A stretch of DNA of 64,000 nt, taken from the NCBI GenBank assembly GCA_001917135.1, contig MNTT01000015.1, positions 260,222-324,221 on the forward strand, written 5' to 3'. The position numbers and the translations under genes are program-made. Shown here in pieces: positions 1 to 64,000 of the stretch (positions within the stretch are counted from its first letter, which is position 1; the number at the start of each line of letters is the position of its first letter). The notes beneath the pieces were generated by a model, which saw only the letters and a program-made list of their open reading frames with translations, did not search any database and was not told where the DNA came from. The stretch comes from Acetobacter sp. 46_36. GTDB taxonomy: Bacteria; Pseudomonadota; Alphaproteobacteria; RF32; CAG-239.

Positions 1-775
1 ATATACGGCGGATAATGTTTTTTTCAATTCCCAAAGAAGCAATAAGTCTGATAAGTTTTTCAAGATTGTCAAGATTTTTGGGAGGGGCAATCAAAAAGTC
101 GAGTATTCCGTTATCAAAAATAAGCTTAAGCGTATTGACCGCATAGGGCGCCATAAGGATTTTAAACAATTCGTCTTTTATTTTTTCTGATGATATTTTT
201 CTTAATAAGTCTTTATTTTCAATACAGGCTTTTAACGATTTAGTGTCGATTTTTTTTCCGAACATGGCACAGAATCTGAAAAAGCGCATAATTCTGATAT
301 AATCACGTTCAATAGTTTCCTGTGGAATACCTATAAATTTGATAACTCCGTTTTCCAAATCATTGATACCGTTGTAATAATCAAAAACATTACCTTTTTC
401 ATCGGCATAAACGGCATTTATGGTAAGATCGCGTTTCGCCGCATCGCTCTTCCATTCGTCTTTGCCGTTGTCCTCTTCGGTACTTAAAGATGTAACCTTG
501 AAAAAACTGTCATTGATAATAACGCCGATTGTAAAAAATTGTATACCGATAGGGACACATCTGAGGCCTTCATCATCGCACATATCCGAAAATTCCGAAG
601 GGGACATATCCGTTACCATATCGATATCTGTCCTGTCTAATCCTGCAATAGCATCTCTTACCGCACCGCCGACAAAGCGCAAAACGCCGCCGTGCTTTTC
701 TACTAATTTAAACAGTTGAAGAATATCGTCGTTATTTATCAGTTTTTTCGGATTAATATAATCAGGATGAAACAT
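1..775 (-). CDS. cca: CCA-adding tRNA nucleotidyltransferase / poly(A) polymerase family, 5' part of the gene only (runs off the window start)
   Basis: Minus-strand ATG at 773-775. Translation MFHPDYINPKKL...LRFVGGAVRDAIAGLDRTDIDMVTDMSP...RDLTINAVYAD...ERDYIRIMRFFRF carries the GGxVRD / DxD / RDxTIN nucleotidyltransferase motifs. It is absent from the ORF track because the stop lies outside the window. Confidence 0.7.
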   Translation of the reverse strand, partial: MFHPDYINPKKLINNDDILQLFKLVEKHGGVLRFVGGAVRDAIAGLDRTDIDMVTDMSPSEFSDMCDDEGLRCVPIGIQFFTIGVIINDSFFKVTSLSTEEDNGKDEWKSDAAKRDLTINAVYADEKGNVFDYYNGINDLENGVIKFIGIPQETIERDYIRIMRFFRFCAMFGKKIDTKSLKACIENKDLLRKISSEKIKDELFKILMAPYAVNTLKLIFDNGILDFLIAPPKNLDNLEKLIRLIASLGIEKNIIRRI

Positions 776-877
776 TTAATGCCCTCTTTTTTGCGGTATT
801 TCTTAAACTTGTTAATTGTTTATTATAAATGTCTTAATTATGATATAACAAAATCAAATTTTTTAGGAATTAAAATC

Positions 878-1381
878 ATGAAAAAGTATGTTATTTTATC
901 CTTGGCTTTGCTTATTTCTTGTCCGGCTTTTGCAGGGAGTGTTCCTGTAGAGCTGGGAGAGTATGGCGACTGGACTGCATATTCATATAAAGAAGGAAAA
1001 AATTTGGTCTGTTATATGGCTTCGACGCCCAAAAAAGACGAAGGAAATTATAAAAAACGCGGGGATATATATGCCGTCGTAACCCATCGGCCTGCGGATA
1101 AAAGCTATAATGTAGTTAATTTTGTAGCCGGATATGATTATAAAAAAGGCTCCGGGGTGGTTGTAAAAATCGGTACAACGTCATTTAACAATCTGTTTAC
1201 CAGCGGAGATAACGCTTGGGCACCGGACGCTTCTACGGATAAGAAACTGGTTGATGCAATGAAGCGCGGACAAAGGATGATAGTTGAAGGAATGTCTTCA
1301 CGCGGAACCAAAACCAAGGACACATATTCTTTGGCCGGTTTTACGGGAGCTTATAAGGCAATCAGCGCAAAATGCAAATAA
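878..1381 (+). CDS. Secreted protein with cleavable signal peptide, IalB (invasion-associated locus B)-like family
   Basis: Internal ATG at 878 gives MKKYVILSLALLISCPAFAGS... (signal peptide), about 167 aa, two Cys. Architecture resembles alphaproteobacterial IalB family proteins. The longer ORF start at 716 is antisense to cca and lacks a signal peptide. Confidence 0.55.
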   Translation: MKKYVILSLALLISCPAFAGSVPVELGEYGDWTAYSYKEGKNLVCYMASTPKKDEGNYKKRGDIYAVVTHRPADKSYNVVNFVAGYDYKKGSGVVVKIGTTSFNNLFTSGDNAWAPDASTDKKLVDAMKRGQRMIVEGMSSRGTKTKDTYSLAGFTGAYKAISAKCK

Positions 1382-1391
1382 AGAGCATAAA

Positions 1392-2468
1392 ATGACAGAA
1401 AAAAAAGAACTTACAAATCTGACAAAAGAAGAATTAGTTGCAGAAATAGCCGGGCTTGGAGAAAAAAGTTTCCGGGCAAAACAATTGTGGCAATGGATAT
1501 ATTTTCGCGGTGTAACTGATTTTGCCGAAATGAGTAATCTTTCTTTGTCATTGCGGCAGAAACTGGAAGAAAACTATACGATTACCCGGCCAAAAATTAT
1601 TACGGAGCAAATATCCGTAGATAAAACCCACAAATGGTTGCTGGAGTTTAAGGACGGCGAACGCGTTGAAATGGTTTATATTCCGGAAAAAGACCGTGGA
1701 GCCGTATGTATTTCTACTCAGGTAGGCTGCGCAATGGGGTGTCGATTCTGCCACACCGGAAGCCAGAAATTTACCCGGAATTTGACTGTCGGAGAAATTG
1801 TCGGACAATTTATGGTGGCTCGCGATGCGTATGGCGAATGGCCGAGCCCGACAGATGAAGTGCGCTACCTTTCCAATATTGTGGTTATGGGAATGGGGGA
1901 ACCTTTAAACAACCTTGATAATGTTGTAAAAGCCCTGAATATTATAACCGATTGTGAGGGGATAGGAATTTCCCGTCGGCGCGTTACTATGTCAACCTCC
2001 GGGATTGCGCCCCGCATTGTGGAGGCTTTACAGCGAACGGGAGTTCGGCTTGCTGTTTCTCTTCATGCACCGAACAATATGATTCGTTCACAAATTATGC
2101 CTATAAACGATAAATTCAAAATTGAAGAAATAATGAAAGCCTGCGCTGAATATCAAAAAGGGGATCACAGTCGCTATATTACGTTTGAGTACCTTCTTTT
2201 AAAAAGGATAAATGATAGCCAGGACAATGCCGAAGAGTTGATTTCGCTTTTGAAAAAATATAAACTTCGCGCACTGTTTAATTTAATTCCTTTTAATCCC
2301 TGGCCCGGATGCGAATTTCAGCCAAGCGATAAAAAAACTGTCGAGGCCTTTTCGAATACTCTGGAAAAAGCAGGATTCGCAGCACCGGTCAGAGTAGCGC
2401 GGGGACAAGATATTTTGGCTGCCTGCGGTCAGCTAAAATCAAAATTGCCTGGAAAAAAAATGTCTTAA
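1392..2468 (+). CDS. rlmN: 23S rRNA m2A2503 / tRNA m2A37 methyltransferase (radical SAM)
   Basis: Radical-SAM CxxxCxxC motif (GCAMGCRFCHTG), GMGEPLNN motif and an overall RlmN-like sequence. Start chosen at MTEKKELTNL (1392) rather than the track's 1284. Confidence 0.9.
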   Translation: MTEKKELTNLTKEELVAEIAGLGEKSFRAKQLWQWIYFRGVTDFAEMSNLSLSLRQKLEENYTITRPKIITEQISVDKTHKWLLEFKDGERVEMVYIPEKDRGAVCISTQVGCAMGCRFCHTGSQKFTRNLTVGEIVGQFMVARDAYGEWPSPTDEVRYLSNIVVMGMGEPLNNLDNVVKALNIITDCEGIGISRRRVTMSTSGIAPRIVEALQRTGVRLAVSLHAPNNMIRSQIMPINDKFKIEEIMKACAEYQKGDHSRYITFEYLLLKRINDSQDNAEELISLLKKYKLRALFNLIPFNPWPGCEFQPSDKKTVEAFSNTLEKAGFAAPVRVARGQDILAACGQLKSKLPGKKMS

Positions 2469-2473
2469 GTTAA

Positions 2474-3397
2474 TTATATTCTGCAAGCACCTTCAATTTG
2501 GTGGTCAAGCCGGTCTTCATGGATGCCATAGGGGTCTTGGTGGATAAGCACCTGGCTTCCGGGATATGCTTCAAGTATTTTATGCTCAACCGCATCTGCC
2601 AGTTCATGAGCTTTGAGCAAAGATATGGAACCGTCAATTTCCAGATGAAGTTCAAAGTAATAAATATCACCCAGGCTTCTGCTGCGAAAATCGTGCATTC
2701 CGTGTATTCCTTTGCTGTTACGGACAATTTCCGTAATTTTTTCCCTGATTTCGGGAGCTAGTTCCTTGTCGGTTATCTGTTCTACGGATTCTGCAGCCAG
2801 CTGATAAGCATTATACAGTAAATATGCCGAAATAAACAATGCAGCGATTACATCAAAGTATGCAAAACCAAAAAAATGCACCAAAAGCAATGATAAAACA
2901 ACCGTTGCATTTGTCAGAAAGTCAACCGTATAATGCGCTCGATCCGCCTTAATTGCCAGAGAATTGGTCTTATTAGCAACATATGTCTGAAATAAAACCA
3001 ACAGCACAGTTGCCAGAATGCTGAAAAGCATAACCGCAATTCCTATAGCCGTTTGTTCTATTTGCACCGGATATATAAGTCTTTTTATTCCGTCTGCAAT
3101 AACAAAAATTCCAGATGCTCCGACAAAAATAGCCTGCAAAAAGGCGCTTAACGCCTCTGATTTGCCATATCCGTAGCGATGTTCTTTAGTAGCCGGTTTA
3201 GTTGAAAAATAAACCGCGGCGAAAGAAACAGCCGATGCAAACAAATCGGTAACACTGTCGGCAAGGGAAGAAAAAATGGCCAGAGAATCTGTCTTTATAA
3301 AAGCTGCAAGTTTCAAAACAATAAGCAAAACAGCCAGAGAAACACCGGCGATTGCTGCTGCTTTTTTCAAATAATTATTTTGTTCTTGTGATGTCAT
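2474..3397 (-). CDS. Cation diffusion facilitator (CDF) family metal efflux transporter
   Basis: Six TM helices with a HD/HxxxD-type motif (SLADSVTDL), C-terminal cytoplasmic domain, CDF-like. Confidence 0.8.
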   Translation of the reverse strand: MTSQEQNNYLKKAAAIAGVSLAVLLIVLKLAAFIKTDSLAIFSSLADSVTDLFASAVSFAAVYFSTKPATKEHRYGYGKSEALSAFLQAIFVGASGIFVIADGIKRLIYPVQIEQTAIGIAVMLFSILATVLLVLFQTYVANKTNSLAIKADRAHYTVDFLTNATVVLSLLLVHFFGFAYFDVIAALFISAYLLYNAYQLAAESVEQITDKELAPEIREKITEIVRNSKGIHGMHDFRSRSLGDIYYFELHLEIDGSISLLKAHELADAVEHKILEAYPGSQVLIHQDPYGIHEDRLDHQIEGACRI

Positions 3398-6300
3398 TTT
3401 TTATTTTTTCCCATGTTTCTTTTGATATTTCCAAATATTTTCCCCGAACATATTTTTCAAAAAATTCAATATGTTTTCCGTTTGGCGCTTTCAGAAATTC
3501 ATACTGTACATAATATTTGCCGTCATCACTTTGATAAAAAACAAGGTCTACCAAATTATTATGCTCTGCACTGATTTCCAGATTGGCCAGTTTTTTTCCT
3601 TTGATATTTTCTGATATACTTTGATAATAAACATTCAACAAAATTTTTGCGATATTCATTACTTTTATGTTATCGGTTATTTGATTGCAGCTGATTAACC
3701 GTCCAAAACGAAGATTCCATAAACTGCTGTAGGTCCAGGCATTTCTGTCAAGAGAGAGGTCATAAAAATCTGCATCGGCTTCCCATACCTGAAATTGATT
3801 TTTCAACCTTATAAAAGCGGCTTTTGATCCTCGTCCCAAATCCATATCGTACCAGCCTATCTCAAAGTTTTCGATTTCCTGATTAGCATTGTTGTATAAA
3901 CCGACTTCTATCGTGGGCGAATTTTCGTTTTTTAGGGAAGAAAAGCCAAAATATTTCATATCGGCAATTTTATCCGATTTTTTTTCATAAAACGTCATAT
4001 TATTTAGTGCAATTAAAAATCTGCGGATTCGTTCCTGATAAACCGGTATGTTTGGATATTCTTCCAATATCCATATGCCGCTTTCTTTTTTAAATGTCAG
4101 TGATGTCCGGCTGTTTTTCAGCTTTATCAGGGATATATCATTAATTTTGCTACTAAAGTCTTTAAATACCGGTTGTCCTTCATATTCCGAAATACTGTTT
4201 TTGTTTTCCATGTAAATGCTGAAAAAAGCAAGGGCGGCTATTATGGCAACCCATGCAGCCAGTTTGCCGGTTTGATGGTCAATAATAAAAAATTCCTTAA
4301 TGTTGCAAAGAACGGCAGTACGTTTTTTATAATTGAGATTAGTTAGTAAAACAATAAAGATGATAATTAAGGCCACAAAGTAGATATTGAAAAATTTAAC
4401 TTTGACTTCAAGCTGTTCAATATCTCTGTTGGCATTTAGTTTTAATGTGCTGAGTTGTTGTCTGAGATGGTCGATTTCCGTGCGGATATTTCCGATAACG
4501 GCCAGTTCGTCTGAGCTGAAAGTTCCGCGTTCTTCAAAATTCTTTTTTGCAATAACTTCTGCCAGTCCCTGCTTTGCACCGTCTATAGCCTGAAAAATAT
4601 CGTTTTCCTTTAATTTATAACGATACATATTGGCTTTACGCATATTTTCAACTTTATATAACGGGCGTCTTTGGGCATTTTTTCCCCGCAGACTGATTAA
4701 ATCGTCATTTTCTGTCAGATAGTCAAGTGCGTTCATAATAAAGTTTGCACTGTCAAAAATCGGCGTTTGATAAGATAAATCCAAAAATTTGGTTTCTTTA
4801 GCCCAAAAGGCGTCGTACATAAAGTCTGTGTCTCCGACGGCGATAACGTCAAAAGGATTTTTAGGATTATTGCTTAAGAATTCAGCTGCGATGACAATAA
4901 CGTTATTTCCCGGAGTATATTGCTGAAGCACTTCTCTGGGGCTTTTGCTTTCTTTAGCCAGTAAGACATTTAACATTGAGGAATTTCTGCTGGTTTTGAT
5001 TAGAGGAAAATATAAGACGTCGTTTCCCGGTTTGGGCATAACCATCGTTGCTGACGAAAACAAAATGTTATTCAGCTTATATGTTGTTCTGTGGTTTGGA
5101 TTAAAGTCATCCGCGGTAACCTTAAATTGTAAGAGGTCTTGCGTAAAGGACGGGTTGGTTCTGTAATTGATTGTTTCATCTACTGTTATGGAGTTGTCAA
5201 AATCTGCCGCGACGCCGATATCATAAAACTGAATTCCCCAATAGTCGGCAAGCTCGAAAATATCTGACGTTATAAATTGTCCTCCCAGCGGAGAATATAA
5301 GCGCGACGCGTCATCGGCAACGTCCATCAGCAACAAAACTTTAGGCTGTTTTTTTATTTTTTCAATAACATCTTCGCTCAGCCCGTAAGGATGCACCATC
5401 ATCAAAACATCGTATTGCTGATTTAAATCGTCGGGTTTCTCGATAATTTTAACTTTATAAAGTTCTTCAATATATTTAAGGATTTCCCATTTCCTCATCA
5501 TAACATCGTTTTGTCTGACGCCTCCGTTTATCGGCAAGGAGCTTAAAATGCCGATAGTCTTCTTTTTATGGTGCATTTTGTAAATATTCGTGGTCAGATC
5601 CTGTTCTAAGAACGGAAGCCTTTCAATCGAAAAAAACGGAATAACGGCCTTGTTTGTAAGGCTGTCGGAAAGGCTGAGCCCGAACAAAGCGTTTTGGTTA
5701 ATATCTATTAGAGGAATTGGCTGCAACCCTTCGGCTAAAGCCCTGTCTTCGTCTTTATCCAAAAATTCTGGAGTATAAATTTTATAGTCAAATTTTCCGT
5801 TTGCATAAGTTTTATATTGCTTAAGTATCAGTTTTATGCGGTCGAATATCTGCCGGACTTCCGGATTTCTCTGTCCCAAAATCGGGGAATAATATAATTT
5901 GGCAATGACCGGGCGTTCAAGTCTGCGCAAAATATTTTTCGTGTTTTGCGTCAGGCTGAGATATTTTTCTTCCGTAAAATCGTAGCTTATCTGCCGCAGA
6001 ACATTATTGGCAATAATGTTTAAGCCAAAAAAGCCGATAAATAAAAGCATAAGCACCAAAACACCGTGCTTGACGCTTGAAGATGAAATCAAACCTGAAG
6101 AGCCTTTTGTTTTCAGGCTGATGATGGCAATTGTTATTAAATTGAAGAAAACAATCAACGAGCCGAAGAAAACTAAGTCTCTTAATTCAACCAATCCTCG
6201 GCTTAAAGAGGCAAAATGGGCAAGGAAACTGAACGAAATAATAGTGTCGACAATAACGTCGCTGAACAGTTCTCTGGCCCAGAACAAAACATACTCAAAT

Positions 6301-6833
6301 CCGCTCCAGAAAAACAAAAGATTAACAAAAACGCCTAAAACCAGGGCAATAACGGGACTCTTTGTTAATGCCGACATCGTTTGTGATATGGCAAGCATCG
6401 CGCCGGCCAGAATAAAACAGCCGAGATAGCCGATTATAATAACCGTATTATCCGGATTTCCCAAGATATTAACGGTAATCCAAAACGGAAAAGTCAGTAA
6501 AATGGCTATTATTGCAAAAATCCATGATGCCAAAAATTTGCCCCATACCAAATCGGTTACGGAAACAGGAACAGTTAAAATTTGTACAATACTTTTAGTG
6601 TGAAACTCTTCGGCCCAGCTGCGCATGGCAATTCCCGGGATAAACAGCAGATAAATCCAAGGCTGATAATCAAAAAGCCCCCATAGCGAAGCGTATCCGT
6701 CCATAAAAAAATGGCCGAAATAAATGGCGCAGGAGCCGCTTAACAGCAGAAAACCGACCAGATAAACATAAGCCAGAGGAGACAGAAAATACCGTATTAG
6801 TTCATACTTAATGATAGTTTTTATGCTGTTCAT
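3375..6833 (-). CDS. Fused ABC-2 type permease (GldF-like) + GldG-like auxiliary domain + C-terminal DUF4340-like region; 1152 aa
   Basis: N-terminal ~240 aa are a multi-TM ABC-2 permease. Then a large periplasmic region, a TM segment (FNIYFVALIIIFIVLLT) and a further ~350 aa. Sits directly downstream of an ABC ATPase with a 4-nt overlap. Confidence 0.7.
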   Translation of the reverse strand: MNSIKTIIKYELIRYFLSPLAYVYLVGFLLLSGSCAIYFGHFFMDGYASLWGLFDYQPWIYLLFIPGIAMRSWAEEFHTKSIVQILTVPVSVTDLVWGKFLASWIFAIIAILLTFPFWITVNILGNPDNTVIIIGYLGCFILAGAMLAISQTMSALTKSPVIALVLGVFVNLLFFWSGFEYVLFWARELFSDVIVDTIISFSFLAHFASLSRGLVELRDLVFFGSLIVFFNLITIAIISLKTKGSSGLISSSSVKHGVLVLMLLFIGFFGLNIIANNVLRQISYDFTEEKYLSLTQNTKNILRRLERPVIAKLYYSPILGQRNPEVRQIFDRIKLILKQYKTYANGKFDYKIYTPEFLDKDEDRALAEGLQPIPLIDINQNALFGLSLSDSLTNKAVIPFFSIERLPFLEQDLTTNIYKMHHKKKTIGILSSLPINGGVRQNDVMMRKWEILKYIEELYKVKIIEKPDDLNQQYDVLMMVHPYGLSEDVIEKIKKQPKVLLLMDVADDASRLYSPLGGQFITSDIFELADYWGIQFYDIGVAADFDNSITVDETINYRTNPSFTQDLLQFKVTADDFNPNHRTTYKLNNILFSSATMVMPKPGNDVLYFPLIKTSRNSSMLNVLLAKESKSPREVLQQYTPGNNVIVIAAEFLSNNPKNPFDVIAVGDTDFMYDAFWAKETKFLDLSYQTPIFDSANFIMNALDYLTENDDLISLRGKNAQRRPLYKVENMRKANMYRYKLKENDIFQAIDGAKQGLAEVIAKKNFEERGTFSSDELAVIGNIRTEIDHLRQQLSTLKLNANRDIEQLEVKVKFFNIYFVALIIIFIVLLTNLNYKKRTAVLCNIKEFFIIDHQTGKLAAWVAIIAALAFFSIYMENKNSISEYEGQPVFKDFSSKINDISLIKLKNSRTSLTFKKESGIWILEEYPNIPVYQERIRRFLIALNNMTFYEKKSDKIADMKYFGFSSLKNENSPTIEVGLYNNANQEIENFEIGWYDMDLGRGSKAAFIRLKNQFQVWEADADFYDLSLDRNAWTYSSLWNLRFGRLISCNQITDNIKVMNIAKILLNVYYQSISENIKGKKLANLEISAEHNNLVDLVFYQSDDGKYYVQYEFLKAPNGKHIEFFEKYVRGKYLEISKETWEKIKNDITRTK

Positions 6834-7657
6834 GCCAGGGGCTCCTTCGCAACAGTCAGTTTTCGGAACGCTTTTTCCAACAAATCGCTTTTTGTTGCCT
6901 TTAAAATATCCTGCAATGTTCCGTCCGCGGCAATTCTGCCTTTGTTAATAAGGATAATGCGTGAAGCAAGAGTTTCAGCTTCATCCAGAAGGTGTGTCGA
7001 AATAATGATTGTTTTGTCTTTTCCCATGTCTTTGATTAAACGGCGCATATGCTCTTTCTGATTGGGGTCGAGGCCGTCTGTCGGCTCGTCTAAAAGCAAA
7101 ATAGGCGGATTACCGATAATGCTTTGAGCAAAACCGACCCGTCGTAAATATCCTTTTGATAAAGTTTCTATTTTTTGTTGGATAATATCCCGAATTTTTG
7201 CTAAATCAATAATACGTGCAAATTCGTTATCATATATTTTTCTTATTTGTTGTTTGCTTTGCGTTTCTGTTTCCACAAGATTAAGCTTTAATTCTATCAT
7301 ATATCTTAAAAACAATTTAACGGTCATATCCGCATACATCGGAGCGCCTTCCGGCAGAAAGCCTATATCTTTTTTTGTGGCAATGCTTTCTTTGCTTACA
7401 TCTTTCCCATTGACGAAGATTGTACCTTCAGACGGAGAAATAAAACCGGAAATCATATTCATCAGCGTAGATTTTCCTGCACCGTTAGGGCCGAGCAAAG
7501 CGATGATTTCTCCCGTACTGGCGCCAAATGAAACATTATCCACGGCCGTTAAAGTTCCGTATAATTTGGAAACATTCTCCAGACAGACTGAAAAAGGCTG
7601 AGTTTTCCTTTTAATTTGCTTCATAAATTTCACCTCCGGGGATAGGTTGGCTGACAC
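6830..7657 (-). CDS. ABC transporter ATP-binding protein (GldA-like partner of the fused permease)
   Basis: Walker A GPNGAGKST, ABC signature LSKGYLRRV, Walker B ILLLDEPT. The start could be the internal MKQIKRK (about 7624), which would reduce the overlap with anmK. Confidence 0.85.
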   Translation of the reverse strand: MSANLSPEVKFMKQIKRKTQPFSVCLENVSKLYGTLTAVDNVSFGASTGEIIALLGPNGAGKSTLMNMISGFISPSEGTIFVNGKDVSKESIATKKDIGFLPEGAPMYADMTVKLFLRYMIELKLNLVETETQSKQQIRKIYDNEFARIIDLAKIRDIIQQKIETLSKGYLRRVGFAQSIIGNPPILLLDEPTDGLDPNQKEHMRRLIKDMGKDKTIIISTHLLDEAETLASRIILINKGRIAADGTLQDILKATKSDLLEKAFRKLTVAKEPLA

Positions 7658-8711
7658 CTGTTGTGGACGGAAAAGTTATCGGCAGGGAATAAACCGCCCG
7701 TGCACTCAGAAAAGCGCTGATTTCGGCATTAACGGTATCAGTTGGGATATCAGCCTCTTTACTCACAATAACATCCATATTGGGCAGCCTTTGTCGAATA
7801 AAACGAACCAGCGTCGGGTTGCCTGCGCCTTTGCCGCAGACAATGACTTTTTTAGGAAGTTCCGGCAGATAAAGACAGATTGAATAACAGATTGCTTCGG
7901 CAACAAAAGCCGTTGCCGTTGCTGCTCCGTCCTCCAACGAAAGCCCTTCTAAATGCTCAGCTTTATCGGCAAAAATCCCTGTATAAGCTGCTTTTGGTGG
8001 AAATTTCGCAAAAAATTTATGATGCATTAAAGAGTTCACAATTTTTTCGTGGACTTTTCCCATAATAGCCAGCCTGCCGTTGTAATCATTTTCCATATTT
8101 GCGTGTTTGGATGTCCAGTTGTTAATAAAGTTATCGCCCGGACCACAATCAAAACCTACAATTTCGCCAAATGACCCAATCCAGGTAATGCTTGATTTGC
8201 CGCTGATGTTTACATATGCAGCGGGTTTTGTTTCATCAATTCCGACAGCATTAAAATAACTTGAAGAAATAGGCGTTCCCTGGCCGCCGCTGCAAATATC
8301 GGCATTACGAAAATGGGTTACGGTTTTAATGCCGGTTCGGGCTGCAATGTATCTTCCGTTTCCCAATTGATAAGTATAAGGAATGTTCGGGTTATGCATA
8401 ATTGTCAATCCGTCGATTCCGATTAAATCTATTTCATCTTCATATTCGTTTTTAAATTCATTGATAAGCTGAATGTAGAAATCTGAAACTTCTTCATCGA
8501 CTTTTTTTAGTTTCTCTTCATTTTCCGGTGTATTTTTTTGTAAACCATAAACAGCTTTTATATGGTCCTTCATCATATCGGGGTAGGGAACGGCATAAGC
8601 TTTTTTCCGCTCGTTTATATCAAGGCCGTCAGTCTTAATCAACGCGAGTTCGACGCCCCCGAAAGTTGAGGTTCCCGATAGGCCGAGACAATTTAATCCC
8701 TTAATAACCAT
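7611..8711 (-). CDS. anmK: Anhydro-N-acetylmuramic acid kinase
   Basis: MVIKGLNCLGLSGTSTFGGVELALI... ASKHA-fold; AnmK-like over its full length (~366 aa). Confidence 0.8.
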   Translation of the reverse strand: MVIKGLNCLGLSGTSTFGGVELALIKTDGLDINERKKAYAVPYPDMMKDHIKAVYGLQKNTPENEEKLKKVDEEVSDFYIQLINEFKNEYEDEIDLIGIDGLTIMHNPNIPYTYQLGNGRYIAARTGIKTVTHFRNADICSGGQGTPISSSYFNAVGIDETKPAAYVNISGKSSITWIGSFGEIVGFDCGPGDNFINNWTSKHANMENDYNGRLAIMGKVHEKIVNSLMHHKFFAKFPPKAAYTGIFADKAEHLEGLSLEDGAATATAFVAEAICYSICLYLPELPKKVIVCGKGAGNPTLVRFIRQRLPNMDVIVSKEADIPTDTVNAEISAFLSARAVYSLPITFPSTTGVSQPIPGGEIYEAN

Positions 8712-8791
8712 ATAAAAAAACGCCTCTTTATAATTGCAATATCAAATTATTATGCTAATATGCCTTAAAATTTAGTAATAAGGAAGTAAAA

Positions 8792-10045
8792 ATGACAAGT
8801 TTTAAATCAGAATTTTTAAACATAATGCACGAGCGCGGCTTTTACAATCAATGCACGAATGAGCTGGGTTTTGACGAATATCTTGCCGATTGTGAAAAGA
8901 AAGGGATGCCGGCAGTGGGGTATTTGGGGTCGGATCCGACCGGAGACAGCCTGCATGTGGGGCATATAGTACCTCTGATGATGCTGCGTTGGTTCCAAAA
9001 ATGCGGACATAAGCCGTTGACTCTGGTGGGCGGCGCAACGGCGCGTATCGGCGATCCGTCCGGCAAAGACAAACTGCGTCCGTTTTTAAGCGAAGAAGCG
9101 CTGGCGCACAATGTACAGGGACTCAAGAAATCGTTTATGAAATTCCTTAAATTCGGCGATGGCAAAAATGATGCGCTGATGGTTGACAACTATGACTGGT
9201 TCAAAGACATTAACTATTTGGAATTCCTGCGGGATATCGGCACCTGTTATTCCGTCAACCGGATGCTGACGATGGACAGCGTAAAAAGTCGTCTTGAACG
9301 TGAACAGCCTATGTCTTTTCTTGAATTTAACTATATGCTTCTTCAGGGGTATGATTTTTGTGTTTTGTTGCAAAAATATGGCTGCCGTGCCCAGATTGCC
9401 GGAGCTGACCAATGGGGAAACATCGTTTCGGGCACAGAACTCGGACGGCGCCGTTATGATACGGAATTGTTTGGGTTTACCAGTCCGATTATTACGGATT
9501 CGGCGGGTAAAAAAATGGGAAAATCGGAGGGGAATGCCGTTTGGATAAATGAAGATAAACTCCCTGCTTACGATTACTATCAGTATTTTCGCAATATTGG
9601 CGATGCCGAAGTTGGTAAATGTCTGCGGATATTCACGGATTTGCCGATGGATGAGGTTCACCGTCTGGAAGTTCTGCAGGACAAGGAAATAAACGAAGCC
9701 AAAAAGATACTTGCTTTTGAAGCGACCAAAATCTGCCGGGGAGAAACTGAAGCAGCTGCTGCGCAGGAAACGGCCGTAAAAACCTTTGAAAAGGGTATTG
9801 CCGGTGATGATTTGCCGACGGTTTCCGGGACAAAAGCCGGGGTAGGGGTGCTTGACGCATTTATGGCGCTTGGTTTTGTTGCCAGCAAAGGGGAAGCCCG
9901 CCGCTTGATAAAACAAGCCGGCTTGAAATTAAACGACAAGGTTATTACCAACGAGAATTATGTCATTACCGAAAAAGATATTGAAAACGGCAATATAAAA
10001 CTCTCGCAGGGAAAAAAGAAGCACGGGCTTCTGGTTCTTAAATAA
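8792..10045 (+). CDS. tyrS: Tyrosyl-tRNA synthetase
   Basis: HIGH motif (GHIVPLMML region), KMSKS (KMGKS), C-terminal S4-like domain. Confidence 0.9.
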   Translation: MTSFKSEFLNIMHERGFYNQCTNELGFDEYLADCEKKGMPAVGYLGSDPTGDSLHVGHIVPLMMLRWFQKCGHKPLTLVGGATARIGDPSGKDKLRPFLSEEALAHNVQGLKKSFMKFLKFGDGKNDALMVDNYDWFKDINYLEFLRDIGTCYSVNRMLTMDSVKSRLEREQPMSFLEFNYMLLQGYDFCVLLQKYGCRAQIAGADQWGNIVSGTELGRRRYDTELFGFTSPIITDSAGKKMGKSEGNAVWINEDKLPAYDYYQYFRNIGDAEVGKCLRIFTDLPMDEVHRLEVLQDKEINEAKKILAFEATKICRGETEAAAAQETAVKTFEKGIAGDDLPTVSGTKAGVGVLDAFMALGFVASKGEARRLIKQAGLKLNDKVITNENYVITEKDIENGNIKLSQGKKKHGLLVLK

Positions 10046-10050
10046 AAACA

Positions 10051-10068
10051 AGGGGCTGAAAAGCCCCT
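10051..10068. terminator. Bidirectional rho-independent terminator hairpin between convergent tyrS and cvpA
   Basis: AGGGGCT-GAAA-AGCCCCT: 7-bp GC-rich stem with a GAAA tetraloop, T-runs on both strands. Confidence 0.6.
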
Positions 10069-10114
10069 TTGACATATTCCTCCGCTAAACGATGCTTATA
10101 ATGTTTTCTAGCGG

Positions 10115-10903
10115 CTATTCTGCCGTAATGTCAATCAGCCGGTCTAAACTGTTGGTTTCTTTACTGTCGTATCCGGTGGATTCATTTTTCTTTGCAGTCG
10201 GTTTTTCGGCTGCTTTTTTCTTGTTGTTTTTTATTTCCGGCTTGACCAACAGTTCAAACATCTTGTCCATTTGTTCCTGATCGAGTTTGGAAGGAAGGCC
10301 GGTCGGTACCTTTTCTGTCGGCTTGGCGGTGGCTTTTTTGCTGTCGCTTTTTTCTTTTTTCTTCTTTGCGTCCGTGTCTGCTTTGTTTATATCTTCAACA
10401 GATTTCATCGTATTTTTGATAAAGTCTTCGGGCAGCATTTTTTCAATCATGTCAGAACAGGGCTCGGCCATCATAAAATACTGGGATTTTTTCAGAGAAC
10501 CGTCTTTCAGTTCTTCCGGTAGGACGATTTTGACAATCAGAAAGCAAAATCCCAAAATGAGTACCGCTCGCAAAAAGCCAAAAACCAATCCGAACAGCCT
10601 GTCCATAAAACTTAACGTGCTGGTACGTATCTTGGCAATCAGCTTGTCTGTGCCGATAATCCAAATGGCATAAAAAACTGCCATAATTAACAAAAATACC
10701 ACAAATTGTGCCATCAGTTTACTGGCGATAAACTGGTTCATCCACGGTGTTAACAATGGAGACAGATATACTGTCAGAACAACAAACAACGCCAGCCCTA
10801 GAATAGAAAGGACTTCTTTGACGAAACCGCGTATAAAGGCGACCAGCATTGATAAGGCAACGCCGATTAAAATGATGACATCAATATTATTTAACGGTTC
10901 CAT
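10115..10903 (-). CDS. cvpA: CvpA (colicin V production) family membrane protein with K/E-rich C-terminal tail
   Basis: Four TM helices in the N-terminal 160 aa typical of CvpA. C-terminal ~90 aa are lysine/glutamate-rich low complexity. Confidence 0.7.
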   Translation of the reverse strand: MEPLNNIDVIILIGVALSMLVAFIRGFVKEVLSILGLALFVVLTVYLSPLLTPWMNQFIASKLMAQFVVFLLIMAVFYAIWIIGTDKLIAKIRTSTLSFMDRLFGLVFGFLRAVLILGFCFLIVKIVLPEELKDGSLKKSQYFMMAEPCSDMIEKMLPEDFIKNTMKSVEDINKADTDAKKKKEKSDSKKATAKPTEKVPTGLPSKLDQEQMDKMFELLVKPEIKNNKKKAAEKPTAKKNESTGYDSKETNSLDRLIDITAE

Positions 10904-10917
10904 CTGTTTTAGCTCCT

Positions 10918-12294
10918 CTAACTAAATCTGGAAATCAGACGCTGAACATTGCCGATTTCATGATAAGACATATTGGCAATCAGCTTTTGTTTTTTGTCTT
11001 TATTAAATGAATTGGGGATAATAGCATTGGAAAAACCGAGTTTCTGCGCTTCTTTCAGGCGCAAAGTCGGCTGGCTGACTGCTCTGATTTCCCCGGACAA
11101 TCCGATTTCTCCGAAAACAACCATGTCAGCCGGAAGAGGTTTGTTTGTCATCGACGAAATGACTGCCATGGCAACAGCCAAATCAGCGGCCGGTTCGGTA
11201 ATTTTTAATCCTCCGGCAATGTTCAGATAAACATCGTGTGTACTGAAATTCATGCCGCAGCGCGCTTCCAAAACCGCTAAAATCATAGCCAGCCGGTTTG
11301 AATCCCAGCCGACCACAGCACGTTTTGCTCCAGCATATCCGCTGTTGCCGACCAAAGCCTGAATTTCTACCAGCAATGGGCGTGAACCTTCGATTCCGGC
11401 AAAAACGCACGAACCGGAAACACATCCCTGTCTTTCCGCCAAAAACAAGGCGGAAGGGTTTTCCACTTCGACAAGTCCGTTGTCCTGCATTTCAAAAACG
11501 CCGATTTCGTCAGTAGCACCGTATCTGTTTTTGACTGCACGCAAAATACGGAAGTGATGTCCCCTGTCGCCTTCAAAATAAAGCACCGTATCAACCATAT
11601 GTTCCAAAACGCGCGGTCCGGCAATAGAGCCTTGTTTAGTAACATGTCCGACCAGAAACAGCGTAAATCCCTTTTTCTTGGCAATTTTTATCAGTTCATA
11701 AGCTGCTGCCCGAACTTGGGCGACACTTCCCGGTGTCGATTCGACTTCGTCAATATACATTGTCTGAATCGAGTCGATTATAACCAAAGTCGGATTTTCT
11801 TTTTCCAAAGTTGCAATAATGTCTTTAACGCTGGTTGTGCTGGCCAGACGCACGGGGGCATCGGCTAACCCAAGACGTTTGGCACGAATTCGTACTTGGT
11901 CAATCGCCTCTTCGCCTGAAATATAAAAACAGCTGTTATCTTGTAATTTATTAGCCATTCCTGCGCAAATTTGCAGCAATAACGTTGATTTGCCGATTCC
12001 CGGGTCGCCGCCGACCAGAATAACTGACCCCGGTACCAATCCTCCGCCGGATACGCGGTTAATTTCGGAAAGGTTGGTAACCAGTCTTTTGTAGGTCTGG
12101 CTTTCGCCGTTCAGCGAAACAAAATCAATCTGGTTTCCCGGTTTTTTTGTGGAAATATTAGAAAATTCTTCGCTCGCTCTTTTTTCTTCGACAATTGTGT
12201 TCCACTCGCCGCAGGCATCGCATTTGCCCTGCCATTTGGGATATACGGCGCCACAGGACTGGCAGACATAATCAATGGTCGACTTTTTTGCCAT
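10918..12294 (-). CDS. radA: DNA repair protein RadA (Sms)
   Basis: N-terminal C4 zinc finger (CQSCGAVYPKWQGKCDACGEW), RecA-like Walker A GDPGIGKST, KNRYG motif, Lon-like C-terminal domain. Confidence 0.9.
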   Translation of the reverse strand: MAKKSTIDYVCQSCGAVYPKWQGKCDACGEWNTIVEEKRASEEFSNISTKKPGNQIDFVSLNGESQTYKRLVTNLSEINRVSGGGLVPGSVILVGGDPGIGKSTLLLQICAGMANKLQDNSCFYISGEEAIDQVRIRAKRLGLADAPVRLASTTSVKDIIATLEKENPTLVIIDSIQTMYIDEVESTPGSVAQVRAAAYELIKIAKKKGFTLFLVGHVTKQGSIAGPRVLEHMVDTVLYFEGDRGHHFRILRAVKNRYGATDEIGVFEMQDNGLVEVENPSALFLAERQGCVSGSCVFAGIEGSRPLLVEIQALVGNSGYAGAKRAVVGWDSNRLAMILAVLEARCGMNFSTHDVYLNIAGGLKITEPAADLAVAMAVISSMTNKPLPADMVVFGEIGLSGEIRAVSQPTLRLKEAQKLGFSNAIIPNSFNKDKKQKLIANMSYHEIGNVQRLISRFS

Positions 12295-12295
12295 A

Positions 12296-13063
12296 CTATT
12301 TCTCCACTTTTATCGGGCCTTTGGAAGAACCGTTGATAAACTGTCTGACATAGGGATTGGTTGTCTTATCTAGTTCTTTGACCGTACCGTACCAGATGAT
12401 TTTTCCTTCATACAGCATGGCTATTTTGTCGGCAATTTTTCTTGCCGATGCCATGTCATGCGTAATTGTCAATGTCGTAGCCCCTAAATCTTTGGCCGAT
12501 TCTATAATCAAATCGTTGATAACGTCCGCCATAATCGGATCAAGTCCGGTTGTCGGCTCGTCAAAAAAGATAATCTCGGGGCGGGTAATGACTGCCCGTG
12601 CCAACCCGACGCGTTTCTGCATGCCGCCGGAGAGTTCTGATGGATATAGGTCGGCAATGTCTTCTGTCAGCCCGACCTGGCGTAAAACTTTTATCGCCAC
12701 GATTTTAGCTTCTTTTTTGCTGAATCCTCTGTTTTGAATAAGGTCAAAGGCAACATTTTCCCATACTGTCAGGCTGTCAAACAATGCGCCGCCCTGAAAC
12801 AGCATTCCCATTTTACTGTGCATACTGTCGATAACGTCCGGATTCTCGTTGGCTATTTCTATGTCGTCAATTTCAATTGAACCGCTGTCGGGAATAAGCA
12901 GTCCCTGAATACACTTGATTAAGACCGATTTTCCTGTTCCCGAACCGCCGATGACAACCAGAGATTCTCCTTTGTATAAATCTAAGTCAACCCCATTCAG
13001 AACATGTTTTTTTCCGAAACTTTTGTGCAGGTCTCTTATTTTGATTTTTATTTCTTTTGCCAT
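12296..13063 (-). CDS. mlaF: ABC transporter ATP-binding protein, MlaF-like
   Basis: Walker A GGSGTGKS, signature LSGGMQKRVGLARA, Walker B IIFFDEPT. Immediately downstream of an MlaE-like permease. Confidence 0.8.
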   Translation of the reverse strand: MAKEIKIKIRDLHKSFGKKHVLNGVDLDLYKGESLVVIGGSGTGKSVLIKCIQGLLIPDSGSIEIDDIEIANENPDVIDSMHSKMGMLFQGGALFDSLTVWENVAFDLIQNRGFSKKEAKIVAIKVLRQVGLTEDIADLYPSELSGGMQKRVGLARAVITRPEIIFFDEPTTGLDPIMADVINDLIIESAKDLGATTLTITHDMASARKIADKIAMLYEGKIIWYGTVKELDKTTNPYVRQFINGSSKGPIKVEK

Positions 13064-13075
13064 ATCAGCCTCCGT

Positions 13076-13891
13076 TTATCTGGAAAAGAACATTTCCGTA
13101 ATAAGATAGTTGAAAATCAAAATCAGAATAGACGAAGAAACGACGGCATTTGTCGTCGCATTGCCAACGCCTTGTGCACCGCCTTTAGACTTGTAGCCGT
13201 GGTAGCAGCCCATCATCGAAATAATAAATCCGAAAACGGCGGCCTTGACCAAACCGGATACTATGCCGATAATCTGTAAATCCTGAAAAGTCGCCGTAAT
13301 ATAGTTGGCAGGGTTAAATCCCAGTTTATAAACGCCGACGACATATCCGCCGAAAATACCGATAATATCGCCGATTAAAACTAACAGCGGCAAAACCAGC
13401 AAGCCCGCCCATAATCTCGGTGCAACCAGATATTTAAAAGGGTTTGTCGACAGCGTAACCAAGGCATCAATTTGTTCAGTAACACGCATGGTTCCGATTT
13501 CAGCTGCCATAGCTGCTCCGATTCTCCCCGCGACCATAAGCGCCGATAAAACCGGTGCCAGTTCGCGTGTAACCGAAATCAGAACTACCGATGCTATGAC
13601 GCTTTCTGCCTTAAAGCCTGAAAAGCCTGAATAAGTTTGCAGAGCAATAACCATACCTGCAAACAAGGTCGTCAGTCCTACCACCGGTAACGAATAAAAG
13701 CCTATATCCAAAACCTGCTTAAAAAACAGCTTAAAATAAAACGGCGGAACAAAACAGTGATATATTGCTTTTAATATAAAAGACGTCAAATCACCCAGCG
13801 ATGATAAGAACTTAACTAACGGCTTGCCGAGAGCCCGTAAAAAAACTTCACCCAAACGCATTATCATTTTAATTACCCCGGTATATTGCAT
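13076..13891 (-). CDS. mlaE: MlaE-family ABC permease (phospholipid retrograde transport)
   Basis: Multi-TM protein with MlaE-like conserved stretches (VTEQIDAL, VVGLTTLFAGMV). Internal Met starts are possible. No MlaD gene is adjacent. Confidence 0.75.
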   Translation of the reverse strand: MQYTGVIKMIMRLGEVFLRALGKPLVKFLSSLGDLTSFILKAIYHCFVPPFYFKLFFKQVLDIGFYSLPVVGLTTLFAGMVIALQTYSGFSGFKAESVIASVVLISVTRELAPVLSALMVAGRIGAAMAAEIGTMRVTEQIDALVTLSTNPFKYLVAPRLWAGLLVLPLLVLIGDIIGIFGGYVVGVYKLGFNPANYITATFQDLQIIGIVSGLVKAAVFGFIISMMGCYHGYKSKGGAQGVGNATTNAVVSSSILILIFNYLITEMFFSR

Positions 13892-13912
13892 TTATGACTT
13901 ATAATAAAACGC

Positions 13913-14338
13913 TTAACTTATTATGCCACTTATTTTTGTTATAATTTTATAAACTGTAGAACATTCAAACGGATAAAGCTTTAATTTTGTAACGGATACC
14001 CCCAACAAATCAACCGTATCCGGCAAAGGCAGCCGCTCAAGCTCTTTTTTATCGGTGCAAAGTTCTGCACAAAGAGTTATTTCTGCTTCTTTGGCTGCTG
14101 GAAAGTTTCCGATTCCCACATTCCTTATCTCTAGTTTTCCTGAAATTGTTTCTGGGGCGGAACCGTACACTTTTCCGTTTTTCAACACAAGGTCAACTCT
14201 GTCGTCGGCAACTAGTTGCGCTTGGTATTCCATAATCATCCGCAACGCCAAATCCGATTTTCCGCTGCCGGATTTTCCGGTCAGCAAAATCCCTTTACCG
14301 TTCAGGCTGACAAGTGTGGCATGAATGTTAATCGCCAT
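13913..14338 (-). CDS. hprK: HPr kinase/phosphorylase C-terminal-domain protein (short HprK typical of Alphaproteobacteria)
   Basis: 141 aa with P-loop GKSGSGKS; corresponds to the kinase domain only. Confidence 0.65.
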   Translation of the reverse strand: MAINIHATLVSLNGKGILLTGKSGSGKSDLALRMIMEYQAQLVADDRVDLVLKNGKVYGSAPETISGKLEIRNVGIGNFPAAKEAEITLCAELCTDKKELERLPLPDTVDLLGVSVTKLKLYPFECSTVYKIITKISGIIS

Positions 14339-14798
14339 AGCCTAGTTTCTCCAAGCGTTCCTTTTTTTCTTCATCGGAAACCGTTACTTCAAAATAGCGG
14401 GCAGAATCTTTTGTAAAAATATTTACAGTCCAAATATTTTTAGGTAGAAGATACCCGATTTTTTCCGGCCACTCAATCAGGTTAACGCCGTTATAGAAAG
14501 ATTCCTCAATGCCCAGCTCATAAGCTTCTTCGGGAGATTTAAGGCGGTACATATCATAATGATATATCTCAAAATCATTTCCCTCGTACGACTGTACCAG
14601 AGTAAAAGTCGGGCTGGGAACCTCCTGTGCATCGCTCAGATTCTGAATAAAAAAGCGCGAAAAAGTGCTTTTTCCTGCGCCAAGCGTGCCGTATAGCGCA
14701 AAAATGTCCCCTTTTTGCGCCACATTGCTAAAACAGCAGGCTAATTTTTTCGTATCGTTTTCCGTTAAGCATTTAAATATTTTTTTATATTCTGTCAT
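14328..14798 (-). CDS. tsaE: tRNA threonylcarbamoyladenosine biosynthesis protein TsaE
   Basis: ALYGTLGAGKSTFSRFF P-loop and YHYDMYRL motif. Start set at MTEYKKIF (14798). The longer 230-aa ORF start would overlap the upstream nuclease gene. Confidence 0.7.
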   Translation of the reverse strand: MTEYKKIFKCLTENDTKKLACCFSNVAQKGDIFALYGTLGAGKSTFSRFFIQNLSDAQEVPSPTFTLVQSYEGNDFEIYHYDMYRLKSPEEAYELGIEESFYNGVNLIEWPEKIGYLLPKNIWTVNIFTKDSARYFEVTVSDEEKKERLEKLGYGD

Positions 14799-14799
14799 T

Positions 14800-15666
14800 T
14801 TATTTAAACCATGAGCCAAAATCAAAAAAGCCGCCGCCTTTGGAAACAGTTGTCCGTTTGATTGTAAAATCGTTGCGGCGACGCTTAATGTCGCGCCAGT
14901 CTTCCGGTGCATAAAATGTCCCCTGCCATAAGCCGGAAGATTCGCTTTTGGCCTTGGCTTCATAAGGGCGGTAGATGTCAGATTCTCTCGTATTTGCCAA
15001 AGCCCATCCGGCACCGACAAGTCCGGCGCCTATGTCATATTCTCCCCAAACGCATGTAGCCAAATCCTGTCCGTTGGGTTCTATTTTTAACAAATAACAG
15101 TCAATAGGGTTATTGTCTATCCAGCCCCGAACCCATGATGCGGCTTCTTCTCCGCAGTTGTATGAACTTCCGTTGGCATCTGAACAAATCTGATCATTAT
15201 CAGGCGCGTCAACGCCGAACAGACGGACATAGCGCCCGCCTATATAAAAAACATGCGCATGTATAACATTAGCGCTTCCGCTTATTTTAGGATAAGCCGA
15301 AGGGTCAAACCCGGTTTCTCTTTTCTTTTTCTGTTCTTTTCTGGGTGTTTTTTCCTGTTTTGATAAGCTTCGGCTTTTTTCCAGTTCATATTCCAGCCGG
15401 GCATCAATAATTTCTTTTTCTTGTCCAAGCGTTTCGTTATGTGTAGAATATAAAGCGTAAGCCAGCCCTGCTGCCGTAAGCGTAATCCAGAAATTATATT
15501 TGGGAAGCTGCTGGACAATGGCAATATGAGCCAAAGTAATGCCGCCGACAAGTATGCAAAAACCGATGGCCTGCCATACTTGTTCCCCGCCGTGGATAAG
15601 CCGTGCGCCGATAAATATAAAAATAAGCGCAACGATTCCGCATATAATTCTTTTCAACCAAAGCAT
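14800..15666 (-). CDS. Membrane-anchored thermonuclease (staphylococcal nuclease, SNase-like) family protein
   Basis: Three N-terminal TM helices, K/E-rich linker, then an SNase-like domain (VFYIGGRYVRLFGVDAPD...GEEAASWVRGWI...CVWGEYDIGAGLVGAGWA). Confidence 0.6.
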   Translation of the reverse strand: MLWLKRIICGIVALIFIFIGARLIHGGEQVWQAIGFCILVGGITLAHIAIVQQLPKYNFWITLTAAGLAYALYSTHNETLGQEKEIIDARLEYELEKSRSLSKQEKTPRKEQKKKRETGFDPSAYPKISGSANVIHAHVFYIGGRYVRLFGVDAPDNDQICSDANGSSYNCGEEAASWVRGWIDNNPIDCYLLKIEPNGQDLATCVWGEYDIGAGLVGAGWALANTRESDIYRPYEAKAKSESSGLWQGTFYAPEDWRDIKRRRNDFTIKRTTVSKGGGFFDFGSWFK

Positions 15667-15707
15667 GGCATCTCCACTGTGTCATTCCTCTGCATATAAA
15701 ATGCTCT

Positions 15708-17453
15708 TTAATCGTAAAGATTTGGTAAAATCTCTTCTTTTTTGCCTGTGTTTATTTTTTGTTTGTCTGCTTTTTTCAAAGCAGAGATAAAAGCAGTAGC
15801 ATCAAAAAAGGTTTCGTTATCCGAATATAAGAGCTGATTAAGCAGATGTAACTGTTGCGAAAAGCCTTCGCTGCCGGATTTTTCGGCAATGATATTAAAA
15901 TTGGCAATATTTTCATCGCCATATTTTACTTTAGCCCATTTCAGCAGAAATTTCTTAGCTGTTTTATAGTCTTTTCTTTTTATAGCTCTGATAACCTCGT
16001 CACGATATATGCGGGCATGATTTTTTCTGCGGCGCATTAACATCAAAAAGGCAAAAGCAAAAAGAACAAAAGAGATAAGGGCATATAGATAAAAACTCTT
16101 ACTATTCTTCGGAAGAAATGGAGGCTCGTTTTTTTTCTGCTGCGGCAGAGAATTGATATTATCTTTGCCTGTATTATGTGCAGAAATTGCAGGAAGCAAA
16201 GGTGTTGTTTTTTCTTCAGTCTGTTCTTCAGGGAGGTTTGTATTCGGGGCAATGTCAATAACTTCTGCAGGAAGCGTTGTTTTTTCAAACAATCCGCTGT
16301 TTACATTAAACCATTCGATTTCCTGCTGGGGAAGTTTAAATTTTCCTGCCTTTTCGGGAATATAAACAACATTGATGGTTGCAGTTGTAACAAGTTGTCC
16401 GTCAACGGCAGACATGCTTGTTTCCGGTTTTTCCGGATACTGCTTAAAACCTTCTATGTCAGGAAATTGTAAAGCTGGAAACATGTCTTCGGGAAGTCCT
16501 GCTGCCGTTATGGTTATTTTTCGGCTTAAAGCTTCTCCCGCTTTAAATTGAGTTTGTGAAGACCATTCAGCCTGCATTGTCAGATTGCTCAAGGGAAGCC
16601 ATACTCCTGAAAATCCGCTTGGTTTAGGTTTAATGGTAATATTTTGCGGTTTGGTTCTCATGCGGACAGGAACTTTTTGCCCGAAAGCGTTGCGAAAATC
16701 GACGCCAAAAGTCATCAGGTCATCTTGAAAATCAGGAAATCCGAAATCAACGTTTTTAATATAAAAGCCATTGAATAAAAACTGCGGAACGGCAATTTTG
16801 CCGCTTTTAAGGGGAAATGCAGCAAAAACATAAGTGAGGACATTCATGTTTTTTCCGTTTATAACATCTTTTTTGATGAAAGGCTTGTTGGAAAGAGGCG
16901 TAATAGTCCAGTTTTTTTGCGTTTCATCGCTGATGTCAAGAGAACTGCCCTGCAGTCCCAGACTGTCATAAATCGTAACCCAAACGGTCAACTGTTGCTG
17001 AACATAAGGCGTTTCCGGACTGAATGTCTGTTCGATTTGGAAATACGGCGAATTGGAATTTTCCTTGCTGTCGGGAACAAAAGCGATATTTGAAACTTCT
17101 TTTACTTCAACTTCGGCATAATTTGAACTCAATCCGCCGAGCGTAATCGGTTTTATGGTAATTTTTCCTGTTTTAAGCGGTTTTAAGCCAATCGTCCACC
17201 TTTTGGTTTGTGTCAATGTTCCGTTAATATAATTTATTTGTCGGGCGGCATAATTGGAAACAATCTGAAAATCTTGTTGCAATGCACTTAAATCGGGATT
17301 TTCATCACTGTTACCGTTATAATCAATAGTCAAATTTAGGGTATCGCCCTCCGACATAGCGTTCTTGTCCAAATTAATGTTTATTTCTGCCGCATGAACG
17401 TGGAAAGCAAATAAACAGCCAAAGAAAAAAGTAAACAGGTTAAATATTTTCAT
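15708..17453 (-). CDS. batD: BatD-like protein (Bat aerotolerance-operon family), signal peptide + C-terminal TM
   Basis: Secreted 581-aa protein ending in a TM segment and a cytoplasmic tail. Last gene of a batA/batB-batC/batD-like cluster with overlapping stops/starts. Confidence 0.6.
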   Translation of the reverse strand: MKIFNLFTFFFGCLFAFHVHAAEININLDKNAMSEGDTLNLTIDYNGNSDENPDLSALQQDFQIVSNYAARQINYINGTLTQTKRWTIGLKPLKTGKITIKPITLGGLSSNYAEVEVKEVSNIAFVPDSKENSNSPYFQIEQTFSPETPYVQQQLTVWVTIYDSLGLQGSSLDISDETQKNWTITPLSNKPFIKKDVINGKNMNVLTYVFAAFPLKSGKIAVPQFLFNGFYIKNVDFGFPDFQDDLMTFGVDFRNAFGQKVPVRMRTKPQNITIKPKPSGFSGVWLPLSNLTMQAEWSSQTQFKAGEALSRKITITAAGLPEDMFPALQFPDIEGFKQYPEKPETSMSAVDGQLVTTATINVVYIPEKAGKFKLPQQEIEWFNVNSGLFEKTTLPAEVIDIAPNTNLPEEQTEEKTTPLLPAISAHNTGKDNINSLPQQKKNEPPFLPKNSKSFYLYALISFVLFAFAFLMLMRRRKNHARIYRDEVIRAIKRKDYKTAKKFLLKWAKVKYGDENIANFNIIAEKSGSEGFSQQLHLLNQLLYSDNETFFDATAFISALKKADKQKINTGKKEEILPNLYD

Positions 17454-19374
17454 CTCTATATCTGTCCTTTACATATTCTTTTTTTATAAATTCACGCAGT
17501 AACCCTCCGGGATCTTCAGGGATTTCCCGATATTGCCTCTGCATCATGATTGCCTCACCGTCATATTGCTCATTTTCGTTTCCCTGTTGAGCCCTGACCA
17601 GATTGACGGACTGTTCCTCTTGTTGCCTTTCTGTTCCGTTATTATCGTTTCCTGGAGTATTTCTGCTCTGGGCTTCGTCCTCTCCCCCAAGAGTGGCCTC
17701 AGCCGGCTGTTGCTTATTTTCACTGTTTTTTTGAGAACTGGTTTTATCGCTTTTTTCAGAATCCGTCTGTGTTTTTTGCTGTTGTTCGTCAGTATTCGTT
17801 TGCGCGTTTCTGTTTTCTTCTTCTGTTTTGGAGGCGGTAGAATTGCCCTGTTCCGTTTTAGGAGAGGCTTCCGGTGTGTTTTTATCGTTTTGCTGTGATT
17901 GGCTTTGACGCTGTCCGTTTTGGCCGGTTTGATTTTGGGAAGACTGTTTTTGCTGCTCCTGCTTCTCTTTATTGTTTTGCGGCGATGGATTGTTATTTGA
18001 ACTTTGGTCTTGTCTGGGTTTCTGTTCTTGCGCATCGTTTGTAGAAGGATTTTGCTGTTTTTGATTATCGCCGCACTCAAGAACGGATGGGTCTTGTTTT
18101 GCTTTTTCAAATAATTCATTTATAACTGTAAGATTATATTCGGCATCACTGTTTTTTGCATCAGCCTCAAGCGCTTTGGCAAAAGCTTCTTTTGCTTCAT
18201 TATATTTGCACATTTTTGTCAGAATGACGCCTTGGTTATAAAAAGAAAGGCTGCTGTTGGATTTCTGAAATTCTTTTAAGGCATCTTCAGGCCTGCCCTG
18301 TTTGTAAAGGGTTGCTCCTATCCAGTCCGTGTTCTTAAAAAACTTGAGAGCCTGTTCATATTGCCCTTTTTGAAACAGTCTGAGGCCTTCCTGATCATTA
18401 TTCAGAAAAAATCCGGCATAAGCCTGCAACGGAAACAACAATAAAACAAGAACAATCATTCCCCGCCGGAAAAACATCAAAGTGCAAAACAGGGGGATAA
18501 ACAACAGATAATATCCGTAATCTTCAAAATCAGAACGCATATTTTGGCTGCGTTTAATTCTTTCTTCGTTAATTTTTGTGATTTCATTGACAAGTTTTTG
18601 CGTATTTGCACTTCTAACGCTTAAATAGACGCCGTTTCCGGTATCTGCCAAAACTTTGAGCTTTTCGTTTCCTGAAAATGATGTATCAATAACGTGAACT
18701 TTGTAATTAAGGGCAGATGCTTTTTTGACGTGTTGTAATGCCAAGTCAAACCGCTGCCCGACGTCGGAAGTAAATAAAATAATGCTGCCCTGCGCATAAC
18801 CTGCGGCTTTAAATCGTTCAATTGCCAAATCAACAGCCCGGTCAAGCCGGTCGCCGTTGTCCGGAACAATGTCCGGTCTGATTTGCGGCAGAAGGTTTTT
18901 TAATAATTTGACATCGTCAGCAATCGGCGTAATGACATACGGTTCCTCCGAATATACTTCCAGGCCGAACTGCCCCTGCGGAATGTGTTCTGCCAAATCG
19001 GAAATCATAAATTTAGCCCGGTCAAGTCTGGAAGGCGTGATATCCGTAAGTTGCATATCCTGCGCCAGACTGAGGACAAACATATTCGGATTTTCCACGG
19101 CAAGGGAAGGGATTTCCGTTTTTTTCCATGCCGGCCCGGCAGCCGCAATGGCCGCCACGGCCAATCCCGTATAAATGAGTTTTTTTACGGAAAAATGCCT
19201 TTGCCCGCTATTGCTGACCAAAAGAAAATTTAACAAATTTTTATCACAAACATCTGCCCACGACGAAGCATTTCCACCTGTTTTTAATTTCTTAAAAAAC
19301 AAAAGCAGAGGAAGCAGCAGAAAAACCAGCAGCCATGGGCGCAAAAAATGAAAATTATGGAATAAATCGTTCAT
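17440..19374 (-). CDS. BatB/BatC-like fusion: N-terminal TM + von Willebrand A domain + TM + TPR repeats + ~230 aa Q/N/S/E/K-rich low-complexity tail
   Basis: vWA-like region (DLSRTQ-type motifs, LFTSDVGQ), TPR-like stretch (YEQALKFFKN...AKEAFAKALEADAKN). The C-terminal half is almost all Q, N, S, E, K, T. Confidence 0.6.
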   Translation of the reverse strand: MNDLFHNFHFLRPWLLVFLLLPLLLFFKKLKTGGNASSWADVCDKNLLNFLLVSNSGQRHFSVKKLIYTGLAVAAIAAAGPAWKKTEIPSLAVENPNMFVLSLAQDMQLTDITPSRLDRAKFMISDLAEHIPQGQFGLEVYSEEPYVITPIADDVKLLKNLLPQIRPDIVPDNGDRLDRAVDLAIERFKAAGYAQGSIILFTSDVGQRFDLALQHVKKASALNYKVHVIDTSFSGNEKLKVLADTGNGVYLSVRSANTQKLVNEITKINEERIKRSQNMRSDFEDYGYYLLFIPLFCTLMFFRRGMIVLVLLLFPLQAYAGFFLNNDQEGLRLFQKGQYEQALKFFKNTDWIGATLYKQGRPEDALKEFQKSNSSLSFYNQGVILTKMCKYNEAKEAFAKALEADAKNSDAEYNLTVINELFEKAKQDPSVLECGDNQKQQNPSTNDAQEQKPRQDQSSNNNPSPQNNKEKQEQQKQSSQNQTGQNGQRQSQSQQNDKNTPEASPKTEQGNSTASKTEEENRNAQTNTDEQQQKTQTDSEKSDKTSSQKNSENKQQPAEATLGGEDEAQSRNTPGNDNNGTERQQEEQSVNLVRAQQGNENEQYDGEAIMMQRQYREIPEDPGGLLREFIKKEYVKDRYRDENI

Positions 19375-20387
19375 TTCAGGTATCTCCCCGGCAAAAACAA
19401 CAGAAACAATGCCAAAATAAGGGCAAAAGTCAAAGGAATATAAAACAAGTCTTTTTTCTCCTGCACGATATTGCCCTCGCTTTTAGCCGGCTCCAACTGG
19501 TCAATTTTTGTATATATTTCAGCCAGCGAGTTTACGTCTGTTGCTCGAAAATAGTTTCCTTTTGTTTTTTGAGCCAGCTCCTTCAGGCTTTTTTCATCGA
19601 GTTCGCCATTGCCGAGTCCAAACAGTGAGCCGAGAAAGTTACGGTCGGAACCGACGCCGACGGTATATATTTTTATTCCCTCTTTTTCTGCCAGGCCGAT
19701 GGCTTGTGCCATGCTTAGGGAACCGTCGTTATTTTCTCCGTCCGTGAGCAAAATGATAACTTTATTGTTTTTTTCTTTTTCTTCCCGCAGATTTTTTAAT
19801 GCCAGACCCAGAGCATCGCCGATAGAAGTCGAATTGCCGGCCATACCTGCATCAGCATTATTCAGAATTTCTGCAACGGCATTTTTGTCAAAGGTAAGCG
19901 GAGACTGTACATAAGCGCGTGTTCCAAAAAGAATTAACCCAAGCCGGTCTTCCGTTCTTTTTTGCACAAAAGAGCCGACAACAGCTTTTACGGCTGTCAG
20001 CCTGTCAATCCTTTGGGTTCGGGACAAATCCGGTTGCAGCATTGACGGTGATATGTCTATAACGAGCATAATATCTCTGTTTTCAGCCTTAAGACGGTAT
20101 GGTTCGCCGACAAGTTGAGGACGTGCGGCAGCAATAACAAGCAGCACCCATAAAGAAAAAAGATAAAGATATTTAACGGAAAGCCAAGCTCTGCTTCCCA
20201 AAGCCGAAAATGCCGTTTGTTCAGATTTTGCCTGAATATATTTGATATCTTTTAAAAAGGGAACTTTTAATGCATCGCCGTGTACACCCCTGGCTTTGGG
20301 AAACAGAAAAAAAACGGCGAAAGGAAACAGCAGCAACCAAAAAAATTGCGGATATTCAAAAGTGGTCATAGATTTTCCCCTATCCAT
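19371..20387 (-). CDS. batA: BatA-like von Willebrand A domain membrane protein
   Basis: Two N-terminal TMs, vWA MIDAS motif (LVIDISPSM...DGENNDG), C-terminal TM. Confidence 0.7.
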   Translation of the reverse strand: MDRGKSMTTFEYPQFFWLLLFPFAVFFLFPKARGVHGDALKVPFLKDIKYIQAKSEQTAFSALGSRAWLSVKYLYLFSLWVLLVIAAARPQLVGEPYRLKAENRDIMLVIDISPSMLQPDLSRTQRIDRLTAVKAVVGSFVQKRTEDRLGLILFGTRAYVQSPLTFDKNAVAEILNNADAGMAGNSTSIGDALGLALKNLREEKEKNNKVIILLTDGENNDGSLSMAQAIGLAEKEGIKIYTVGVGSDRNFLGSLFGLGNGELDEKSLKELAQKTKGNYFRATDVNSLAEIYTKIDQLEPAKSEGNIVQEKKDLFYIPLTFALILALFLLFLPGRYLK

Positions 20388-20821
20388 TTTCGGCAGAAGT
20401 CTTTCAGGCTCTCAGCATCTTGCGGTACATAGGTTCGGCTGTTTTCTGAACCATTCATAAAAGGGGCAAACTTAAGAAGTTTTGCTGCCTGGGGGGATAA
20501 AGGAGAGGGAGTATGTTGATTTAGAAAGTCAATCCATTTTTCCCCGTAATATGAGCTTGCCTCCGGATATTTCAAAATGCAGATACGTCGCAACAATTCA
20601 GAAATCATAACCGCGGCATAAACCGGGCGTGATGTGGAAATTTCCTCAAGTTCTTTAAAAGCATAACGTCTTTTGCTGATTCGGCGCAGTTTTAAAATTA
20701 TTTTTATAATCATGAAAGCAAAAACACCGGCAGCCAGAACAACCCACCATCCGTATGCTACGGGAAAAAAAGATACGCCGTCAGGTATTTGTATATCTCT
20801 TATTTCCGGCAGATTGTTCAT
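20366..20821 (-). CDS. Small single-TM protein (DUF4381-like) preceding batA
   Basis: 151 aa, one TM (WWVVLAAGVFAFMIIKIIL). Position and size match the small membrane protein commonly upstream of batA. Confidence 0.45.
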   Translation of the reverse strand: MNNLPEIRDIQIPDGVSFFPVAYGWWVVLAAGVFAFMIIKIILKLRRISKRRYAFKELEEISTSRPVYAAVMISELLRRICILKYPEASSYYGEKWIDFLNQHTPSPLSPQAAKLLKFAPFMNGSENSRTYVPQDAESLKDFCRKWIGENL

Positions 20822-20881
20822 AATCTCTCCCCATTAATAAAGTAAACCTAACCATAAATTTATGTTAAAAAGTTTCAAATA

Positions 20882-21370
20882 TCAAGAGAGCTTTGCAATA
20901 TAATCTTTTATCAACGGAGCCATTCTTTGCGCAGCAGCAGAATAAGCTTCCTTTTTAAAATCAATAACGTTGAAAACTGCAAACTCCAGCGTATCCCATT
21001 TATAGCGTTTAAATTCAGGATGAGGCATATCTAAGTGAATGTCTTTTTCGTTGCCTGTAAAGTAAAACAAAGAAAAATAAATATCTTGTCCGTCGTTAAA
21101 TATGCCTCTTTTACGAAAATTTTCTTTTATCTCGGCAGAAAATTCATACCGCGTAGGTTCAACATCGGTATATACAAGCTCGACCGAAGATATGCCGGTT
21201 TCTTCATAGAGTTCTCTGCACGCAGCTTCTGCCGGTATTTCTCCCGCTTCTATGCCGCCTTGGGGAAACTGCCAACTGTCGTTGGCAGTTTCGATTCTGC
21301 TTCCCAGGAATACCTTGCCGTCCTTATTAAAGACAATAGCCCCCGCGCACGGTCTGAAATGCTTGCTCAC
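20882..21370 (-). CDS. rppH: RNA pyrophosphohydrolase (NUDIX hydrolase; RppH/NudH, IalA-like)
   Basis: Nudix box GGIEAGEIPAEAACRELYEETGI. Confidence 0.8.
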   Translation of the reverse strand: MSKHFRPCAGAIVFNKDGKVFLGSRIETANDSWQFPQGGIEAGEIPAEAACRELYEETGISSVELVYTDVEPTRYEFSAEIKENFRKRGIFNDGQDIYFSLFYFTGNEKDIHLDMPHPEFKRYKWDTLEFAVFNVIDFKKEAYSAAAQRMAPLIKDYIAKLS

Positions 21371-21382
21371 CGGTTTTCTCCC

Positions 21383-22687
21383 TTACTTTTCGTCAGATTT
21401 GGAATACAGGGCCAGAGCTTTTACCAAATCTAAAGCGCGGACAAGTTGATAGTCAGCCAAATCTTCCTTGCTTTTGCCGTTTTTCTTTTCATTTCCGGCA
21501 TCTATGTCGCTGTCGTTTTTCAAGGCATTATTTAAATCGGCCTCGCTGATATTTAAGGTGTAAGACTCAAGTTCTTCAATCTTAGCAGGTTTAACCTCAA
21601 CATCGGGCTCAATGCCTTTCGCCTGAATAGAACGCCCGGACGGTGTATAATATCTGGCTGTTGTCAGGCGCATCGCCCCGTAATCCCGAAGCGGAATAAC
21701 GGTTTGAACCGAACCTTTGCCGAATGACTTTTCGCCTAAGATAATTGCTCTGTGGTGGTCTTGCAGCGCACCTGCCAGAATTTCGGAAGCCGAGGCCGAA
21801 CCTTCGTTGATAATGACGACAATAGGCAGCCCTTTGGCAATATCGCCTTCGTTTGCCATATATTTAACCGTATCCGCCTCATTGCGCGAACGGGTGGATA
21901 CGATTTCCCCTTTTTCCAAAAACAGATCCGAAACGTCAACCGCTTGGTCTAACAGCCCGCCGGGATTGTTTCTGACGTCAATGACAATGCCCAGCAGTTT
22001 GTTTTTAAGTTTCTTTTTTGCTTTGGTAATTGCTTCGCTGACAGATTTGTCAACATCTTCCGTAAACGAAGAAATTCTGATGTAAACAATAGAGTCTTCC
22101 TTGATTTCATTCTTAACGGACTGGATTTTGATTTCCTGCCGTTTAATCGTCAGTTCAATCGGTTTGGAGTTGACTCTGCGTATGGACAGTTTGACTTTTT
22201 CGCCGACTTTGCCGCGCATTTTGCTGACGGCATCGTTTAAGCTCATGCCGACTACGGTTTCTCCGTTAATGTTTGTGATATAGTCGCCGGCCTTGATACC
22301 CGCTTTTGCCGCCGGAGTGTCGTCAATCGGCGAAACGACTTTAACCAAACCGTTGTCCATGGTAACTTCGATTCCCAAGCCGCCAAATTTGCCTTTTGTC
22401 TGTTCGCTCATATAATTAAAGCTGTCAGCATCCAGATAGCTTGAATGGGGATCCAGCGATGTCAGCATTCCGTTAATTGCCGATTCGATAAGTTTCTTGT
22501 CAGAAACTTCTTCTACATAATTAAGCTTTGCCCGCTCCATAACTTCGCCGAACAAATTCAAGAGTTCGTACGTGTTGGCATCATCGTCTTTGCTGGTCGC
22601 AGCCCTGACATTTGCAGCGCTTATCATCAGTCCTGCAAATAAAGAAATAAACAACAACTTACTTTTTCCCATTTTCTTTCCTATCAA
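21383..22687 (-). CDS. ctpA: Carboxy-terminal processing protease (S41 family) with PDZ domain
   Basis: Signal peptide, PDZ region (GIKAGDYITNINGE), S41 catalytic region (NEGSASASEILAGALQD ... KSFGKGSVQTV). Confidence 0.85.
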   Translation of the reverse strand: MIGKKMGKSKLLFISLFAGLMISAANVRAATSKDDDANTYELLNLFGEVMERAKLNYVEEVSDKKLIESAINGMLTSLDPHSSYLDADSFNYMSEQTKGKFGGLGIEVTMDNGLVKVVSPIDDTPAAKAGIKAGDYITNINGETVVGMSLNDAVSKMRGKVGEKVKLSIRRVNSKPIELTIKRQEIKIQSVKNEIKEDSIVYIRISSFTEDVDKSVSEAITKAKKKLKNKLLGIVIDVRNNPGGLLDQAVDVSDLFLEKGEIVSTRSRNEADTVKYMANEGDIAKGLPIVVIINEGSASASEILAGALQDHHRAIILGEKSFGKGSVQTVIPLRDYGAMRLTTARYYTPSGRSIQAKGIEPDVEVKPAKIEELESYTLNISEADLNNALKNDSDIDAGNEKKNGKSKEDLADYQLVRALDLVKALALYSKSDEK

Positions 22688-22693
22688 TAAAGT

Positions 22694-23941
22694 TTAACCG
22701 GCAATCCATGGCGCGGGGTTAATTGGATGCCTGTCTTTCCGTATCTCGACATACAGCTTTGCATTACTGCTGTCGGGCATGGTACCAACCGGTTCTCCGG
22801 CCAGAAGCATTTGCCCCGGTTCGCAGTCGATAACGCCCAAACCGGCAAGCAGAGACAGGTATCCGTCTCCATGTTCTACTATAATAATATTACCATATCC
22901 TTTAAATGGGCCGGAAAAAATGACCGTTCCGTCGTATGGTGCGATAACCTGCGCTTCCGGGCGAGTTTTGTAAACAATTCCTTTGGAGGTTACGCCTTTG
23001 GAAAGCATTTGCCCGTATTCCGTTATGACCGTTCCCCTGACTGGTCGCGACAGCGAACCTTTGGCTTTTGCAAACCTGCCGCCCTTAGCTTGTTTTTTTA
23101 TGTCTTCGTGTTCTTTTGTACTGATAACGTGCGGCGTTTTTTGCCGTTTTAATTCTTCCTGTCGTTTCAAAGCCGCAAGTCTTTCTGCCTCTTCCTGTTT
23201 TTTGCGGGCAAGTTCTTTCTGTCGCTCCAGTTCATCAAGCAAATCCCGCAGGTTTTTTGCTTTGGAAGAAAGATTTTCCGCCAATTTCTGCGTTTCGGCG
23301 CCTTTTGTTTCCAACACCTTGCGCATACCGGCTTTTTTCTTCATCAGCGTTCTCATTTCTGCCTGTTGCTTTTCCAGCAGTTCCTGTCTTTTCTTCGTTT
23401 CCGCGACAGTTTCTTCGACTTTTTTCTTCTGCTGGTAAACGCTGTCCAAATCTGTTTTGAGTTTTGAAGACTTTTCGTTCAAAAAAGGCACCGTTTCCCG
23501 GAGAAGAATGGCGCTTCTTATAATATCCACCGGCGAAAGCGGTTGTAAAATGACCGCTTCCGACGGGTTAAGCGACATATTTTGCAGCGAAGCCAGCGTT
23601 TGTACCAAAGAATTGTTTTCTTTCGCAAAAGCTGCTTCTTTGGTTGCCAAATCCTCTTTCAATGCCGCTAGTTTGTTTTCCAGTTCGGACATTTTGTCCT
23701 CATTGTTCTGGATTTTTTGTGCCAGTCCGATAACAGTCTTGTCAATCTTGGACAATTCCAGATTGAGCTGTAGCGCCTGTGCCTGCAATTTTCTGGATTC
23801 TATCGTTTTCTTTTTGGCTTCAGCTTCTATCCTCTTGACATCGCTTTCGGATATATCTTTGGCATAACCCGAATTCCCGCTCGGGCAATTCAGGACAAAA
23901 GCTGTCAACGCTATGCCAAAGAATAATATCCGTTTCATCAA
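22694..23941 (-). CDS. EnvC-like murein hydrolase activator: coiled-coil plus C-terminal M23/LytM peptidase domain
   Basis: Long coiled-coil N-terminal half. C-terminal M23-like domain (GYGNIIIVEHGDGYLSLLAGL). Confidence 0.75.
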   Translation of the reverse strand: MMKRILFFGIALTAFVLNCPSGNSGYAKDISESDVKRIEAEAKKKTIESRKLQAQALQLNLELSKIDKTVIGLAQKIQNNEDKMSELENKLAALKEDLATKEAAFAKENNSLVQTLASLQNMSLNPSEAVILQPLSPVDIIRSAILLRETVPFLNEKSSKLKTDLDSVYQQKKKVEETVAETKKRQELLEKQQAEMRTLMKKKAGMRKVLETKGAETQKLAENLSSKAKNLRDLLDELERQKELARKKQEEAERLAALKRQEELKRQKTPHVISTKEHEDIKKQAKGGRFAKAKGSLSRPVRGTVITEYGQMLSKGVTSKGIVYKTRPEAQVIAPYDGTVIFSGPFKGYGNIIIVEHGDGYLSLLAGLGVIDCEPGQMLLAGEPVGTMPDSSNAKLYVEIRKDRHPINPAPWIAG

Positions 23942-23945
23942 AACC

Positions 23946-25475
23946 CTATTTTTCCAAGAGGGAGTTGCCCGTCATCTCTTTCGGTTTCTCAATATGCATC
24001 AAGTCCAAAAGTGTCGGGGAAATATCGGCAAGCCGCCCGTCTTTCAGGCCTTTTACCGGTGGCTCTGCGTTATAAAGTACGGCCTGAACTTTCCCGACGG
24101 TATGCGCGGTATAAGGTTCGCCCGTCTTTTCATCAACCATTTTTTCAACGTTGCCGTGGTCGGCTGTAACAAACAGAACTCCGCCGACGTCTTTAATGGC
24201 TTTCATCACTTTTCCCAAACAGTCGTCAACCGCCGCAACCGCTTTCAGCGCCGCGTCCATAATACCGGTATGCCCGACCATATCTCCGTTGGCAAAATTG
24301 CAGATAATGACGTCGTACTTTTGTTTTTCAATCGCGTCAGTTAACGCTTCCGTAACTTCATAAACGCTCATCTCCGGCTTCAGGTCATAAGTTGCGACTT
24401 TCGGGCTGTTGATAAGGATTCGCTCTTCGCCTTTAAACTCTTTTTCTTCACCGCCGTTGAAGAAGAACGTAACGTGTGCATATTTTTCCGTTTCTGCGAT
24501 TCGGAGCTGGGTCAGTCCGTGGTTTGCCACCACTTCACCAAAGATGTTTTTCAGTGCTTCCGGCGCAAAAATCGTCTTCATAAAGCGATTGTGATCAACT
24601 GAGTATTCAACCATTCCGACCAGTATGGCGAAGTTGATGATTTTCTTTCTCTCAAAACCGGTAAATTCCTTGTCGCCCAAGGCATATAAGATTTCTCTCG
24701 CTCGGTCGGCGCGGAAGTTAATCATCAGCACGGCGTCGCCGTCTTGTGCTCCCTGATAATCGCCGACAACGGCCGGAACGACGAATTCATCCGTTACGCC
24801 GTCATTGTAAGACGCGGTAATTGCTTCGTCCGCGGTGGCAAAACGCTTGCCGTCGGCGAGAACGATGTTGTCGTAGGCCTTTTCCACTCTGTCCCAGCGC
24901 TTGTCGCGGTCCATGGCGTAAAAGCGCCCGGCAATAGTCGCAAGCTTGACGTTCGGCATATCCTTGATGTTGTTTTCAAAATCGCTCAAAAAGCCTTTGC
25001 CCGACTGCGGCGGCGTGTCTCTGCCGTCCAAAAAGGCGTGTACGTCAACGTTGATGCCGTTTTTCTGCAAAATTCCGCAGACCGCTTCAATATGTTTCTG
25101 GTGGGAATGGACGCCTCCCGGCGACATCAGCCCCATCAAGTGGCAGGTTCCTTTTGTTTCTTTGAGTTTGTTAATCAGCTCGACAAGTGTCGGATTCTTC
25201 TTCAGGCTTCCGTCTTTGATTGCTAGGTCGATTTTCGGCAAATCCTGCATAACGACGCGTCCCGCGCCCAGATTCGTGTGCCCGACTTCCGAATTTCCCA
25301 TTTGTCCTTCCGGCAGTCCGACATCATATCCGGACGTTTCCACAAAACAATGCGGACAGGTCGCCAGCAGGTTGTGCCAGTTGGGCGTATGCCCCTGTTC
25401 AATGGCATTGTCGGGGGTAACGTTTGCCCGGTATCCCCAGCCGTCCAGAATCAATAGCATTACAGGTTTTTGCAT
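23946..25475 (-). CDS. gpmI: 2,3-bisphosphoglycerate-independent phosphoglycerate mutase
   Basis: MQKPVMLLILDGWGY..., metal-binding and phosphoserine motifs of iPGM, 509 aa. Confidence 0.9.
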   Translation of the reverse strand: MQKPVMLLILDGWGYRANVTPDNAIEQGHTPNWHNLLATCPHCFVETSGYDVGLPEGQMGNSEVGHTNLGAGRVVMQDLPKIDLAIKDGSLKKNPTLVELINKLKETKGTCHLMGLMSPGGVHSHQKHIEAVCGILQKNGINVDVHAFLDGRDTPPQSGKGFLSDFENNIKDMPNVKLATIAGRFYAMDRDKRWDRVEKAYDNIVLADGKRFATADEAITASYNDGVTDEFVVPAVVGDYQGAQDGDAVLMINFRADRAREILYALGDKEFTGFERKKIINFAILVGMVEYSVDHNRFMKTIFAPEALKNIFGEVVANHGLTQLRIAETEKYAHVTFFFNGGEEKEFKGEERILINSPKVATYDLKPEMSVYEVTEALTDAIEKQKYDVIICNFANGDMVGHTGIMDAALKAVAAVDDCLGKVMKAIKDVGGVLFVTADHGNVEKMVDEKTGEPYTAHTVGKVQAVLYNAEPPVKGLKDGRLADISPTLLDLMHIEKPKEMTGNSLLEK

Positions 25476-25649
25476 TATATTTACTCCATATCTGATTTAT
25501 TTTATCTCTAACCGAATATATAGGTCACTTTAAAGCAGAAAGCATTATATTTATCCATATTTTTTTAGGTTATAAACAATATAAGTCTTGTTAAGACAAA
25601 AAGATAGTTTTATATTGAAAGCAAGATTGGTTTATTTTGGGAAAAACGG

Positions 25650-26747
25650 ATGAAAATATCCCCTTTGTGGCTGTTCTGTCTGGCCGCGTCGCCCGCCTGT
25701 GCCGGCACGCTGGAAACGGATTATGCGCTGGAACTCAACAATTATTACGGCTATACGGATTATGCCAAACCGTATAACCGCCTGCATAAACAGAATAATC
25801 TGAATTCCTCGCTGAATGCGTACGGGCGGCTGACCTACGAGTTTAACCGCGAATACGCCGCCTCGCTTATCGGCTATTTTATGATAGATTCGGCAAAGGA
25901 AGTTGAAAACTATAATCAGGGAATATGGGGCGAAGAGGTCTATGTACTGGCGGAAACCCCGTTCGGCGAATTTTCCGCCGGGCAGAATTATAACGTTGCT
26001 TATGCGTTTGCCGTCGGCGCGCCGAATGTCGGAGCCTGGCGGGTAAATAATACCGATTTGGTTAATTTCATCACCAATCCGAACTGGTACAAAAAAGGCG
26101 GCAGGATGTCTTATAAGACCCTGAATTCAACCTATATCAACACCGACGGCGCTTCCCCGAAAGTCAGCTATGTAACGCCGGAATGGCAGGGGATGAAGCT
26201 GGGTGCGACCTTTGTGCCGGAAACCTACAGCCAGTCCGGGCTTGTCGCCAAAGACGCGCCGTATAAGGACAAAAGCGCCTATATTCTCGGTGCGTACGGT
26301 TCGTGGGATGTTTTCGGCTATGAGTTGGAAACATCGCTCGGTTTTGCTGATTTTGATAAAAATGACAAAGAATACTCCGCAGGAATCAGTATCTACCGCA
26401 AAGGGTGGACGCTTGGAGCCTCTTATCGCAAAACCGAAACTTCCGGTTCCGCTTATGCGCTGGATAAGGCGAACCTGTACGACGCATATAGGGAAGGGCA
26501 GGCGTATAATGTCGGCTTGAGCTATGCCATCGGGCCGTTTACGACCGGAATTGCTTATTTTGATTCCAAAGCTGATCACAGCGGCAATCGCGATAAAATT
26601 ATCAGTTTTTCCAACAGTTGGCAGTATAACAAATATGTCGGTTTTTCGCTGACAGCCGCTCATTTGGAGTCGAAAGGAGCGGATTCGCTGCCGGAAAACA
26701 ATGCCAAAGGCTATGCTTTCATTTTCGGGCTGGAGTTGAAGTTATGA
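25650..26747 (+). CDS. Outer-membrane beta-barrel protein, porin-like
   Basis: Signal peptide (LFCLAASPACAG), alternating amphipathic beta-strand pattern, C-terminal aromatic terminus (...FGLELKL). Confidence 0.55.
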   Translation: MKISPLWLFCLAASPACAGTLETDYALELNNYYGYTDYAKPYNRLHKQNNLNSSLNAYGRLTYEFNREYAASLIGYFMIDSAKEVENYNQGIWGEEVYVLAETPFGEFSAGQNYNVAYAFAVGAPNVGAWRVNNTDLVNFITNPNWYKKGGRMSYKTLNSTYINTDGASPKVSYVTPEWQGMKLGATFVPETYSQSGLVAKDAPYKDKSAYILGAYGSWDVFGYELETSLGFADFDKNDKEYSAGISIYRKGWTLGASYRKTETSGSAYALDKANLYDAYREGQAYNVGLSYAIGPFTTGIAYFDSKADHSGNRDKIISFSNSWQYNKYVGFSLTAAHLESKGADSLPENNAKGYAFIFGLELKL

Positions 26748-27358
26748 ACAAAATTTGTATAGTTTCATCGGATTCGCTGTTTGCTGGAGATTTGGCGCAG
26801 CAAATTCTGCGCGAAGTGCCGGAAACGGAAATTCTCTCCGCCGATTCGGTACAAAATGCCGATATGCTTCTGCTTGACGCGGAATCCGGCGAAACGGCGT
26901 CCTGTGCCGGGCAAAAGGCTGAAATTCCTGTGGTTCTCTTCTCATCGGAGCACGAATTGTCCGATTATGCCGATGTGGTGATAAAAAAACCGTTTGCCCT
27001 TTCCGGGTTTTTGCAGGCCTTGCAGAACAAAACCCTTCTGCCTAAAGTTCGCCGCAAGGAGTGTCTTAATTTTAAGGAATATAGCCTCTATCCCGTCAAA
27101 AAGGAGATTGTATCGTCCAAATCCGGCAAAACGACAAAGCTGACCGAAAAAGAAGTTGATATTCTTAAGTATTTGTACCAAAACCTACCCGCCGCGGCCA
27201 GTAAAGAAGATTTGCTTGAAAATGTCTGGGAATACAGCGCCGGCGTAACCACCCATACCATAGAAACGCATATTTACCGTTTACGCCAGAAAGTGGAGCA
27301 GGACGGCGGCAGCCAGCTGATATTGACGGAAAACAGCGGCTATCGTTTGAATGTATGA
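26744..27358 (+). CDS. OmpR/PhoB-family winged-helix transcriptional regulator with a compact receiver-like N-domain; no sensor kinase nearby
   Basis: C-terminal trans_reg_C domain (LTEKEVDILKYLYQN...HTIETHIYRLRQKV...GYRL). The N-domain retains the candidate acceptor Asp (MLLLDAES) and the K-P-F motif. Start overlaps the porin stop (ATGA). Confidence 0.65.
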   Translation: MNKICIVSSDSLFAGDLAQQILREVPETEILSADSVQNADMLLLDAESGETASCAGQKAEIPVVLFSSEHELSDYADVVIKKPFALSGFLQALQNKTLLPKVRRKECLNFKEYSLYPVKKEIVSSKSGKTTKLTEKEVDILKYLYQNLPAAASKEDLLENVWEYSAGVTTHTIETHIYRLRQKVEQDGGSQLILTENSGYRLNV

Positions 27359-27558
27359 AAGCCTGTCCCTCGTTTCCCATCTGTTTTGCGTTGTCTCTCC
27401 CTTTGTCCCCTCTCCGCATTCACCCTCGTTTACTACTTCCCTCCCGCCTCGGCAAGCTCTTCGGCGGCAGATAGATTCCTCAGGCCATATCCGGCATCTT
27501 TCAGATAATAACCTAGGCGGCAGATAAGCCCGGTATATCAGCTTCTCTTTTTATCAGA

Positions 27559-28596
27559 CTATTTGGATAGCCCCAGTGGCGTAAACGTAAATCGTATCTC
27601 TTTCCAGTCGCTGTATCTGGAGCCGCTTTGTGCCGACAATACCTTAAAGACACCGTAAACGTCCTGTGCTATATAAATTGCGCGTTCGGCGCTGTCTGCC
27701 AATGCCTGAAAATAGGTGTCAGTCCTGTAACGCCGCATATCTTCAATCTTTACGGATTCGATAAGTCCCTCTTTTGTCAGCTTGACGCTGATGACAACCT
27801 CAATATTGCGGTCGTCTTTACCGCCGGCAATCGTTTTCCATGATTCCTGAATTTTAGATTTTACAAAATCAATGCCGGATACCGACAGTTCGCTGAAATA
27901 CGACCCTTGGCTGTTTCCCCCCTCTATACCGAGGTTGTTGACCGGCTCGTCATAAGGAACCTGTGCCGGAGCATCTTCCTCGCCGATTTGTTTCTGCAAA
28001 TCATCAACGGAATTCATCAGGCTTTGCAGCGGATTAGCGCTTCTTACGGCATTTTTGTTTGGTTTTGCTGCCGGTTTACTGGCTGGAGTCACCTTTTTGT
28101 CGGTTTCGGTTTTTTTCGGCTGAACCGGCTTTTTATTCGGTTTAATCTGCGGCTTTTTCTGGGGAATTGGTGCCGGTTTTTTCTTTTCTTTCAGTGGCTC
28201 TTTCGATTCCTTTTTCGGTTCTTCTTTGGTTTCTTCCGGTTTTGGAGCTTCCTCAATCAGCGACGGCGATTTTATTTCCGGCGCTTTTACTTCGGGAACA
28301 GGCTCCGGTTTGGGTTTTTCTTCAACTTTCGGTGCAGGAGCTGGCTCGGCTTTTTTAGGGGTAAAACTCTCTTCGACAGGCTTTTCTTTGCGTGTCGCTG
28401 GTTTTTTTTCGGGACCGCGAACTGCTTTTGCCGGAATATTTGTCGTATCAGAAATTTTTACGTTCTCCAAATCGACCATAATCGGCGGCTGTTCATCAAA
28501 ATTACGTTTGCTTCCCAAAAACGGTATGTCAAAAACACATAGCAAAACTACTGCAATGTGTAAAGCAACCGATTTATAAACGTAATTTTTCTGCAT
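27559..28596 (-). CDS. tolA: TolA-like protein (N-terminal TM anchor, long Pro/Lys/Glu-rich spacer, C-terminal domain)
   Basis: Immediately downstream of tolQ-tolR; single TM (VALHIAVVLLCVF); PKPEPVPE/KKP repeats. Confidence 0.65.
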   Translation of the reverse strand: MQKNYVYKSVALHIAVVLLCVFDIPFLGSKRNFDEQPPIMVDLENVKISDTTNIPAKAVRGPEKKPATRKEKPVEESFTPKKAEPAPAPKVEEKPKPEPVPEVKAPEIKSPSLIEEAPKPEETKEEPKKESKEPLKEKKKPAPIPQKKPQIKPNKKPVQPKKTETDKKVTPASKPAAKPNKNAVRSANPLQSLMNSVDDLQKQIGEEDAPAQVPYDEPVNNLGIEGGNSQGSYFSELSVSGIDFVKSKIQESWKTIAGGKDDRNIEVVISVKLTKEGLIESVKIEDMRRYRTDTYFQALADSAERAIYIAQDVYGVFKVLSAQSGSRYSDWKEIRFTFTPLGLSK

Positions 28597-28610
28597 TAAC
28601 CGAAAACTTT

Positions 28611-29039
28611 CTAATTTTTGCTTTTCCGAGCTTCAGTTTTCAGCCCGACTTTGCTGAATCCTGCATCTTTTAACATAGCCATCAATCCGATAACACTGCC
28701 GTAAGATGAAGATGTATCTCCGGAAATGGTAACCGTTACGTCTTTGTTTTCTCCTTTGATTGCCTTAATCTTGTCAATAATCGTTTCCGGTTCGATTTGG
28801 CTTTGGCCGATGTAATAATGCCCGTCTTTGTCAACACTGATATTAATAGAGGTATCTTTGCCATTCAGCGTGCCTCCGCCGACTTTCGGCAGGTCAAGCG
28901 GGATTCCTGACGTCATAAGCGGCGCTGCAACCATAAAAACTACTAAAAGCACCATCATAACGTCCATAAGGTTCGTCATATTGATATCAGCGTTGCGACG
29001 GCTGCCCCGCCTTTGGATTCTTCCGTTAATAATTGCCAT
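28611..29039 (-). CDS. tolR: Biopolymer transport protein TolR/ExbD
   Basis: MAIINGRIQRR...INMTNLMDVMMVLLVVFMV typical TolR/ExbD N-terminus. ATG at 29037-29039 lies 4 nt after the tolQ stop, with GGAG upstream. The track start at 29150 would overlap tolQ by 107 nt. Confidence 0.8.
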   Translation of the reverse strand: MAIINGRIQRRGSRRNADINMTNLMDVMMVLLVVFMVAAPLMTSGIPLDLPKVGGGTLNGKDTSINISVDKDGHYYIGQSQIEPETIIDKIKAIKGENKDVTVTISGDTSSSYGSVIGLMAMLKDAGFSKVGLKTEARKSKN

Positions 29040-29043
29040 ATCT

Positions 29044-29790
29044 TTATTCTCCGGCCATTTCTGCTTTAATAGTCGTATCGTCAATTTCCCGCGATAAAAT
29101 GCTTGAAAATTCTGCCATAAAGTTTTCGAGCTTTTTGGCATAGCGGTCAATATCCGTGGTAATCATATTATAGGCAATATAAGCGGGAATTGCGGCAATC
29201 AAGCCAAATGCGGTAGTAAACAGGGCTTCGGCAATACCCGGAGCAATAGAAGTCAGAGAGTTGCTTTGGGTAACTGCAATAGCGTTAAAACATGAGATAA
29301 TGCCCCAAACTGTTCCAAACAGCCCGACCAGCGGCGCCACCGAACCGGTAGAAGCCAAAAAGCCCAGATGATTGTCCATCTCGTCAAGCTCTTTGTCCAT
29401 GGAAACCATCATCGCCTTTTCGATTCGCTGCTGTAAAGAAACGCCGCGCAGCCCCCTGTCTGTTTTGGACTTCATAATGTTCGTACGGCGCCATTCTTTC
29501 ATTGCCGCAACAAACATAGCCGACATCGGATCCTGCGGATTGCCGATGGAATCGTACAGCTTGTCAAGCGAACCGCCGGACCAAAAACGCTCTTCAAACG
29601 TCTTGGACAGGCGTTTGACTTGGCGCAGCGTATTTATTTTTTCAAAAATAATCGCCCATGACCAGACCGAAGCGGCAATCAACCCAATCATAACCGCTTT
29701 GGTAATCAGGTCGGATGACCATACCATATCCCACATCGAAAGTTGATTTACAACCTCGGCAGCAACCTCTGTTTCCATCTTTTTCCCCAT
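29044..29790 (-). CDS. tolQ: Tol-Pal system protein TolQ (MotA/TolQ/ExbB proton channel)
   Basis: Three TMs and a conserved C-terminal MotA/TolQ/ExbB region (GLFGTVWGIISCFNAIA...PGIAEALFTTAFGLIAAIPAYIAYN). Confidence 0.85.
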   Translation of the reverse strand: MGKKMETEVAAEVVNQLSMWDMVWSSDLITKAVMIGLIAASVWSWAIIFEKINTLRQVKRLSKTFEERFWSGGSLDKLYDSIGNPQDPMSAMFVAAMKEWRRTNIMKSKTDRGLRGVSLQQRIEKAMMVSMDKELDEMDNHLGFLASTGSVAPLVGLFGTVWGIISCFNAIAVTQSNSLTSIAPGIAEALFTTAFGLIAAIPAYIAYNMITTDIDRYAKKLENFMAEFSSILSREIDDTTIKAEMAGE

Positions 29791-29863
29791 TTTTGATAAT
29801 TTTTTAAACTTCTTTGCTAAGCTTTAACATATAATCGTAAAAAATCAACTAATCAAAAAGAAA

Positions 29864-29905
29864 AAAGAGTTGTTCTTAAGATTTAACTCTTAAAAACAAC
29901 TCTTT
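29864..29905 (-). terminator. Rho-independent terminator downstream of the small membrane-protein gene
   Basis: Perfect 11-bp inverted repeat AAAGAGTTGTT...AACAACTCTTT (loop ~20 nt), followed on the minus strand by a TTTTTTCTTTTT run. Confidence 0.5.
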
Positions 29906-29919
29906 CTCTTAAATACATG

Positions 29920-30231
29920 TTACCAGCCATGATACAAACAATAGCCGGCAACAATAATTACGGCGGCAATTACCAAAAGGGCTGTCCATCCGATAAGTGC
30001 CAAAATGCCATTTCCGAATAATTTGTGTATTCCAGTAACCCAGTAAACCAGGTATAAACTGAAAAACAAAACTTTTCTAACTGACCATCCAAAATCATGG
30101 ATTGCATCCACAATTGTTGGAAAAAAGTAGTCGTTAGAAAAACCGATTTTGGCATCGACATATAGTACGAGCCAAACGCTCAAAAGGGCGCAAATGCCAG
30201 CCCAAATGAACGAGAAGATACCTTCCTTCAT
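29920..30231 (-). CDS. Small integral membrane protein (3 predicted TM), unknown function
   Basis: 103 aa; hydrophobic segments FSFIWAGICALLSVWLVLYV, LFFSLYLVYWVTGI, ALIGWTALLVIAAVIIVAGY. Confidence 0.45.
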   Translation of the reverse strand: MKEGIFSFIWAGICALLSVWLVLYVDAKIGFSNDYFFPTIVDAIHDFGWSVRKVLFFSLYLVYWVTGIHKLFGNGILALIGWTALLVIAAVIIVAGYCLYHGW

Positions 30232-30337
30232 AACATATATATATTTAAATTATATTTTTCTAGACAAAACTATACCACATTTTTAGACTTTTTGCAAGCT
30301 TTTTACATCATAGAGCCTGCTTTTTGCAGCTTTTGCC

Positions 30338-30370
30338 TCAAAAAAGAAACCGTTTCCGGCTTCTTTTTTA
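30338..30370 (-). terminator. Putative terminator hairpin downstream of the 30432-31109 gene
   Basis: AAAAAAGAAACCG-TTTC-CGGCTTCTTTTTT: ~12-bp stem with one mismatch, A/T runs on both flanks. Confidence 0.4.
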
Positions 30371-30431
30371 TATTTTTTTAGAAATCCCTGAATCTTCCGG
30401 GGAATATCCGTATTTGAACTATCGTTATTTC

Positions 30432-31109
30432 CTAATATGGATTTTTAGACGGATCCGGAGATTCCAAATCGTTGCTCCACTTAATGCGTTTGGCGCATTC
30501 ATTGTCCGCTGCGTTTTTAATCCGGCACAAATTGACTTCAATATCCGGCACGCCCGCCAAATTATAACAAATGTCTCCGGTTGTCGTAATAAACCGTTCC
30601 TGAGAGCCTTTTTCGGCAACGTTCCTGAAAATAAAAGCGAAAACACGATGCGGATAAACCAATTGCAGCCCCATAGTCTTTAATTCCCGGTCAAGATTTG
30701 ATTTTAACGTAACGCCGAAAGTGCAGTTAGTCCGCCCTGTCATATCCTGAAAGACTTTAAAGCTGCCTTTGCTGACACCGATAAGCATATCTCCGCTTAA
30801 AGGCTTGAGAATGCCGTCTGCTGGTGCGGACGGAGCCGTCGCCCCGGTTTGCTTTATTTTTTCGGCAGCCTTTTGAGCCGTATTCTCAAAGTTTTCCGTA
30901 TTTTCAACATCTTCTCGAATTTCCGGGTGGTCTCCGAACATTTCATTAAACAAAGCTTCGTTTTTATCGGTTTCATCAAAGGATAATCCTCCTGAAGACG
31001 GAAAAGAAGCCTCTTGCGCAGTTTCTCCGTCTAAAACTTGTGCGTTAATCGGCTGAACCGGCGCAAAAAGCAAAAACAGACCGTAAATGCTGGAAATAAC
31101 TCTTTTCAT
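30432..31109 (-). CDS. Secreted protein of unknown function (signal peptide; Cys-containing)
   Basis: Start moved to MKRVISSIYGLFLLFAPVQPINAQ (ATG 31107-31109, AGGAGA RBS). The 258-aa track ORF has no signal peptide at its own N-terminus. Confidence 0.5.
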   Translation of the reverse strand: MKRVISSIYGLFLLFAPVQPINAQVLDGETAQEASFPSSGGLSFDETDKNEALFNEMFGDHPEIREDVENTENFENTAQKAAEKIKQTGATAPSAPADGILKPLSGDMLIGVSKGSFKVFQDMTGRTNCTFGVTLKSNLDRELKTMGLQLVYPHRVFAFIFRNVAEKGSQERFITTTGDICYNLAGVPDIEVNLCRIKNAADNECAKRIKWSNDLESPDPSKNPY

Positions 31110-31302
31110 ATTCAGTCTCCTGTATAAAATTTTATTCGGCAAAACAGTGCAAAATATTTGGGGTAAAAACCCTTTAACACACAGTTCCGTAATCTGACCG
31201 CTCGTCATCCGGAAGTTCTGCCAAATATGCTTTTAAAGCTTGGGCAGCCTTCCGTTTCGAAAACCGCCCGTATTCTGCTGTAATATCCGATAATGACTTT
31301 TT

Positions 31303-32070
31303 CTAATAGATGTTTGTCAGCGTCTTGTCGGATGTTCCCATATTTTCGACGATTTTGCCGATAATCATATCAATGTCTGAAAGTTCGCGGCTTTCTGCCG
31401 ATTCGCTCATTGCAGCCTCTTCAGTTGCCGAAATGCGTTTAAACTCGCCGAAATATTCCGGATTCTTCGTGCTGACAAATTGGAATAAATCCGTGCAATC
31501 GCTTTTATCTGCGCTCATTCCAAAACTGCCGATGGTTTCCGTATTGCGTGCAATATCGCACGGCGTTACCGTGTAGTGTGCATCGCTTAACATCAGATAA
31601 CACTTTTCATTATCCATATAAGACCGCAGGGAAATCTGTTTATCGGCACCGAAAGCGTTAACCGTTACTGATGTTTGAACCGGTTTTGATGCGTCCTCTT
31701 TGCTGAACAGGGACTTTTGTTTTTCCGCCTCTTCTACACCCAACAGGGACTCGACATAACGGTCAAATTTAAAACGTTCGTCGACAACATCCGGCCAGTC
31801 AAGGTTTACGGTAAATGTTCTGAAGTTAATAGAAGTTCTGTTGTATAGGGTAATCATATAATTGCACCCTTTAACAACGCCGTCTTCCAAGACCGGGTCG
31901 ATGTCATGAATCTTAAAAATGACGGCATCAGGCCTGGTAGACGGTTCGCCGGATTTTGCCGCGGCCTTAGCCGTCGGTGCCGGAGCTTTTTCTGCAGCCT
32001 GAAGTGCTGTCGGCGCCGCCATAACAGCCCCTAAAAGGAAAACAGCCAGAAACTTTATCGATTTTTTCAT
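31303..32070 (-). CDS. Secreted protein of unknown function
   Basis: MKKSIKFLAVFLLGAVMAAPTALQAA signal peptide; 255 aa; four Cys; no recognisable family. Confidence 0.5.
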   Translation of the reverse strand: MKKSIKFLAVFLLGAVMAAPTALQAAEKAPAPTAKAAAKSGEPSTRPDAVIFKIHDIDPVLEDGVVKGCNYMITLYNRTSINFRTFTVNLDWPDVVDERFKFDRYVESLLGVEEAEKQKSLFSKEDASKPVQTSVTVNAFGADKQISLRSYMDNEKCYLMLSDAHYTVTPCDIARNTETIGSFGMSADKSDCTDLFQFVSTKNPEYFGEFKRISATEEAAMSESAESRELSDIDMIIGKIVENMGTSDKTLTNIY

Positions 32071-32264
32071 TTTAAAACCTCATAACTTCTTATGTATGAC
32101 TGTATCATACGCACAGAGTGTTTAATTTTTATTAATTGCAAATAAAAAAATGCGGGTTTCTTGCAATTGCAAAATATAAAGACAGCTTCAAATGAACATA
32201 ATTACTAAAAACGGTCAACTGATTAGTGTTCGGCACTTTTAATCAGGCATTTTAATGCCATAAA

Positions 32265-33137
32265 TTAAACTGTTTCTTCGTCCATCTTTTTCTTTAAACG
32301 CAGCAAATCGACCCATACTTTTGACTTTTGTGAGGAACTCCGTAACAGATAAGACGGATGGTATGTTGCAAGAACATGTGCCTTCTTTTTCTCATTAATC
32401 TGATATTCCAACCATTTTCCTCGTGTCCGGGAAATGGAGTCAGATACATCCATCACTGATTTTAAGGCAATTCCTCCCAGCAATAACAAATAATCAGGTT
32501 CAATCAATTCAATTTGTCTCTTAAGAAATGGCAGACAGACGGCAATTTCTTCATCGGTTGGCGTTCTGTTCCCCGGCGGTCTCCAAGGCAAAACATTGGT
32601 AATATAGCAGTCAGGCCTGTTGACATGAATTGCAGCCAGCATTTTGTCTAACAATTTTCCGCATCTGCCGACAAAGGGCCTCCCGATGCGGTCTTCATCT
32701 GCGCCGGGAGCTTCTCCGATAAGCAACAGTTTTGCTTTAGGTGCCCCGTCGCCGAAAACCGTGGAAGCTGCCGTATTTTTCAGGTTGCAGCCGTCAAAAT
32801 TCTGCACGATGTTTCGCAGTTCGTCCAGAGAAGATGCTTTGGCACAGATATCGCGTGCATTTTTTGTAGCAGCAGCATAAGGCTGCATGGTCTGAGCCGT
32901 CGGCGCAAAACTGCGAGGTTCGGAAAAAGAAAGGTTTCCTGCCCGGCCGGTCGGCTGTCCGCTTGCCTGTTTGCCTGAAAGAACTTGTGCCGGAACGCTT
33001 TTAATTGTAGCCTGAGAGAAAAACTTTTCGGTCTCGCCGGTCAGGCACGGCAAATCGCCGCAGGTTTCGTTGACACCTGCCCACAAATACCAGTCGAGAG
33101 CTTCCCGTATGTTAATTTGTTTATTCATTGCTGCCAA
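32265..33137 (-). CDS. Uracil-DNA glycosylase, family 4, with ~90-aa N-terminal extension
   Basis: GEAPGADEDRIGRPFVGRCGKLLDKML motif (family-4 UDG motif A) and HPSYLLR motif B. Confidence 0.75.
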   Translation of the reverse strand: MAAMNKQINIREALDWYLWAGVNETCGDLPCLTGETEKFFSQATIKSVPAQVLSGKQASGQPTGRAGNLSFSEPRSFAPTAQTMQPYAAATKNARDICAKASSLDELRNIVQNFDGCNLKNTAASTVFGDGAPKAKLLLIGEAPGADEDRIGRPFVGRCGKLLDKMLAAIHVNRPDCYITNVLPWRPPGNRTPTDEEIAVCLPFLKRQIELIEPDYLLLLGGIALKSVMDVSDSISRTRGKWLEYQINEKKKAHVLATYHPSYLLRSSSQKSKVWVDLLRLKKKMDEETV

Positions 33138-33227
33138 TTATATATATTATACTTTTTATTGCAATATAAAGCAATTATTTACACAAATATAATAAATTTA
33201 GTTTAAAGTTAAGAGCAAATTGATAAT

Positions 33228-35048
33228 ATGAAACGGCAAACTACGGGAATTTTTAAACATATGTTGAAAGCGAGCTACATTATCACCCTGTTAAGCGGGA
33301 TTGGGATATTCAATTCCTGCACCGGCAATTTTATTAATATGCCCGAATATCAGCAGGAGCAGGCATATCTTTTGCAAAAGGATACTGCATACGGCAATTA
33401 TTTGGCCGGCAGAGTTGCCCATATACGGCAAGATTATGATAATGCGGCGCGTTATTATGTGCGGACGATAGAAAAGGGAATGGTTAATGAAGATTTACTC
33501 GGTAAAACATATATCATTCTGGCATCACAGGGGAAAATTGACCAGGCGGTAAAATATGCCGGAATAGCCCGCAAAAATGGGGATAAAAACAATTTTATCG
33601 ACGTTATTAATGCCGTTTATGCATTTAAGCATGGTGATTATAAGTCTTCCCGAGTTGCTTTGAACAGCATAAATGAAAAAACATACAAAAAACTGATTGC
33701 TCCGTTGTTCAACGCATGGAGTTATGTCGGAGAAGACAATTACGAACAGGCTGTAACAGAGCTGCAGAAACTGTCAGGAATGGAAGAAATGAAAACAGTC
33801 TATAGCCTGCATAGCGGCCTGATTTCCGAATATTTCGGTAAAACGAAAGATGCGCAAAAATATTATGATATCGTAATTAATGATAAAGCGAATGATATGT
33901 CGTTCCGGGCGTTGCAGATTATTTCAAATTTTCTGGTTCGCAATGGAGAAAAAGAAAAAGCGCTTAATTTAGTAGCCAAGTATTATGGTTCCAGCAATAT
34001 AAAGGAAATGCTTGCCAGCCTTCGGGAAAAAATAAACCAAGGCAGCGCGGCATCTTCCCGGCTGGTAAATACTCCTGACGAAGGGGCGGGGGAAGTCTTT
34101 TTGGAAATTGCCCTGTTATTCAAATCTGTGCCGGTTGGCCACGATTATGCCCAGATTTATATGGCTGTCTCGGAATATTTTAATCCCGATAATGATATTG
34201 CCAAAATAGCTATGGCGGATTTGTTTGAAGAACGGTTGATGCTTAATGATGCCAATAAGTATTACGATTCGATTGGTAAAAAATCAGAGATGTACTATCC
34301 GGCGCAGATGAAAAAAGCCAATAATTTGTCTGCCGAGAAAAAATACAGTGAGGCGATAAAAGTATTAAAACGGCTGCTTCGGGAAAATCCTGGCAATTTT
34401 CAGGTATTGTTTAATCTGGGCGATGTTTTGCGTGTAAGCAATAATCAGCCGGATGCTATTAAATATTACAATAAAGCCATAAATTCCATATTTTATGAGA
34501 GTGAAAAATATTGGCCGGTATACTATGCGCTGGCAGTTTCTTATGATAAAAACAATGAATGGGGCAAAGCTGAAGAAAGTCTTGAAAAAGCTCTGAAATT
34601 AAGCAACCGCCATCCGCAGGTGCTCAACTATCTTGGATACAGCTGGCTTAAATATAATATGAATACGGACAAAGCCGCGGCCATGATTTTGGAAGCTTAT
34701 GAAAAAGACCCGAATGATGGTGTGATAATGGATAGTCTTGGATGGGTCTATTTTAAAACCGGAGATTATGATAACGCCATTTTATATTTGGAAAAGGCAT
34801 CAGAACTTAATCCTCAAAATGCTATTATCAGTGATCATCTCGGCGATGCATACTGGTTTGGCGGGCGTAAAAATGAAGCAGTGTTTCAGTGGAAACAGGC
34901 ATTGTCTCAAAAAGAGGAACAAGAAGAGTTAAATGCAAAACAGGTAAAAAATAAAATAGAAAATGGATTAAAAAATATAAAAAAGCTTTCAATCCAAGAT
35001 GAAAAAATCAAGAAAAACCTGCATAGTCTGAACGATATAACCGAATAA
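33228..35048 (+). CDS. Tetratricopeptide-repeat lipoprotein
   Basis: Probable lipobox LLSGIGIFNSC; multiple TPR-like repeats (AIKYYNKAI, AEESLEKALKL, ILYLEKASEL). Confidence 0.65.
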   Translation: MKRQTTGIFKHMLKASYIITLLSGIGIFNSCTGNFINMPEYQQEQAYLLQKDTAYGNYLAGRVAHIRQDYDNAARYYVRTIEKGMVNEDLLGKTYIILASQGKIDQAVKYAGIARKNGDKNNFIDVINAVYAFKHGDYKSSRVALNSINEKTYKKLIAPLFNAWSYVGEDNYEQAVTELQKLSGMEEMKTVYSLHSGLISEYFGKTKDAQKYYDIVINDKANDMSFRALQIISNFLVRNGEKEKALNLVAKYYGSSNIKEMLASLREKINQGSAASSRLVNTPDEGAGEVFLEIALLFKSVPVGHDYAQIYMAVSEYFNPDNDIAKIAMADLFEERLMLNDANKYYDSIGKKSEMYYPAQMKKANNLSAEKKYSEAIKVLKRLLRENPGNFQVLFNLGDVLRVSNNQPDAIKYYNKAINSIFYESEKYWPVYYALAVSYDKNNEWGKAEESLEKALKLSNRHPQVLNYLGYSWLKYNMNTDKAAAMILEAYEKDPNDGVIMDSLGWVYFKTGDYDNAILYLEKASELNPQNAIISDHLGDAYWFGGRKNEAVFQWKQALSQKEEQEELNAKQVKNKIENGLKNIKKLSIQDEKIKKNLHSLNDITE

Positions 35049-35058
35049 TTCAAGGGCT

Positions 35059-35085
35059 GCCGCAAATATGCAAAATGTTTGCGGC
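35059..35085. terminator. Possible bidirectional terminator between convergent TPR gene and glmM
   Basis: GCCGCAAA-(11 nt)-TTTGCGGC: 8-bp stem; the loop is long, so confidence is low. Confidence 0.35.
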
Positions 35086-35156
35086 AATTCTCAGGCTATC
35101 ATAAACACATATTTATAAAAGAGTGTTGCCAACTCAAATATAAGCATGGAATAAAA

Positions 35157-36521
35157 TTATTTTTGATATTGTAAAATAAGCTGTTTTAAATGTTTCGCAA
35201 GCCGGGCAACCGTTTGTTCGTCCTTTCCTTCAATCCGGAGTTTGATAACCGGTTCGGTGCCGGATTTTCTCGCAATCAGATTGCTGTTTTCGCCCAAAGT
35301 TTTCTTTGCGTCATTTAAGGCTGTTTGGACATCATCATGTTCAAGGCTTTGCTGCATAAATTCTTTGGTTGAAAACCGGATATTTTCAATTAAACAGGGA
35401 TAGGGGGAGAATATCGGAAAAATTTCATTCATAGGCTTGTTGGTTTCCAAATAGGCCAAAGCCAAAATAATGGCTACGGCCAAAGCGTCGCCGCTTTTTG
35501 CGTATTGTGAAAGAACAATATGTCCCACAGGTTCTCCGCCTAGCGAGGAAAATTTTTCTTTCATTAAATCAATAACGTATCTTTCCCCGACCTTGCTTTG
35601 AAAATAAATAAAACCGTTTTTACGCAGATATTCCCCCAGTCCCAGATTGGACCATTCTGTACTGATGACTGTGTTATTGTTGAGTTGTCCGTGTTTTTTT
35701 AGATATTGCGCCAAAAAACAGAGCAGTTGGTCTCCGTCAATAACCGTTCCCGTATTATCGACAAGAATAACCCGGTCGCCGTCCCCGTCAACCGCAATGC
35801 CAAAATGGGCATGGGCTTCTTTAACGGTTTGAGCCAGCTGTTCTGTGTGCTGGGAACCGCAGTTTTGATTAATGTTATACCCGTCCGGCTGATTATTGAT
35901 TGAAATAATGCCGGCACCCAAATCCTTGAATGTCTGGGGAAGAATATAAGAATAAGCGCCGTTTGCGCAGTCAATAACCACCCGCAGCCCTTGCAGGGCT
36001 TTATAATTAGGTGCAATTTTGCGCATATTTTCAATATAGTCTTCAATAATTTCGTCTTTTTTGAAAATTTTTCCGAAACGCGTCTGTTTTGATGCTGGCG
36101 GTGTTTTTTCAGTTAAATGATTTTGTTCTAAGAGTTTTTCAATTTTTACATAAAAGTCGTCGGAAAATTTGTCGCCACTCTGATTGATAAGCTTTATGCC
36201 GTTGTCTTGATAAGGGTTATGTGATGCCGTAATCATTAAGGACATATCCACGCCGAGTTCTGGCGTTTTCAATGTAACCAACGGTGTAGGGACAATGCCC
36301 AGTAAAATAACGTCAATTCCGTTTGCCGTAAATCCGGCGCTTAGCGCTGCTTCAATCATATCTCCGGATATGCGCGTATCTTTGCCAATGGCTATTTTCT
36401 TTTTATCCGTGCACACCGTTTGGCTTAATATTTCTGCCAGGTTAAATGCAAAGTCCGCCGTCATCGGATAGAAACCGGCAACGCCTCTGACGCCGTCCGT
36501 ACCGAATAATTTATTTGCCAT
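35157..36521 (-). CDS. glmM: Phosphoglucosamine mutase
   Basis: MANKLFGTDGVRGVAG N-terminus, active-site TASHNP, 454 aa. Confidence 0.9.
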   Translation of the reverse strand: MANKLFGTDGVRGVAGFYPMTADFAFNLAEILSQTVCTDKKKIAIGKDTRISGDMIEAALSAGFTANGIDVILLGIVPTPLVTLKTPELGVDMSLMITASHNPYQDNGIKLINQSGDKFSDDFYVKIEKLLEQNHLTEKTPPASKQTRFGKIFKKDEIIEDYIENMRKIAPNYKALQGLRVVIDCANGAYSYILPQTFKDLGAGIISINNQPDGYNINQNCGSQHTEQLAQTVKEAHAHFGIAVDGDGDRVILVDNTGTVIDGDQLLCFLAQYLKKHGQLNNNTVISTEWSNLGLGEYLRKNGFIYFQSKVGERYVIDLMKEKFSSLGGEPVGHIVLSQYAKSGDALAVAIILALAYLETNKPMNEIFPIFSPYPCLIENIRFSTKEFMQQSLEHDDVQTALNDAKKTLGENSNLIARKSGTEPVIKLRIEGKDEQTVARLAKHLKQLILQYQK

Positions 36522-36622
36522 TATATTGCTCCATATTGCACCGCATTAAATTTTCCTGCTTATTAGGCTAAAGCTATAAGCGGCATAATGCAAGCATATT
36601 GTATATTATGCTATAAAATAAA

Positions 36623-36654
36623 TTGCCGCGGCATATAAGAACCAGCCGCGGCAA
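36623..36654 (-). terminator. Rho-independent terminator for the Omp gene
   Basis: Perfect 10-bp inverted repeat TTGCCGCGGC-(12 nt)-GCCGCGGCAA, followed on the minus strand by TTTATTTTAT. Confidence 0.55.
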
Positions 36655-36680
36655 TAAAAAAGCAAAATTTACAAAAAAAC

Positions 36681-37295
36681 TTATAAAATGTATCTGACGC
36701 CAACGTAAACTTCTTGGTCGGTTACGCTTGTTTTCCCGTTAAATTCGTCTAAATCGCCCATATCGTAGTAGCGGTACCCGACATCAAGATTCAGTCTGTT
36801 TGTCAGCTTTGCTGATATACCGGCACCCAATGACCAGGTAAAACTATCATCGTCCATCTTAAGCTTGGTACCGATACTGTTATTTGTTATAGTCAACTTA
36901 TGGTTAGTCCAGCCGATACCGGCGTCAACAAACGGCGTAAACCAAGAATACGGAAAAAAGTCATAATAAACAATGAACATGTATGATTGTGATCTGAATT
37001 TTCCTTTTGCATAGCTTGAGATATTTTCGCTGTTGGCTTTTCTCCACATATATTCTATTTCGGTTCTGAAATGCTCGTGTCTGTAACCAATTCCGCCGGA
37101 AGCAATAAATCTTTTCTTGTCAACGACATAGTGGGAAAAACTGTTTCCGACTCCGCTTCTGTCGTCATCAACTTCATACTCTGCATACCCGGCGCGCCCG
37201 GCCAGATAAAATCCGTCACATTCGGCAGCTGCTTTTTCTGCCGTGAAAATAAAGGCCAAAGCCAGAATTGCCGTAAAAATTTTATTGTTTGTCAT
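36681..37295 (-). CDS. Small outer-membrane beta-barrel protein (Omp25/OmpA-like, opacity-porin family fold)
   Basis: Signal peptide, 8-strand-like alternating pattern, C-terminal ...VGVRYIL aromatic terminus. Confidence 0.65.
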   Translation of the reverse strand: MTNNKIFTAILALAFIFTAEKAAAECDGFYLAGRAGYAEYEVDDDRSGVGNSFSHYVVDKKRFIASGGIGYRHEHFRTEIEYMWRKANSENISSYAKGKFRSQSYMFIVYYDFFPYSWFTPFVDAGIGWTNHKLTITNNSIGTKLKMDDDSFTWSLGAGISAKLTNRLNLDVGYRYYDMGDLDEFNGKTSVTDQEVYVGVRYIL

Positions 37296-37469
37296 TAAAG
37301 AAACTCCGTTTCACTAGTCCTGAATTTAATTCGTAGACAAAATAACACAAAATTTAAACAAAACAAGTAAAAAATTAACAAAAGGTAAATTTTTTTTGTA
37401 AAAGTATATTTTTTTCTATTTTTCCCTCAAAAGCGTTGATTTTATAATAATATGTGTTAAACCTTAAAA

Positions 37470-37865
37470 CCAAGGTGGTTGGATAGCTGCGCCGGGATTT
37501 CTTCCGGTGAGGAAAGTCCGAGCGTCATGGAAACGGGGCACCGGATAACGTCCGGCTGGAGAAATCTAAGGGAAAGTGCCACAGAAAATTACCGCCAAAA
37601 TTATTTTGGTAAGGTTGAAAAGGCGAGGTAAGAGCTCACCGCAAAGATAGTAATATCCTTTGGCAAGGCAAACCCTGCCCGACGCAAGACCAAATTAGGA
37701 GGGCGGCTTTAAGCCGTTACATGGGGCGTTTCCACCCTGCTCCAGAGGTAGGTCGCTCGAACCGAATGGCGACATTCGGTCCAGATGAATAGCTATCGCT
37801 TTGAATCTTTGCCTTCGGGTAAAGCAAATGACAAGTACAGAACTCGGCTTACAGACCACCTTTGA
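37470..37865 (+). ncRNA. rnpB: RNase P RNA (bacterial type A)
   Basis: Conserved GGAAAGTCCG(A/G)GC (P4 5' strand), ACGGGGCACCGGATAACGTCCGGC, GTGCCACAGAAAAT, AGGTAAGAGCTCACC... and a P1 helix of CAAGGTGGT (5') with ACCACCTTG (3'). Preceded by an AT-rich promoter region. Confidence 0.8.
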
Positions 37866-37884
37866 TTTTTTATGGGAGAGAATA

Positions 37885-38739
37885 ATGCAGTATCAGCACA
37901 CGTTAAAAAATGCTATTGAAATAAAGGGAATAGGACTGCACTCCGGTTGTACTGCCGTAATGACGATAGAGCCTGCTCCGGAAAATCACGGCATTCGGTT
38001 TCAACGGACTGATATTGCGGGAGTTGAAACGATTCCGGCATTGTATTCTAATGTCGTTGATACAAGGAATTGTACCTGCTTAGGTGCCTCTCCGCAAAAT
38101 ATCGTCAGTACGATAGAACATATAATGTCGGTCTTTTATATCCTCGGCATAGATAATGCGCTGGTTAAGGTTAATAATCCCGAGGTTCCGATTCTTGACG
38201 GCAGCGGCCGCGAATTTCTGCGTATTTTGCAATCGGCGGAATTGGCTGTTCAAAATGCCCCGCGCTGTATTTTGAAAGTTTCCCGCGAGGTCAGGTTTGA
38301 AGATGGCAAAGGCGCAAGCATAACGCTGTTGCCGGCAGAGACTCTGCACATTTGCTTTGATATAGAGTTCCCTTCCAAAATTGTCGGACATCAGAATTTT
38401 GATAAAGACATAACCAAAGAAGTCTTTGCCACGGAAATTGCTCCGTGCCGGACTTTCTGCGAAAAATATCAGGTCGACTATCTGCAGTCAATCGGACTGA
38501 TAAAAGGCGGTTCGCTGGACAATGCTGTTGTTTTGGATGGAGAAACGATATTGAATCCCGGCGGTTTTCGCGTGCCGAATGAATGTGTAAACCACAAAGT
38601 AATGGATACCATTGGTGATTTATATACTTCGGGGTATTATATATTGGCAAAAGTTGTTGCCAACAGAAGCGGACATTATCATAATAACGAAATCCTGAAA
38701 CAGCTGTTTGCTTCTGCGGATAATTATGAAATACTGTAA
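37885..38739 (+). CDS. lpxC: UDP-3-O-acyl-N-acetylglucosamine deacetylase
   Basis: MQYQHTLKNAIEIKGIGLHSG..., zinc-binding His residues, LpxC-like throughout. Start chosen at 37885 with GGGAGAG RBS. The track's 37801 start lies inside rnpB. Confidence 0.85.
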   Translation: MQYQHTLKNAIEIKGIGLHSGCTAVMTIEPAPENHGIRFQRTDIAGVETIPALYSNVVDTRNCTCLGASPQNIVSTIEHIMSVFYILGIDNALVKVNNPEVPILDGSGREFLRILQSAELAVQNAPRCILKVSREVRFEDGKGASITLLPAETLHICFDIEFPSKIVGHQNFDKDITKEVFATEIAPCRTFCEKYQVDYLQSIGLIKGGSLDNAVVLDGETILNPGGFRVPNECVNHKVMDTIGDLYTSGYYILAKVVANRSGHYHNNEILKQLFASADNYEIL

Positions 38740-38754
38740 GAGAGGGAAAAGAGG

Positions 38755-39504
38755 ATGAAAAAGATTCTGTATGTACTGCCGGTCATTGGTTTGATGTTCC
38801 TTTCCGCTTGTGCTTCAACGGAAGAACCCGTCAATGACGAGGACAAAAGCGCGGAAACCCTGTATAACGAAGCTTACGATTATCTGAACAAAACGTCTTA
38901 TCAGAAAGCAGCGGAGACGTTTGATAAGGTTGAAATGGAACACCCGTATTCCAAATGGGCAACCAAGTCCAAGCTGATGAGTGCGTATTCGTATTATAAG
39001 GACGAAAAATACGACGATGCCATTGCCGCGCTGGATCGTTATATTCGTTTGCATCCCGGTAACAAAGATGTTGCCTATGCCTTTTATCTCAAAGGCGTCT
39101 GCTATTACGACCAGATTGCGCCGTCTCAAAAAGAACAGTCGGCAACCCGCGATGCATATGAAACTTTTTCTCAGGTTATCGCGATGTTTCCGGACAGCGA
39201 ATATGCTGCCGATGCCAAAGCCAAAATGGCGTTGATAGAAGACCACCTTGCCGGGCATGAAATGAGTGTCGGGCGTTATTATCTGGAAAATAAAGAATAC
39301 ATTTCCGCATTGAACCGTTTCTCAACCGTAACAGATGTTTACCAGACAACCAGCCAGATAGAAGAAGCTCTGTACCGTGAGATAGAAATATATACGCTGC
39401 TGGGCTTGGACAGTGAAGCTGTAAAAAAAGAAGAAATCTTGCGCCGCAACTATCCTGACGGCAAGTGGACTGCAATGGCTGCAAAGTTAATCGCAAAGGA
39501 CTGA
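38755..39504 (+). CDS. bamD: Outer membrane protein assembly factor BamD (ComL/YfiO TPR lipoprotein)
   Basis: Lipobox FLSACAS. TPR-like repeats with the typical BamD length and motifs (AETLYNEAYDYL..., YAFYLKGVCYY). Confidence 0.8.
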   Translation: MKKILYVLPVIGLMFLSACASTEEPVNDEDKSAETLYNEAYDYLNKTSYQKAAETFDKVEMEHPYSKWATKSKLMSAYSYYKDEKYDDAIAALDRYIRLHPGNKDVAYAFYLKGVCYYDQIAPSQKEQSATRDAYETFSQVIAMFPDSEYAADAKAKMALIEDHLAGHEMSVGRYYLENKEYISALNRFSTVTDVYQTTSQIEEALYREIEIYTLLGLDSEAVKKEEILRRNYPDGKWTAMAAKLIAKD

Positions 39505-39513
39505 TTTTCACTG

Positions 39514-41196
39514 ATGCTCAAGACCCTATCCATAAGAAATGTCGTCCTGATAGACAGTTTGGACATAGATTTTTCCGGCGGTCTGACGGTTTTGAGCGGT
39601 GAAACCGGCGCCGGCAAGTCCATTCTGCTGGATTCGCTTGGGCTTTTGCTGGGCAGCCGTTCCGAGTCGTCACTTGTGCGAACCGGGGCGGACAAACTGT
39701 CCGTAACCGGCGTTTTTGAAGTCCGTCCGGACAATAAAATTTATGACATTGCCGCGGAATATGATTTGGAAGTGGACGGCGATATCATCATTAAGCGGAC
39801 GATTTCCGCTGACGGGCGCGGCAAAATACTCTTTAATGACCAGATAATCACCTTAAAGCTGTTGCGGGAATTAAGCCGCTGCTTGATAGAAATTCACGGC
39901 CAGCACGATAATCAGGGATTACTAAATCCGGCGACCCATTGTGATATTTTGGACAGTTGCGGTGCTTGCGGGAAAGAGCTTGCAGCTGTCAGAGAGGCTT
40001 TTTCCGCTTATAAAACTGCCGCTGCTGCGCTTCGCAGCCGTGAAGAAGCCCTTAACAAAGCAAAAGAAGACGAAGAAAATCTGAAACACTGGGTGCAGGA
40101 ACTAAACAAGCTGGCACCAAAAAAAGGTGAGGAAGAAACTTTGCGTATCCGTCGCAGCGAACTGATGAATGCCGAAAAGATAATAGAAAAAATGAACGCC
40201 GCTTATGCTTATCTTAATGGCAGCAGCTCTGTATTAGACAGTATAGCCAAAGCGCAAAACGCCATTTCCCGCGTCAACGAAATTGTAAATAACAAATACG
40301 CCGATATTGAGCAAAATCTGGAAACGGCACTTTACAGCCTCAATGACGCGGTGGAACGCATAGAAGCCGGTTCGGCGGACGTTTCATTAAACCAAAATGA
40401 GATTGACGATATAGAAACACGGCTGTTTGCGCTGCGCAGCGTTGCCAAAAAACACCGAACGGAAATAGATATGCTGCCCGAAAAGCAGGAAGAATTATCT
40501 GCTGCCCTGCAAAATCTGCAAAACGGCGAAGACAGTCTGCGCGAATTGCAGGAAGAGGTCAGGCGCTTGCGTGAAGCCTATATTGCCGCGGCGTCAAAGT
40601 TAAGCGAAAAGCGCATTAAAACCGCTGCCAAACTGGATAAAAGCATTATGCGCGAACTTCCGCCGCTGAAAATGGAAAAAGCCGTTTTCAGAACTTCCGT
40701 AATCTCAAAAGAAGAAAGCCAGTGGTCGGAAAAAGGTTGGGATTCCGTTTGTTTTGAGGTATCAACCAACCCTAATACCCCGATGGGTGCGTTGAATAAG
40801 ATAGCTTCCGGAGGCGAACTGTCGCGTTTTATGCTGGCATTAAAGGTAAACCTTGCGCAGACTTCCAGTCAGGAAACGCTGATTTTTGACGAGATAGATA
40901 CAGGTATCGGCGGCGCTACGGCAGAAGCGGTGGGCGAGCGTCTGGCGCGTTTGGCGGAAAAGGTGCAGGTCATGGTTGTAACTCATTCCCCGCAGGTTGC
41001 CGCATTCGGCAGTGAACATTTTAAGGTGGAAAAAACAACTCAAAATGACATTACGACAACCAGGCTGGAAAAATTAACTGCCGCGGGCAAGGTTGAAGAA
41101 ATCGCCCGTATGCTTGCCGGAGAAAAAATTACCAAAGAAGCGCGTGCTGCGGCTCATGTTTTGCTGAACAAAGATAAAAACCCGGTATTATTTTAA
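39514..41196 (+). CDS. recN: DNA repair protein RecN
   Basis: N-terminal Walker A GETGAGKS, long coiled-coil, C-terminal signature/Walker B (GGELSRFMLALK, LIFDEIDTGIGG). Confidence 0.9.
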   Translation: MLKTLSIRNVVLIDSLDIDFSGGLTVLSGETGAGKSILLDSLGLLLGSRSESSLVRTGADKLSVTGVFEVRPDNKIYDIAAEYDLEVDGDIIIKRTISADGRGKILFNDQIITLKLLRELSRCLIEIHGQHDNQGLLNPATHCDILDSCGACGKELAAVREAFSAYKTAAAALRSREEALNKAKEDEENLKHWVQELNKLAPKKGEEETLRIRRSELMNAEKIIEKMNAAYAYLNGSSSVLDSIAKAQNAISRVNEIVNNKYADIEQNLETALYSLNDAVERIEAGSADVSLNQNEIDDIETRLFALRSVAKKHRTEIDMLPEKQEELSAALQNLQNGEDSLRELQEEVRRLREAYIAAASKLSEKRIKTAAKLDKSIMRELPPLKMEKAVFRTSVISKEESQWSEKGWDSVCFEVSTNPNTPMGALNKIASGGELSRFMLALKVNLAQTSSQETLIFDEIDTGIGGATAEAVGERLARLAEKVQVMVVTHSPQVAAFGSEHFKVEKTTQNDITTTRLEKLTAAGKVEEIARMLAGEKITKEARAAAHVLLNKDKNPVLF

Positions 41197-41394
41197 TTGG
41201 TTTCAGCCCTTTCCATTATACTTTGCTGAGTTTATCCCTGTTGCATCACGCTTGCATAGCCTTTGACTATTCCAAAGATTGCCATTTACATATCCAACAC
41301 GGCATCAGAGCGTTTATGTTATGGTTTTCACTGCTTCCTATGTTGCCGCTCTTTTTCTTTTGCATAGCAAAATTATATTTCCGGCTGTCAGATC

Positions 41395-42348
41395 CTATAA
41401 CTTCCCCTGTCTTCGTTTTAAGCGTGACAATTTATAGCTGACAACGGACGTATCTCTTCCTGTTTTGGCCAGACGGTCATACATACGTTCAATTTCTTTT
41501 TCCAGATATGCCGTTTCAATTTCATTGTCTAAGGCGACTTTTTCTTCAGCATTCCCCAAACCCCGGATGCTGCATACTTCGCGTATAATATCAACCACAT
41601 CTTTTCCCGAATTTTGCCGTTTCCGGATAAAATAGGGCAATTCGTAAACCAGCTGTCGGGTATTGTCATAAACTTTATCGCCGTCACAACATTTGTCGTA
41701 TTTGTTTTTCAGCAGGCTGAAAGCGACTTCCAGTTCAAAATCATTATCAACAACGACAAACGGTACCGGGTCGGAAAAACCTTTATTGGAAATGGATTTA
41801 AGAAATTCAAGCAAATGATGGAAAAAACCGCTGATATTGTAAAGAATAAAAGGTTTTCTTTGCAGCAACCCGTCCTGCATGGCTACGCAATCATACGCAA
41901 GCTCATCCAATGTTCCGACGCCACCCGGAGCAAATACGACAAAATCGGCATTCAGTAGCCTTTGTTTGCGCTCTTCTAATGTTTTCGCAAAAATAACGTT
42001 AATATGCTTCAGCATAATATCGTCTGAATCATAAAGCTTATAATATTCTTCGGTTGTAATCCCCTGAATGGGAAATTCAGGTGCCGGACAATGTTGTTTT
42101 TCATTCCACGCATCCATCACGCCGCGGGCAACTGCTCCCATAATACCTGAATTGGATAAGCCAAAATCAAGTTTAAATCCCATCTCGACAATTTTTTTGC
42201 CCAGAGTGTACGCCTCCTTGACATAAACCGGATTATGGCCGCCGCGCGAACCCCCGGCAACAAAGACGCGGATACCGTCTTTTTCATTTTCTTTAATAAA
42301 TGCGGAGAGTAGTTCTTCGCTGTTGTTGCAGTTCGGTTGGTTTTTCAT
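41395..42348 (-). CDS. LOG-family (TIGR00730, lysine-decarboxylase-like Rossmann) protein with ~120-aa C-terminal extension
   Basis: VFVAGGSRGG...GGVGTLDELAYD LOG/PpnN-like motifs; 317 aa versus ~190 aa for a minimal LOG protein. Confidence 0.6.
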   Translation of the reverse strand: MKNQPNCNNSEELLSAFIKENEKDGIRVFVAGGSRGGHNPVYVKEAYTLGKKIVEMGFKLDFGLSNSGIMGAVARGVMDAWNEKQHCPAPEFPIQGITTEEYYKLYDSDDIMLKHINVIFAKTLEERKQRLLNADFVVFAPGGVGTLDELAYDCVAMQDGLLQRKPFILYNISGFFHHLLEFLKSISNKGFSDPVPFVVVDNDFELEVAFSLLKNKYDKCCDGDKVYDNTRQLVYELPYFIRKRQNSGKDVVDIIREVCSIRGLGNAEEKVALDNEIETAYLEKEIERMYDRLAKTGRDTSVVSYKLSRLKRRQGKL

Positions 42349-42432
42349 AGCGTCATCTCCTCTCTTAAAATTTTTGCCGCCTTAAAAATTCTGCCGCACG
42401 CTGTCCGGTGCAAATTCGGATTTTTATCCGTT

Positions 42433-43581
<1,149 letters not shown>

Positions 43582-43602
43582 TTAAAACTGTTATCAGTTT
43601 TA

Positions 43603-44781
43603 TTATTCTTTATAAATCTTGCTCCACAAAGGTATTTCGTTACCGATTCCTTTAGCTAGCTTATCTGCTTCAATAAAAGCCATTTCTCCGCTGTCAAACA
43701 TAACCCGGTACCATTTTTTGTCGGCGGTGTATCCGGTAAGCCGGACTGTTGTTCCCCGTTCAACGGTTGCAAAAACATCAAAGCCCCGGTCAGCGCCATG
43801 CATCGCCTGCGTCGTATCCGTAACATGGTATAGCTGCAGTTTGTCATGTACGTCAACCGGAATGTCAAAAATCTTTGCAACGGCAACATCGCTGAAAACT
43901 TTCTGTCCGTTTTTAAAAATAACAACTTCTTTGACGTTGACCTTATTTTTGTTTTCAGCCTCTATTTTGCCGAGAAACAGTCCGCCGGCGATAAGAAATA
44001 ATATAATCAGCAACATAAACGGATAGAAAAGTTGTATCCTTTTCAGTTTTCCGAAATTCCATTTTCTGACGCCGAGCGGGGTGTAATCGCTTAACGTCTG
44101 TAAATATTGATTAAGATAGGGCATTTCGTCTTTGTTTGCGTAATCTCTTGCCAAGGCGGCAAGTGTTGCTGCTTCCTTTTTCTTTCCCTCGGCATTATAA
44201 GCCAAAGCGTTATGCAGCAAAAGGTTCAGATTTTCTTTTCTGGCGTTGATATGGTTTATGTTCTGGATAATAGCGGCGATATTTACAAAAAAAGCGCTGA
44301 TTCCCAAAAAGCCGTAAAGCCAGTTATGCCGGGTAATTCTGCCAATAACTTCTGCCGCTTCATAAAGGCTGCAATAATAAATTTTATCAATTTTATTGTG
44401 TCCGAGTCCTTTTCCCGTTACTTCCGTCAGATGAAAAGCCCTCATATTCAAATCTTCCTGTCCGTGCATATTTCGAAGAACGAGAAGGGCGTTCATGTCA
44501 GGAAAGTTTTCCTTGTCGTAAATTATTGACAGGAGAGTATAAGCCAGCCTTGTTTGGGGCTCTTTAAGAACATCATATGCAGCGGAGATTTTTTGAAACA
44601 TATCAACGGCATCAGGGGAGTTATTATGGTCTGGATGCCAGAATTTAGCCATATCCCGATATTTTTGCCGCAGTTCTTCTTCCGGCGTTTCCGGAGAAAC
44701 TCCCAAAACTTTATAATAGTCCAAACTGTCGTATTTAAGTTCTTTCCCCATGTTAAATCCCCTGACCAAGCTTTTTTGCAA
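43603..44781 (-). CDS. J-domain (DnaJ-like) membrane protein with C-terminal SH3b-like domain
   Basis: J domain with HPD (YYKVLGV...AKFWHPDHNN), central region with one TM (LFYPFMLLIILFLIAGGLFL), C-terminal SH3-like beta domain (WYRVMFDSGEMAFIE). Confidence 0.55.
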   Translation of the reverse strand: MQKSLVRGFNMGKELKYDSLDYYKVLGVSPETPEEELRQKYRDMAKFWHPDHNNSPDAVDMFQKISAAYDVLKEPQTRLAYTLLSIIYDKENFPDMNALLVLRNMHGQEDLNMRAFHLTEVTGKGLGHNKIDKIYYCSLYEAAEVIGRITRHNWLYGFLGISAFFVNIAAIIQNINHINARKENLNLLLHNALAYNAEGKKKEAATLAALARDYANKDEMPYLNQYLQTLSDYTPLGVRKWNFGKLKRIQLFYPFMLLIILFLIAGGLFLGKIEAENKNKVNVKEVVIFKNGQKVFSDVAVAKIFDIPVDVHDKLQLYHVTDTTQAMHGADRGFDVFATVERGTTVRLTGYTADKKWYRVMFDSGEMAFIEADKLAKGIGNEIPLWSKIYKE

Positions 44782-45589
44782 TATTGCAAATATCCAAAGC
44801 AGCCTCGGAAGTCGGGTAACGGGAAAGCAGAAGTTCTTTGTTTCTTATCGTATCCCGGATTCTCGTGTCAATTCTGACAATACCGAGCAAGTCAGGACAT
44901 TTCAACCCGTTTCGATCGGCGGCTTTGTTTAGCTCTTCATAAATTTTATATCCGTCTTCAAAAGAATTTACTTTGTTAATTATTAAATTATAATTAGCAT
45001 CAATTTTCGTTTCATTCATAAATTTAATCAAATCAAACGTTTTAATCAGGTCGGCGCTGTTTTCTGAACACATAATCAGAATATTGTCGGCAATTTGGCA
45101 TAAACTCAGGTTTTTGTCTGTCAGTTCAGTGCCGAGGTCGATAATCGTATGGTCATAATTTTCTGCCAGAATTTGCAAATCTTCGGCCATAATCTGAACC
45201 CGCCCCAGAGGTAGTTCCGCCAGATAATTGTTTCCTTGTTCGGCAGTCAGAATATGAAAATTTTTATTTTTGTATGGCACCGTCAATTGGTTTAACGTTT
45301 TCTTTCCTTTAATATAATCTTCTAAAAAAGACGTATTTTGCAAAATAAGATAAGAGCTTATATTGGAAAAATTACCGTTGCCGTCAACCAGCAGGATACG
45401 CTTTTTTTCTGCATTCAAGGCGTGGGCAATGCTTAAAGCGCACCATGAAGTTCCGATTCGTTCGGCTCCCGATATCAGCACGGATAAGTTTCTGGGCGTT
45501 TCATGCTTCAGAAACAGATTGCTGTAAATTAAATCCCGGCTTTTGTTCAAAATAACACCTGTAATAACCTGGTTTGGCAATAAAGACAC
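44753..45589 (-). CDS. ParA/MinD/CpaE-like P-loop-fold protein with degenerate Walker A
   Basis: Fold-level resemblance to MinD/ParA, but the deviant Walker A KGGxGK[ST] is replaced by SGAERIGTSW. Overlaps the upstream J-domain gene by 29 nt. Confidence 0.5.
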   Translation of the reverse strand: MSLLPNQVITGVILNKSRDLIYSNLFLKHETPRNLSVLISGAERIGTSWCALSIAHALNAEKKRILLVDGNGNFSNISSYLILQNTSFLEDYIKGKKTLNQLTVPYKNKNFHILTAEQGNNYLAELPLGRVQIMAEDLQILAENYDHTIIDLGTELTDKNLSLCQIADNILIMCSENSADLIKTFDLIKFMNETKIDANYNLIINKVNSFEDGYKIYEELNKAADRNGLKCPDLLGIVRIDTRIRDTIRNKELLLSRYPTSEAALDICNIAKKLGQGI

Positions 45590-45681
45590 ATCTCCGAAAT
45601 AATGGGAGATAAATCATTTTTTAACATAATAACATTATACTTGTAAACATTCAAAGATTCTTTTTTTACTCAGGGGGAATT

Positions 45682-46686
45682 ATGAAAATAATCAGATTAC
45701 TGGTATTATCTCTGTTATGTGTTTTTTGTGGTCAGGTGCAGGCGGCTGACAACATTATTACCATGTTTGGCAAAGATGTAAACGGATATAATCAGCCGCG
45801 ATACTATAAGAGCAGTACGAGATATGACTGGCTGGACCGTTTTGATATTGTTGCTATTTCTGATCCGGATAATTTTCCCTGGTCATCGGCAGAACAAGGG
45901 TCTGTTTTTGTAAAAATTTTTGAAGATTTGGCCCAAAAGGAACATATTGTAGTTGTTTTTTATTATCCGGGCGAGGGGTATGAACAAAGCGTCGACGATT
46001 TTGAAAAAGGCAAAGTAAAGTTTATGACTAAAACAAACGCCGTTTTTGGAACATATTATGAAAACATTCCATACTCAAAAAATGAATATATCTATCCGGC
46101 TTTTTTTGAAAATAATATTCACATTATTACATCTGCCCGCAATAACATTGCTGTTAAAACCAAAGAAGATCTTAAAAATTTTAAAGGCGTATATTCGGCA
46201 GATGACCGCTTTTCAAGTTTCGTTCTTAAAGATTTTAAGTCTTTGGGAATTAAAGAAGCAAAAGATTATCCTGAAGCTTACAGGCAGCTTTTAAGCGGAG
46301 AAGCCGATTATGTCGTGGGAACTTATTATCCCAGCCAGATAGAGCTGTATAAGCTTGGAATTCGTGATTATGTTGTTTACAGCAAAGCGCCTGTCTGGAA
46401 AATGCCTATGTTTATCCGGGCAATGCCGGGGCTTGCAGAGCATCCTCGTATGGAATATTTGAAAAAATATTTGCGTAGTTCAAGATATAAAAAGGTTCGC
46501 GATGAAGCGCTGCAGGAACTTTTAGATATTTACAGGGAAAACACTAAGGGTATTGTCCCGCCGACATATGTAAATACGGCTCCGGATAAACAGGAACCGG
46601 CAGAAGACACTCCTGCTGCCGGAAAAAATACGGACACTCTGATACCGGATTCGGCCATGCCTTTGTCTGTAAATGAGAAAAAGTAA
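45682..46686 (+). CDS. Secreted periplasmic protein, possibly solute-binding-protein (family 3)-like
   Basis: Signal peptide LLVLSLLCVFCGQVQA; bilobed SBP-like mid region (KGVYSADDRFS...GEADYVVGTYY). Weak assignment. Confidence 0.45.
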   Translation: MKIIRLLVLSLLCVFCGQVQAADNIITMFGKDVNGYNQPRYYKSSTRYDWLDRFDIVAISDPDNFPWSSAEQGSVFVKIFEDLAQKEHIVVVFYYPGEGYEQSVDDFEKGKVKFMTKTNAVFGTYYENIPYSKNEYIYPAFFENNIHIITSARNNIAVKTKEDLKNFKGVYSADDRFSSFVLKDFKSLGIKEAKDYPEAYRQLLSGEADYVVGTYYPSQIELYKLGIRDYVVYSKAPVWKMPMFIRAMPGLAEHPRMEYLKKYLRSSRYKKVRDEALQELLDIYRENTKGIVPPTYVNTAPDKQEPAEDTPAAGKNTDTLIPDSAMPLSVNEKK

Positions 46687-46751
46687 TAAATGCTTGAAAA
46701 AGATAAATTTAGATTATAATATGCCTCGTATCGTTTAGGAGAAAAACAACC

Positions 46752-47417
46752 ATGGTTCTTTTAGTTCACCACAGCATCTCGCCGCAATCTCGCAAAGTTC
46801 GCCTGATTATGGCAGAAAAGAAAATGCTTTTTGTCTTAAAAGAAGAAGAGCCATGGAAACTTTCGCAGGACATATTGGATATAAATCCTTCGGGAGATTT
46901 GCCCGTGTTGGTTTTTGACGGTAAGGTTGTTGCCGGAAATTACGCCGTAACCGAATATTTGGAAGAAAGCAATCCCCAATATAAATTGCTTCCTGAAGAG
47001 CCGGTTGCCCGGGCAGAAGTGCGCCGGATTATGGATTGGTTTGACACAAAATTTTTTAACGAAGTCTATAAATATATTGTTGCAGAAAAAATTATAAAAC
47101 GGTTTCAGCTAAAACAGGCGCCAAATTCCAAAATTTTAAAAGCCGGATTGAATAATTTGAAATTTCATATGGAATATATAGATTATTTGGCCGACCGGAA
47201 CAATTACCTTGCCGGGAAAAACCTGACATTGGCCGATCTAACCGTAGCTGCGCACTTATCAATCATAGACTATTTAGGCGATATTCCGTGGAATGATTAT
47301 AAAAATGCCAAATTATGGTACGCAAAAATAAAATCGCGTCCGAGTTTTAAAGATATTTTGAAAGACAATATCCGCGGCATATCTCCGTCAGCGAACTATT
47401 CAAACCTGGATTTTTGA
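46752..47417 (+). CDS. Glutathione S-transferase family protein
   Basis: N-terminal thioredoxin-like GST domain (LLVHHSISPQSRKVRLIMAEK...LPVLVFDGKVV), C-terminal helical domain. Confidence 0.75.
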   Translation: MVLLVHHSISPQSRKVRLIMAEKKMLFVLKEEEPWKLSQDILDINPSGDLPVLVFDGKVVAGNYAVTEYLEESNPQYKLLPEEPVARAEVRRIMDWFDTKFFNEVYKYIVAEKIIKRFQLKQAPNSKILKAGLNNLKFHMEYIDYLADRNNYLAGKNLTLADLTVAAHLSIIDYLGDIPWNDYKNAKLWYAKIKSRPSFKDILKDNIRGISPSANYSNLDF

Positions 47418-47418
47418 A

Positions 47419-47874
47419 ATGAAAAAACTCAGTCTGACATTGTTGGTTTTTCTGCTGGCCGCTTGTGGCAGTACGACAAGGGGGCAGGTTGTATTCCACT
47501 GGGATCGCTATAATACCGGCGGGCTTAAATTTGCCCGGGATCATTCCGAATGTATGCGGGAAGCGGAAGCCTTCAAGCTCTTGCCGAATTTTAAAAGCTG
47601 GTTTTATACGGAAGAACAGAGATACAATATTGTTGTAAAATGGCATAAAGAACATGGAATATGGGCAAGTTTTGTTCCGTATCCGGGGGCAATGCCGGTG
47701 ATGGTCAATTCCGTTCGGGACGATACGGACGCCAGCCCTCGTAAATATCAAAAATGTATGTTGCGTAAGGGGTATGTGGAACGGACGACCGATATTCCGG
47801 AGGCCAGCAACTTATTTGTTTACAAGCCTCAAAGCGTAAATCAGGATGCCCCGTTAGACAGTACATATCCATAA
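47419..47874 (+). CDS. Lipoprotein of unknown function
   Basis: Lipobox LLAACGS; 151 aa; start 1 nt after the GST stop. Confidence 0.5.
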   Translation: MKKLSLTLLVFLLAACGSTTRGQVVFHWDRYNTGGLKFARDHSECMREAEAFKLLPNFKSWFYTEEQRYNIVVKWHKEHGIWASFVPYPGAMPVMVNSVRDDTDASPRKYQKCMLRKGYVERTTDIPEASNLFVYKPQSVNQDAPLDSTYP

Positions 47875-48021
47875 CACGGGCTAAAAATTATCCCTGATTA
47901 AATGCTGTTTGCGGTTTCTCCGTGACATGTACGGCGTAAGGGTATTTTAGTAAAATCTTCTGTAAATAATTAACGGGTGCAAATCCTGAATACTGCGGTG
48001 AAACTGCGCCACAGAGATGAA

Positions 48022-49438
48022 TTATTTGCATATTTCTAAATTATATCCTCCGCCGGTAGCTTTATAAAATGCCGTAATATATTGCAAAATTTCGGCATTG
48101 CTGGCAGCTAATGCGGTTTGCGCATTCAAAAGGTTCTGTTCGGCGGTGGCAACGTCTGTAAAATCGACCAGCCCGTTTTCGTATTTTTCACGGGTAAGGT
48201 TCATAACATTGCGCATTTTATAATACGAATTTTTACGGTAAGCATTTGTTTTATAGGCCTGTTCTGTTGCTGTAATGGCATTTTTGATTTCCGAAATGGC
48301 TGTAAGCATGGCTTCATTATAATTTAAAATGTATTCTTCTTTAATATGCTTTTGCAGTTCTATATTGTTTGTCAGCTGCCCCCAATGCCAGACAGGCAGG
48401 CTTAATCCCGGAGTGTAACCGTAAACCTGGCTGTCTTTATTAAAAAGGGAATTGCCGCTTGAAGAAATAAAGCCAAAAGTTGCGCTGAGGCTGACAGTTG
48501 GGTACAAATTTGTTATGGCTTCGCTGACAACTGCATTTTGCGCCCGAATAGTCGCCTCGGAGGCCATAATGTCAGGACGGGAGCGGATAATGCTGAGCGG
48601 CAGGTCATATAACCTTTTTTGTGCTATAATTAAAAGTCGTTGCCGTGATGTTTTTCTTATATTTGTCAAGATTTATCGGCAGATTGCTGGGAAGAACGCC
48701 CAATAAGACGGCAATAGCGTTTTTATAGCTTTCAATTTGCTGTTTTAATGGCGGAATACTGGATTTTGTCGTTTCTACGGCATATTCGGCCTGATTTAGA
48801 GCTAGTTCGTCGGCAATTCCTGCGGTATATTTATCTCGGACAGTTTGCAGAATATCTTGTTGTAATGCCAGATTCTTTTGTGCAATAAACAGTTTTTCCT
48901 GAGCTTCCCGCAGCCCGATGTAATTGCCGGTAACCTCTGCGGTAATGGAAACTTTTAAATCTAGCAGAGTATACTGGTAATTATGCATAAGCTCATAATA
49001 TTGTTCGGTAATATATTTCCCTTTTCCCCAGATATCCAGCTCCCAGGAGGTATCCAATCCGACTTTAAAGGCATTTATGTCATACGAATAATCCTGATTG
49101 TCGCTGGCCTTACTGAAATTATATTCACCGTTTGCATCAATCATGGGGTAACTGGTTTTGGCATTAATCATCAGGGAATAGCGGGATTGTTGCAGGCGCT
49201 CTATTCCCTGCCGTATCGTAAAATTATTATTTAAAGCGTGATTAATCAGTGTATTTAAATCACTGTCTTTAAAAATCTCATACCAGGCAGAACTGACAGA
49301 ATTTCCGTTTTTTTTCAGATTCAGATTTTCTTGAACATCATACGGTGTAATAATTTCCGTATGGTGGTACTCTTCGCCGACATGGCATGATCCGAGCAGG
49401 AATGAAAGTAAAAAAATATGATATTTATGCATTTGCAT
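48022..49438 (-). pseudogene. Outer-membrane efflux factor (TolC/OprM/NodT family lipoprotein) split by a frameshift near 48605-48669 into 316-aa and 215-aa ORFs
   Basis: The N-terminal ORF has lipobox LLGSC and the first OMF repeat. The C-terminal ORF has the second repeat. Together they give ~510 aa, typical of this family. The ORFs overlap by 65 nt in different frames, with an A6/T6 homopolymer at 48615-48620. Directly downstream of the RND pump stop. Confidence 0.6.
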
Positions 49439-52400
49439 TCTCCTCAGAAGGCGATAAATCAGTTTTTGTATTCTTCTCCAAAGGTTGTAAATCAGACTTT
49501 GCGTTCTCTTCTGAAAGCTCTGAACGGGGTTCAGTGGGAGAAGAAGATGTATCAAGATTGTTTTTAGCCGGTGCGGGGTAAAAATATTCTTTTATGCTTT
49601 CGAACAGAGCAAATAATGCCGGAATAAATATAATGCCGACCAGAGTTGCCGCAATCATGCCGAAAAATACGGTAACACCGATTGATATTTGCGAGCTTGC
49701 TCCGGGGCCTGTGGCAATAACCATCGGAAAAACGCCGAGGATAAACGTCATCGCCGTCATCAGAACCGCGCGGAATCTTTCGCCGGCTCCTTTCTCCGAA
49801 GCTTCCAGAATACTAAAGCCCTGTTCTCGGTAATCTTTGGTAAATTCGACAATTAAAATAGCATTTTTCGCTGCCAGACCGATAAGAAGGATAATGCCGA
49901 GTTGAGCATAAATACTGAGAGGAAGACCGAACAGGTGTAATCCGAGAAAAGCGCCGAGAACAGCGAAGACAGTGGAAAACATAACCGAAAATGCCAGCAT
50001 CCAGCTTTCGTATAAAGCAACCAAAAACAAATAACAGAATATGACGGCCAGAGTAATCAATGCTCCCACCAGTCCGCGCGTTTCAGCCTCCTGCAGAGAA
50101 AGAGCCGTCCAGTCGATGGAAAAGCCTTGCGGCAAAACCTGTTCAGCCAGTTTCTCCATGGTATCCATTGCCTGTCCGCTGCTGATGCCTTCTGCAGCCT
50201 GCGCCGTGATTGCCGCGGCAGTATATAAATCATAGCGGTAGATGATTTTTGGCGAAATTTCCGTAGAAACATCGGCAAAACTGTCTATTTTTATCAGACT
50301 GCCGTTATTGGATTTAACATAAAGGTTTTTGATGTTTTCTATGCTGCGGCGATAATTGAAATCGGCCTGCAGGATAACTTTGTTGACTTGTCCGCTCAAC
50401 GTGATGTTGTTAATATATGTTGCTCCCAAATTGCTTTGCAGTGTATTATAAAGGGCTGAAACCGGAATGTCGTAAGATTGCAGTTTCGTCCGGTCTATAT
50501 TAAGATAAACATGCGGCGTATCTGCGGTAAATGTACTGAAAGCATAAGCCATCTCCGGACTGCTGTTCGCCGCGTAAAGATATTGTTTTAACGCTTTATC
50601 CAAATCTTGAGGTGTAGCATCGGTATTAGTTGCCACCAATTCTAAGGACAAACCGTTGCTTTGTCCGATTCCGGGGACGGACGGCGGGGCAAAAAAGTTA
50701 AGCTCGGCATTTTTATAGGAGCCGAATTTTTGGCTTAAAGAGCCGGTGATACCTTCAATAGAAAGAGCCTTGGTCGTGCGTTTGGACCAGTCTTCCAGTC
50801 CTATAACGCCAAGAGCGACATTTTCCCCGCTGCCTCCCAGCAGGCTGTATCCGGCGACGGTAATAACATATTTAATCCCGTCCATCTGCAAAATTTTACG
50901 GCTCATATCAGCCAGAATCTCATTCGTCTGGTTAATGCTGGCAGTCGTATCCAGCTGCACGTTTGCAAAAATAATGCCCTGATCTTCTTCCGGCAGAAAA
51001 GATGTTGCCGTAAATTTAAAGTATAATCCGATAACGGCGATAACGGCCGCAATAATAAGAACCGTAAACAGCAGATAACGGGAAAAAAAACCGACGACTT
51101 TAATATAAACGTTTTTGAATTTATCTAACCCGTCATTAAACAGTTTAAAAAAGCCACGCCCCCGGCTTTCCTTTTCATTTTTAAGAAAAATGGAACATAA
51201 TGCCGGACTGAGTGTCAAAGCATTGAATGCGGAAAAAACGACCGATGTACCGATGGCAACAGCAAATTGCTGATAAATCTTTCCCGTGATGCCCGCCATC
51301 AATCCGACCGGAACAAAAATGGCAAGCAGAACGAAAGTTGTCGCGACAATGGCGCTTCCTATTTGCTGCATGGCTTTTACTGAAGCTTCATAAGCCGGAA
51401 GGTTTTCGTTAAGCATAAGATATTGTACGCGTTCAACCACGATAATGGCATCATCGACAACCAGTCCGATAACCAAAATCATGGCAAATAGCGTTAAGAT
51501 GTTAATATCAAATCCAAGAATATAAATAATAACGAACGTAGCGATTAAAGAAACCGGAATTGTTATCAGTGGGATTAATGTTGTTTTTATTTTCTGCAAA
51601 AAAAGAAACGTAACCAGAATAACCAGCCCGAAAGTGATAAACAGCGTTTCTACAATGGCGGATATGGACGCCCGTACATAATCCGTTGAATCATAAGCAA
51701 CTTTTATCTCCATATCTTTTGGAAAAGTTTGAGCAAGTTCATCAATTTCCTTTTGTACGGCATCCATCGTTTGCAGGGCGTTGGTATTCGGCGTTTGGTT
51801 CAAGGCTATAATAACCGCCGGAGCGTTGTCATATTTTGAGTTAATGTTGTAGGAATCCCGTCCCAGTTCAATCCGTGCAACGTCTTTCAAATATGTAACT
51901 CCGCCGCTTTCAGAGGTAGCAATAACAATATTGGAGAAGTTTTCAACGCTGTTGAGCAGCCCCTGCGCAGTCAGAGTCAAAACAAGATTGGTGTCTTTGC
52001 TGCTGGGCGCCGAGCCGATGCTTCCGACCGCAGCCTGAACATTTTGATTTTGTACGGCAGCAATAACATCGGCACTGCTCAGGCCTAACGCCGTTATTTT
52101 GTCAACGTCAAGCCAGATGCGCATGCTGTATTGCGGGCCGAAGATTTGTACCTGTCCAATGCCGTAAAGTCTGGACAGCGGGTTTTTTATATTAGTATAA
52201 GCATAATTGCTTAAAAACAAATCATCATATGAATTATTGGGCGAACGCAGGGCAATCAGAGCCAGTATGTCTGCATTTTCCGTCGAAACGTCAAGCCCTT
52301 CTTTGGTAACCTCGGCAGGAAGTTCGCTGTTAACCTGTTGCAGGCGGTTTTGTACTTTAACCTGCGCAATATCCGGATCTGTTCCTATGTCAAACGTAAC

Positions 52401-52682
52401 CGTAAGCGTATAGGAACCGTTATCGTCAGAAGTAGATGACATATACAGCATATCTTCAACGCCGTTCATCTGGTTTTCAATCGGTATGGCGACCGTATCG
52501 GTCAAAACTTGGGCATTAGCGCCGAGGTAGGTTGTTTTGACGGTAACCTGTGGCGGAGTAATGCTTGGGAATTGTGAAATCGGCAGAATTTTAATTGCCA
52601 GGACGCCGAGAATAATCATAATGATTGAGATAACCATGGCAAAACGAGGTCTGTCTATAAAAAATTTAGAAAACATGGCCAT
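49425..52682 (-). CDS. RND (AcrB/MexB-type) efflux permease
   Basis: 1085 aa, 12-TM/two-large-loop architecture, AcrB-like motifs ([12 protein letters not shown], multiple conserved TM4/TM10 residues). Confidence 0.9.
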
Positions 52683-52700
52683 AAACTCCCGTGTCGGAAA

Positions 52701-53834
52701 TTAATTAATAATGTCAAAATGGATGTTCGCACCGCTTTTTAGGTTTGAAACATCGTCCAATATCAGCAAGTCGCCGGCATTAAAAGTATTCCTGAGGACA
52801 TATTGGTTATTTTTATCGGCAATAATATCAGCTTTGACTTTTGTAATGGCGTTGTTTCTTGCTATAACGACAAAATTTCCCGTTGTTTCCATTTTTATAA
52901 AGTTCTTGTCGAGAATAACACTGTCTTTAAAAATTTTTTCGACTTCCACCGTTACAAAAGAATTTGGCAGAAGTTCATTTTTATCATTTTTAAAATAAGT
53001 GTAAACAGCCAGTGAGTTGGTAGTCTTATTGATTTCATTGTCAGTGTATTTAAATTCTCCGGGATAGGGAAAAATTTTGCCGTTTGCCGTCTTCAGCCGG
53101 ATAATGCTGTCATTGAACAAGTTTTTTTCACTTTGTGCCATATTAAGGTATTCTGCGTCAGTCAGGGAAAAAACAACCCGTATAGGATTTGTTTGAACGA
53201 TGTTTAACAAAGTCCCGTTTCCCGGAGAAACATAGTCTCCGGGGCTTAGCGTAAAATTTCCGACAAGTCCGGAAATGGGAGCTTTAATTTTTGTGTATCC
53301 GTAATTAACCTGAGCCAAAGCGCGGTTGGCTTCTGCATTTTTTAATGCTGCCTGCGACTGCAGAAAATTATTTTTGGCATTGTCTGTTTCAATTTCGGAA
53401 AAAGCTTTCTTGCCGGACTTTTGAACCCTGTCGTAGTAATTTTGATTGTAAGCAAAAGCTGCTTCCGCTTGTAAGACAGAAGCTTCTGCGGCGTCAAGTT
53501 TCGCTTTGTACTCATTGGGTTCAATGGTAATAAGAAGTTCTCCTTCTCTGACAAATTGTCCTGCTTTCACGGAGATTTCTTGCAGATAACCGCTGATGTA
53601 AGGGATAATCTGCACTTGATTGATAGCTTCGGCATAGCCGACATAGCTGTTTGTTACCGTAACGTCGCCCGGCATAATCGGCTTGGCGTTTAAAGTAATG
53701 CTGTCGTTAACGGGAACCGGCCTGGCTTCTTTGGCATCAGACATTTTAAACATATAAAATCCTAATCCGAAAGAAGCCAGACATAATATTAATAACAATA
53801 ATATATAAACAAAACGTTCGTTTTTATTCTCCAT
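52701..53834 (-). CDS. RND efflux membrane fusion protein (AcrA/HlyD family)
   Basis: N-terminal TM anchor, coiled-coil hairpin, lipoyl/beta-barrel domains; 377 aa. First gene of the MFP-RND-OMF operon. Confidence 0.85.
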   Translation of the reverse strand: MENKNERFVYILLLLILCLASFGLGFYMFKMSDAKEARPVPVNDSITLNAKPIMPGDVTVTNSYVGYAEAINQVQIIPYISGYLQEISVKAGQFVREGELLITIEPNEYKAKLDAAEASVLQAEAAFAYNQNYYDRVQKSGKKAFSEIETDNAKNNFLQSQAALKNAEANRALAQVNYGYTKIKAPISGLVGNFTLSPGDYVSPGNGTLLNIVQTNPIRVVFSLTDAEYLNMAQSEKNLFNDSIIRLKTANGKIFPYPGEFKYTDNEINKTTNSLAVYTYFKNDKNELLPNSFVTVEVEKIFKDSVILDKNFIKMETTGNFVVIARNNAITKVKADIIADKNNQYVLRNTFNAGDLLILDDVSNLKSGANIHFDIIN

Positions 53835-53902
53835 AGCCCTCTATCCTTATTTCCTGATTAGGTTTGCAAAATAGATAATAAGCAATGGATGACTTTCAAG
53901 AC

Positions 53903-54778
53903 TTATTGCATTAGTTCTATAGCCTTTGTAATCTTTTTTATGGAGTTAAGTTCAATCTGCCTGACCCTTTCTTTTGAAATATTGTAGGTTTTGCTTAAAT
54001 CGTCAAGCGTAATGGTTTTTTCGTATAAACGCCGTTTGAACAAAATGTCTTTTTCGCGTTTGTTCAGGACATAAAGTGCCTGATTAAACATTTGCCGGCG
54101 GTATTTGACGGTTTCGGAGTGGGCAAGGCTTTCTTCCTGATTTGGCTTATTGTCTGAAATAAAATCCAGCCATTCGGTTGTTCCGTCGGAATCTCCGTCA
54201 ATAATGGCATTTAAAGAGCCGTCATGCGATTTCAGGCGCATATTCATATCGGTTACGTCCTGAACGCTGACGTCGAGAGATTTGGCGATATCTTTCAAAA
54301 CATGCTGCGACAGTTCTCTGTCGTCAATTAAATTCAGGCGGTTTTTTATTTTTCTGAGATTGAAAAAAAGTTTTTTCTGAGCCGCTGTTGTACCTAATTT
54401 GACCAGCGACCAGGAATTAAGAATGTATTTTTGTACGGAAGCTTTAATCCACCATAGGGCATAAGTGGAAAAGCGAAAGCCTTTTTCAGGGGCAAATTTG
54501 TCGATAGCATACATCAGGCCGATATTGCCTTCGGAAATCATTTCGCCGACAGGCAAACCATAGCCCCGGTATTTTGAAACAACCTTAACCACCAGCCGCA
54601 AATGTGATGTGATTAATTTATAGGCTATTTCTTTGTCTTTGCTTTGTTGATATCTTAGTGCTAAATCGTATTCTTCTTCGGATGATAAAATGGGAAATTT
54701 TTTGATAGATTGCAGATAACGGGAAAGGTTTTCTTCGGGTGAAAAGTCAAGTCCATTTAGAGTAAGTTGTTCTTTCAT
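53903..54778 (-). CDS. rpoH: RNA polymerase sigma-32 factor
   Basis: Sigma-70 regions 2 and 4 plus the RpoH box QKKLFFNLRK. Alpha-type sequence (SWSLVKLGTTAAQKKLFFNLR). Confidence 0.9.
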   Translation of the reverse strand: MKEQLTLNGLDFSPEENLSRYLQSIKKFPILSSEEEYDLALRYQQSKDKEIAYKLITSHLRLVVKVVSKYRGYGLPVGEMISEGNIGLMYAIDKFAPEKGFRFSTYALWWIKASVQKYILNSWSLVKLGTTAAQKKLFFNLRKIKNRLNLIDDRELSQHVLKDIAKSLDVSVQDVTDMNMRLKSHDGSLNAIIDGDSDGTTEWLDFISDNKPNQEESLAHSETVKYRRQMFNQALYVLNKREKDILFKRRLYEKTITLDDLSKTYNISKERVRQIELNSIKKITKAIELMQ

Positions 54779-54931
54779 GATTCTTCTCCTAAAAGTTGAC
54801 TGACGCGAGTTTATAACTGTAAAATTTTTTCCACAACCTAGACAATAGTTTTATTATTTTTAATAATTTATTAAGCAATTTTAAGGAGTTGCTAAACTAA
54901 AAGATATATGCCTTGCGTTCTGAAAACGCTG

Positions 54932-55936
54932 TTAAAAAACTCTCAGATTTTCTATAAGATTTTGCATATCTTCGGGAAAATCGGCTGTAAACGACAGGCG
55001 CTGGTGGTTTATCGGATGTTCAAACCCGAGAGAATAGGCGTGGAGCGCCTGCCTCGGAAAAGTATTGACAAAGGATTTTAATGGTTCAGGCAAATTAATG
55101 GTACTTTTTTTTGCTTTTGTATATACATCGTCGCCGACCAAATTGCAACCGATAGAAGACATATGGACGCGTATTTGGTGTGTCCGTCCTGTTTCCAGAT
55201 TGCATTGCACCAAGGCCGCCGCCTTTTTATAAGTTTCAATGGTTTTGTAATGGGTTGTTGCTGTTTTTCCGCCATTTTGTACAATGGCCATTTTTTTACG
55301 GTCATAAGGGCTTCGGGCGATATTGCCCGTGATTGTTCCTTGTTCGGGCGAGGGAATACCGTAAACGACAGCATAATAAGTCCGCTCAATGGTATGGTAA
55401 AAAAACTGTTCGGCTAAACCGCGATGGGCAATGTCGTTTTTTGCCGCAACCAGAATGCCGCTCGTGTTTCTGTCAATACGATGGACAATTCCGGGTCTTG
55501 CTACGCCGCCGATTCCGGATAGAGAATCCCGGCAATGATACAAAAGGGCATTAACCAATGTGCCCGTATAAACGCCTGCAGCCGGATGAACTGTCATTCC
55601 TGCCGGTTTGTTCACGACAATCAGGTCACTGTCTTCATAGAGAATGTCAAGCGGTATGTTTTCCGCCTGCGGTGCCGCTTCCTTGGGTTCCGGAAGGTTT
55701 ACCTGATAGACGTCTCCAATTCGTGTTTTGTGATTTTTATCCAAGATAACTTCATCATCTGCAAAAACGAATCCCTCTTCAATCAGCCTCTGCACCTGAG
55801 CGCGCGAAAAATCCCGGATTTCACCGGCTATATATTTGTCAATACGGAGAGAAGCCTGCGAAGCTTCAACCGGATTTGTATAAAAAACTTTATTATTTTC
55901 GCTGTCCATAGGGGTTCTTGTTAAATATATTTTCAC
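54932..55936 (-). CDS. rluD: 23S rRNA pseudouridine synthase, RluA/RluD family
   Basis: S4-like N-domain and catalytic HRLDRNTSG motif. Confidence 0.8.
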   Translation of the reverse strand: MKIYLTRTPMDSENNKVFYTNPVEASQASLRIDKYIAGEIRDFSRAQVQRLIEEGFVFADDEVILDKNHKTRIGDVYQVNLPEPKEAAPQAENIPLDILYEDSDLIVVNKPAGMTVHPAAGVYTGTLVNALLYHCRDSLSGIGGVARPGIVHRIDRNTSGILVAAKNDIAHRGLAEQFFYHTIERTYYAVVYGIPSPEQGTITGNIARSPYDRKKMAIVQNGGKTATTHYKTIETYKKAAALVQCNLETGRTHQIRVHMSSIGCNLVGDDVYTKAKKSTINLPEPLKSFVNTFPRQALHAYSLGFEHPINHQRLSFTADFPEDMQNLIENLRVF

Positions 55937-55984
55937 ATATACCGCCTAAAATAAACCATAAGATAAGATAAAATCAAGGGTATA

Positions 55985-56290
55985 ATGATGTCAAACGTTA
56001 AAATAGCCAAATATATTGCCATATTGCTGGGTGCCTGTATCGTTTTGTGCACTTATTTTGTGTTTTTGAAAATCCTGAATAAGAAAACGGGTATTTCCGG
56101 TGTTCCGGTTTCCACCGAAATAGTGCTGAAAGTTCCTGAAAATGCCGAAGTAAAAGATGTCAGGATAGCCGAGGGAAAAATTTATTTTTTAATGGCATCG
56201 CCTTATGAAGAGAGTTTAGTTATCGTTGACGAAAATGCCCGGCAGGAGATTTTGAAAATTGTTCTGAAAAAGGAGAAAGCCCATGAGTAA
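55985..56290 (+). CDS. Small single-TM protein, first gene of the coupling-protein operon
   Basis: 101 aa, one N-terminal TM (IAILLGACIVLCTYFVFL), AAGGG RBS. No recognisable family. Confidence 0.5.
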   Translation: MMSNVKIAKYIAILLGACIVLCTYFVFLKILNKKTGISGVPVSTEIVLKVPENAEVKDVRIAEGKIYFLMASPYEESLVIVDENARQEILKIVLKKEKAHE

Positions 56291-57380
56291 TGATGATTCT
56301 CTTGATGCCTTTTTGACTGCGGATATGCCGGCGGAGGAAAAGAAAAATAACAAAGACACAAGTTTGGAAGATGAATTTGCCAAGCTTTTGAATGATTTTA
56401 TAAATCAGGATAAACCGGCCGCAAAACCAGATAATAAAAAAACGGAAGATAGTCTGGACAGTTTTCTTGAAAGTTCGGGCAGCGGTCTTGACAGCTTCTT
56501 GACTTCGCCGGTTGTTCCGTCCGAAAACACACCGGCCGCACAGCCGCAGCAGACATCTTTCAATGCGGAATCTGTGGAAAATGCCGCACAGCCGACAGAG
56601 GTGGAGAATTTGTCCGGTCTCGAAGTTCAGTCTGTATTTGCCGCTCCCGAAACCGCGCCGGAAAATATTCAGGCCGACGATACTGCCGCAAATAGGCTGA
56701 AACAGGAAGAGCAGGAATTAGCGCGTGCGGTTGCCAATTTTCAGGATGGCATAGTTGCAATGGCTGACAAAAAAAATCTTAAAGTACCCGATACCGATTA
56801 CAAAGAAGATATGCTGTATCCGAACTATAAGCCCAGTATTGGCAAAAAAATTGCCCAATATCTGCTGGCATGCTGGGATATTATGAATAAATATGATCCT
56901 GAAAATATGAAACGGCTCTCCAAAGATGCCGGAGATGAAGAATATCTCGCTTTTGCCGAAACGCTGAACGATACGGATATGCAGCTTGCCATAATATCGT
57001 ACGTTGAAATTCTTATAAATCTGGAAATTTGCGAGGTCAGCTATGAGCAAAAAAAAGAAATTTTGCAAAAAAATCGGATAAAGCGGGAATTGTATGAAGA
57101 ATATATGGAACTTCAGGAACGAAAAGCCCTGTTTATCAAAAAATTGAAAGAAAAAGATTTTCCGGTAGATGCGGAGCGGCTGATAGGAAATTACTTTCGG
57201 GTTGCACAAAAAGATCCCGACGGCTCGTTTAATGCTTTGGTAAAGAATCCGGCTATGTTTTCTCCGATAGAATTTGAAAAAATCCGGCCCAAATTTTTCG
57301 GATTAATAAAAGTAACGCCCGAAGACGGAATAAAAGCAAATCAAAAAATCGGGCATTTTATAAAAAAACTTAAAGTTTAA
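56283..57380 (+). CDS. Acidic protein: disordered N-terminal half with 3x SLDxFL motif, predicted helical C-terminal domain
   Basis: AAGGAG RBS; start overlaps the previous stop by 8 nt. DSLDAFL / DSLDSFL / GLDSFL tandem motif. No recognisable family. Confidence 0.6.
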   Translation: MSNDDSLDAFLTADMPAEEKKNNKDTSLEDEFAKLLNDFINQDKPAAKPDNKKTEDSLDSFLESSGSGLDSFLTSPVVPSENTPAAQPQQTSFNAESVENAAQPTEVENLSGLEVQSVFAAPETAPENIQADDTAANRLKQEEQELARAVANFQDGIVAMADKKNLKVPDTDYKEDMLYPNYKPSIGKKIAQYLLACWDIMNKYDPENMKRLSKDAGDEEYLAFAETLNDTDMQLAIISYVEILINLEICEVSYEQKKEILQKNRIKRELYEEYMELQERKALFIKKLKEKDFPVDAERLIGNYFRVAQKDPDGSFNALVKNPAMFSPIEFEKIRPKFFGLIKVTPEDGIKANQKIGHFIKKLKV

Positions 57381-57471
57381 TAAAATTTGCCTGATAGCGG
57401 AACGGTTTAAAGTAGACAACCTGCGGTTTTTATGCTAATATAACATAAAAGCATAAAAATCGGAGGCAAAA

Positions 57472-59103
57472 ATGGCTGAGCAATCCCAAATAAACAAATT
57501 GGACCGGATACTAAAGCAAAATATAGAAGATATGGAAAAAGCTACAGAGGCTAATTTGATTAGTGTTCCTCCCCGAGCCGGGGCAGAAACCGGAAATGGC
57601 AGTGCGCCTGCCGGGCAGCCGCCGGAAACCGGGACGCCGTCTCCGTCAGCAGGAACTGATAATACGGGAACGGGCGGAAACGATACAGGGGACAGCAGCA
57701 GTAACAGTCAGGACGCTCCTGCACAGCCTGAAAACGGACGGGATACACCGGAACCGCGTCGTCCCGAAAAAATTCCCGATGGTATCTCGCGGGCGTATGA
57801 TGATGTGTCTTTAGGCGAATTTGATACCAAAGCCCCGAAAGAAAAAACGGAAACCAAGGGTTCAAAACCTAAAGGCGGCATAACGCCCCCCAAACGCGAC
57901 CGCGGTGGAACCAAGGGAAAATCCGGCGGCGATGATATTATGGAAGTTTTTTGGAATGACTGTATTATGGCTTTTTATGCCTGGACAATAGATACGGTTG
58001 TCGACAATACGCTGGATTTTGCCGAATGGGTACTGTTTTCGCCATACAAATCCGGCGGCAGTACGGTTGAAACTACGACTGAAAAAAAGCCGAAAACCAT
58101 ATATATGTTGGGCGAAGAATTGTATAAAAGCCGTATGGAAAACTTTGCCAAAGAAAAAGATAAGCTGATAGAATTAAACGAAAATCTGGAAAAAAGCGCA
58201 AACGGAATCCAGCCTGAATGGAGACTTTGGGGAAAAATGCCGGCATTTTATCCCAAATTGCAGCAAATTCATGCCAAGGCAATAGAAAATCCCGACTCTG
58301 AAGAAGCCAAATTTATGCATAAGTACGGTTTGGGAAGCAGTGCCGAAACCGTCAAAGGGCGTTTTGCCAAAGAGGAAAAACTGTTTATGCTCGCAGTTCG
58401 TTTGGCTACGGTAGAAGAAGTCGTCAGCGATGCCAAAAATACGATTTCTCCTGAATTTTCCCAAAAATTGGCGGATTTGGATGAAACGTTGAAAAAGAAT
58501 AATTGCAGCAAGCAGGATATAACGGAAAAAATCAATGCTCTGTCTGAAGAAGCAGGCGGAGAATACGCTGTTTGCAAAGGTGTTTCTGATAAAATAGAAG
58601 AGATAAAGACCCTTCTTGAAAAAGATGGCGATATTTCAAAAGTAAAAAAAGATATCGTAAAAAAAGCCAAGGATATTCGTAAGATTTCCGAGGGTGCCGG
58701 CCACGATGAAGACATCATAAAAGAACATATCAGAAAACGCGGCCAGGAAAAATATAAGAGGCTTATGGAAAATATTGATAAAATTCATGAAGCTTATGTG
58801 GATGACCCGGAAAAGGTCAAGGAAACTATTAAAGAATACCTTAGTTCTGTAAATAATGCCGGCAAGGAGGCCAAGCAAGCGACGGACAAAGTCATTGAAG
58901 AAGGCCTGAAAGGCAAAATAAATGCCGGGGAAAAACGTAAAAACGCCAAAGCATCCGTAGAAAAAATTGATACGGCGATAAATGATTTTATGCTTGAAGG
59001 CGAAAAAATATCATCAAAAGCTCCGGCAGCCCAAAAAGATGAATTCGTATTAACGGAAAAACAATTTTCTAAAGCTATAAAAGATTATCGGTTGGGTCGC
59101 TAA
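57472..59103 (+). CDS. 543-aa protein: G/T/P/S-rich disordered N-region, then a long K/E-rich predicted helical domain
   Basis: GGAGG RBS; coding-like composition. No recognisable family. Confidence 0.6.
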   Translation: MAEQSQINKLDRILKQNIEDMEKATEANLISVPPRAGAETGNGSAPAGQPPETGTPSPSAGTDNTGTGGNDTGDSSSNSQDAPAQPENGRDTPEPRRPEKIPDGISRAYDDVSLGEFDTKAPKEKTETKGSKPKGGITPPKRDRGGTKGKSGGDDIMEVFWNDCIMAFYAWTIDTVVDNTLDFAEWVLFSPYKSGGSTVETTTEKKPKTIYMLGEELYKSRMENFAKEKDKLIELNENLEKSANGIQPEWRLWGKMPAFYPKLQQIHAKAIENPDSEEAKFMHKYGLGSSAETVKGRFAKEEKLFMLAVRLATVEEVVSDAKNTISPEFSQKLADLDETLKKNNCSKQDITEKINALSEEAGGEYAVCKGVSDKIEEIKTLLEKDGDISKVKKDIVKKAKDIRKISEGAGHDEDIIKEHIRKRGQEKYKRLMENIDKIHEAYVDDPEKVKETIKEYLSSVNNAGKEAKQATDKVIEEGLKGKINAGEKRKNAKASVEKIDTAINDFMLEGEKISSKAPAAQKDEFVLTEKQFSKAIKDYRLGR

Positions 59104-59114
59104 GGAGAAGATAA

Positions 59115-59606
59115 ATGGCAAAAGTGGAAAAATTGATAAAATTTTTTACGGTTTGTGCAGTTGTTTTTGTCGTTTTGGGGTATATTTGCCGGGAATTGTT
59201 TAAATTTATCTGGAATTTTGATATTTTCAATCGGGAATCTTACCGGATTTTGTATGATTACTGGGAAAACGGCGGCGTATTTAATACGTTTCGGGATTGC
59301 AGCTTGGGGCTGTTCTTGTTTTTAATGCCCGTAATATGGCTGGTTTTGAGTTATAAGCTGTATAAGTACGGGCTGGTGAAGTTTTTGCTTAATCCGTTGG
59401 TTAAACTGTACCGCCGTATAACCCGTCCTAAAACTATGGAAGTTGAACACGTTTCAATCAAAAATCTTGGCGGGAAGGATAAAACGCTGGATGAGATTAT
59501 CGCCGAAAAAGTGGAAAAGCAGGGAGGGAACAAAAGTGCCGGACATGCCTCGCAAAATCTGCGCCGGCAGATAGCTGCAAAAATTGAAGAAAATGAAAAA
59601 CAATAA
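59115..59606 (+). CDS. 2-TM membrane protein, paralogous in its N-terminus to the next gene
   Basis: AAGGAG RBS; TMs FFTVCAVVFVVLGYIC and LGLFLFLMPVIWLVLSY. Shared motif WNFDIF...ESYRILYDYWENGG. Confidence 0.6.
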   Translation: MAKVEKLIKFFTVCAVVFVVLGYICRELFKFIWNFDIFNRESYRILYDYWENGGVFNTFRDCSLGLFLFLMPVIWLVLSYKLYKYGLVKFLLNPLVKLYRRITRPKTMEVEHVSIKNLGGKDKTLDEIIAEKVEKQGGNKSAGHASQNLRRQIAAKIEENEKQ

Positions 59607-59660
59607 TTACTTGTTAACCAATCAATGGATATAATGGGAAAATAAAAGCCGGAGAAGAAC

Positions 59661-60986
59661 TTGAAACCGCTGATAATAATACTAAAAACACTGATAGTCG
59701 GCTATTTATGGAGTATTGTCTTCATAGATGGCATCAGGGTGGTTTTGCTTATAAACTGGCATTTTGACATCTTTTTATCCGAACACTGGCGCCTTTTGAG
59801 TTATAAGTGGAACAGCGGAGCGCCTATGACAAATTCAGAACTGGGCTTTTTTATGATTATAGCCAGCTCGATTCCGCTGTGGCTTGCCGGCTGGGTAGGG
59901 TTATGCCTTGTAAAGTGGGAGCGCCTGCTGAAAAAAGTATTCTTAAGCCCTCTGTATCTTTTCCGCAAAATAACCTTAAAAACCAAACCTCCGGTAGTTG
60001 TTAAGAAAAAGTCCATTGCGGAAGAAACAAAAGTTGTTAAAAAGACGCCGATAATCAAAAAAGCCCCGGTCAAACGTCCGCCGCTGCCGTCTGCGACTTT
60101 AATGCAGTCAAATATAAACAGTAATTTGATGGCATCGCCTGCCGGACGTACTTCTTCCTATACACCGGGCAAAAAAGAGCCGGAAGCGCCGATTAACCAT
60201 GCTCTGTTTAATTTTGACGATGATGATTTTGACTTGGATTTTGATTTTGAAAAGAAAGATAAGAAGCCGGATATCGATGATTCCATTCCTTCGGCGCTTA
60301 TGGTTGACGAGCCGAAAACGATTGAAACCGTTCCTGCGGCGGTTGTTGAAGAAAAGCCTAAAAACACGCCGGCACCTTCAAAAAACCAGGAAAAATCATC
60401 ACCGCAGAATAATAAAAAAGACAATGCCCAGCCTAAAAACAAATCCGCAGATATGTCTGCCGCTCAGGCTATGCCGATTAAGGAATCCCATACTCCGGTT
60501 TTGGATGTTCTTAATCAAAAGGGATTTGACGTCATCCCTTCGGCGATTATCAAAAATACGACAATTGATTACATCGGCGTTTCCAAAAATCAACTCTTTT
60601 TATGCCTGATTGATAAAGAAGCCGGCGACTGGCTGGCGGATGAAGAAAAGTTCAATGATGAAGAGCCGTTATGGTTTTCGGAAAGCAGCCACCGCATTTC
60701 TCCGGTACGAAAGATTGATGTGGCCAGAGATATTTTAAAGACCAAACTGGCTGTCGGAGATATGAATTTTGAAATCATCGCGTATGTTATCATTCAGGCC
60801 GGCAATATTATTAACGCCGAGGATATGTTTGAAATCTGGAACAATATGAACGTAAATGTAACGCGTATAAACCGGGGCAGCCCGAAAGAAATCCGTCTGT
60901 TTTCAAAGTCGTTGGATAATTGTGAGGAAAAAACGGATAAAAATACGCTTGAAAAACTTAAGAAACTTATTCGCAGTCTGGCATAA
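59661..60986 (+). CDS. 2-TM membrane protein with long K/P-rich and acidic-aromatic linker and ~190-aa C-terminal globular domain; TTG start
   Basis: GGAGAAG RBS with TTG at 59661. N-terminus paralogous to the preceding gene (WHFDIF...EHWRLLSYKWNSG). FNFDDDDFDLDFDFE patch. Confidence 0.55.
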   Translation: MKPLIIILKTLIVGYLWSIVFIDGIRVVLLINWHFDIFLSEHWRLLSYKWNSGAPMTNSELGFFMIIASSIPLWLAGWVGLCLVKWERLLKKVFLSPLYLFRKITLKTKPPVVVKKKSIAEETKVVKKTPIIKKAPVKRPPLPSATLMQSNINSNLMASPAGRTSSYTPGKKEPEAPINHALFNFDDDDFDLDFDFEKKDKKPDIDDSIPSALMVDEPKTIETVPAAVVEEKPKNTPAPSKNQEKSSPQNNKKDNAQPKNKSADMSAAQAMPIKESHTPVLDVLNQKGFDVIPSAIIKNTTIDYIGVSKNQLFLCLIDKEAGDWLADEEKFNDEEPLWFSESSHRISPVRKIDVARDILKTKLAVGDMNFEIIAYVIIQAGNIINAEDMFEIWNNMNVNVTRINRGSPKEIRLFSKSLDNCEEKTDKNTLEKLKKLIRSLA

Positions 60987-61010
60987 TTGTTATTATTGAG
61001 GTAAGAAAAA

Positions 61011-63230
61011 ATGGCAAAAGAAAGAGGAAAAGAATGGGAAGAATATGACAACGCCGTCCGGTGGATGACAATAACGTTCGCCATCGCGGTCGTTGTTACG
61101 GTTGTTTTCATGTATATCGCCCCGATTCTGGCATTTTTTATGCAAAACGGTATTTCCAAAAAGAGTGTGGAAATAGCAGGTTTGTTTTTGAAAAAGTCTT
61201 TTGCAGACTTTGGCTTTTTGTGGGACTGGTATCTGAAATGGTTCAAAAAGGTTTATCGTTACAGCGGCGAGTTTAAAATAAGTTTATGGCCGCCGATTCT
61301 GCCGTTTATTTCTTTTCCGCTGATTTTGATTATCGGCGGCATAAAGTGCCCGTATAAATTCCAATCGAATATTCACGGGTCGGCGCACATTGCTACTTTG
61401 CGCGATATTGAAAAAATGCCGCTGCTCGGATTTGACGGTTTTTGTATGGTGGTCGGCAAGTTTCAGGGTAAAATGCTGAAACTGAAAGAAACGCTGTCAA
61501 CCCTGTGTTGTGCGCCTCCGGGAACCGGTAAAACTGCCGGTGTCGTTATTCCGACAATTTTTAATTCCGAGGGGCTTAGCATTATCGTAAACGACCCGAA
61601 ACCAGAGTTGTGCTACCAGACGACGGGTGCGAGAAACAAGGTCGGCCCTGTATTTGTCATCAACTGGGGTAAGGAAGACAATCCGGCAACTGGAGAATAC
61701 TATCCGAGTTGGAACCCGCTGTCTCCGGGAGCGCTCCCGGCACCGGGGCCGGAACGCGACCTGTATGTCGATTCTATGTGCAACACGCTGGTGGAAGACC
61801 CCAAGGGCGGCGCTGACCCGCACTGGTCAAAAACCGGTCGAAGCGCGCTCTGCGGCTTTATCCATTTTATCTCTTCCAAATGCGAACGGGCTTTAGCTAA
61901 TGAACGCTTTATACAGAAAATTTATGAAGGCTCAATGACAGCCGAAGACAAAGCCGAGTTGATAAAGCTTTACGACGAAATGAGCATCGGCGGTTTGCGG
62001 GCTAATGCCGCGCGCGCAATTCAGGACTTGCAGAACGGAAATCTGACGATTGAAAATTATCTGCCTGTCGGAACCTGGAACCTACTGCCGGAAAAATGGA
62101 TTAACCACGAGCCCTGTCTGGCGATGATTCTGGAATGGATTACTTCGTCCCAGATTGAACAGAGCAATGAAATTAAACGCCGCCTGGAAGAAGGCGACCA
62201 AATGGCCGCTATGGCAGACCCGATGCGCGATTTGCTGGACGCCGCGGTGGAAGAAGCAAATAACTATGGGTATTCCCGCCGCTGCGTAACCGAATTGAGC
62301 GCTTTGAGCGCCATGCCGGATAAAGAGCGGGGATCCGTCCTTTCTACCGGTCTTACCGGTATCGGTATTTTCAAAAACTCGGCAGTTGTGGCCCGTACCA
62401 GCTTTTCCGATATTCAGTTTAAAGATTTGCGTGGTATGAAGGATCCGGTAACCGGCGAATGGAAGCCGATTTCCGTTTACCTTTCGGTTAACCAGACGGA
62501 CGCTCAGGCGTTGAACCCGATTAGCGCGACATTTGTTGACCTGATGAGCGCTTATCTTATTTCAAATCCGCCGAATTCTGTTAACCGTACTGACGGTAAA
62601 ATGGGGCCTTTCCCGACTTTGTTTGTGCTTGACGAGTTCCCGCAGATGCCGAAGCTGAAAGCGGTTATTGACGGGCCGGCGGTCGGCCGCGGACAAAAAG
62701 TTTCGTATCTGCTGATTGGGCAAGACTTGGGTCAGATTTCCGGAAAATACGGTAAAGACGACTTGGAAACAGTTATATCTACAACTGCCTGCAAGGTTAT
62801 TCTGTCACAGAACAACGAACAGACGGCACAGCGTTTTTCCAAAATGATTGGCAATAAAACGGTGCAGACTACGTCCTACAGCCGAAACGAAGGCAGCCTT
62901 GCCAAAGAATATAATCCGTTTGCCAAAAACGTCAGCTATCAGTTGCAGGGCGTTTCAGCCATCAGTGCCAATGACTTGTTGAGTTTGCCGATGCTGAAAC
63001 AGGTCGTGCTGATGCAAGGCTCGATTGATACGCCGATTATGGCAGACGCGCCGCGTTTTTATCTGGACAAGAAAATGCTGGCAATGTCAAAGCTCCCGCA
63101 TTCTCCGTGGGTTCCGGACTGGATTGTTGCTCAGCGTACTGATGAAAATGAGGATATCCTGTCTAAATTAGGTATAGACTATGATCCGAATGCAGAAGAA
63201 GAGGAAGGTTTTGAAGAAGACGAAGCTTAA
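61011..63230 (+). CDS. Type IV secretion/conjugation coupling protein (VirD4/TraG/TraD family ATPase), 739 aa with acidic C-terminal tail
   Basis: Two N-terminal TMs, IHGSAHIATLRD (TraG/VirD4 HGSARWA-like motif), Walker A APPGTGKTAG, Walker B LFVLDEFPQM, C-terminus ...DPNAEEEEGFEEDEA. Confidence 0.85.
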   Translation: MAKERGKEWEEYDNAVRWMTITFAIAVVVTVVFMYIAPILAFFMQNGISKKSVEIAGLFLKKSFADFGFLWDWYLKWFKKVYRYSGEFKISLWPPILPFISFPLILIIGGIKCPYKFQSNIHGSAHIATLRDIEKMPLLGFDGFCMVVGKFQGKMLKLKETLSTLCCAPPGTGKTAGVVIPTIFNSEGLSIIVNDPKPELCYQTTGARNKVGPVFVINWGKEDNPATGEYYPSWNPLSPGALPAPGPERDLYVDSMCNTLVEDPKGGADPHWSKTGRSALCGFIHFISSKCERALANERFIQKIYEGSMTAEDKAELIKLYDEMSIGGLRANAARAIQDLQNGNLTIENYLPVGTWNLLPEKWINHEPCLAMILEWITSSQIEQSNEIKRRLEEGDQMAAMADPMRDLLDAAVEEANNYGYSRRCVTELSALSAMPDKERGSVLSTGLTGIGIFKNSAVVARTSFSDIQFKDLRGMKDPVTGEWKPISVYLSVNQTDAQALNPISATFVDLMSAYLISNPPNSVNRTDGKMGPFPTLFVLDEFPQMPKLKAVIDGPAVGRGQKVSYLLIGQDLGQISGKYGKDDLETVISTTACKVILSQNNEQTAQRFSKMIGNKTVQTTSYSRNEGSLAKEYNPFAKNVSYQLQGVSAISANDLLSLPMLKQVVLMQGSIDTPIMADAPRFYLDKKMLAMSKLPHSPWVPDWIVAQRTDENEDILSKLGIDYDPNAEEEEGFEEDEA

Positions 63231-63246
63231 ATCTGCCGCTGCGGAA

Positions 63247-63969
63247 ATGAGAAGTTTTTCTCTGTGGTGCGTTTTGAAGAGCAGTATAAAATTTATACTG
63301 CTCTTCAAGCGTACATTTTTATTGTGGTGTTTGGCAAATTTTGCTTTTCTGATTGTCTTTAGGCAGATTCCAAATGGCTGGACCAATTCGCTGAGCATCC
63401 TGTGGCTTGTTGCCTACTATGTGTTTTGGTGCGTGTTTGTCCGTCATATTCAGCAGCATCCGCCTTATTTTTCCCTAATTCGTATTTTTAACGGTTTGAT
63501 TCCCGCCAGCAAAATTATGTTTATTAACATTATAATCTATTTGGTTTTGGTAATTGCTCCATACATTCCATTATTTATGGGTTTTAGGGAGAAATATCTG
63601 GAATTTTTTGAGCAATATATGGCTGTTTTGCAAAGCCATAATTCCCTGCCGGGGAAAACGCTGTTTTATGTATTAATGCTGCTGTTGTCTCCGTATACGA
63701 TAAGCCGGCCGTATCTTGCCTGGTTATCATCGCTGATAGGAAAAAGCCGCTCAATCATAGATGCTTACAAAAAGACACAAGGCAACTATTGGAATTTTGT
63801 CTTTTGTGCAGTTGTTATGAGCGGGCTGTTTGCTCTGTCATATTTTATTGACGTTACTTATAAAACAAGCTCTCTGATTTTTGTAATGTCAGTCCTGCCG
63901 ATATTTTTCAATGTCGTCTTTATTGATATTTACAAAGTATTTTACAAGCGTAGAAAAAATATCAAATAA
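63247..63969 (+). CDS. Polytopic membrane protein of unknown function, last gene of the operon
   Basis: About 6 hydrophobic segments. Start ambiguous: the track ORF starts at 63181 and overlaps the T4CP gene by 50 nt; MRSFSLW at 63247 avoids the overlap. Confidence 0.5.
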   Translation: MRSFSLWCVLKSSIKFILLFKRTFLLWCLANFAFLIVFRQIPNGWTNSLSILWLVAYYVFWCVFVRHIQQHPPYFSLIRIFNGLIPASKIMFINIIIYLVLVIAPYIPLFMGFREKYLEFFEQYMAVLQSHNSLPGKTLFYVLMLLLSPYTISRPYLAWLSSLIGKSRSIIDAYKKTQGNYWNFVFCAVVMSGLFALSYFIDVTYKTSSLIFVMSVLPIFFNVVFIDIYKVFYKRRKNIK

Positions 63970-64000
63970 CTCTTCTTATCCGAAACTGCTCGCTTTTAGC

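Follow-up and report, generated by a model that had tools for sequence, protein, structure and literature searches.

Why would the gene for an OmpR-type regulator begin inside the stop codon of an outer-membrane porin gene, and by what means would such a regulator act? Both questions are raised by a gene pair in the window analysed here (the whole 64-kb stretch of DNA). The answer that we favour, at a probability of roughly 0.6, is a porin operon with a CenR-derived regulator whose receiver has been crippled, which would act without canonical phosphorylation and whose amount would be tied to porin synthesis. The pair comprises the following features:

25650..26747, + strand: porin gene, 365 aa (Pfam Porin_4, E 8e-16)
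26732..26747, + strand: coupling junction as read from the sequence, with an SD-like GGAG (26732-26735), an 8-nt spacer and ATGA (26744-26747)
26744..27358, + strand: regulator gene, 204 aa, OmpR-type
26744..27028, + strand: N-domain of the regulator (aa 1-95), a predicted truncated and degenerate receiver (profile match to PDB receivers)
26876-26878, + strand: codon of D45
26987-26989, + strand: codon of K82
27119..27358, + strand: winged-helix DNA-binding domain of the regulator (aa 126-204; Pfam Trans_reg_C)

The product of the first gene had been described as porin-like in the first-pass annotation, and three lines of evidence agree on this: the Porin_4 match (59 bits, against a Pfam cut-off of 27), a Sec signal peptide read from the protein sequence (MKISPLWLFCLAASPACAG), and an AF2 model with 16 strands and a long internal loop (pLDDT 76, pTM 0.74). 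The top PDB matches of this model in Foldseek are OmpU, OmpF/OmpC, Omp32 and PorB, and homologues carry the NCBI title “porin [Alphaproteobacteria bacterium]”. Judged by its model, the encoded protein is a classical 16-stranded porin of the general-diffusion type. Its C-terminus reads ...GLELKL with Leu as the last residue, and the C-terminal aromatic residue (β-signal) is absent. Among 49 complete porin relatives, counted with L002 and L004 set aside, the last residue is Phe in 35 and Tyr in three; Leu or Ile ends the porin in the clade with the ATGA overlap.

At the junction, the ATG of the regulator overlaps the TGA of the porin in ATGA (26744-26747), as had been noted, and a mis-set stop is ruled out as the cause of the overlap. 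The GGAG sits inside the last porin codons. An overlapping stop and start with an SD inside the upstream gene, as read from the sequence, make up the architecture expected of translational coupling. The start call of the regulator is supported by the N-terminus M-x-K-I-x-I, which is conserved in its homologues. A pseudogene or a mis-called regulator start was considered and ruled out, as length, N-terminus and key residues are kept in more than 50 species.

No operon junction is commoner than a 4-nt ATGA overlap, which is unremarkable alone. The coupling had been called unusual; the overlap itself is ordinary, and what stands is a clade-wide conservation that points to a stable, lineage-specific operon. 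In the synteny comparison that the first-pass annotation had proposed, a porin lies directly 5′ of the short regulator in 50 of 51 informative species-level loci, with junctions of -4 to +16 nt (52 short-family loci, L006-L057, of which L021 is cut by a contig end). The single exception, L056, has lexA upstream of the short regulator, and three more metagenome contigs carry the same porin-regulator pair. In every locus having both genes, the SD lies in the last porin codons or straddles the stop as TTTTAGGAG, and no terminator-like site was found between porin and regulator. Because the junction is kept so widely, the pairing goes beyond chance, and the pair is, on the evidence of gene order, a two-gene unit of about 50 uncultured gut and rumen Alphaproteobacteria.

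Upstream of the porin, two further features bear on how the pair may be transcribed:

25526..25616, + strand: nearly invariant non-coding block 5′ of the porin (comparison of 7 genomes)
25588-25616, + strand: predicted sigma-70-like promoter, TTGTTA-N17-TATATT

The block is almost identical in the 7 genomes, whose porin and regulator proteins are just 56-76% identical and whose 5′ UTR and distal flank diverge, and it includes about 60 nt of conserved sequence upstream of the promoter-like site. An RNA element was considered for this 90-nt block and ruled out: no Rfam family matches it, and the sequences diverge immediately 3′ of the -10 box, as would suit a promoter better than an RNA. We infer that the block functions as a promoter region.

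The pair is flanked by two groups of genes on the opposite strand, given here for context only:

21383..25475, - strand: divergent envelope and glycolysis cluster (Pfam labels of orthologues)
21383-22687, - strand: ctpA
22694-23941, - strand: M23 peptidase gene
23946-25475, - strand: gpmI
27559..29790, - strand: convergent tol genes
27559-28596, - strand: TolA-like gene (by position and Pro/Lys/Glu-rich composition only)
28611-29150, - strand: tolR (Pfam ExbD)
29044-29790, - strand: tolQ (Pfam MotA_ExbB)

The adjacency of gpmI-M23-ctpA to the pair is kept in about 20 loci, and in L060 and L078 the short regulator closes a gpmI-M23-ctpA-regulator series. CenR controls tolQRAB in Rhodobacter. 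The adjacency of tolQRA is limited to the close clade of the window (L001-L008), so it is not counted as evidence and was dropped as a functional clue.

The C-terminal part of the regulator is, as first annotated, a full winged-helix domain: Trans_reg_C covers residues 128-202 (E 8e-19, 68 bits against a cut-off of 26.2), and winged-helix matches of the AF2 model in Foldseek reach target-normalised TM-scores of up to 0.8. The whole regulator model aligns with OmpR/PhoB regulators, including the atypical HP1043, RitR and GlnR. Its recognition helix reads TTHTIETHIYRLRQKVE and is near-identical in canonical CenR-like proteins such as that of locus L058 (TTHTLETHIYRLRQKIE). Across Alphaproteobacteria, CenR serves as a response regulator of the cell envelope and is essential or conserved; examples are Caulobacter CC_3743/CCNA_03859, Rhodobacter RSP_0847, a Sinorhizobium protein and Brucella BOV_1929/BMEI0066. 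The winged helix as a whole is about 50% identical to those of CenR-like proteins, and the α1 motif LxxQ(L/I) of the N-domain is common to the short family and CenR-like proteins. The window regulator scores 107 bits in BLAST against L058, while the best solved structure scores 52 bits against the family profile. CenR-type proteins are the nearest full-length relatives among the best 80 of 574 matches, which were found by patterns taken from the query's own recognition helix. L058 itself is taken as CenR because of its downstream cNMP-binding gene, which matches the Brucella cenR operon (PMC2737717), and its D55, the counterpart of D55 in B. ovis CenR (PMC10746171).

Gene order points the same way. 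Full-length relatives show the order RR-(cNMP-binding gene)-xthA-lolA-ftsK, and the xthA-lolA neighbourhood is found in four canonical or near-canonical loci (L058, L059, L061 and L062). In about 24 short-family loci xthA and/or lolA come immediately after the porin-regulator pair, in opposite orientation, and in L074 the short regulator lies beside lolA-ftsK. On the near-identical recognition helix and this shared neighbourhood, the regulator is read as a CenR descendant. The short regulator could instead stem from an independent OmpR-family lineage, or be a paralogue beside a canonical CenR, with helix and synteny coincidental or convergent. Such an origin would accord with the retrieval of relatives by query-derived patterns and from the best 80 of 574 matches, with the lack of a matching NCBIfam equivalog, and with the window pair itself, which sits between gpmI and tolA and has no xthA-lolA neighbours. 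It is nonetheless very unlikely, given the identity of about 50% that extends from the helix through the flanking winged helix, the 107 bits against L058, the common α1 motif and a neighbourhood shared between some 24 short-family and four canonical or near-canonical loci. Naming the regulator by NCBIfam equivalogs (PhoB, MtrA, NblR and others) was tried and rejected, as all scores are far below the cut-offs, with NblR as the top match. Beside canonical CenR genes, the search for porins gave just two weak porin-like matches, 1.5-2 kb away, in L071 and L085. Neither the CenR ancestry nor the clade-wide conservation had been recognised in the first-pass annotation.

In Rhodobacter, TGA-N8-TGA boxes have been reported upstream of cenR and tolQ (PMC9275681). 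In 53 sequences from upstream of the porin this box shows no enrichment (4 observed, 3.5 expected), and the region 5′ of tolQ is free of it in 7 genomes. Both counts are weak evidence, given the low information content of the motif. Autoregulation through the published CenR box, which stands at chance upstream of the porin, is not supported. Direct repeats of 10/11 bp, sought de novo in the sequence 5′ of the porin, did not exceed shuffled controls. None of these searches yielded a candidate binding site, which weighs against the favoured reading. The k-mers TATAAACA and AAAGCACTATT are enriched there and confined to the gpmI-adjacent subset, and their enrichment may reflect shared ancestry.

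The N-domain is about 95 aa long, against about 117 aa in canonical relatives (a difference of some 22 residues), and Pfam Response_reg does not match the regulator even at E<=1. A profile built from the isolated N-domain matches almost solely receiver domains in the PDB. The best of these, the PhoP receiver (a weak match, E 1e-4), aligns over the full N-domain, pairing D45 with the acceptor Asp and the two KPF motifs with each other. In the alignment to receivers that had been suggested as a check, D45, S67 and K82 fall on the acceptor Asp, the Thr position (here Ser) and the Lys, and D45 and K82 match the same two residues of PhoP, VbrR and CenR-like proteins. With D45 in place and PDB receivers as matches, the possibility that the N-domain lacks the acceptor Asp and is no receiver is refuted. 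By its profile matches, the domain is a true receiver homologue, truncated and divergent. CenR-like receivers range from strong Pfam matches to none, depending on the lineage.

This receiver had been called minimal, which holds for its shortness; it is, however, not merely minimal but degenerate, with its acidic pair gone and three deletions. Aligned to canonical L058, it lacks residues 35-43 (9 residues, α2 region), 56-61 (6 residues, β3-α3 loop after the acceptor Asp) and 89-95 (7 residues, α4). The AF2 model of the regulator, at moderate confidence (pLDDT 76), folds as β1-α1-β2-α2-β3-α3-β4-(coil)-β5-α5, where residues 68-77 are coil and α4 is missing; neither the model nor the alignment gives a complete (βα)5 fold for the N-domain. 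At the Mg-binding acidic site the window regulator reads S8-S9-D10. Of 56 family members, 48 have Ser at position 8, 29 an acidic residue at position 9 and 40 Asn at position 10. In the eight canonical relatives, positions 9 and 10 are always Asp, and either Asp (seven) or Glu (one) stands at position 8. The Thr/Ser position (S67 in the window) is Ser or Thr in 32/56 members, and the switch Tyr is present in 6/56.

Other positions are held firmly despite a mean pairwise N-domain identity of just 33% across the family: D45 and K82 are each found in 55 of 56 members, P83 in all 56, and the α1 residues D16, L17 and Q20 are invariant (55-56 of 56). The invariance of these six residues counts against a kinase-free reading, since it is expected of a receiver that still depends on phosphotransfer or on docking to a kinase or partner; α1 is the classical kinase-docking surface of receivers. 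It would suit a regulator that is still an ordinary phospho-accepting protein, merely compact in its receiver, with D45 phosphorylated by an unlinked CenK-like kinase, and so would the Ser at the Thr position of the window regulator. We consider this unlikely. The acidic pair for Mg2+ is replaced by Ser and a variable residue, and the six residues deleted after the acceptor Asp belong to a stretch that normally includes the backbone Mg ligand. In addition, α4, the Thr/Ser position and the switch Tyr are lost or variable, and the Pfam receiver model fails on the regulator.

A kinase was also sought in the neighbourhood. Among 42 window ORFs scanned with Pfam (every ORF of at least 300 aa included, a few of 180-290 aa left out), none matches HisKA, HATPase_c or Response_reg, in line with the earlier remark that no histidine kinase is encoded nearby; this, too, speaks against the phospho-accepting alternative. 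Searched with the family HMM, neither the window nor any of 85 loci yields a further protein of the OmpR type. The label “orphan”, taken from the missing neighbour kinase, does not follow: cenK is encoded apart from cenR in Caulobacter and Rhodobacter (PMC9275681), so an empty kinase neighbourhood proves nothing, and the same unlinked arrangement favours phosphorylation of D45 from elsewhere in the genome.

A further possibility is that the remnant receiver is mainly a partner-binding module, by which the regulator would contact the receiver of another two-component pair, modulate that pair and use the same DNA sites, like CenR with EssR-EssS. Brucella CenR binds EssR via REC domains and stimulates phosphotransfer from EssS to EssR, its own phospho-site Asp being dispensable on plates (PMC10746171). 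The conserved α1 surface of the short family would fit such a role. As the main function this is doubtful to the point of being quite improbable: EssR/EssS-like genes were not found in the window or in any fetched locus, and the deletion of α4 takes away part of the face at which REC domains usually dimerise. Partner binding would be compatible with the reading that we prefer and would refine it rather than exclude it.

That preferred reading, a CenR-derived regulator acting without canonical phosphorylation, would work as follows. The two genes would form one operon, with a likely promoter at 25588-25616. Its second product, a predicted CenR descendant, would have kept the DNA-recognition helix almost unchanged, with a receiver cut down by three deletions and deprived of its Mg2+-binding acidic residues. 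The regulator would be translated from the porin mRNA by ribosomes that reinitiate at, or initiate close to, the porin stop, and through shared mRNA and reinitiation its amount would be tied to porin synthesis, as the anatomy of the junction suggests. Because the active-site residues are lost, its most likely mode of action is to bind DNA and regulate envelope genes with no need of canonical Asp phosphorylation, and the remnant receiver may serve as a structural, oligomerisation or partner-binding module. Brucella CenR works with D55A or D55E alleles, apparently without a cognate kinase (PMC10746171).

A kinase-free envelope homeostat can also be imagined, though we think it improbable. An unphosphorylatable CenR-derived regulator would be dosed by translation of the major porin mRNA, and envelope transcription would thereby be slaved to porin output. 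D45-K82 and α1 would serve a new ligand or partner, and the CenR receiver would have been taken apart more than once among host-associated Alphaproteobacteria (in the gut clade, in Holosporaceae and in some Acetobacteraceae).

Compared with known systems, the short family stands closest to CenR in its recognition helix (T-H-T-x-E-T-H-I-Y-R-L-R-Q-K, almost identical), the α1 LxxQ, an acceptor Asp preceded by another Asp five residues earlier, the Lys-Pro-Phe motif, and the xthA-lolA(-ftsK) neighbourhood of many of its members. It also keeps company with envelope genes: porin, tolQRA, M23 peptidase and ctpA, with lpxK and waaA in L074. Unlike CenR, it has a receiver about 22 residues shorter, in which S-x-N/D replaces the D-D-D triad, the Thr and switch Tyr positions are unconserved and Response_reg misses the window regulator. 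The short regulator is, moreover, the second gene of a predicted porin operon (50/51 informative loci), and the TGA-N8-TGA box is neither enriched upstream of the porin nor found upstream of tolQ in the 7 genomes.

Atypical OmpR/PhoB regulators that act independently of phosphorylation include HP1043/HsrA of Helicobacter, ChxR of Chlamydia, GlnR of actinomycetes, RitR of streptococci and NblR of cyanobacteria. Like these, the short family has a full winged helix preceded by a receiver-like domain with an incomplete phospho-acceptor pocket, it has no adjacent kinase, and constitutive or alternative activation is presumed. The atypical regulators keep a full-length (βα)5 receiver, often without the Asp itself, whereas the short family retains Asp and Lys and has its Mg site, β3-α3 loop and α4 removed. 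To our knowledge, none of this set is the distal gene of a porin operon. The control of ompF/ompC by EnvZ-OmpR in enterobacteria likewise ties an OmpR-family regulator to general porins. OmpR, however, shares a transcript with its kinase; its receiver is canonical, and it depends on phosphorylation. The porin link of the short regulator is a physical one, by a predicted operon. Taken together, the porin operon with its shortened CenR-like regulator is a real, conserved and moderate variation on known atypical response regulators, and no new kind of system.

How far CenR relies on phosphorylation is put in question by its phospho-site in Brucella, dispensable on plates, and some 50 gut and rumen species offer a natural experiment on this. 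Evolution has here stripped the receiver of its Mg site, one loop and one helix, while the DNA-reading head was kept and the gene was tied to the main porin. Comparison within this family shows which parts of a receiver are still necessary once phosphorylation has, probably, been abandoned. CenR homologues have been reported absent from Holosporales (PMC9275681), and the short form occurs in a Holosporaceae MAG (L078), which places CenR-like proteins in a lineage reported to be without them. For annotation, the finding yields a rule: proteins labelled “winged helix-turn-helix domain-containing protein” in this setting would be CenR-type regulators.

The first-pass annotation had described a porin gene overlapped by an OmpR-type regulator gene, and the ORFs, the ATGA and the Pfam domains confirm this arrangement, whose main features are as follows.

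25526–25616, gpmI–porin spacer: near-invariant non-coding block of ~90 nt (sequence comparison, seven genomes)
25650–26747, + strand: porin gene, 365 aa; Pfam Porin_4, E 8e-16
26732–26735, + strand: Shine-Dalgarno (SD)-like GGAG, 8 nt ahead of the regulator ATG
26744–27358, + strand: regulator gene, 204 aa; Pfam Trans_reg_C at residues 128–202, E 8e-19

As read from the sequence, the ATGA at 26744–26747 is at once regulator start and porin stop, and no terminator-like site was found between the two genes. The porin carries a Sec-type signal peptide, and its AF2 model (pLDDT 76, pTM 0.74) shows 16 strands with a long internal loop, the closest structures being OmpU, OmpF/OmpC, Omp32 and PorB. 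No HisKA, HATPase_c or Response_reg domain was found in 42 window ORFs scanned with Pfam, which take in every ORF of at least 300 aa, in agreement with the earlier statement that no histidine kinase lies nearby. In a public 52 kb ENA contig (P0001), a 280-aa gene call matches all 204 aa of the window regulator with 100% identity; its start was evidently set too far upstream, within the porin gene.

The pair is real and conserved. Proteins of 199–211 aa that bear only the Trans_reg_C label form a large family, of which the regulator is a member, and the window's gene order recurs on three long metagenome contigs whose regulators are 56–61% identical to the window's. When one genome per species was scanned with peptide patterns from the window regulator's own recognition helix, 574 relatives were matched; among the best 80 of these, which were kept, 52 loci (L006–L057) encode regulators of this short family. 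All are from MAGs of uncultured Alphaproteobacteria of human, mouse, rabbit, deer and sheep gut or rumen, a clade that we take to be probably GTDB RF32. A porin homologue lies directly upstream of the regulator in 50 of the 52, the exceptions being L021, which reaches a contig end, and L056 (1481–2767), the sole informative locus without a porin, where lexA is followed by a 12-nt gap and the regulator. Wherever both genes are present, the regulator starts −4 to +16 nt from the porin stop. The SD for the regulator is found within the final porin codons or across the stop codon (TTT TAG GAG), the stop codon itself forming part of the SD in many relatives. The porin C-terminal residue is Phe in 35 of 49 complete relatives and Tyr in 3 of 49; porins of the ATGA-overlap clade end in Leu or Ile (window 26742–26747; L001–L057 compared). 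A Phe codon before TGA cannot give ATGA, so the canonical C-terminal aromatic seems to have been lost as the price of gene overlap.

Upstream of the pair and divergent from it are gpmI, an M23 peptidase gene and ctpA (Pfam labels of relatives' genes), a cluster that adjoins the pair divergently in the window and about 20 other loci. The block at 25526–25616 is almost unchanged in seven genomes, where the porin and regulator proteins are only 56–76% identical. It has no Rfam match and terminates in a promoter-like TTGTTA-N17-TATATT, beyond which the sequences diverge; the ~60 nt ahead of the −35 box may represent an activator site or UP element. Downstream and convergent are a TolA-like gene, tolR and tolQ. 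This adjacency is limited to the window's close clade and was for that reason rejected as a sign of regulation. The small membrane-protein gene preceding tolQ has a conserved hairpin terminator upstream of tolQ (window 29791–29990, − strand, and L001–L008); after this hairpin comes a stretch TTGATTAGTTGATTTTTTAC-N-TATATG, also conserved and probably the tolQ promoter.

Elsewhere in the window, a bacterial class A RNase P RNA (37471–37867, + strand, 283 bits) overlaps an over-long TTG-start lpxC ORF (37801–38739), which Pfam matches only from residue 32 on. BatD-like and VWA/TPR (BatA/BatB-like) genes at 15708–20387 (− strand), adjoined in relatives by a DUF4381 gene, resemble an aerotolerance-type operon. 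The + strand region 56283–63230, in which three consecutive ORFs of 365, 543 and 441 aa with no Pfam match are directly followed by a TraG/VirD4-like type IV secretion coupling protein (61011–63230), may mark the border of a conjugative or T4SS island.

The N-domain of the regulator is a receiver, but a dismantled one. Pfam Response_reg has no match in the regulator, even at E ≤ 1, and alignments to NCBIfam response-regulator equivalogs start no earlier than about residue 42–76, with scores far under the cut-offs of these models. A short-family profile aligns across both domains with solved OmpR/PhoB regulators, and a profile of the N-domain alone matches almost exclusively receiver domains, the best being the PhoP receiver over its full length (E 1e-4), with PvvLfSS on PILVLTA and KPF on KPF. 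D45 falls on the PhoP acceptor Asp, which bears out the earlier reading of this domain as a receiver homologue. The AF2 model (pLDDT 76) runs b1-a1-b2-a2-b3-a3-b4-coil-b5-a5 into a winged helix, and Foldseek aligns it as a whole with OmpR/PhoB regulators, the atypical HP1043, RitR and GlnR among them. Relative to full-length relatives there are three deletions: 9 residues around alpha2, the 6 that immediately follow the acceptor Asp and the 7 of alpha4.

State of receiver positions over 56 short-family members
Position 8, first acidic position: Ser in 48/56
Position 9, second acidic position: acidic in 29/56
Position 10, third acidic position: Asn in 40/56
D45, acceptor Asp: kept in 55/56
Position 67, Thr/Ser at the beta4 end: Ser or Thr in 32/56
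Position 79, switch Tyr: Tyr in 6/56
K82, conserved Lys: kept in 55/56
P83, Pro after the Lys: kept in 56/56

In canonical relatives, positions 9 and 10 are Asp in 8/8 and position 8 is Asp in 7/8 and Glu in 1/8. Mean pairwise identity within the short family is 33% for the N-domain and 64% for the winged helix; despite the former value, alpha1 residues D16, L17 and Q20 are invariant. The regulator departs from a canonical receiver in model match, acidic pair and complete (beta-alpha)5 fold, and agrees with one in its Asp, its Lys and remote homology. The term "minimal receiver" in the first-pass annotation is too mild for a domain with three deletions whose acidic positions and switch Tyr are also eroded. 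That account was otherwise largely right, and it missed a probable ancestry in CenR, the alphaproteobacterial cell-envelope response regulator.

Outside the short family, the best matches (among the best 80 of 574) are L058–L085, regulators of about 225–280 aa. A receiver is detectable in most of them (Pfam Response_reg up to 105 bits), with a D-D-D triad in the best preserved, and they have the recognition helix T-H-T-x-E-T-H-I-Y-R-L-R-Q-K in common with the short family. Downstream of the Rhizobiaceae regulator gene L058 come first a cNMP-binding gene and then, on the opposite strand, xthA, lolA and ftsK; a cenR–cNMP operon has been described in Brucella (BMEI0066/0067; PMC2737717). The L058 acceptor, D55, has the same number as that of B. 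ovis CenR (PMC10746171), and its acidic triad, D50 and D55 are spaced like D11–13, D51 and D56 of Rhodobacter CenR (PMC9275681). This gene setting and residue spacing point to these longer regulators as probably CenR-type. The same order of regulator and xthA-lolA(-ftsK) is found at L059 (Caulobacteraceae), L061 and L062, and at about 24 short-family loci xthA and/or lolA, on the other strand, come straight after the porin–regulator pair. At L074, a short regulator without a porin adjoins lolA-ftsK and faces waaA-lpxK. Because both the xthA-lolA position and the recognition helix are shared, there is good evidence from sequence for CenR as the ancestor of the short regulators, within a set retrieved by query-helix patterns and holding no OmpR-family outgroups from these genomes. 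In an unclassified alphaproteobacterial MAG (L060, 4773–5375) and a Holosporaceae MAG (L078, 4983–5606), a short CenR-like regulator is fourth and last in a gpmI-M23 peptidase-ctpA-regulator operon with overlapping junctions. A published survey did not find CenR homologues in Holosporales (PMC9275681).

Pfam receiver scores of CenR-like regulators
97–105 bits: L058, L059, L065
74 and 46 bits: L063 and L085
28–41 bits: L062, L064, L071, L073, L081
No match: L060, L061, L074, L078 and the entire short family

Receivers of L061, L062, L064, L071, L073 and L081 are thus weak or undetectable against about 100 bits for canonical ones, and the weak-receiver lineages among L061–L081 include a Hyphomicrobiales MAG, Telmatospirillum and Acetobacteraceae. 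Given this stepwise fall, receiver erosion in the CenR-like orthologous group looks recurrent, which suggests repeated, independent erosion in other lineages.

From the anatomy of the locus, a single promoter near 25588–25616 would drive both genes, and ribosomes ending the porin would go on to the regulator from a start at or close to the porin stop codon, which would tie the amount of regulator to that of the main porin in a constant ratio. For the regulator itself, canonical Asp phosphorylation is unlikely, because the Mg ligands are lost, the loop after the acceptor Asp is deleted and the switch residues are variable. It is an improbable alternative that it still signals by phosphorylation, an option kept because the invariance of D45, K82 and alpha1 speaks against total signalling loss and because the kinase CenK is unlinked to cenR in model species (PMC9275681); the earlier label "orphan" is unproven. 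On the preferred reading, without canonical phosphorylation, the regulator probably recognises CenR-type sites, either constitutively or under a different control. A precedent is Brucella CenR, which remains functional as D55A or D55E, apparently has no cognate kinase and acts by receiver–receiver contact with EssR (PMC10746171). Upstream of the porin, the Rhodobacter box TGA-N8-TGA shows no enrichment, and it does not occur upstream of tolQ in any of seven genomes; no 10/11-bp direct repeats are enriched.

No description of a truncated-receiver CenR variant was found among the papers listed by literature searches on CenR and on RF32 genomes. By analogy, the short regulator may work like the atypical OmpR/PhoB regulators HP1043, ChxR, GlnR, RitR and NblR; by sequence, it would be a CenR descendant with its receiver cut down. 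What is new is this way of trimming a receiver while keeping its Asp and Lys, the presence of CenR-like proteins in lineages reported to have none (Holosporales; PMC9275681), and the clade-wide joining of the regulator into a porin operon.

Follow-up and report, generated by a model that had tools for sequence, protein, structure and literature searches.

We find that the VirD4/TraG coupling protein (T4CP) encoded in a 64-kb stretch of DNA, the whole of which we refer to as the window, belongs to a conserved five-gene unit, O2–O6, that is vertically inherited, as judged from sequence comparison among relatives. Our preferred reading, with a probability of roughly 0.6, is that the block encodes the coupling complex for a P-type T4SS of the scattered, rvh-like kind and includes new accessory subunits. 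The original prediction had singled out this block as the most likely undescribed system in the window; given the rvh-like virB islet of a relative, it is more likely to be part of a known kind of system, supplemented by new subunits, than an undescribed one. Searches of the literature that paired RF32 with T4SSs, NERD domains with coupling proteins or VirD4 with pentapeptide repeats turned up no account of the block.

Organization and conservation of the block

The prediction placed seven ORFs, all in one direction and each with a good ribosome-binding site, on the forward strand between nucleotides 55985 and 63969, and we recovered all of them; O2–O6 each carry a GGAG-type site 6–10 nt 5′ of the start, and the successive intergenic gaps from O1 to O6 are −8, 91, 11, 54 and 24 nt. 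Only O2–O6, however, are conserved as a block, and a stem-loop lies between the T4CP stop codon and the body of O7, so that the term seven-gene operon is an overstatement. Nor does the row of genes end in the T4CP, which is the sixth gene (O6) and is followed by O7.

The surroundings of the block are those of a core chromosomal locus. O6 is situated between rluD and ligA, and the 40 largest other ORFs of the window belong to housekeeping families only in a Pfam search, with no T4SS, relaxase or pilin gene among them. A tblastn search using two VirB protein sets as queries likewise found no VirB homologue in the window, in agreement with the predicted lack of VirB/Trb/Tra, relaxase and pilin genes across the 64 kb. 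The 10 kb past the window end, where the prediction had allowed that ordinary virB or tra components might lie, contain ligA, infC, fba and glgP and no T4SS genes, and no virB gene was found within 10 kb on either side of the module in ~170 related loci other than those of the L102/L175 lineage described below. The window shows no anomaly in base composition, and there are no integrases or repeats at the block.

Across gut and rumen Alphaproteobacteria, O2–O6 keep a fixed place beside rluD/rpoH in ~80 species-level genomes. The gene order, whose recurrence in relatives the prediction had left as a question, does recur: the tightly spaced chain of O2, the O3 slot, O4, O5 and the T4CP is found in all 70 genome loci that are long enough to hold five genes, and rluD/rpoH adjoin the block in every locus reaching that far. 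T4CP identity stays at or above 70% throughout the ~80 species of this order-level clade, RluD being less conserved; the median identities in 55 far relatives (72% for the T4CP, 60% for RluD and 76% for RpoH) indicate strong purifying selection. O2, O4 and O5 are conserved alongside the T4CP in the ~80 species and in many metagenome contigs, which argues that they are real, selected partners without a described family and fits the predicted option of a divergent coupling subcomplex with adaptors. The closest association is that of O5 and the T4CP: O5 immediately precedes it in 62 of the 63 metagenome loci with room to test this (median gap, 19 nt), and the adjacency is kept even where the T4CP has diverged to 53% identity, in a distant lineage. 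A T4CP identical to that of the window has entries in 5,441 blocks of a public assembly collection and also occurs on contig JBAMOE010000001.1 (GCA_037071425.1).

The coupling ATPase O6

The sixth ORF (nucleotides 61011–63230, 739 aa) had been called a T4CP by motif reading, and profile searches bear this out. O6 matches PF02534 with 183.8 bits (cut-off 20.1, E = 7e-54), together with PF12696 (TraG-D_C, 79.8 bits) and PF10412 (TrwB_AAD_bind, 65.5 bits), identifying it at the sequence level as a genuine VirD4/TraG coupling protein. It nonetheless falls below the cut-off of every NCBIfam T4CP equivalog (VirD4, IncP or Ti TraG, F TraD and CD1115), with CD1115 scoring best (146.9 bits, cut-off 250), and O6 reaches 127.8 bits on the VirD4 model PRK13897, for which the cut-off is 728.

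Hydropathy indicates an N-terminal transmembrane hairpin (hydrophobic segments at residues ~14–49 and ~88–115). The Walker A motif, G171-x-G173-K174-T175, is encoded by nucleotides 61521–61535 and the Walker B residue D541 by nucleotides 62631–62633; beyond Walker A lies an all-alpha domain, and the C terminus is a short acidic tail. K174 and D541 are invariant in 21 diverse homologues with identities down to 31%, and G171, G173 and T175 are at least 90% conserved in the same set. The Walker residues are also conserved across 70 species, a set in which half of the T4CP positions show conservation of 95% or more. With its Pfam matches and conserved Walker motifs, the T4CP looks active.

The nearest solved relative in a profile search of the PDB is Cag-beta (Cag5, the Helicobacter VirD4 homologue; 8DOL, 1.4e-15), which is reached by profile only, a single-sequence phmmer search of the PDB giving no match. 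The likeness is limited to the C-terminal part of the nucleotide-binding domain (residues 434–713). Cag-beta has a dedicated small helical partner, CagZ, to which O2 shows no detectable similarity.

The nearest plasmid T4CPs, at 35–39% identity to O6, close canonical virB2–virB11 clusters, indicating that the O6 ATPase derives from a P-type VirD4. Other chromosomal relatives (33–50% identity) stand alone amid housekeeping genes with different upstream partners. The N-terminal transmembrane region of O6 is common to these lone chromosomal T4CPs and absent from plasmid VirD4s: full-length matches come from the lone chromosomal T4CPs only, whereas plasmid tblastn matches start at about residue 113.

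O5 and its paralogue O4

The prediction held the six remaining products to be of no recognizable family. O1–O5 and O7 indeed have no match reaching Pfam or NCBIfam threshold, and PADLOC and PHROGs searches returned nothing meaningful for the block; for O5 and O4, however, an assignment can be proposed. O5 (nucleotides 59661–60986, 441 aa, TTG start) opens with a transmembrane hairpin (residues 1–107), followed by a disordered basic linker, and carries an invariant acidic, Phe-rich motif, HALFNFDDDDFDLDFDF, at residues ~180–196. Its C-terminal domain (residues 277–441, nucleotides 60489–60983) has a predicted NERD-like PD-(D/E)xK fold, modelled by AlphaFold2 at a pLDDT of ~80, and contains the invariant loop GDWLADEE[KR]FNDEEPLWFSESSHRISPVRK.

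In Foldseek searches, the top matches of O5 are mostly restriction-endonuclease-like and weak, the best being 1y88 (E = 0.012, probability 0.95) with a TM-score to the target of 0.40. Twenty-nine of 31 O5 orthologues match Pfam NERD, all below threshold (best 7e-4), and one homologue has a precomputed PF08378 match; the O5 of the window itself has no Pfam NERD match at E ≤ 1. Profile searches of the PDB with O5, its C-terminal domain and O2 gave chance-level matches only. The consistent sub-threshold matches and the predicted alpha/beta core point to a divergent NERD-like nuclease fold, from which O5 differs in three respects. First, its motif reads D303...D318-K319-E320 in place of the canonical catalytic D...(D/E)-x-K triad, in a register set by eye against the strands of the AlphaFold2 model: D303 and D318 are invariant or nearly so, K319 lies between D318 and the canonical Lys position, and that position is occupied by Glu (E320) in 69 of 70 sequences. 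Second, an acidic insertion of 30 residues, itself invariant, forms a loop after strand 3. Third, the domain is tethered to the membrane and has a T4CP as its obligate companion. The predicted fold hints at DNA binding, and the substrate may be protein or nucleic acid.

O4 (nucleotides 59115–59606, 163 aa) is a two-helix transmembrane hairpin, with hydropathy segments at residues 1–33 and 59–84 and a conserved loop, W-N-F-D-I-F...W..GG. It is 32% identical to O5 over 77 aa (BLASTP, E = 2e-7), which identifies it by sequence as a short paralogue of the O5 N-terminal hairpin; in the L102–L124 lineage, its position is taken by a full-length O5 paralogue.

O2, O3 and the clade-restricted O1 and O7

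The first 135 residues of O2 (nucleotides 56283–57380, 365 aa) are disordered and contain an acidic amphipathic motif, EDEFAKLLNDFI (residues 29–40, nucleotides 56367–56402), that is universally conserved, as well as LDSF repeats in the close clade. Residues 140–320 are confidently predicted to form a helical bundle, which is followed by a conserved C-terminal motif, FFGLIKVTPEDGIKAN. O3 (nucleotides 57472–59103, 543 aa) has a disordered, Gly/Ser/Thr/Pro-rich N terminus and a long, charged, coiled-coil-like C terminus. Its slot is always filled by an ORF of 430–740 aa, the sequence of which evolves fast: tblastn detected O3 homologues in none of 55 far relatives, and an iterative HMM search linked 42 of 70 after five rounds. 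We dropped a candidate assignment of O3 as ZorA-like, as the weak PADLOC match (0.005) falls in the coiled-coil region.

O1 and O7 are, by their distribution, close-clade genes outside the conserved core. O1 (nucleotides 55985–56290, 101 aa) comprises, by hydropathy, a single N-terminal hydrophobic segment and a small C-terminal domain, and tblastn detected it in 8 of 24 near and none of 55 far relatives. The upstream ORFs proving non-conserved, which the original prediction named as a result that would count against it, was thus seen only in part, for O1 and for the sequence of O3, both of which fail beyond the close clade. O7 (nucleotides 63181–63969, 240–262 aa, with alternative in-frame starts at 63211 and 63247), a polytopic membrane protein by hydropathy, was detected by tblastn in 23 of 24 near and 8 of 55 far relatives; in other clades it is replaced by unrelated genes, for example those for a PBP5-type carboxypeptidase, an ABC exporter or an ECF sigma factor. 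A scan for terminator-like structures located the stem-loop on the forward strand at nucleotides 63273–63309, ~45 nt past the T4CP stop codon. It has a 15–17-bp stem and a T-rich tail, and falls within the annotated 5′ end of O7, before the O7 body. Most O7-bearing relatives have the same stem at the same offset with compensatory changes (RNAfold), and it is degraded in L028 and L029. This stem-loop is probably a terminator or attenuator that closes the O2–O6 unit.

A virB islet in a relative

The lineage of L102 and L175 carries an O5′–O5–T4CP module, without O2 and O3 at that position, whose T4CP is 60% identical to that of the window. On the opposite strand, ~5–6 kb from the T4CP of the module, lies an islet encoding VirB8, a 66-aa VirB7-like lipoprotein, a second VirB8, VirB9 (CagX), VirB10 (TrbI) and VirB11 (T2SSE). 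No virD4 belongs to this islet; in L175, the gene after virB11 is flaF. An O5–T4CP module near a virD4-less virB islet suggests that the 'orphan' state of the T4CP, which the prediction had stressed and which holds for the flanks in that they contain no virB or tra genes, is probably a matter of genome layout.

The islet of L175 (virB8a, a virB7-like gene, virB8b, virB9, virB10 and virB11) has the order of islet C of the Rickettsia rvh system, which reads virB8a, virB7, virB8b, virB9b, virB10, virB11 and virD4 (PMC2653234). The rvh system has been termed a Rickettsiales signature (PMC11077975). The system considered here would resemble it in being a chromosomal, vertically inherited P-type system of Alphaproteobacteria whose genes are dispersed as islets between housekeeping genes. 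There are also clear differences. In Rickettsia, virD4 directly follows virB11, whereas here the T4CP lies in a separate islet with O5 and its partners; O6 reaches 128 bits on the PRK13897 VirD4 model, far from its cut-off of 728; and the present hosts are extracellular gut and rumen lineages known from MAGs. We know of no O5-like partner of RvhD4.

Model of the coupling module and alternatives

We propose that O2–O6 form an inner-membrane module around the VirD4-family ATPase that would serve as the substrate receptor of a T4SS, the channel genes virB3/4/6 and virB8–11 lying in other chromosomal islets. The model starts from the intact Walker A and B motifs and N-terminal hairpin of the T4CP and from the position of O5, which is always directly upstream of it. 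O4 and O5 may dock on the transmembrane domain of the T4CP in the inner membrane, which would place the cytoplasmic NERD-like domain of O5 beside the ATPase ring. The conserved acidic, Phe-rich peptides found in both O5 and O2, together with the acidic T4CP tail, could act as docking motifs that assemble adaptors or recruit substrates, in the manner of the TraD tail with TraM or of Glu-rich signals with DotM. By analogy with the relative, the T4CP would then pass its substrates to a VirB channel.

In its architecture, this module recalls Dot/Icm, in which DotL works with DotM/IcmP, DotN and IcmS/W. DotM is encoded directly upstream of the T4CP gene and consists of an N-terminal transmembrane hairpin and a cytoplasmic C-terminal domain. 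The present block shares with Dot/Icm a T4CP with dedicated accessory subunits, a partner of that same topology encoded at that same place and acidic peptide motifs that are likely docking signals. The correspondence is one of architecture only: the cytoplasmic domain of O5 has a predicted nuclease fold, the T4CP is VirD4-like rather than DotL-like, and sequence and fold searches of the PDB found no similarity of O5 or O2 to DotM, DotN or IcmSW. We accordingly dropped O5 as a DotM homologue, DotM being absent from both its PDB profile and its Foldseek matches.

The alternative that survives best, although we hold it to be rather unlikely, is a domesticated machine independent of any T4SS, in which a T4CP hexamer with O5, O4, O2 and O3 would process DNA or some other polymer, or move it, at or across the inner membrane with no VirB channel involved. 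A family of this kind is made conceivable by the lone chromosomal T4CPs with other upstream partners, with which O6 shares the N-terminal transmembrane region that plasmid VirD4s lack. It agrees with the housekeeping surroundings, in which ~170 loci show no T4SS gene close by, with conservation at core-gene level and with a NERD-like fold beside an ATPase of DNA-pump type. It is opposed by the relative, whose O5–T4CP module lies ~5 kb from an rvh-type virB islet without virD4, and by the Glu that replaces the canonical catalytic Lys of (D/E)xK in O5. To our knowledge, moreover, no T4CP acts without a channel.

Less probable still, in our judgement, is that O5 and the T4CP form a DNA-handling coupling unit, with or without an rvh-like channel, in which a membrane-tethered NERD-like protein replaces the soluble relaxosome. 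Were this so, it would mean relaxase-independent DNA export or uptake in abundant gut Alphaproteobacteria.

We consider it very improbable that the block is the mobilization module of an integrated element, remnant or resident, that relies on a T4SS in trans. MOBC-type systems (CloDF13 MobB/MobC) do combine a T4CP with a restriction-endonuclease-like relaxase, and the T4CP here does adjoin a protein of predicted PD-(D/E)xK fold. The locus, however, is syntenic beside rpoH/rluD in ~80 species and diverges in step with housekeeping genes; integrase, repeats and compositional shift are all absent, and neither a patchy distribution nor flanking att sites are seen. O5 has no relative at E ≤ 1 among 72,556 plasmids, and its being membrane-anchored sets it apart, as far as we know, from any relaxase. 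Least likely of all is anti-phage or anti-plasmid defence by an FtsK/HerA-superfamily ATPase coupled to a nuclease: the pairing recalls HerA–nuclease defence pairs and there is a weak PADLOC match to mad8 (E = 0.0017), but PADLOC gave no meaningful match, the proposed catalytic motif of O5 is incomplete, presence does not vary among strains, and the block occupies an invariant core-genome site at 70–100% identity over an order-level clade, whereas defence systems are usually patchy and turn over fast.

Implications

How coupling proteins choose and load their substrates is understood for few systems, such as F TraD with TraM and Legionella DotL with DotM, DotN and IcmSW. In the coupling complex that we favour here, the obligate partner of a VirD4-type ATPase is O5, which is strongly conserved, membrane-anchored and of predicted nuclease fold; there are two further conserved partners, and one of these, O2, likewise bears a short, acidic, putative docking motif. 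The hosts are Alphaproteobacteria that are common in the gut of humans and animals and have not been cultured. Judging from the virB islet of the relative, secretion systems of the rvh type may well be at work in these gut lineages too, raising the question of what is injected, and into whom.

The locus and its surroundings

The seven co-directional ORFs of the original prediction are all present on the + strand between 55985 and 63969: O1 (55985-56290), O2 (56283-57380), O3 (57472-59103), O4 (59115-59606), O5 (59661-60986), O6 (61011-63230), which encodes the VirD4/TraG-family coupling ATPase (T4CP), and O7 (63181-63969). Successive gaps from O1 through O6 are -8, 91, 11, 54 and 24 nt, and GGAG-type ribosome-binding sites lie upstream of each of O2 to O6. 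The products of O1-O5 and O7 matched no Pfam or NCBIfam model and nothing meaningful in PADLOC or PHROGs. VirB structural genes had been reported absent from the 64 kb, and this was upheld: a Pfam scan of the 40 largest other ORFs returned housekeeping families alone (RlmN, TyrRS, RadA, Mla, a Bat-like operon, iPGM, porin, TolQ, UDG, GlmM, LpxC, BamD, RecN, Tgt and an RND efflux pump), and tblastn of VirB2-VirB11 queries from two sources against the window gave no match. ligA, infC, fba and glgP follow past the end of the window.

Elsewhere in the window, the Bat-like operon (BatD, a TPR plus VWA protein, a VWA protein and DUF4381) occupies 15708-20821 on the - strand and adjoins an SNase-like ORF (14800-15666). 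No Pfam match at E <= 1e-5 was obtained for five ORFs of 255-345 aa (27559-28596, 30432-31208, 31303-32070 and 44753-45589 on the - strand; 45682-46686 on the + strand).

Profile searches bore out the motif-based assignment of O6 as a T4CP, which matched Pfam T4SS-DNA_transf (7e-54) as well as TraG-D_C and TrwB_AAD_bind, and fell under the cut-off for each of the NCBIfam equivalogs VirD4, TraG and TraD. The closest plasmid T4CPs, 35-39% identical to O6 over the nucleotide-binding domain only, are the last genes of canonical virB2-virB11 clusters on alphaproteobacterial megaplasmids; the O6 ATPase is therefore a descendant of P-type VirD4.

Conservation of O2 to O6

An identical T4CP occurs on contigs of gut-metagenome assemblies and MAGs, which probably belong to an RF32-like alphaproteobacterial clade of the gut, and T4CPs 70-100% identical are found in 80 species-level genomes. 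All 70 loci long enough to hold a full chain show the same tightly spaced order of five genes: an O2-like gene, an ORF of 430-740 aa at the O3 position, an O4-like gene, an O5-like gene and the T4CP gene. Divergently transcribed rluD and rpoH adjoin the chain in every locus that reaches them. Across the 55 more distant relatives, median identity is 72% for the T4CP, compared with 76% and 60% for the housekeeping proteins RpoH and RluD, 44% for O2 (C-terminal two-thirds only), 41% for O5, 27% for O4 and 38% for O7, the last detected in only 8 of the 55; O3 and O1 were not detectable in these relatives. The genes 3' of the block vary by clade and bear no relation to it, and the base composition of the locus is unremarkable. 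The unit under selection is therefore the stretch from O2 to O6, a core locus with vertical inheritance. Such core-genome behaviour makes a mobile-element remnant unlikely, as does the lack of plasmid relatives of O5, and it likewise makes a defence system unlikely, as does the lack of a meaningful PADLOC match.

The 3' end of this unit is probably marked by a stem-loop of 15-17 bp with a T-rich tail (63273-63309, + strand), about 45 nt past the T4CP stop codon and within the 5' end of O7 as annotated. Its pairing is kept across species through compensatory base changes, at the same offset in the relatives' loci L007-L031. The peptide encoded across it, KSSxKFxLL[FY]K, is conserved too, and the stem-loop could therefore either terminate or attenuate transcription or be a structured RNA element of a coding region.

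O5 and the other upstream proteins

In its AlphaFold2 model O5 starts with a helical hairpin (residues 2-107) and ends in an alpha/beta domain that is modelled confidently (residues 277-441); the linker between the two is disordered and holds a conserved acidic motif, HALFNFDDDDFDLDFDF. The best Foldseek matches of the alpha/beta domain mostly have a restriction-endonuclease-like fold (AF1548, the R2 RLE domain, N.BspD6I, EndoMS, RecU, Bax1, Card1 and FokI), and none is statistically strong (best E 0.012, probability 0.95). Because Pfam NERD is also matched sub-threshold by 29 of 31 diverse O5 orthologs, and a precomputed NERD match exists for one homolog, the domain is weakly assigned as NERD-like, short of the curated score for that family. 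In place of the canonical D...(D/E)xK the domain has D303...D318-K319-E320, and nearly all of a 30-residue loop that follows strand 3 is invariant in 70 species. The conserved first transmembrane helix speaks for the TTG start at 59661; several public gene calls give a 386-aa O5 from an internal ATG (compare L003 8816-9976), losing that helix.

Scanning metagenome contigs with the O5 alignment yielded 185 relatives, of which 80 loci were kept. The T4CP gene directly follows O5, at a median gap of 19 nt, in 62 of the 63 loci with a clear O5 and at least 600 nt of downstream sequence. This adjacency extends to a distant lineage that has a T4CP only 53% identical and no O2 to O4. A plasmid search with O5 found no relative. 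O5 and the T4CP are the invariant core.

O4 is a paralog of the O5 hairpin, and in one lineage a full-length O5 paralog takes its place. The N-terminus of O2 is disordered and carries the universally conserved motif [DE]3-F-x-[KR]-LL-[ND]-x-FI; it is followed by a confident helical bundle that structurally resembles generic bundles only. O3 is a fast-evolving disordered and coiled-coil protein. The O2 of GCA_037071425.1 is in two pieces (138 and 256 aa), probably through a frameshift or assembly error.

T4CPs with and without nearby virB genes

An exhaustive search of 1.84 billion representatives found full-length T4CP relatives at 33-53% identity. The six contexts examined are all housekeeping neighbourhoods without virB genes, and the upstream partner is O5 in one, a translationally coupled pentapeptide-repeat protein in four and a pilin-like protein in one. 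The pentapeptide-repeat pairs (L091 9006-12193, L092 8772-13042, L093 8971-13069, L094 8672-12226) have no virB gene within 10 kb; their lone T4CPs are chromosomal and 35-39% identical to the window's, and the upstream proteins are soluble with a basic C-terminal tail. Among these T4CPs, P0364, P0371 and P0375 each have a tail of about 300 aa at the C-terminus, acidic and Phe-rich in P0364 and P0375 and highly charged in P0371. Small proteins beside two other lone T4CPs (L089 9503-9958, L090 13437-13880) have, as read by eye, prepilin-like N-termini (G, four residues, E, then a hydrophobic helix, as in type IV prepilins).

In the alphaproteobacterial lineage L102/L175 of the human gut, whose T4CP is 60% identical to the window's, an O5'-O5-T4CP module lies about 5 kb from a virB islet on the opposite strand (L175 8313-19132; also L102 2-5282, L176 and L177). 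The islet encodes VirB8a, a 66-aa lipoprotein, VirB8b, VirB9 (CagX), VirB10 (TrbI) and VirB11 (T2SSE), with no virD4 after virB11. At 2205 aa the VirB10 of this lineage is a giant and contains internal repeats, while a SPOR domain closes its VirB9. From virB8a through virB11 the order is that of islet C of the Rickettsia rvh 'archipelago' (virB8a, virB7, virB8b, virB9b, virB10, virB11, virD4; PMC2653234); the rvh layout is described as a Rickettsiales signature (PMC11077975). However, islet C ends in virD4 (PMC2653234), whereas here the T4CP has shifted to its own islet. Sister species of L102 (T4CPs 77-83% identical) have no virB islet within 10 kb of their modules, which shows that the islets move around.

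Interpretation

We favour, as the simplest account and at a probability of roughly 60%, a scattered rvh-like T4SS whose T4CP islet is what the window holds; O2 to O5 would be subunits or adaptors of its coupling complex that are specific to the lineage. The analysis shows the T4CP family and motifs, the conservation, the gene linkage, the O4/O5 paralogy, the virB islet of a relative and, weakly, the fold class of the O5 domain. Such a complex would assemble physically through the transmembrane hairpins, the acidic motifs may serve as docking sites, and the T4CP would hand over to a VirB channel of this genome, the genes for which most likely lie elsewhere in it. The O5-T4CP layout parallels that of Dot/Icm, in which the DotM gene is upstream of DotL, but the analogy is one of layout only, as O5 showed no homology to DotM by PDB profile search and Foldseek.

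The main rival, which we consider clearly less probable, is a machine independent of any T4SS, in which the T4CP and its partner of nuclease fold would act on DNA at the inner membrane. The 'undescribed system' of the original prediction is borne out only in part: the partners are new and obligately linked to the T4CP, whereas the machine, a T4SS coupling protein, is of a known kind. It occurs in abundant uncultured gut bacteria.

Follow-up and report, generated by a model that had tools for sequence, protein, structure and literature searches.

The locus analysed here raises the question of why a protein that is encoded beside a type IV coupling protein (T4CP) carries the same short peptide several times in an acidic region, and which partner that peptide might serve. 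The choice of what a type IV secretion or conjugation machine exports lies with its coupling protein, and the way in which cargo is recruited is understood in few model systems. The protein studied here, to which we refer as the target, is a clean case, in which the only hydrophobic features of a long acidic tail are one to seven copies of a six-residue peptide. With a receptor for this motif, T4CP biology would gain a new peptide-domain pair, and an operon that is annotated only for its ATPase would have its first functional handle.

The window, i.e., the whole stretch of 64 kb of DNA that was analysed, contains the target open reading frame (ORF) at 56283..57380; this ORF and all of the features whose coordinates are given below lie on the + strand. 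It has no internal stop, encodes 365 aa, is preceded by an AAGGAG Shine-Dalgarno sequence (56270-75) and overlaps at its start by 8 nt with the stop of the upstream 101-aa gene. The first-pass annotation described an acidic, low-complexity N-terminal half that was followed by a folded helical domain, and this layout was borne out. The N-terminal 137 aa contain 28 D and E residues versus 8 K and R residues (net charge of -20), 53% of them are P, S, T, Q, N, A or G, and residues 1-4, 13-26 and 45-133 are predicted to be disordered (AlphaFold pLDDT < 50). Residues 27-43 form one predicted helix (pLDDT ~82) with disorder on both sides, and residues ~140-365 form a predicted helical domain with a pLDDT > 90 over 140-280. 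Within residues 1-75, the hydrophobic residues are confined to the motifs or to the helix, save for the start Met and M15. At its C-terminal end, the protein is basic (KIGHFIKKLKV). The target had no match in Pfam (E up to 0.1), NCBIfam, PHROGs, PADLOC or the PDB sequences, none of the 636 protein clusters of its homologues carries a name, and the fold comparison of the C-terminal domain returned generic helical-bundle matches only. The family is unannotated, and its fold is without a specific match.

Three copies of the motif are present in the target, as had been proposed from the initial reading of the sequence: SLDAFL (residues 6-11, or DSLDAFL at 5-11; 56298..56315), whose place near the N-terminus is fixed and over which a short helix is predicted at residues 8-12; SLDSFL (residues 57-62, or DSLDSFL at 56-62, which had been placed at ~57-63; 56451..56468); and GLDSFL (residues 68-73, or from 67 with the preceding S; 56484..56501), the latter two being recognised by sequence match. 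A probable decayed fourth copy, judging from the alignment, is GLEVQ (residues 112-116; 56616..56630), which falls into alignment columns ~270-285, where the orthologues have [SG]LD[SG][LFM][ILV] directly before the C-terminal domain and the column consensus is 'LDxL'. When the tail was shuffled 300,000 times, three or more matches to LD.F[LIV] never occurred (expected 0.008), and a search for [SG]LD.F[LIVM] in all six frames of the 64-kb window gave three matches, all of them inside the target ORF; a chance origin of the motif is therefore excluded. Across the related loci, 94 strict copies were found in the orthologues versus none in 226,441 aa of the neighbouring proteins. Since the motif is absent from all other proteins in the sampled neighbourhoods of these loci, the idea of a targeting tag that several proteins share is unsupported.

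Among the orthologues, the motif takes the form [S/G]-L-D-x-F-[L/I/V]-[T/S] and occurs in one to seven copies per protein. A lack of conservation in the orthologues or a chance-level frequency would have refuted the first-pass annotation, and neither is the case: 110 of 120 orthologues have a copy among their first 16 residues (at ~6-12), and beyond it one to six more copies of G-L-D-[S/G]-F-[V/I/L]-[T/S] follow at a spacing of 11-30 residues. In a MAFFT alignment of 52 orthologues, which was built without using the motif as a guide, L7 and D8 do not vary and conservation reaches at least 90% at F10, L58, L69 and F72, while the spacers between the copies are gapped and unalignable. The consensus of 366 copies is G-L-D-[S/G]-F-[V/I/L]-[T/S]-[P/S]. 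The residue between D and F is S in 142 and G in 75 of the 256 internal copies, and A (47/110) or D (15/110) in the first copies; G or S precedes the L in 217/256 internal copies, and the positions further upstream are mostly acidic or polar (E, D, N, S, T, G), with K at position -5 in 21/256. The codons of the motif residues vary (five Leu codons, GAT and GAC for Asp, TTT and TTC for Phe), which indicates that selection acts on the protein rather than on the DNA. In some genomes, the motif is carried by 14-aa tandem units, and such units together with a varying copy number are typical of evolving multivalent motif arrays. Given the disordered setting, the retention of the key residues while their flanks diverge and the occurrence above chance, the element is by its sequence a real short linear motif, which would bind a partner domain. 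Searches of the literature, both for the motif strings and for short linear motifs in T4CP adaptors, returned nothing relevant. When metagenomes were searched with a synthetic repeat query, one locus was confirmed among the matches listed, and it is probably an orthologue that had already been seen.

The target is part of an operon that is kept in ~45 loci of uncultured gut Alphaproteobacteria, where it is chromosomal and where the target is a single-copy gene in the same synteny. Among the species-representative genomes, 51 operon loci were counted, whose hosts are uncultured, widespread Alphaproteobacteria of the gut and rumen. No member apart from the ATPase is annotated. The first gene (55985..56290) encodes the 101-aa small protein with an N-terminal hydrophobic, TM-like segment (residues 3-33) and is found in only part of the group A loci. 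The second operon protein (543 aa; 57472..59103) has a disordered, partly basic N-terminal half followed by a helical region; it is fast-evolving, and a core is common to its versions in groups A and B (hhalign 94%). It had been considered as a partner gene that tracks the presence of the motif, being apparently absent from group B by BLAST, but the hhalign homology leaves no discriminating gene. A 163-aa protein with two TM-like segments (59115..59606) is a paralogue of the N-terminal part of the 441-aa protein (BLASTP 2e-7) that is encoded next (59661..60986). The latter consists of two TM segments, a disordered linker with an invariant HALFNFDDDDFDLDFDF, and a C-terminal domain with a restriction-endonuclease-like alpha/beta core of a PD-(D/E)XK / NERD-like fold; D303, D318 and E320 are invariant. 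Its acidic-aromatic motif, which is separate from that of the target, was gained in exactly the lineage that carries the repeats of the target. The T4CP (739 aa; 61011..63230) belongs to the VirD4/TraG family (T4SS-DNA_transf, PF02534, 7e-54; further PF12696, 2e-22, and PF10412, 5e-18, the TraG-D_C and TrwB_AAD_bind domains) and has N-terminal TM-like segments, the Walker A sequence APPGTGKT, the Walker B sequence VLDEF and a conserved acidic C-terminal tail with a Phe (EEEEGFEEDEA). It scored far below the cut-off of every named NCBIfam subfamily. The last conserved gene (63181..63969, start codon uncertain) encodes a polytopic membrane protein of ~252-262 aa; its identification as VirB6/TrbL was rejected, the two being unrelated by hhalign.

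The operon setting next to a T4CP, which the first-pass annotation assumed, is thus real, and it is also old, as the synteny and the remote homologues beside T4CP or VirB6-like genes indicate. Two parts of the target are conserved beyond the motif. The acidic amphipathic helix LEDEFAKLLNDFINQD (residues 28-43; 56364..56411), which was recognised by its conservation and its pLDDT, has invariant E29, F32, L35, L36 and F39 in the 52-sequence alignment, and its end, LNDFI, looks like the motif. It is present in group B and in remote homologues of ~300 aa, which are without repeats. An attempt to equate it with an internal FFDAVFDDFIE of remote homologues was rejected, that segment aligning with residues ~190-209 of the C-terminal domain. 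The helical C-terminal domain (residues ~138-365; 56694..57377), delimited from the AlphaFold model, contains dozens of invariant residues, and its last ~80-130 residues are common to all of the remote homologues (the profile matches span only ~234-363). Remote homologues without repeats adjoin T4CP genes, VirB6-like genes or both. Since the group B orthologues and the remoter homologues keep the operon while the repeats are absent, the motif array is a lineage-specific addition that is dispensable for the core function.

On these grounds, we tentatively favour, at a probability somewhat short of even, a reading in which the target is a fixed accessory subunit of the T4CP module and the motif array is a multivalent docking device, so that the target would act at the coupling complex as a tether or adaptor. 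The motif copies themselves are most likely docking sites for a partner protein; their function as binding sites is an inference, as are the choice of the receptor and the role as adaptor. The helical C-terminal domain would anchor the target to the coupling-protein module, and the acidic disordered N-terminal region would display the array of docking peptides. Each copy probably offers a small hydrophobic face (L, F and L/I/V) beside an Asp to a groove of a folded partner, and several copies might provide avidity or allow one molecule to hold several partner subunits at once. The receptor that we prefer would be a multimer from within the module, above all the coupling ATPase; this preference is based only on the place of the ATPase gene in the operon and on the solved members of its family, which are hexameric. 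Another protein could be a receptor common to both motifs, since the lineage that gained the repeats also acquired a different acidic-aromatic motif in the neighbouring 441-aa protein. The AlphaFold model does not place the motifs on the target's own domain (pLDDT < 50) and is silent on other partners.

The model bears directly on a different reading, which we regard as rather unlikely, namely, that the motifs, like helix 28-43, bind a groove of the target's own C-terminal domain. Such self-association could act in cis, with the motifs as a regulatory competitor, or in trans, where a multivalent network or a hub with a PopZ-like architecture would be built at the coupling complex. The helix speaks for it: the whole family has it, from groups A and B to the homologues of ~300 aa, its variants LL[D]DFI and LLDSFI agree exactly with the motif, and its pLDDT is ~82 despite disordered flanks. 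Furthermore, an unrelated TIR/Sel1 protein, P0249, has a domain that is homologous to residues 135-294 of the target (hhalign 87.5%) and ends in DDDFDKLLREFINS, so the helix and the domain co-occur in a second architecture in which their order is reversed. However, the P0249 match is weak (E 8e-4) and comes from one sequence only, the likeness of five residues could have arisen by convergence, and the low pLDDT of the LDxF copies means that no docking is predicted for them. The likeness to PopZ, another alphaproteobacterial protein, extends to an acidic amphipathic N-terminal element, an acidic disordered linker and a helical C-terminal domain, but the target has no Pfam match (E up to 0.1) to PopZ (DUF2497), which to our knowledge neither has a repeated LDxF motif nor is encoded with a T4CP.

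Whether the target might instead leave the cell is a question that the adjoining T4CP gene itself poses. As a translocated substrate or effector, it would carry the repeats as a secretion or recruitment signal for the coupling complex or as mimics of eukaryotic motifs in the host, which we consider to be quite improbable. Many effectors contain acidic disordered regions with short motifs, some VirB/D4 substrates end in a basic C-terminus as the target does, and the WIRS pattern hydrophobic-x-[S/T]-F-x-x accommodates L-D-S-F-L-x. The Ser/Thr that WIRS requires before the Phe is, however, not kept, as S occupies this position in only 142/256 internal copies and A is found there in 47/110 first copies. 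Nor is the pattern of the paxillin LD motifs (LDxLLxxL), which bind the four-helix bundles of FAT and of the talin rod domains. In the target, the consensus is L-D-[S/G/A]-F-[V/I/L]-[T/S]-[P/S] without a conserved Leu at +6/+7, and, with the later Leu residues missing and a frequent Pro cap, the motif is too short for a two-turn helix; the talin matches of the target are generic helical-bundle ones at 9% identity, and its context is bacterial. A single-copy gene with a fixed place in ~45 loci and a C-terminal domain whose conservation is far above that usual for effectors resembles a fixed machine component, which argues against the target being an effector; a secretion signal, an adaptor-binding motif and an effector-targeting motif, the roles that had been suggested from the sequence, are all still candidates. 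The remote homologues also retain the C-terminal domain and the linkage to type IV secretion system genes without the motif, and neither the VirB6-like query nor the scan of 27 of the about 50 ORFs of the window gave a channel protein from the group A lineage.

It is very unlikely, in our view, that the motifs dock on a general cellular hub outside the operon, such as a chaperone, a protease adaptor or a division or polarity protein, and that they would thereby serve localisation or turnover instead of the function of the coupling complex. The first copy, fixed at residues 6-12, brings to mind terminal recognition tags, the array is confined to one lineage and no partner in the operon is distinguished by presence or absence, the second gene being homologous in groups A and B. 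The bacterial hub motifs that were compared nevertheless do not fit. The sliding-clamp binding motif QL[S/D]LF has a Gln at position 1 and a Leu before the Phe, whereas the target has G/S before L and S/G/A before F, and the ParA-activating peptide of the ParB N-terminus (LG[R/K]GLxALL) has a basic residue just upstream of GL, where the positions in the target motif are mainly acidic or polar. Moreover, the gain of the motif of the 441-aa protein in the same lineage points to a change inside the module. That the repeats are functionless and arose neutrally, by tandem duplication within a low-complexity linker, is exceedingly improbable. Recent 14-aa tandem units in some genomes and a copy number that varies freely from one to seven would agree with it, but L, D, F and the next hydrophobic residue stay fixed while the spacers diverge past alignment, synonymous codons vary and the first copy keeps its position in 110/120 orthologues, a pattern of conservation by which this explanation looks refuted.

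The tethering role that we prefer raises the question of which channel the coupling protein would serve. VirB6-like genes adjoin target homologues in remote relatives, and a VirB6-like query from one such relative recovered 14 proteins, none of them from the group A lineage. Neither the ORFs scanned in the window (27 of about 50) nor the flanking 10 kb of the group A loci contained VirB4, VirB6 or VirB8-11; the precomputed Pfam gene calls, available for loci L001-L003 and L005, include no channel gene, and neither a relaxase nor an oriT was seen. The interpretation of ORFs in the window as a respiratory operon was rejected; they are Bat/VWA, protease and glycolysis genes. We consider it quite unlikely that the module is a new kind of coupling-protein system without the canonical VirB4/VirB8-10 channel, in which the LDxF array builds a cargo-gathering hub. 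Besides the T4CP, such a module would comprise the two paralogues, which are membrane-anchored and include a nuclease-like domain, and two disordered proteins that are rich in acidic-aromatic motifs. At the inner membrane, the LDxF array and the FDLDFDF element of the neighbouring protein might then form a multivalent hub to which DNA or protein cargo is drawn for the ATPase. Should a secretion channel truly be missing from these genomes, the coupling protein would be working in a new setting.

Known coupling complexes offer partial parallels. In the Dot/Icm system of Legionella, DotL is assembled with DotM, DotN, IcmS-IcmW and LvgA, and substrates are recognised by short peptides, for example Glu-rich signals by DotM and an FxxxLxxxK-type motif by LvgA. 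Similar to the Dot/Icm adaptors, the target is a small putative accessory protein that is encoded beside the coupling ATPase, on which the Dot/Icm adaptors are also assembled, and, as in the case of dotM, a membrane-protein gene lies directly upstream of the T4CP gene. However, the target has no sequence or fold similarity to IcmS, IcmW, LvgA, DotM or DotN, and the motif is located on a fixed accessory protein and not on many substrates. The T4CP is VirD4/TraG-like, below the cut-off of each named NCBIfam subfamily, and the upstream 2-TM protein of 441 aa has a nuclease-like fold, for which reason its identification as DotM was rejected. In the F-plasmid system, the acidic C-terminal tail of TraD, a short peptide with a key Phe, docks TraM. 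Unlike in that pair, the peptide here is multivalent and is carried by the accessory protein, which has no homology to TraM, so the polarity may be reversed; the T4CP of this operon likewise ends in a conserved acidic tail with a Phe.

The open reading frame at 56283-57380 (+) is open along its whole length and encodes a protein of 365 aa; its start codon lies 7 nt downstream of a ribosome-binding site (AAGGAG) and overlaps the stop of the upstream 101-aa gene by 8 nt. All three copies of the LDxF motif that had been reported in the first-pass annotation were present in the translation, DSLDAFL at residues 5-11, DSLDSFL at 56-62 and SGLDSFL at 67-73, with only the position of the second copy, previously given as approximately 57-63, needing correction. 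The acidic N-terminal region followed by a helical C-domain was also borne out, as residues 1-137 comprise 28 acidic and eight basic residues, and an AlphaFold model that was based on 52 homologues had a pLDDT below 50 at residues 1-4, 13-26 and 45-133, a single helix at residues 27-43 (pLDDT ~82) and a helical domain from approximately residue 140 (pLDDT >90 for 140-280). Apart from the start Met and M15, the hydrophobic residues of positions 1-75 are confined to the three motifs and the helix.

A search of 5.8 billion proteins yielded 636 clusters of homologues, none of which was informatively named or had a Pfam domain assigned reliably. In a MAFFT alignment that took no account of the motif, L7 and D8 were invariant and F10, L58, L69 and F72 were at least 90% conserved, while the sequence between the motifs was unalignable. 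Among the 120 best orthologues, 110 carried a motif copy inside the first 16 residues, with the consensus [S/G]-L-D-[A/S]-F-[L/I]-T, and the 256 further copies had the consensus G-L-D-[S/G]-F-[V/I/L]-[T/S]-[P/S]. Two copies were found in 28 of these proteins, three in 51, four in 27 and five to seven in eight, and the internal copies were separated by 11-58 residues (median 16). The loci L004 (1474-1700), L036, L042 and L061 have five or six near-identical tandem units of 14-15 residues with one motif each, e.g., TGLDSFLTPEEPKA, which give the impression that the array has expanded recently; since near-identical 14-residue units occur in some genomes, the copy number alters via tandem duplication. 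Within the motif, five codons are used for Leu, two for Asp and two for Phe, and this synonymous variety indicates selection on the peptide rather than on the DNA or RNA. Three occurrences of LD.F[LIV] were obtained in none of 300,000 shuffles of the 137-residue tail (0.008 expected per tail), and the only three matches to [SG]LD.F[LIVM] in the six-frame translation of the 64-kb window were inside this frame. For 39 related loci, the proteins of the gene neighbourhood were scanned with the strict pattern [SGT]L[DE].F[LIV][TS]: the orthologues (14,487 aa) had 94 copies of it, and the other proteins (226,441 aa) had none. The alignment, the orthologue counts, the shuffles and the neighbourhood counts together dispose of the two objections considered in the first-pass annotation, namely that the motif is not conserved or occurs at chance frequency.

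The protein is encoded by the second of seven co-directional genes. It is preceded by the gene for a 101-aa membrane protein (55985-56290, +) and followed by those for a 543-aa protein that evolves fast and is disordered in its N-terminal half (57472-59103, +), a 163-aa protein with two transmembrane segments (2-TM; 59115-59606, +), its 441-aa 2-TM paralogue (59661-60986, +; BLASTP 2e-7), a 739-aa VirD4/TraG-type coupling protein (T4CP; 61011-63230, +) and a polytopic membrane protein (63181-63969, +). The coupling protein has a Pfam match (T4SS-DNA_transf) with an E-value of 7e-54. Besides it, no secretion gene was found among the 27 window ORFs that were scanned, the rest being housekeeping or without a match. 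The operon is flanked by rpoH-rluD on one side and ligA-infC on the other, and because this order is kept in approximately 45 of 51 loci from species-representative genomes, the operon is a stable part of the chromosome rather than a mobile element. All belong to uncultured Alphaproteobacteria from gut, rumen or faeces; the closest of them, at 94% identity, comes from a human-gut MAG that bears the label "uncultured Rickettsiales bacterium UMGS1453".

The connection of the family with type IV secretion comes from its remote homologues. Only 130 matches were retrieved by a profile search of 1.84 billion representative proteins, and the part common to all remote homologues is the last ~80-130 residues, with the consensus FP[I/V]DA..L..NY....KD...A...L..NPA.F.PI....FGL.K..P.DG...N..[I/L]..FLK.LK. 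In one remote lineage (loci L007, L064 and L065), the homologue is the first gene of an operon with two 2-TM paralogues and a T4CP, which is divergent from a VirB6/TrbL-like gene; a 2-TM protein of this lineage has the same C-domain signature as the 441-aa protein. In another remote lineage (locus L010), the homologue adjoins three tandem VirB6-like genes. VirB4 and VirB8-11 were not flagged in the 10-kb flanks of the remote loci, and a VirB6-like query retrieved no proteins from the clade with repeats (group A), to which the organism studied here belongs. A conserved divergent operon pair is seen in L007, L064, L065, L008 and L010, one operon comprising the homologue, the 2-TM paralogues and the T4CP, and the other between one and three VirB6/TrbL-like genes (in some cases as fusions with RHS repeats), ~490-aa and ~70-aa genes without known identity, a regulator of the double-HTH type and a protein of ~1360 aa.

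The N-terminal helix is acidic and amphipathic (residues 28-43, LEDEFAKLLNDFINQD), with E29, F32, L35, L36 and F39 invariant. It is also kept in the sister clade (group B, loci L045-L059; T4CP identity ~71% compared to 80-100% in group A) and in remote homologues of ~300 aa, both of which have no LDxF repeats; the helix predates the repeats, which are thus an innovation of group A. The helix end, L-[N/D]-x-F-[I/L/V], resembles the motif and matches it exactly in several homologues (LLDSFI, LLDDFI), and the repeats may derive from it or imitate it. In place of the repeats, the group B orthologues have a basic N-terminus (MAKKNKKK...) and after it a different conserved element, [I/L]D[I/V]N[Q/K][S/T][I/V][I/V]; roughly half of the loci (L050-L053, L055, L059) also share HKDLESL[N/H]ILPPEN, which is conserved downstream of the helix. 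The linker of the 441-aa protein contains an invariant acidic-aromatic element, HALFNFDDDDFDLDFDF (residues 180-196, window 60198-60248), which is present in group A and missing from group B; this is the distribution of the LDxF repeats, and thus acidic-aromatic peptides were acquired within one and the same lineage by two of the module's proteins. The acidic C-terminal tail of the T4CP (...LSKLGIDYDPNAEEEEGFEEDEA, ...EDILSKLGIDYDPNAEEEEGFEEDEA, window 63140-63230) is conserved across both groups. The motif protein has a conserved basic helix (KIGxFIKKLKV) at its C-terminus; the pairing is suggestive, and the two may make a charge-complementary contact.

The protein family, its fold and its motif are unannotated: the protein had no match in Pfam, NCBIfam, PHROG, PADLOC or the PDB sequences, and no literature on any of the three was found. 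The consensus rules of paxillin LD motifs are not followed by the repeats, nor are those of WIRS motifs, clamp-binding motifs or ParB N-terminal peptides. As an observation, the array is real and has good support; its function is inferred. Most likely, the protein behaves like a fixed part of a module centred on the T4CP. The conserved C-domain is the constant part of the family and the likely anchor, and the tail is lineage-specific. In the motif, L, D, F and one hydrophobic position are retained, with Gly before and Thr/Ser-Pro after, and the copies recur every 11-30 residues in polar, acidic surroundings; as these are hallmarks of a multivalent docking array, the proposed target of the copies is a groove in a folded partner from the module, which is probably multimeric. 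This would make the protein a tether or adaptor. We hold this general statement tentatively, at slightly less than an even chance; the coupling ATPase as the preferred receptor is a guess from context and stoichiometry alone. Dot/Icm and F-plasmid TraM-TraD already offer examples of accessory proteins that use short peptides at a coupling protein, and the general idea is the same.

The main rival, in which the copies would bind the C-domain of the protein itself and serve self-association or compete with the helix, is unlikely. It draws a hint from P0249 (locus L067, 97-3111), a 1004-aa protein encoded on a contig too short to reveal its neighbours. Besides a TIR domain at the N-terminus and repeats that are Sel1-like by eye, P0249 has a homologue of residues 135-294 of the motif protein (hhalign 87.5%) and, at its C-terminus, DDDFDKLLREFINS, which is similar to the N-terminal helix. 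That the protein is an effector, or its motif a secretion signal, is quite improbable and fits poorly with the fixed gene position and the conservation. Docking of the motifs on an external hub is less likely as well, and that the repeats are neutral is hardly credible.

Several minor observations concern the surroundings. The genes at 15708-20821 (-) form a Bat-like cluster (BatD, VWA + TPR, VWA, DUF4381) followed by NUDIX, an S41 protease, an M23 peptidase and phosphoglycerate mutase; they are ordinary housekeeping genes with no secretion gene among them. Contigs with this alphaproteobacterial operon (L022, L055, P0033) are filed in public records under Ruminococcus flavefaciens and Lachnospiraceae MAGs, probably through a binning error. 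A T-rich stretch preceded by a perfect stem of 17 bp with a loop of 3 nt (63273-63309, +) is located 43 nt past the T4CP stop, in what is predicted to be the N-terminus of the operon's last gene. The structure may serve in termination or attenuation; alternatively, the gene may have been given a wrong start.

Follow-up and report, generated by a model that had tools for sequence, protein, structure and literature searches.

We found that the two genes directly 5' of a VirD4-type coupling ATPase (T4CP) in the window, the whole 64-kb stretch of DNA that was analysed, encode tandem paralogous inner-membrane proteins of 163 aa and 441 aa (p163 and p441), and that the longer one is predicted to end in a PD-(D/E)xK/NERD-fold domain. 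We tentatively interpret p441 as a putative membrane-tethered partner of the T4CP that binds or processes its substrate, a reading to which we give slightly less than an even chance. The choice of what a type IV secretion system exports lies with its coupling proteins, and to our knowledge the partners of these are known in a few model systems only, namely DotM/DotN/IcmSW, TraM and the VirC/VirE chaperones. A membrane-anchored NERD-type protein would be new among the partners of coupling proteins, and searches of the literature on secretion systems of RF32/CAG-239/CAG-495, on NERD domains together with T4CPs and on orphan VirD4 proteins found nothing relevant. In the clade of uncultured gut Alphaproteobacteria concerned, the VirD4-type ATPase is unusually conserved and is encoded in an operon of the core genome, and p441 stays beside this ATPase through genome rearrangements.

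Two genes under purifying selection precede a VirD4-type ATPase

The earlier note had claimed an ORF of 163 aa at 59115..59606 and one of 441 aa at 59661..60986, directly before the T4CP gene, and we find both at exactly these positions on the + strand. The p163 gene starts with ATG behind a Shine-Dalgarno sequence AGGAG, and the p441 gene with TTG, with GGAG 8 nt 5' of the start. Upon comparison with the closest genome (L006), dN/dS is 0.11 for p163 and 0.02 for p441, and within p441 it is 0.00 for the TM domain, 0.04 for the linker and 0.00 for the C-domain. Both are real genes under purifying selection, and not non-coding ORFs with high dN/dS. They belong to a seven-gene chromosomal operon beside rpoH/rluD, in the order p101, p365, p543, p163, p441, T4CP and p262, which has Shine-Dalgarno sites and gaps of 11-54 nt (p543-p163, 11 nt; p163-p441, 54 nt; p441-T4CP, 24 nt). 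Of the seven proteins, only the T4CP could be assigned by Pfam, NCBIfam and PADLOC scans, which leaves the other six without a family.

The T4CP (739 aa; 61011..63230, + strand) matches Pfam T4SS-DNA_transf (7.4e-54), has an NCBIfam match, and carries two N-terminal TM segments, the Walker A motif PPGTGKT, the Walker B motif LFVLDEF and an acidic-aromatic C-terminal tail. It is unusually conserved (dN/dS 0.003). We compared 85 loci (L001-L085; 80 species-level genomes and five further contigs), and its identity is 64-100% in 84 of them, the remaining contig stopping before the gene. The best annotated relatives are plasmid VirD4 proteins of VirB/D4 clusters, at 35-39% identity, while a comparison with PDB sequences gave no match at 1e-3. 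Sequence comparison places the T4CP closest to VirD4 proteins from VirB/D4 (type IVA) clusters, and not to DotL. With VirD4/TraG of type IVA systems, for instance those of the Sphingosinicella and Erythrobacter megaplasmids, which lie in virB4...B8-B9-B10-B11-D4 clusters, it shares the T4CP domains, the two N-terminal TM segments and intact Walker motifs. In contrast to such clusters, the genes 5' of it are not virB8-11 and encode five proteins without family assignment; unlike the plasmid VirB/D4 systems, the operon is chromosomal, core and vertically inherited, with no relaxase or channel genes nearby. VirB, dot/icm, relaxase and other T4SS genes were all absent from the 64-kb window and from the examined locus flanks. 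We also considered the upstream genes as highly diverged VirB8-B11 and rejected this, since none of them encodes an ATPase, the C-domain of p441 has a nuclease fold and not the VirB10 barrel, and the sizes and topologies disagree.

p163 and p441 share an N-terminal membrane hairpin

The proposed paralogy of the two N-termini held up on formal alignment. BLASTP aligns them over 77 aa at 32% identity (E=2e-7), and hhalign aligns the two family profiles over 104 columns with a probability of 95.6% (E=1.2e-8). The inter-helix loops alone give a Smith-Waterman score of 58, whereas shuffled loops average 20.7 (sd 4.2) and none of 5000 shuffles scores as high. These values indicate that the N-terminal ~105 residues are homologous beyond mere TM composition. 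The two-TM topology suggested for both proteins is likewise seen in the hydropathy profiles, with segments at residues ~7-28 and 62-80 of p163 and ~4-31 and 61-84 of p441, whose N-domain (residues 1-110; 59661..59990, + strand) is a two-TM helical hairpin. Residues 85-140 of p441 carry a net charge of +15, which points to an N-in/C-in topology with the inter-helix motif in a periplasmic loop. A periplasmic C-domain was rejected in view of the positive-inside rule (+15 after TM2) and the lack of a signal peptide. The motif that the earlier note described between the helices is correct in its common W-x-F-D, but the spacing after FDIF is x2 and not x3, and the element L-x-Y-x-W fits p441 only. 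In p441 it reads W33-H-F35-D-I-F...H-W43...W50-N-S-G53, and among 89 representative sequences W33 is kept in 87 and F35 in 88. A comparison of the T4CP N-terminal TM domain with the p441 N-domain found no similarity (hhalign probability 0.2%), so that a duplicated T4CP anchor was discarded as the source of the hairpin.

Beyond the N-domain p163 has a basic cytoplasmic tail of ~80 aa, ending in the conserved ...RxQIAAKIEENEKQ, and its homologs form 79 clusters, nearly all of 160-166 aa. It is the tandem paralog on the 5' side of p441, has the N-domain only and has lost the C-domain. In two lineages (L091 and L098) a full-length paralog occupies the p163 position, giving two full-length tandem copies, which shows that p163 is a truncated paralog and that the duplication is old.

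The C-domain of p441 has a predicted NERD-like fold

The linker of p441 (residues 111-275; 59991..60485, + strand) is predicted to be disordered (pLDDT < 50). As had been described, it begins with a K/P-rich basic juxtamembrane stretch and continues to an acidic-aromatic patch, HALFNFDDDDFDLDFDFE (residues 180-197; 60198-60251, + strand; charge -7), of which FNFDDDDFDLDFDFE (residues 183-197) proved nearly invariant across 25 homologs when its conservation was checked. The C-domain follows (residues 276-441; 60486..60986, + strand). A C-terminal globular domain is therefore present as the earlier note had it, although its size is ~163 aa (279-441) and not ~190 aa, and the fold that was offered there as speculation is borne out by the structure model, in which the alpha/beta domain has a restriction-endonuclease-like a-bbb-a-b core. 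On this model, p441 is predicted to end in a PD-(D/E)xK/NERD-fold domain in which the canonical Lys is replaced by Glu.

The candidate site comprises D282, D303 and D318-K319-E320. D303 is present in 75 of 99 and D318 in 82 of 112 sequences, and the Lys position, E320 in p441, is E in 63, Q in 11, D in 8 and K in 7 of 117, E320 not being conserved among distant family members. The canonical catalytic D...(D/E)-x-K on strands 2 and 3 is not present in p441, which has Glu at the Lys position; the D...D-x-E arrangement presumably resembles that of BamHI. The most conserved feature of the domain is an acidic-aromatic loop after strand 3 (WLADEE...PLWFSE...SP), which forms the signature loop G322-DWLADEEKFNDEEPLWFSESSHRISPVR-350 and is followed by a second motif, G381-NIINAEDM-389...W393. 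The net charge of the domain is -4, and the acidic loop is invariant. Pfam NERD (PF08378) does not match p441 itself even at E<=10, whereas weak matches were obtained for its relatives: of 25 close homologs, 13 matched at E<=10, and of 25 diverse ones, 9 matched at E<=1, with a best E of ~3e-5. Additionally, homolog P0089 has a precomputed NERD match, and the L091 paralog reaches 18.1 bits where the cut-off is 22.1. Compared with NERD and the PD-(D/E)xK superfamily, where the Lys of (D/E)xK is present, p441 has Glu (D-K/R-E), its conservation is dominated by the long invariant acidic-aromatic loop, and a dedicated two-TM domain anchors the C-domain in the membrane. The solved PD-(D/E)xK nucleases Can2/Card1 and NucS/EndoMS share only 10-12% sequence identity with the C-domain and, unlike p441, are soluble, with canonical catalytic residues and accessory domains (CARF, PCNA-binding).

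The core of the C-domain, a general-purpose module, also occurs in TPR-Roc-COR-TIR, AAA+ and Akkermansia-type proteins. NERD and PD-(D/E)xK domains are common in defence systems, and the modules to which this core is fused, TIR, Roc-COR and AAA+, are typical of conflict systems. The genes could therefore form a defence or toxin module in which p441, a NERD nuclease tethered to the membrane, would degrade incoming DNA and the T4CP-like ATPase would be the motor. We regard this as highly unlikely, because the position in the core genome is fixed in every one of the 80 species-level loci that reach far enough, dN/dS is very low, PADLOC gives no match save a marginal mad8 for the T4CP, plasmid and viral copies of p441 were not found and the canonical Lys is absent.

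The gene pair is kept across rearranged neighbourhoods

The order p365-(p543)-p163-p441-T4CP holds in all of the 85 loci that reach far enough, down to ~40% identity in p441, and p441 adjoins the T4CP in 84 of 85, that is, in all that extend past the gene. Furthermore, five divergent lineages (L089, L090, L096, L097 and L098; 24-32% identity) have a p441-like gene directly 5' of a T4CP that is 49-58% identical to the one described here, and in L097 the two form a lone two-gene unit in a different neighbourhood. The pair was found in at least three different neighbourhoods, with intergenic gaps of 10-160 nt, and the adjoining T4CPs are one subfamily (49-100% identity). This gene order, kept across rearranged neighbourhoods, supports a putative functional link between p441 and the T4CP. 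The adjacency is absent in five more distant lineages (L086, L087/L088, L091, L092 and L093; 20-24% identity), so that the p441 family is not strictly tied to coupling proteins. Upon examining plasmids and viral contigs, we detected no relative of p441 on 72,556 plasmids or in IMG/VR, and known conjugative systems therefore lend no support to the link.

These distributions bear on a second interpretation, which we consider somewhat unlikely, namely that p441 represents a family of membrane-tethered NERD-like proteins that is general in Alphaproteobacteria and has its own job, e.g. envelope-associated nucleic-acid processing or sensing, and that its place beside the T4CP is inherited gene order and no sign of a shared mechanism. 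Such a family would fit the five of ten distant lineages sampled in which the T4CP is not adjacent, the non-adjacent p441-like genes lying among atp, secG/pyrG, acc and other housekeeping genes, and the mobility of the C-domain as a module in unrelated architectures. It would also fit L091, where the operon on the rpoH/rluD side includes a p365-like gene and two paralogs but has no T4CP. Inherited gene order accounts less readily for the persistence of the pair in at least three neighbourhoods, including the bare pair of L097, at gaps of 10-160 nt, and for the restriction of the adjoining T4CPs to one subfamily (49-100%) when the best plasmid VirD4 reaches 35-39%.

Comparison with DotM and a model for the complex

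The earlier note had likened p441 and p163 to DotM-type coupling-complex components, a relationship that our results do not support. p441 has no Pfam or NCBIfam match, and a p441 profile built from 25 homologs and compared with all PDB chain sequences at E<=10 gave two chance-level matches (E 0.9-2.6), neither of them DotM, the structure of which is in the PDB (5X1U; PMC5802825). DotM spans the membrane with three TM helices, and its cytoplasmic domain, novel, all-alpha and basic, binds Glu-rich acidic effector tails (PMC5802825). In p441, by contrast, there are two TM helices, the cytoplasmic domain is alpha/beta with a nuclease fold and is acidic, and the acidic motif is on p441 itself. The putative ATPase partner of p441 is VirD4-type, in contrast to DotL, and dot/icm genes were absent from the window and from the examined locus flanks. 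That p441 is a DotM-type receptor recruiting secreted effector proteins to the T4CP is decidedly unlikely in view of the missing sequence and fold similarity, the acidic nuclease fold set against the all-alpha basic DotM (PMC5802825), the VirD4-type T4CP and the lack of secretion channel genes nearby, even though the layout is similar (an N-terminal membrane anchor, a cytoplasmic domain and a gene beside the T4CP), further small or acidic operon proteins could be adaptors or substrates, and the lineage is host-associated. Like DotM, p441 is anchored in the inner membrane by its N-terminal TM part, has a cytoplasmic domain and is encoded with a coupling ATPase, on which it would act, and charge-based recognition through acidic motifs is plausible in both. 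Without homology, with a different fold and beside a VirD4-type T4CP, the term DotM-type would thus express a loose functional analogy, p441 resembling DotM merely as a membrane-anchored partner of a coupling ATPase.

In the reading that we tentatively favour, p441 and p163 would be inner-membrane partners of a chromosomal, vertically inherited VirD4-type coupling ATPase. Both insert as N-in/C-in hairpins with the conserved aromatic motif at the periplasmic tip, and p441 reaches into the cytoplasm through its basic K/P-rich stretch and then the disordered linker with the acidic-aromatic motif. We infer that the two hairpins may pack together and with the two-TM N-domain of the T4CP hexamer, which would set the C-domain with its nuclease fold where the ATPase opens to the cytoplasm. 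In this place it may bind and possibly cut the substrate, most likely nucleic acid, or gate access to the ATPase, and p163, which lacks such a domain, would be a stoichiometric or regulatory subunit. The acidic-aromatic motifs of p441, of the p365 N-terminus and of the T4CP tail could serve as docking peptides for basic surfaces in the complex. Against this reading speak the five more distant lineages in which the p441-like gene does not adjoin a T4CP, the use of the C-domain core in other proteins, the absence of T4SS genes from the window and the examined flanks, the lack of p441 relatives among the plasmids and viral contigs searched, and the missing catalytic Lys, with E320 not conserved in distant members. 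If p441 and the T4CP work together, their coupling complex would be of a new type, the T4CP might even act apart from a classical VirB channel, and a widespread unannotated NERD-like domain, that of the WLADEE...PLWFSE...SP loop, would gain its first functional handle; if they do not, p441 is simply a new conserved membrane protein family. A bolder proposal, and in our estimate quite an unlikely one, is that the T4CP, p441, p163 and the four other, unassigned operon proteins make up a self-contained machine of the inner membrane, inherited vertically, by which nucleic acid is translocated or processed without a VirB-type channel. The coupling ATPase would then have a housekeeping role comparable to that of FtsK/SpoIIIE, and the WLADEE-PLWFSE loop domain would be a new variant of the NERD fold that binds nucleic acid or metal and recurs in Roc-COR-TIR and AAA+ proteins.

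Other proteins of the operon

The four remaining genes are all on the + strand. The first, p101 (55985..56290), encodes a small single-TM protein, and an ORF of 93-101 aa is found at its position in 8 of 13 diverse loci. It is followed by p365 (56283..57380), an acidic soluble protein with a disordered N-terminal part of ~130 aa that contains repeated LD(A/S)FL motifs and a C-terminal part that forms a helical bundle; its family profile has no match among PDB sequences. The fast-evolving p543 (57472..59103) is acidic and soluble; its N-terminus is of low complexity, and it has a long helical region. A positional equivalent of 469-686 aa is present in 13 of 13 diverse loci, with alignment identity down to 9-13%. 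On the 3' side of the T4CP, p262 (63181..63969) encodes a basic (+26) multi-TM protein, the true start of which is uncertain owing to a 17-bp hairpin at 63274-63308. A membrane-protein ORF of 182-269 aa lies 3' of the T4CP in most loci.

Tandem two-TM paralogs and their coding status

Both genes proposed in the earlier note were recovered by the ORF call at exactly its coordinates, p163 (59115-59606, 163 aa, ATG start) and p441 (59661-60986, 441 aa, TTG start), directly followed by the gene of the VirD4-type coupling ATPase T4CP (61011-63230, 739 aa). Each ORF has an upstream Shine-Dalgarno-like sequence, and the intergenic gaps are 11 nt before p163, 54 nt between p163 and p441 and 24 nt between p441 and T4CP. 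We find 925 database relatives of p441 and 79 homolog clusters of p163, almost all of 160-166 aa. Relative to the closest genome (L006, 98% identity), dN/dS is 0.11 for p163, 0.02 for p441 (TM domain 0.00, linker 0.04, C-terminal domain 0.00) and 0.003 for T4CP; the high ratios that would speak against p163 and p441 as coding genes are thus not seen.

The proposed similarity of the two N-termini was borne out by alignment (32% identity across 77 residues, E=2e-7) and by comparison of the family profiles, built from 25 homologs apiece (104 columns, probability 95.6%, E=1.2e-8). The loop between the hydrophobic segments, aligned alone, scored 58, a value equalled by 0 of 5000 shuffles (mean 20.7, sd 4.2), and the likeness therefore exceeds shared TM composition. 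By hydropathy, p163 and p441 each have two TM segments, in line with the common topology claimed, and AlphaFold models this region of p441 as a long helical hairpin. The net charge of +15 in p441 residues 85-140 indicates a predicted N-in/C-in topology, which would place the shared motif W-(N/H)-F-D-I-F...W...G in a periplasmic loop of ~30 residues; the motif had been reported with slightly wrong spacing. The K/P-rich stretch described for p441 is present within a disordered linker (AlphaFold, residues 111-277), as is the acidic patch FNFDDDDFDLDFDFE in the protein, which proved almost invariant among 25 homologs of 57-83% identity.

A NERD-like C-terminal domain with a conserved loop

The C-terminal globular domain of p441 exists as described, with a length of ~163 aa rather than 190 aa. 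Residues 279-441 are modelled at pLDDT 85-91 (AlphaFold, 25-sequence alignment) as a helix, three strands, a low-confidence loop (320-347), a helix, a strand, a helix, a strand and two helices. The only Pfam family repeatedly matched among p441 homologs is NERD (PF08378), with 13 of 25 close homologs (E<=10) and 9 of 25 diverse homologs (E<=1) matching, at a best E of ~3e-5, which supports the speculative PD-(D/E)xK/NERD-like fold assignment; the p441 of the window itself gave no NERD match in the Pfam search. The catalytic signature is non-canonical. D303 (strand 2) and D318 (strand 3) are mostly conserved, and the canonical Lys position is a Glu, E320 (E 63, Q 11, D 8 and K only 7 in 117 representative sequences). 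BamHI also has Glu at the Lys position of its catalytic motif, so by analogy catalysis by p441 may be possible. A 28-residue stretch, GDWLADEEKFNDEEPLWFSESSHRISPVR, is almost invariant in the 25 homologs, and the truly invariant residues lie outside the catalytic signature, in the loop after strand 3 (W324, A326, E328, P336, W338, S347, P348; W-L-A-D-E-E...P-L-W-F-S-E...S-P) and in a second motif, G-x-I-I-N-A-E-D-M...W (N385, W393).

A profile-based search of the full library retrieved 367 representative proteins (E<=1e-3), the majority with the same layout of two TM segments, linker and C-terminal domain. The domain core (GDWLADEERFNDEEPLWFSESSHRVSPV ... IINAEDM..W) recurs, its loop nearly unchanged letter by letter, in 1500-residue TPR-Roc-COR-TIR proteins, in AAA+ ATPases, and tandemly duplicated in a protein cluster to which an Akkermansia sequence belongs. 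Proteins carrying it outside the p441 layout include P0268 (612-766), P0284 (680-850), P0330 (13-130) and P0335 (68-147), and two copies each occur in P0339, P0306 and P0320. No Pfam model covers this core, whose presence in such unlike architectures marks it as a mobile, unannotated NERD-like module.

Conservation of the operon

Relatives occur in 382 species-level genomes, all of them uncultured gut or rumen Alphaproteobacteria MAGs, a set that probably corresponds to the GTDB group RF32; searches of IMG/VR and of 72,556 plasmids yielded no p441 relative. The order rpoH<- rluD<- / p365 -> (p543) -> p163-like -> p441 -> T4CP holds in each of the 85 related loci extending far enough to show it, down to ~40% p441 identity. 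In the window, rpoH and rluD likewise lie directly upstream, and the remainder consists of housekeeping genes (RlmN, TyrRS, GlmM, RecN, CDF transporter, AnmK). Across 13 diverse loci, the operon comprises a small TM protein (93-101 aa, 8 of 13), p365-like (283-440 aa), p543-like (469-686 aa), p163-like (159-179 aa) and p441-like (404-444 aa) proteins, T4CP (738-760 aa) and, in most cases, a 182-269-aa membrane protein.

T4CP matches Pfam T4SS-DNA_transf (7.4e-54), TraG-D_C and TrwB_AAD_bind and falls below the cut-off of all NCBIfam T4CP models, and is thus a diverged VirD4/TraG. It is unusually conserved for a coupling protein, given its dN/dS of 0.003 and its 64-100% identity across 80 species-level genomes, a range that holds throughout the related loci. 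Its best plasmid matches are VirD4 proteins (35-39% identity), whose genes, as parts of VirB/D4 systems, close clusters of the order virB4...B8-B9-B10-B11-D4 on megaplasmids of sphingomonads; the 64-kb window showed no VirB genes. In the gut clade the protein, examined over its last 45 residues, has a terminal tail of acidic-aromatic character (EEEEGFEEDEA) with a net charge between -9 and -21, which the divergent lineages L089, L097 and L098 lack.

Genomic association of p441 with T4CP in divergent lineages

Among ten more divergent family members, a T4CP gene (product 49-58% identical to that of the window) lies immediately downstream of the p441-like gene in five (L089, L090, L096, L097, L098; p441 identity 24-32%). 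The L097 pair is an isolated two-gene unit flanked by dsbA and unrelated genes, and such survival through rearrangement argues for a functional link. The other five (L086, L087/L088, L091, L092, L093; 20-24%) have no adjoining T4CP, and on this sampling the family is not obligatorily bound to one. L091 keeps the rpoH/rluD position and a p365-like gene, and its p163/p441 positions are filled by tandem paralogs that are both full-length (8001-10431, each with two TM segments and a NERD-like domain). In place of T4CP it has an unknown protein of 493 aa and a beta-helix protein of 928 aa. L098 (5177-7500) has two such paralogs upstream of its T4CP. From these arrangements we conclude that the duplication is old and that p163 is the upstream copy, now without its former nuclease-fold domain.

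We tentatively favour p441 and p163 as a membrane-embedded accessory pair of T4CP, a reading we hold at somewhat less than even confidence. Their common hairpin domain would make the contact, and the nuclease-fold domain of p441 would sit under the ATPase, there binding or processing the substrate. The main rival, in which p441 is a member of a housekeeping family that acts independently of T4CP, the common operon being no more than an inheritance, fits the five loci lacking the ATPase and is set against the pair preserved in L097; we regard it as rather unlikely. A DotM-like effector receptor, in extension of the earlier note's likening of paralogous membrane proteins beside a T4CP to DotM-type components, comes down to analogy and is improbable. 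On the favoured reading the finding falls within two known kinds, a NERD-fold domain and a T4CP accessory protein; it would gain in interest if the operon proved to work without a VirB channel.

Other operon members and neighbouring features

The protein p365 (56283-57380; an unannotated family with 636 relatives) has a disordered, acidic N-terminus of ~130 residues with at least three repeats (S/G)LD(A/S)F(L), and a confidently modelled helical bundle (135-365) that gave no informative structural match. p543 (57472-59103) is fast-evolving, p262 (63181-63969) is basic and multi-TM, and short acidic-aromatic motifs recur on three operon proteins. PADLOC defence models gave no convincing match among the operon proteins, and a defence module is the least probable reading considered. 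Separately, the related contigs L001 and L002, which encode an identical p441 homolog (P0010), are collinear except for an insert between infC and fba (L002 18168-20409) with a GmrSD/HNH gene and an EcoRI-type methylase gene; close to the operon there is thus a variable defence islet of small size.

Beginning 44 nt past the T4CP stop, within the 5' end of the p262 ORF, is a hairpin (63274-63308) whose 17-bp arms match perfectly around a loop of 1 nt; a T-rich run comes after it. The hairpin is kept in L001 (13597-13623) with both arms changed (TATAAA/TTTATA to TACGAA/TTCGTA). Probably the hairpin acts as a terminator or attenuator, and the membrane-protein gene that follows may therefore really begin further downstream. 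Elsewhere in the window, putative carA/carB and a nuo operon were guessed from ORF size alone, and at 3375-7657 (minus strand) an ABC ATPase adjoins an ABC_transp_aux/DUF4340 protein of 1152 aa that contains ABC-2 permease-like segments, together a gliding-type auxiliary ABC system.
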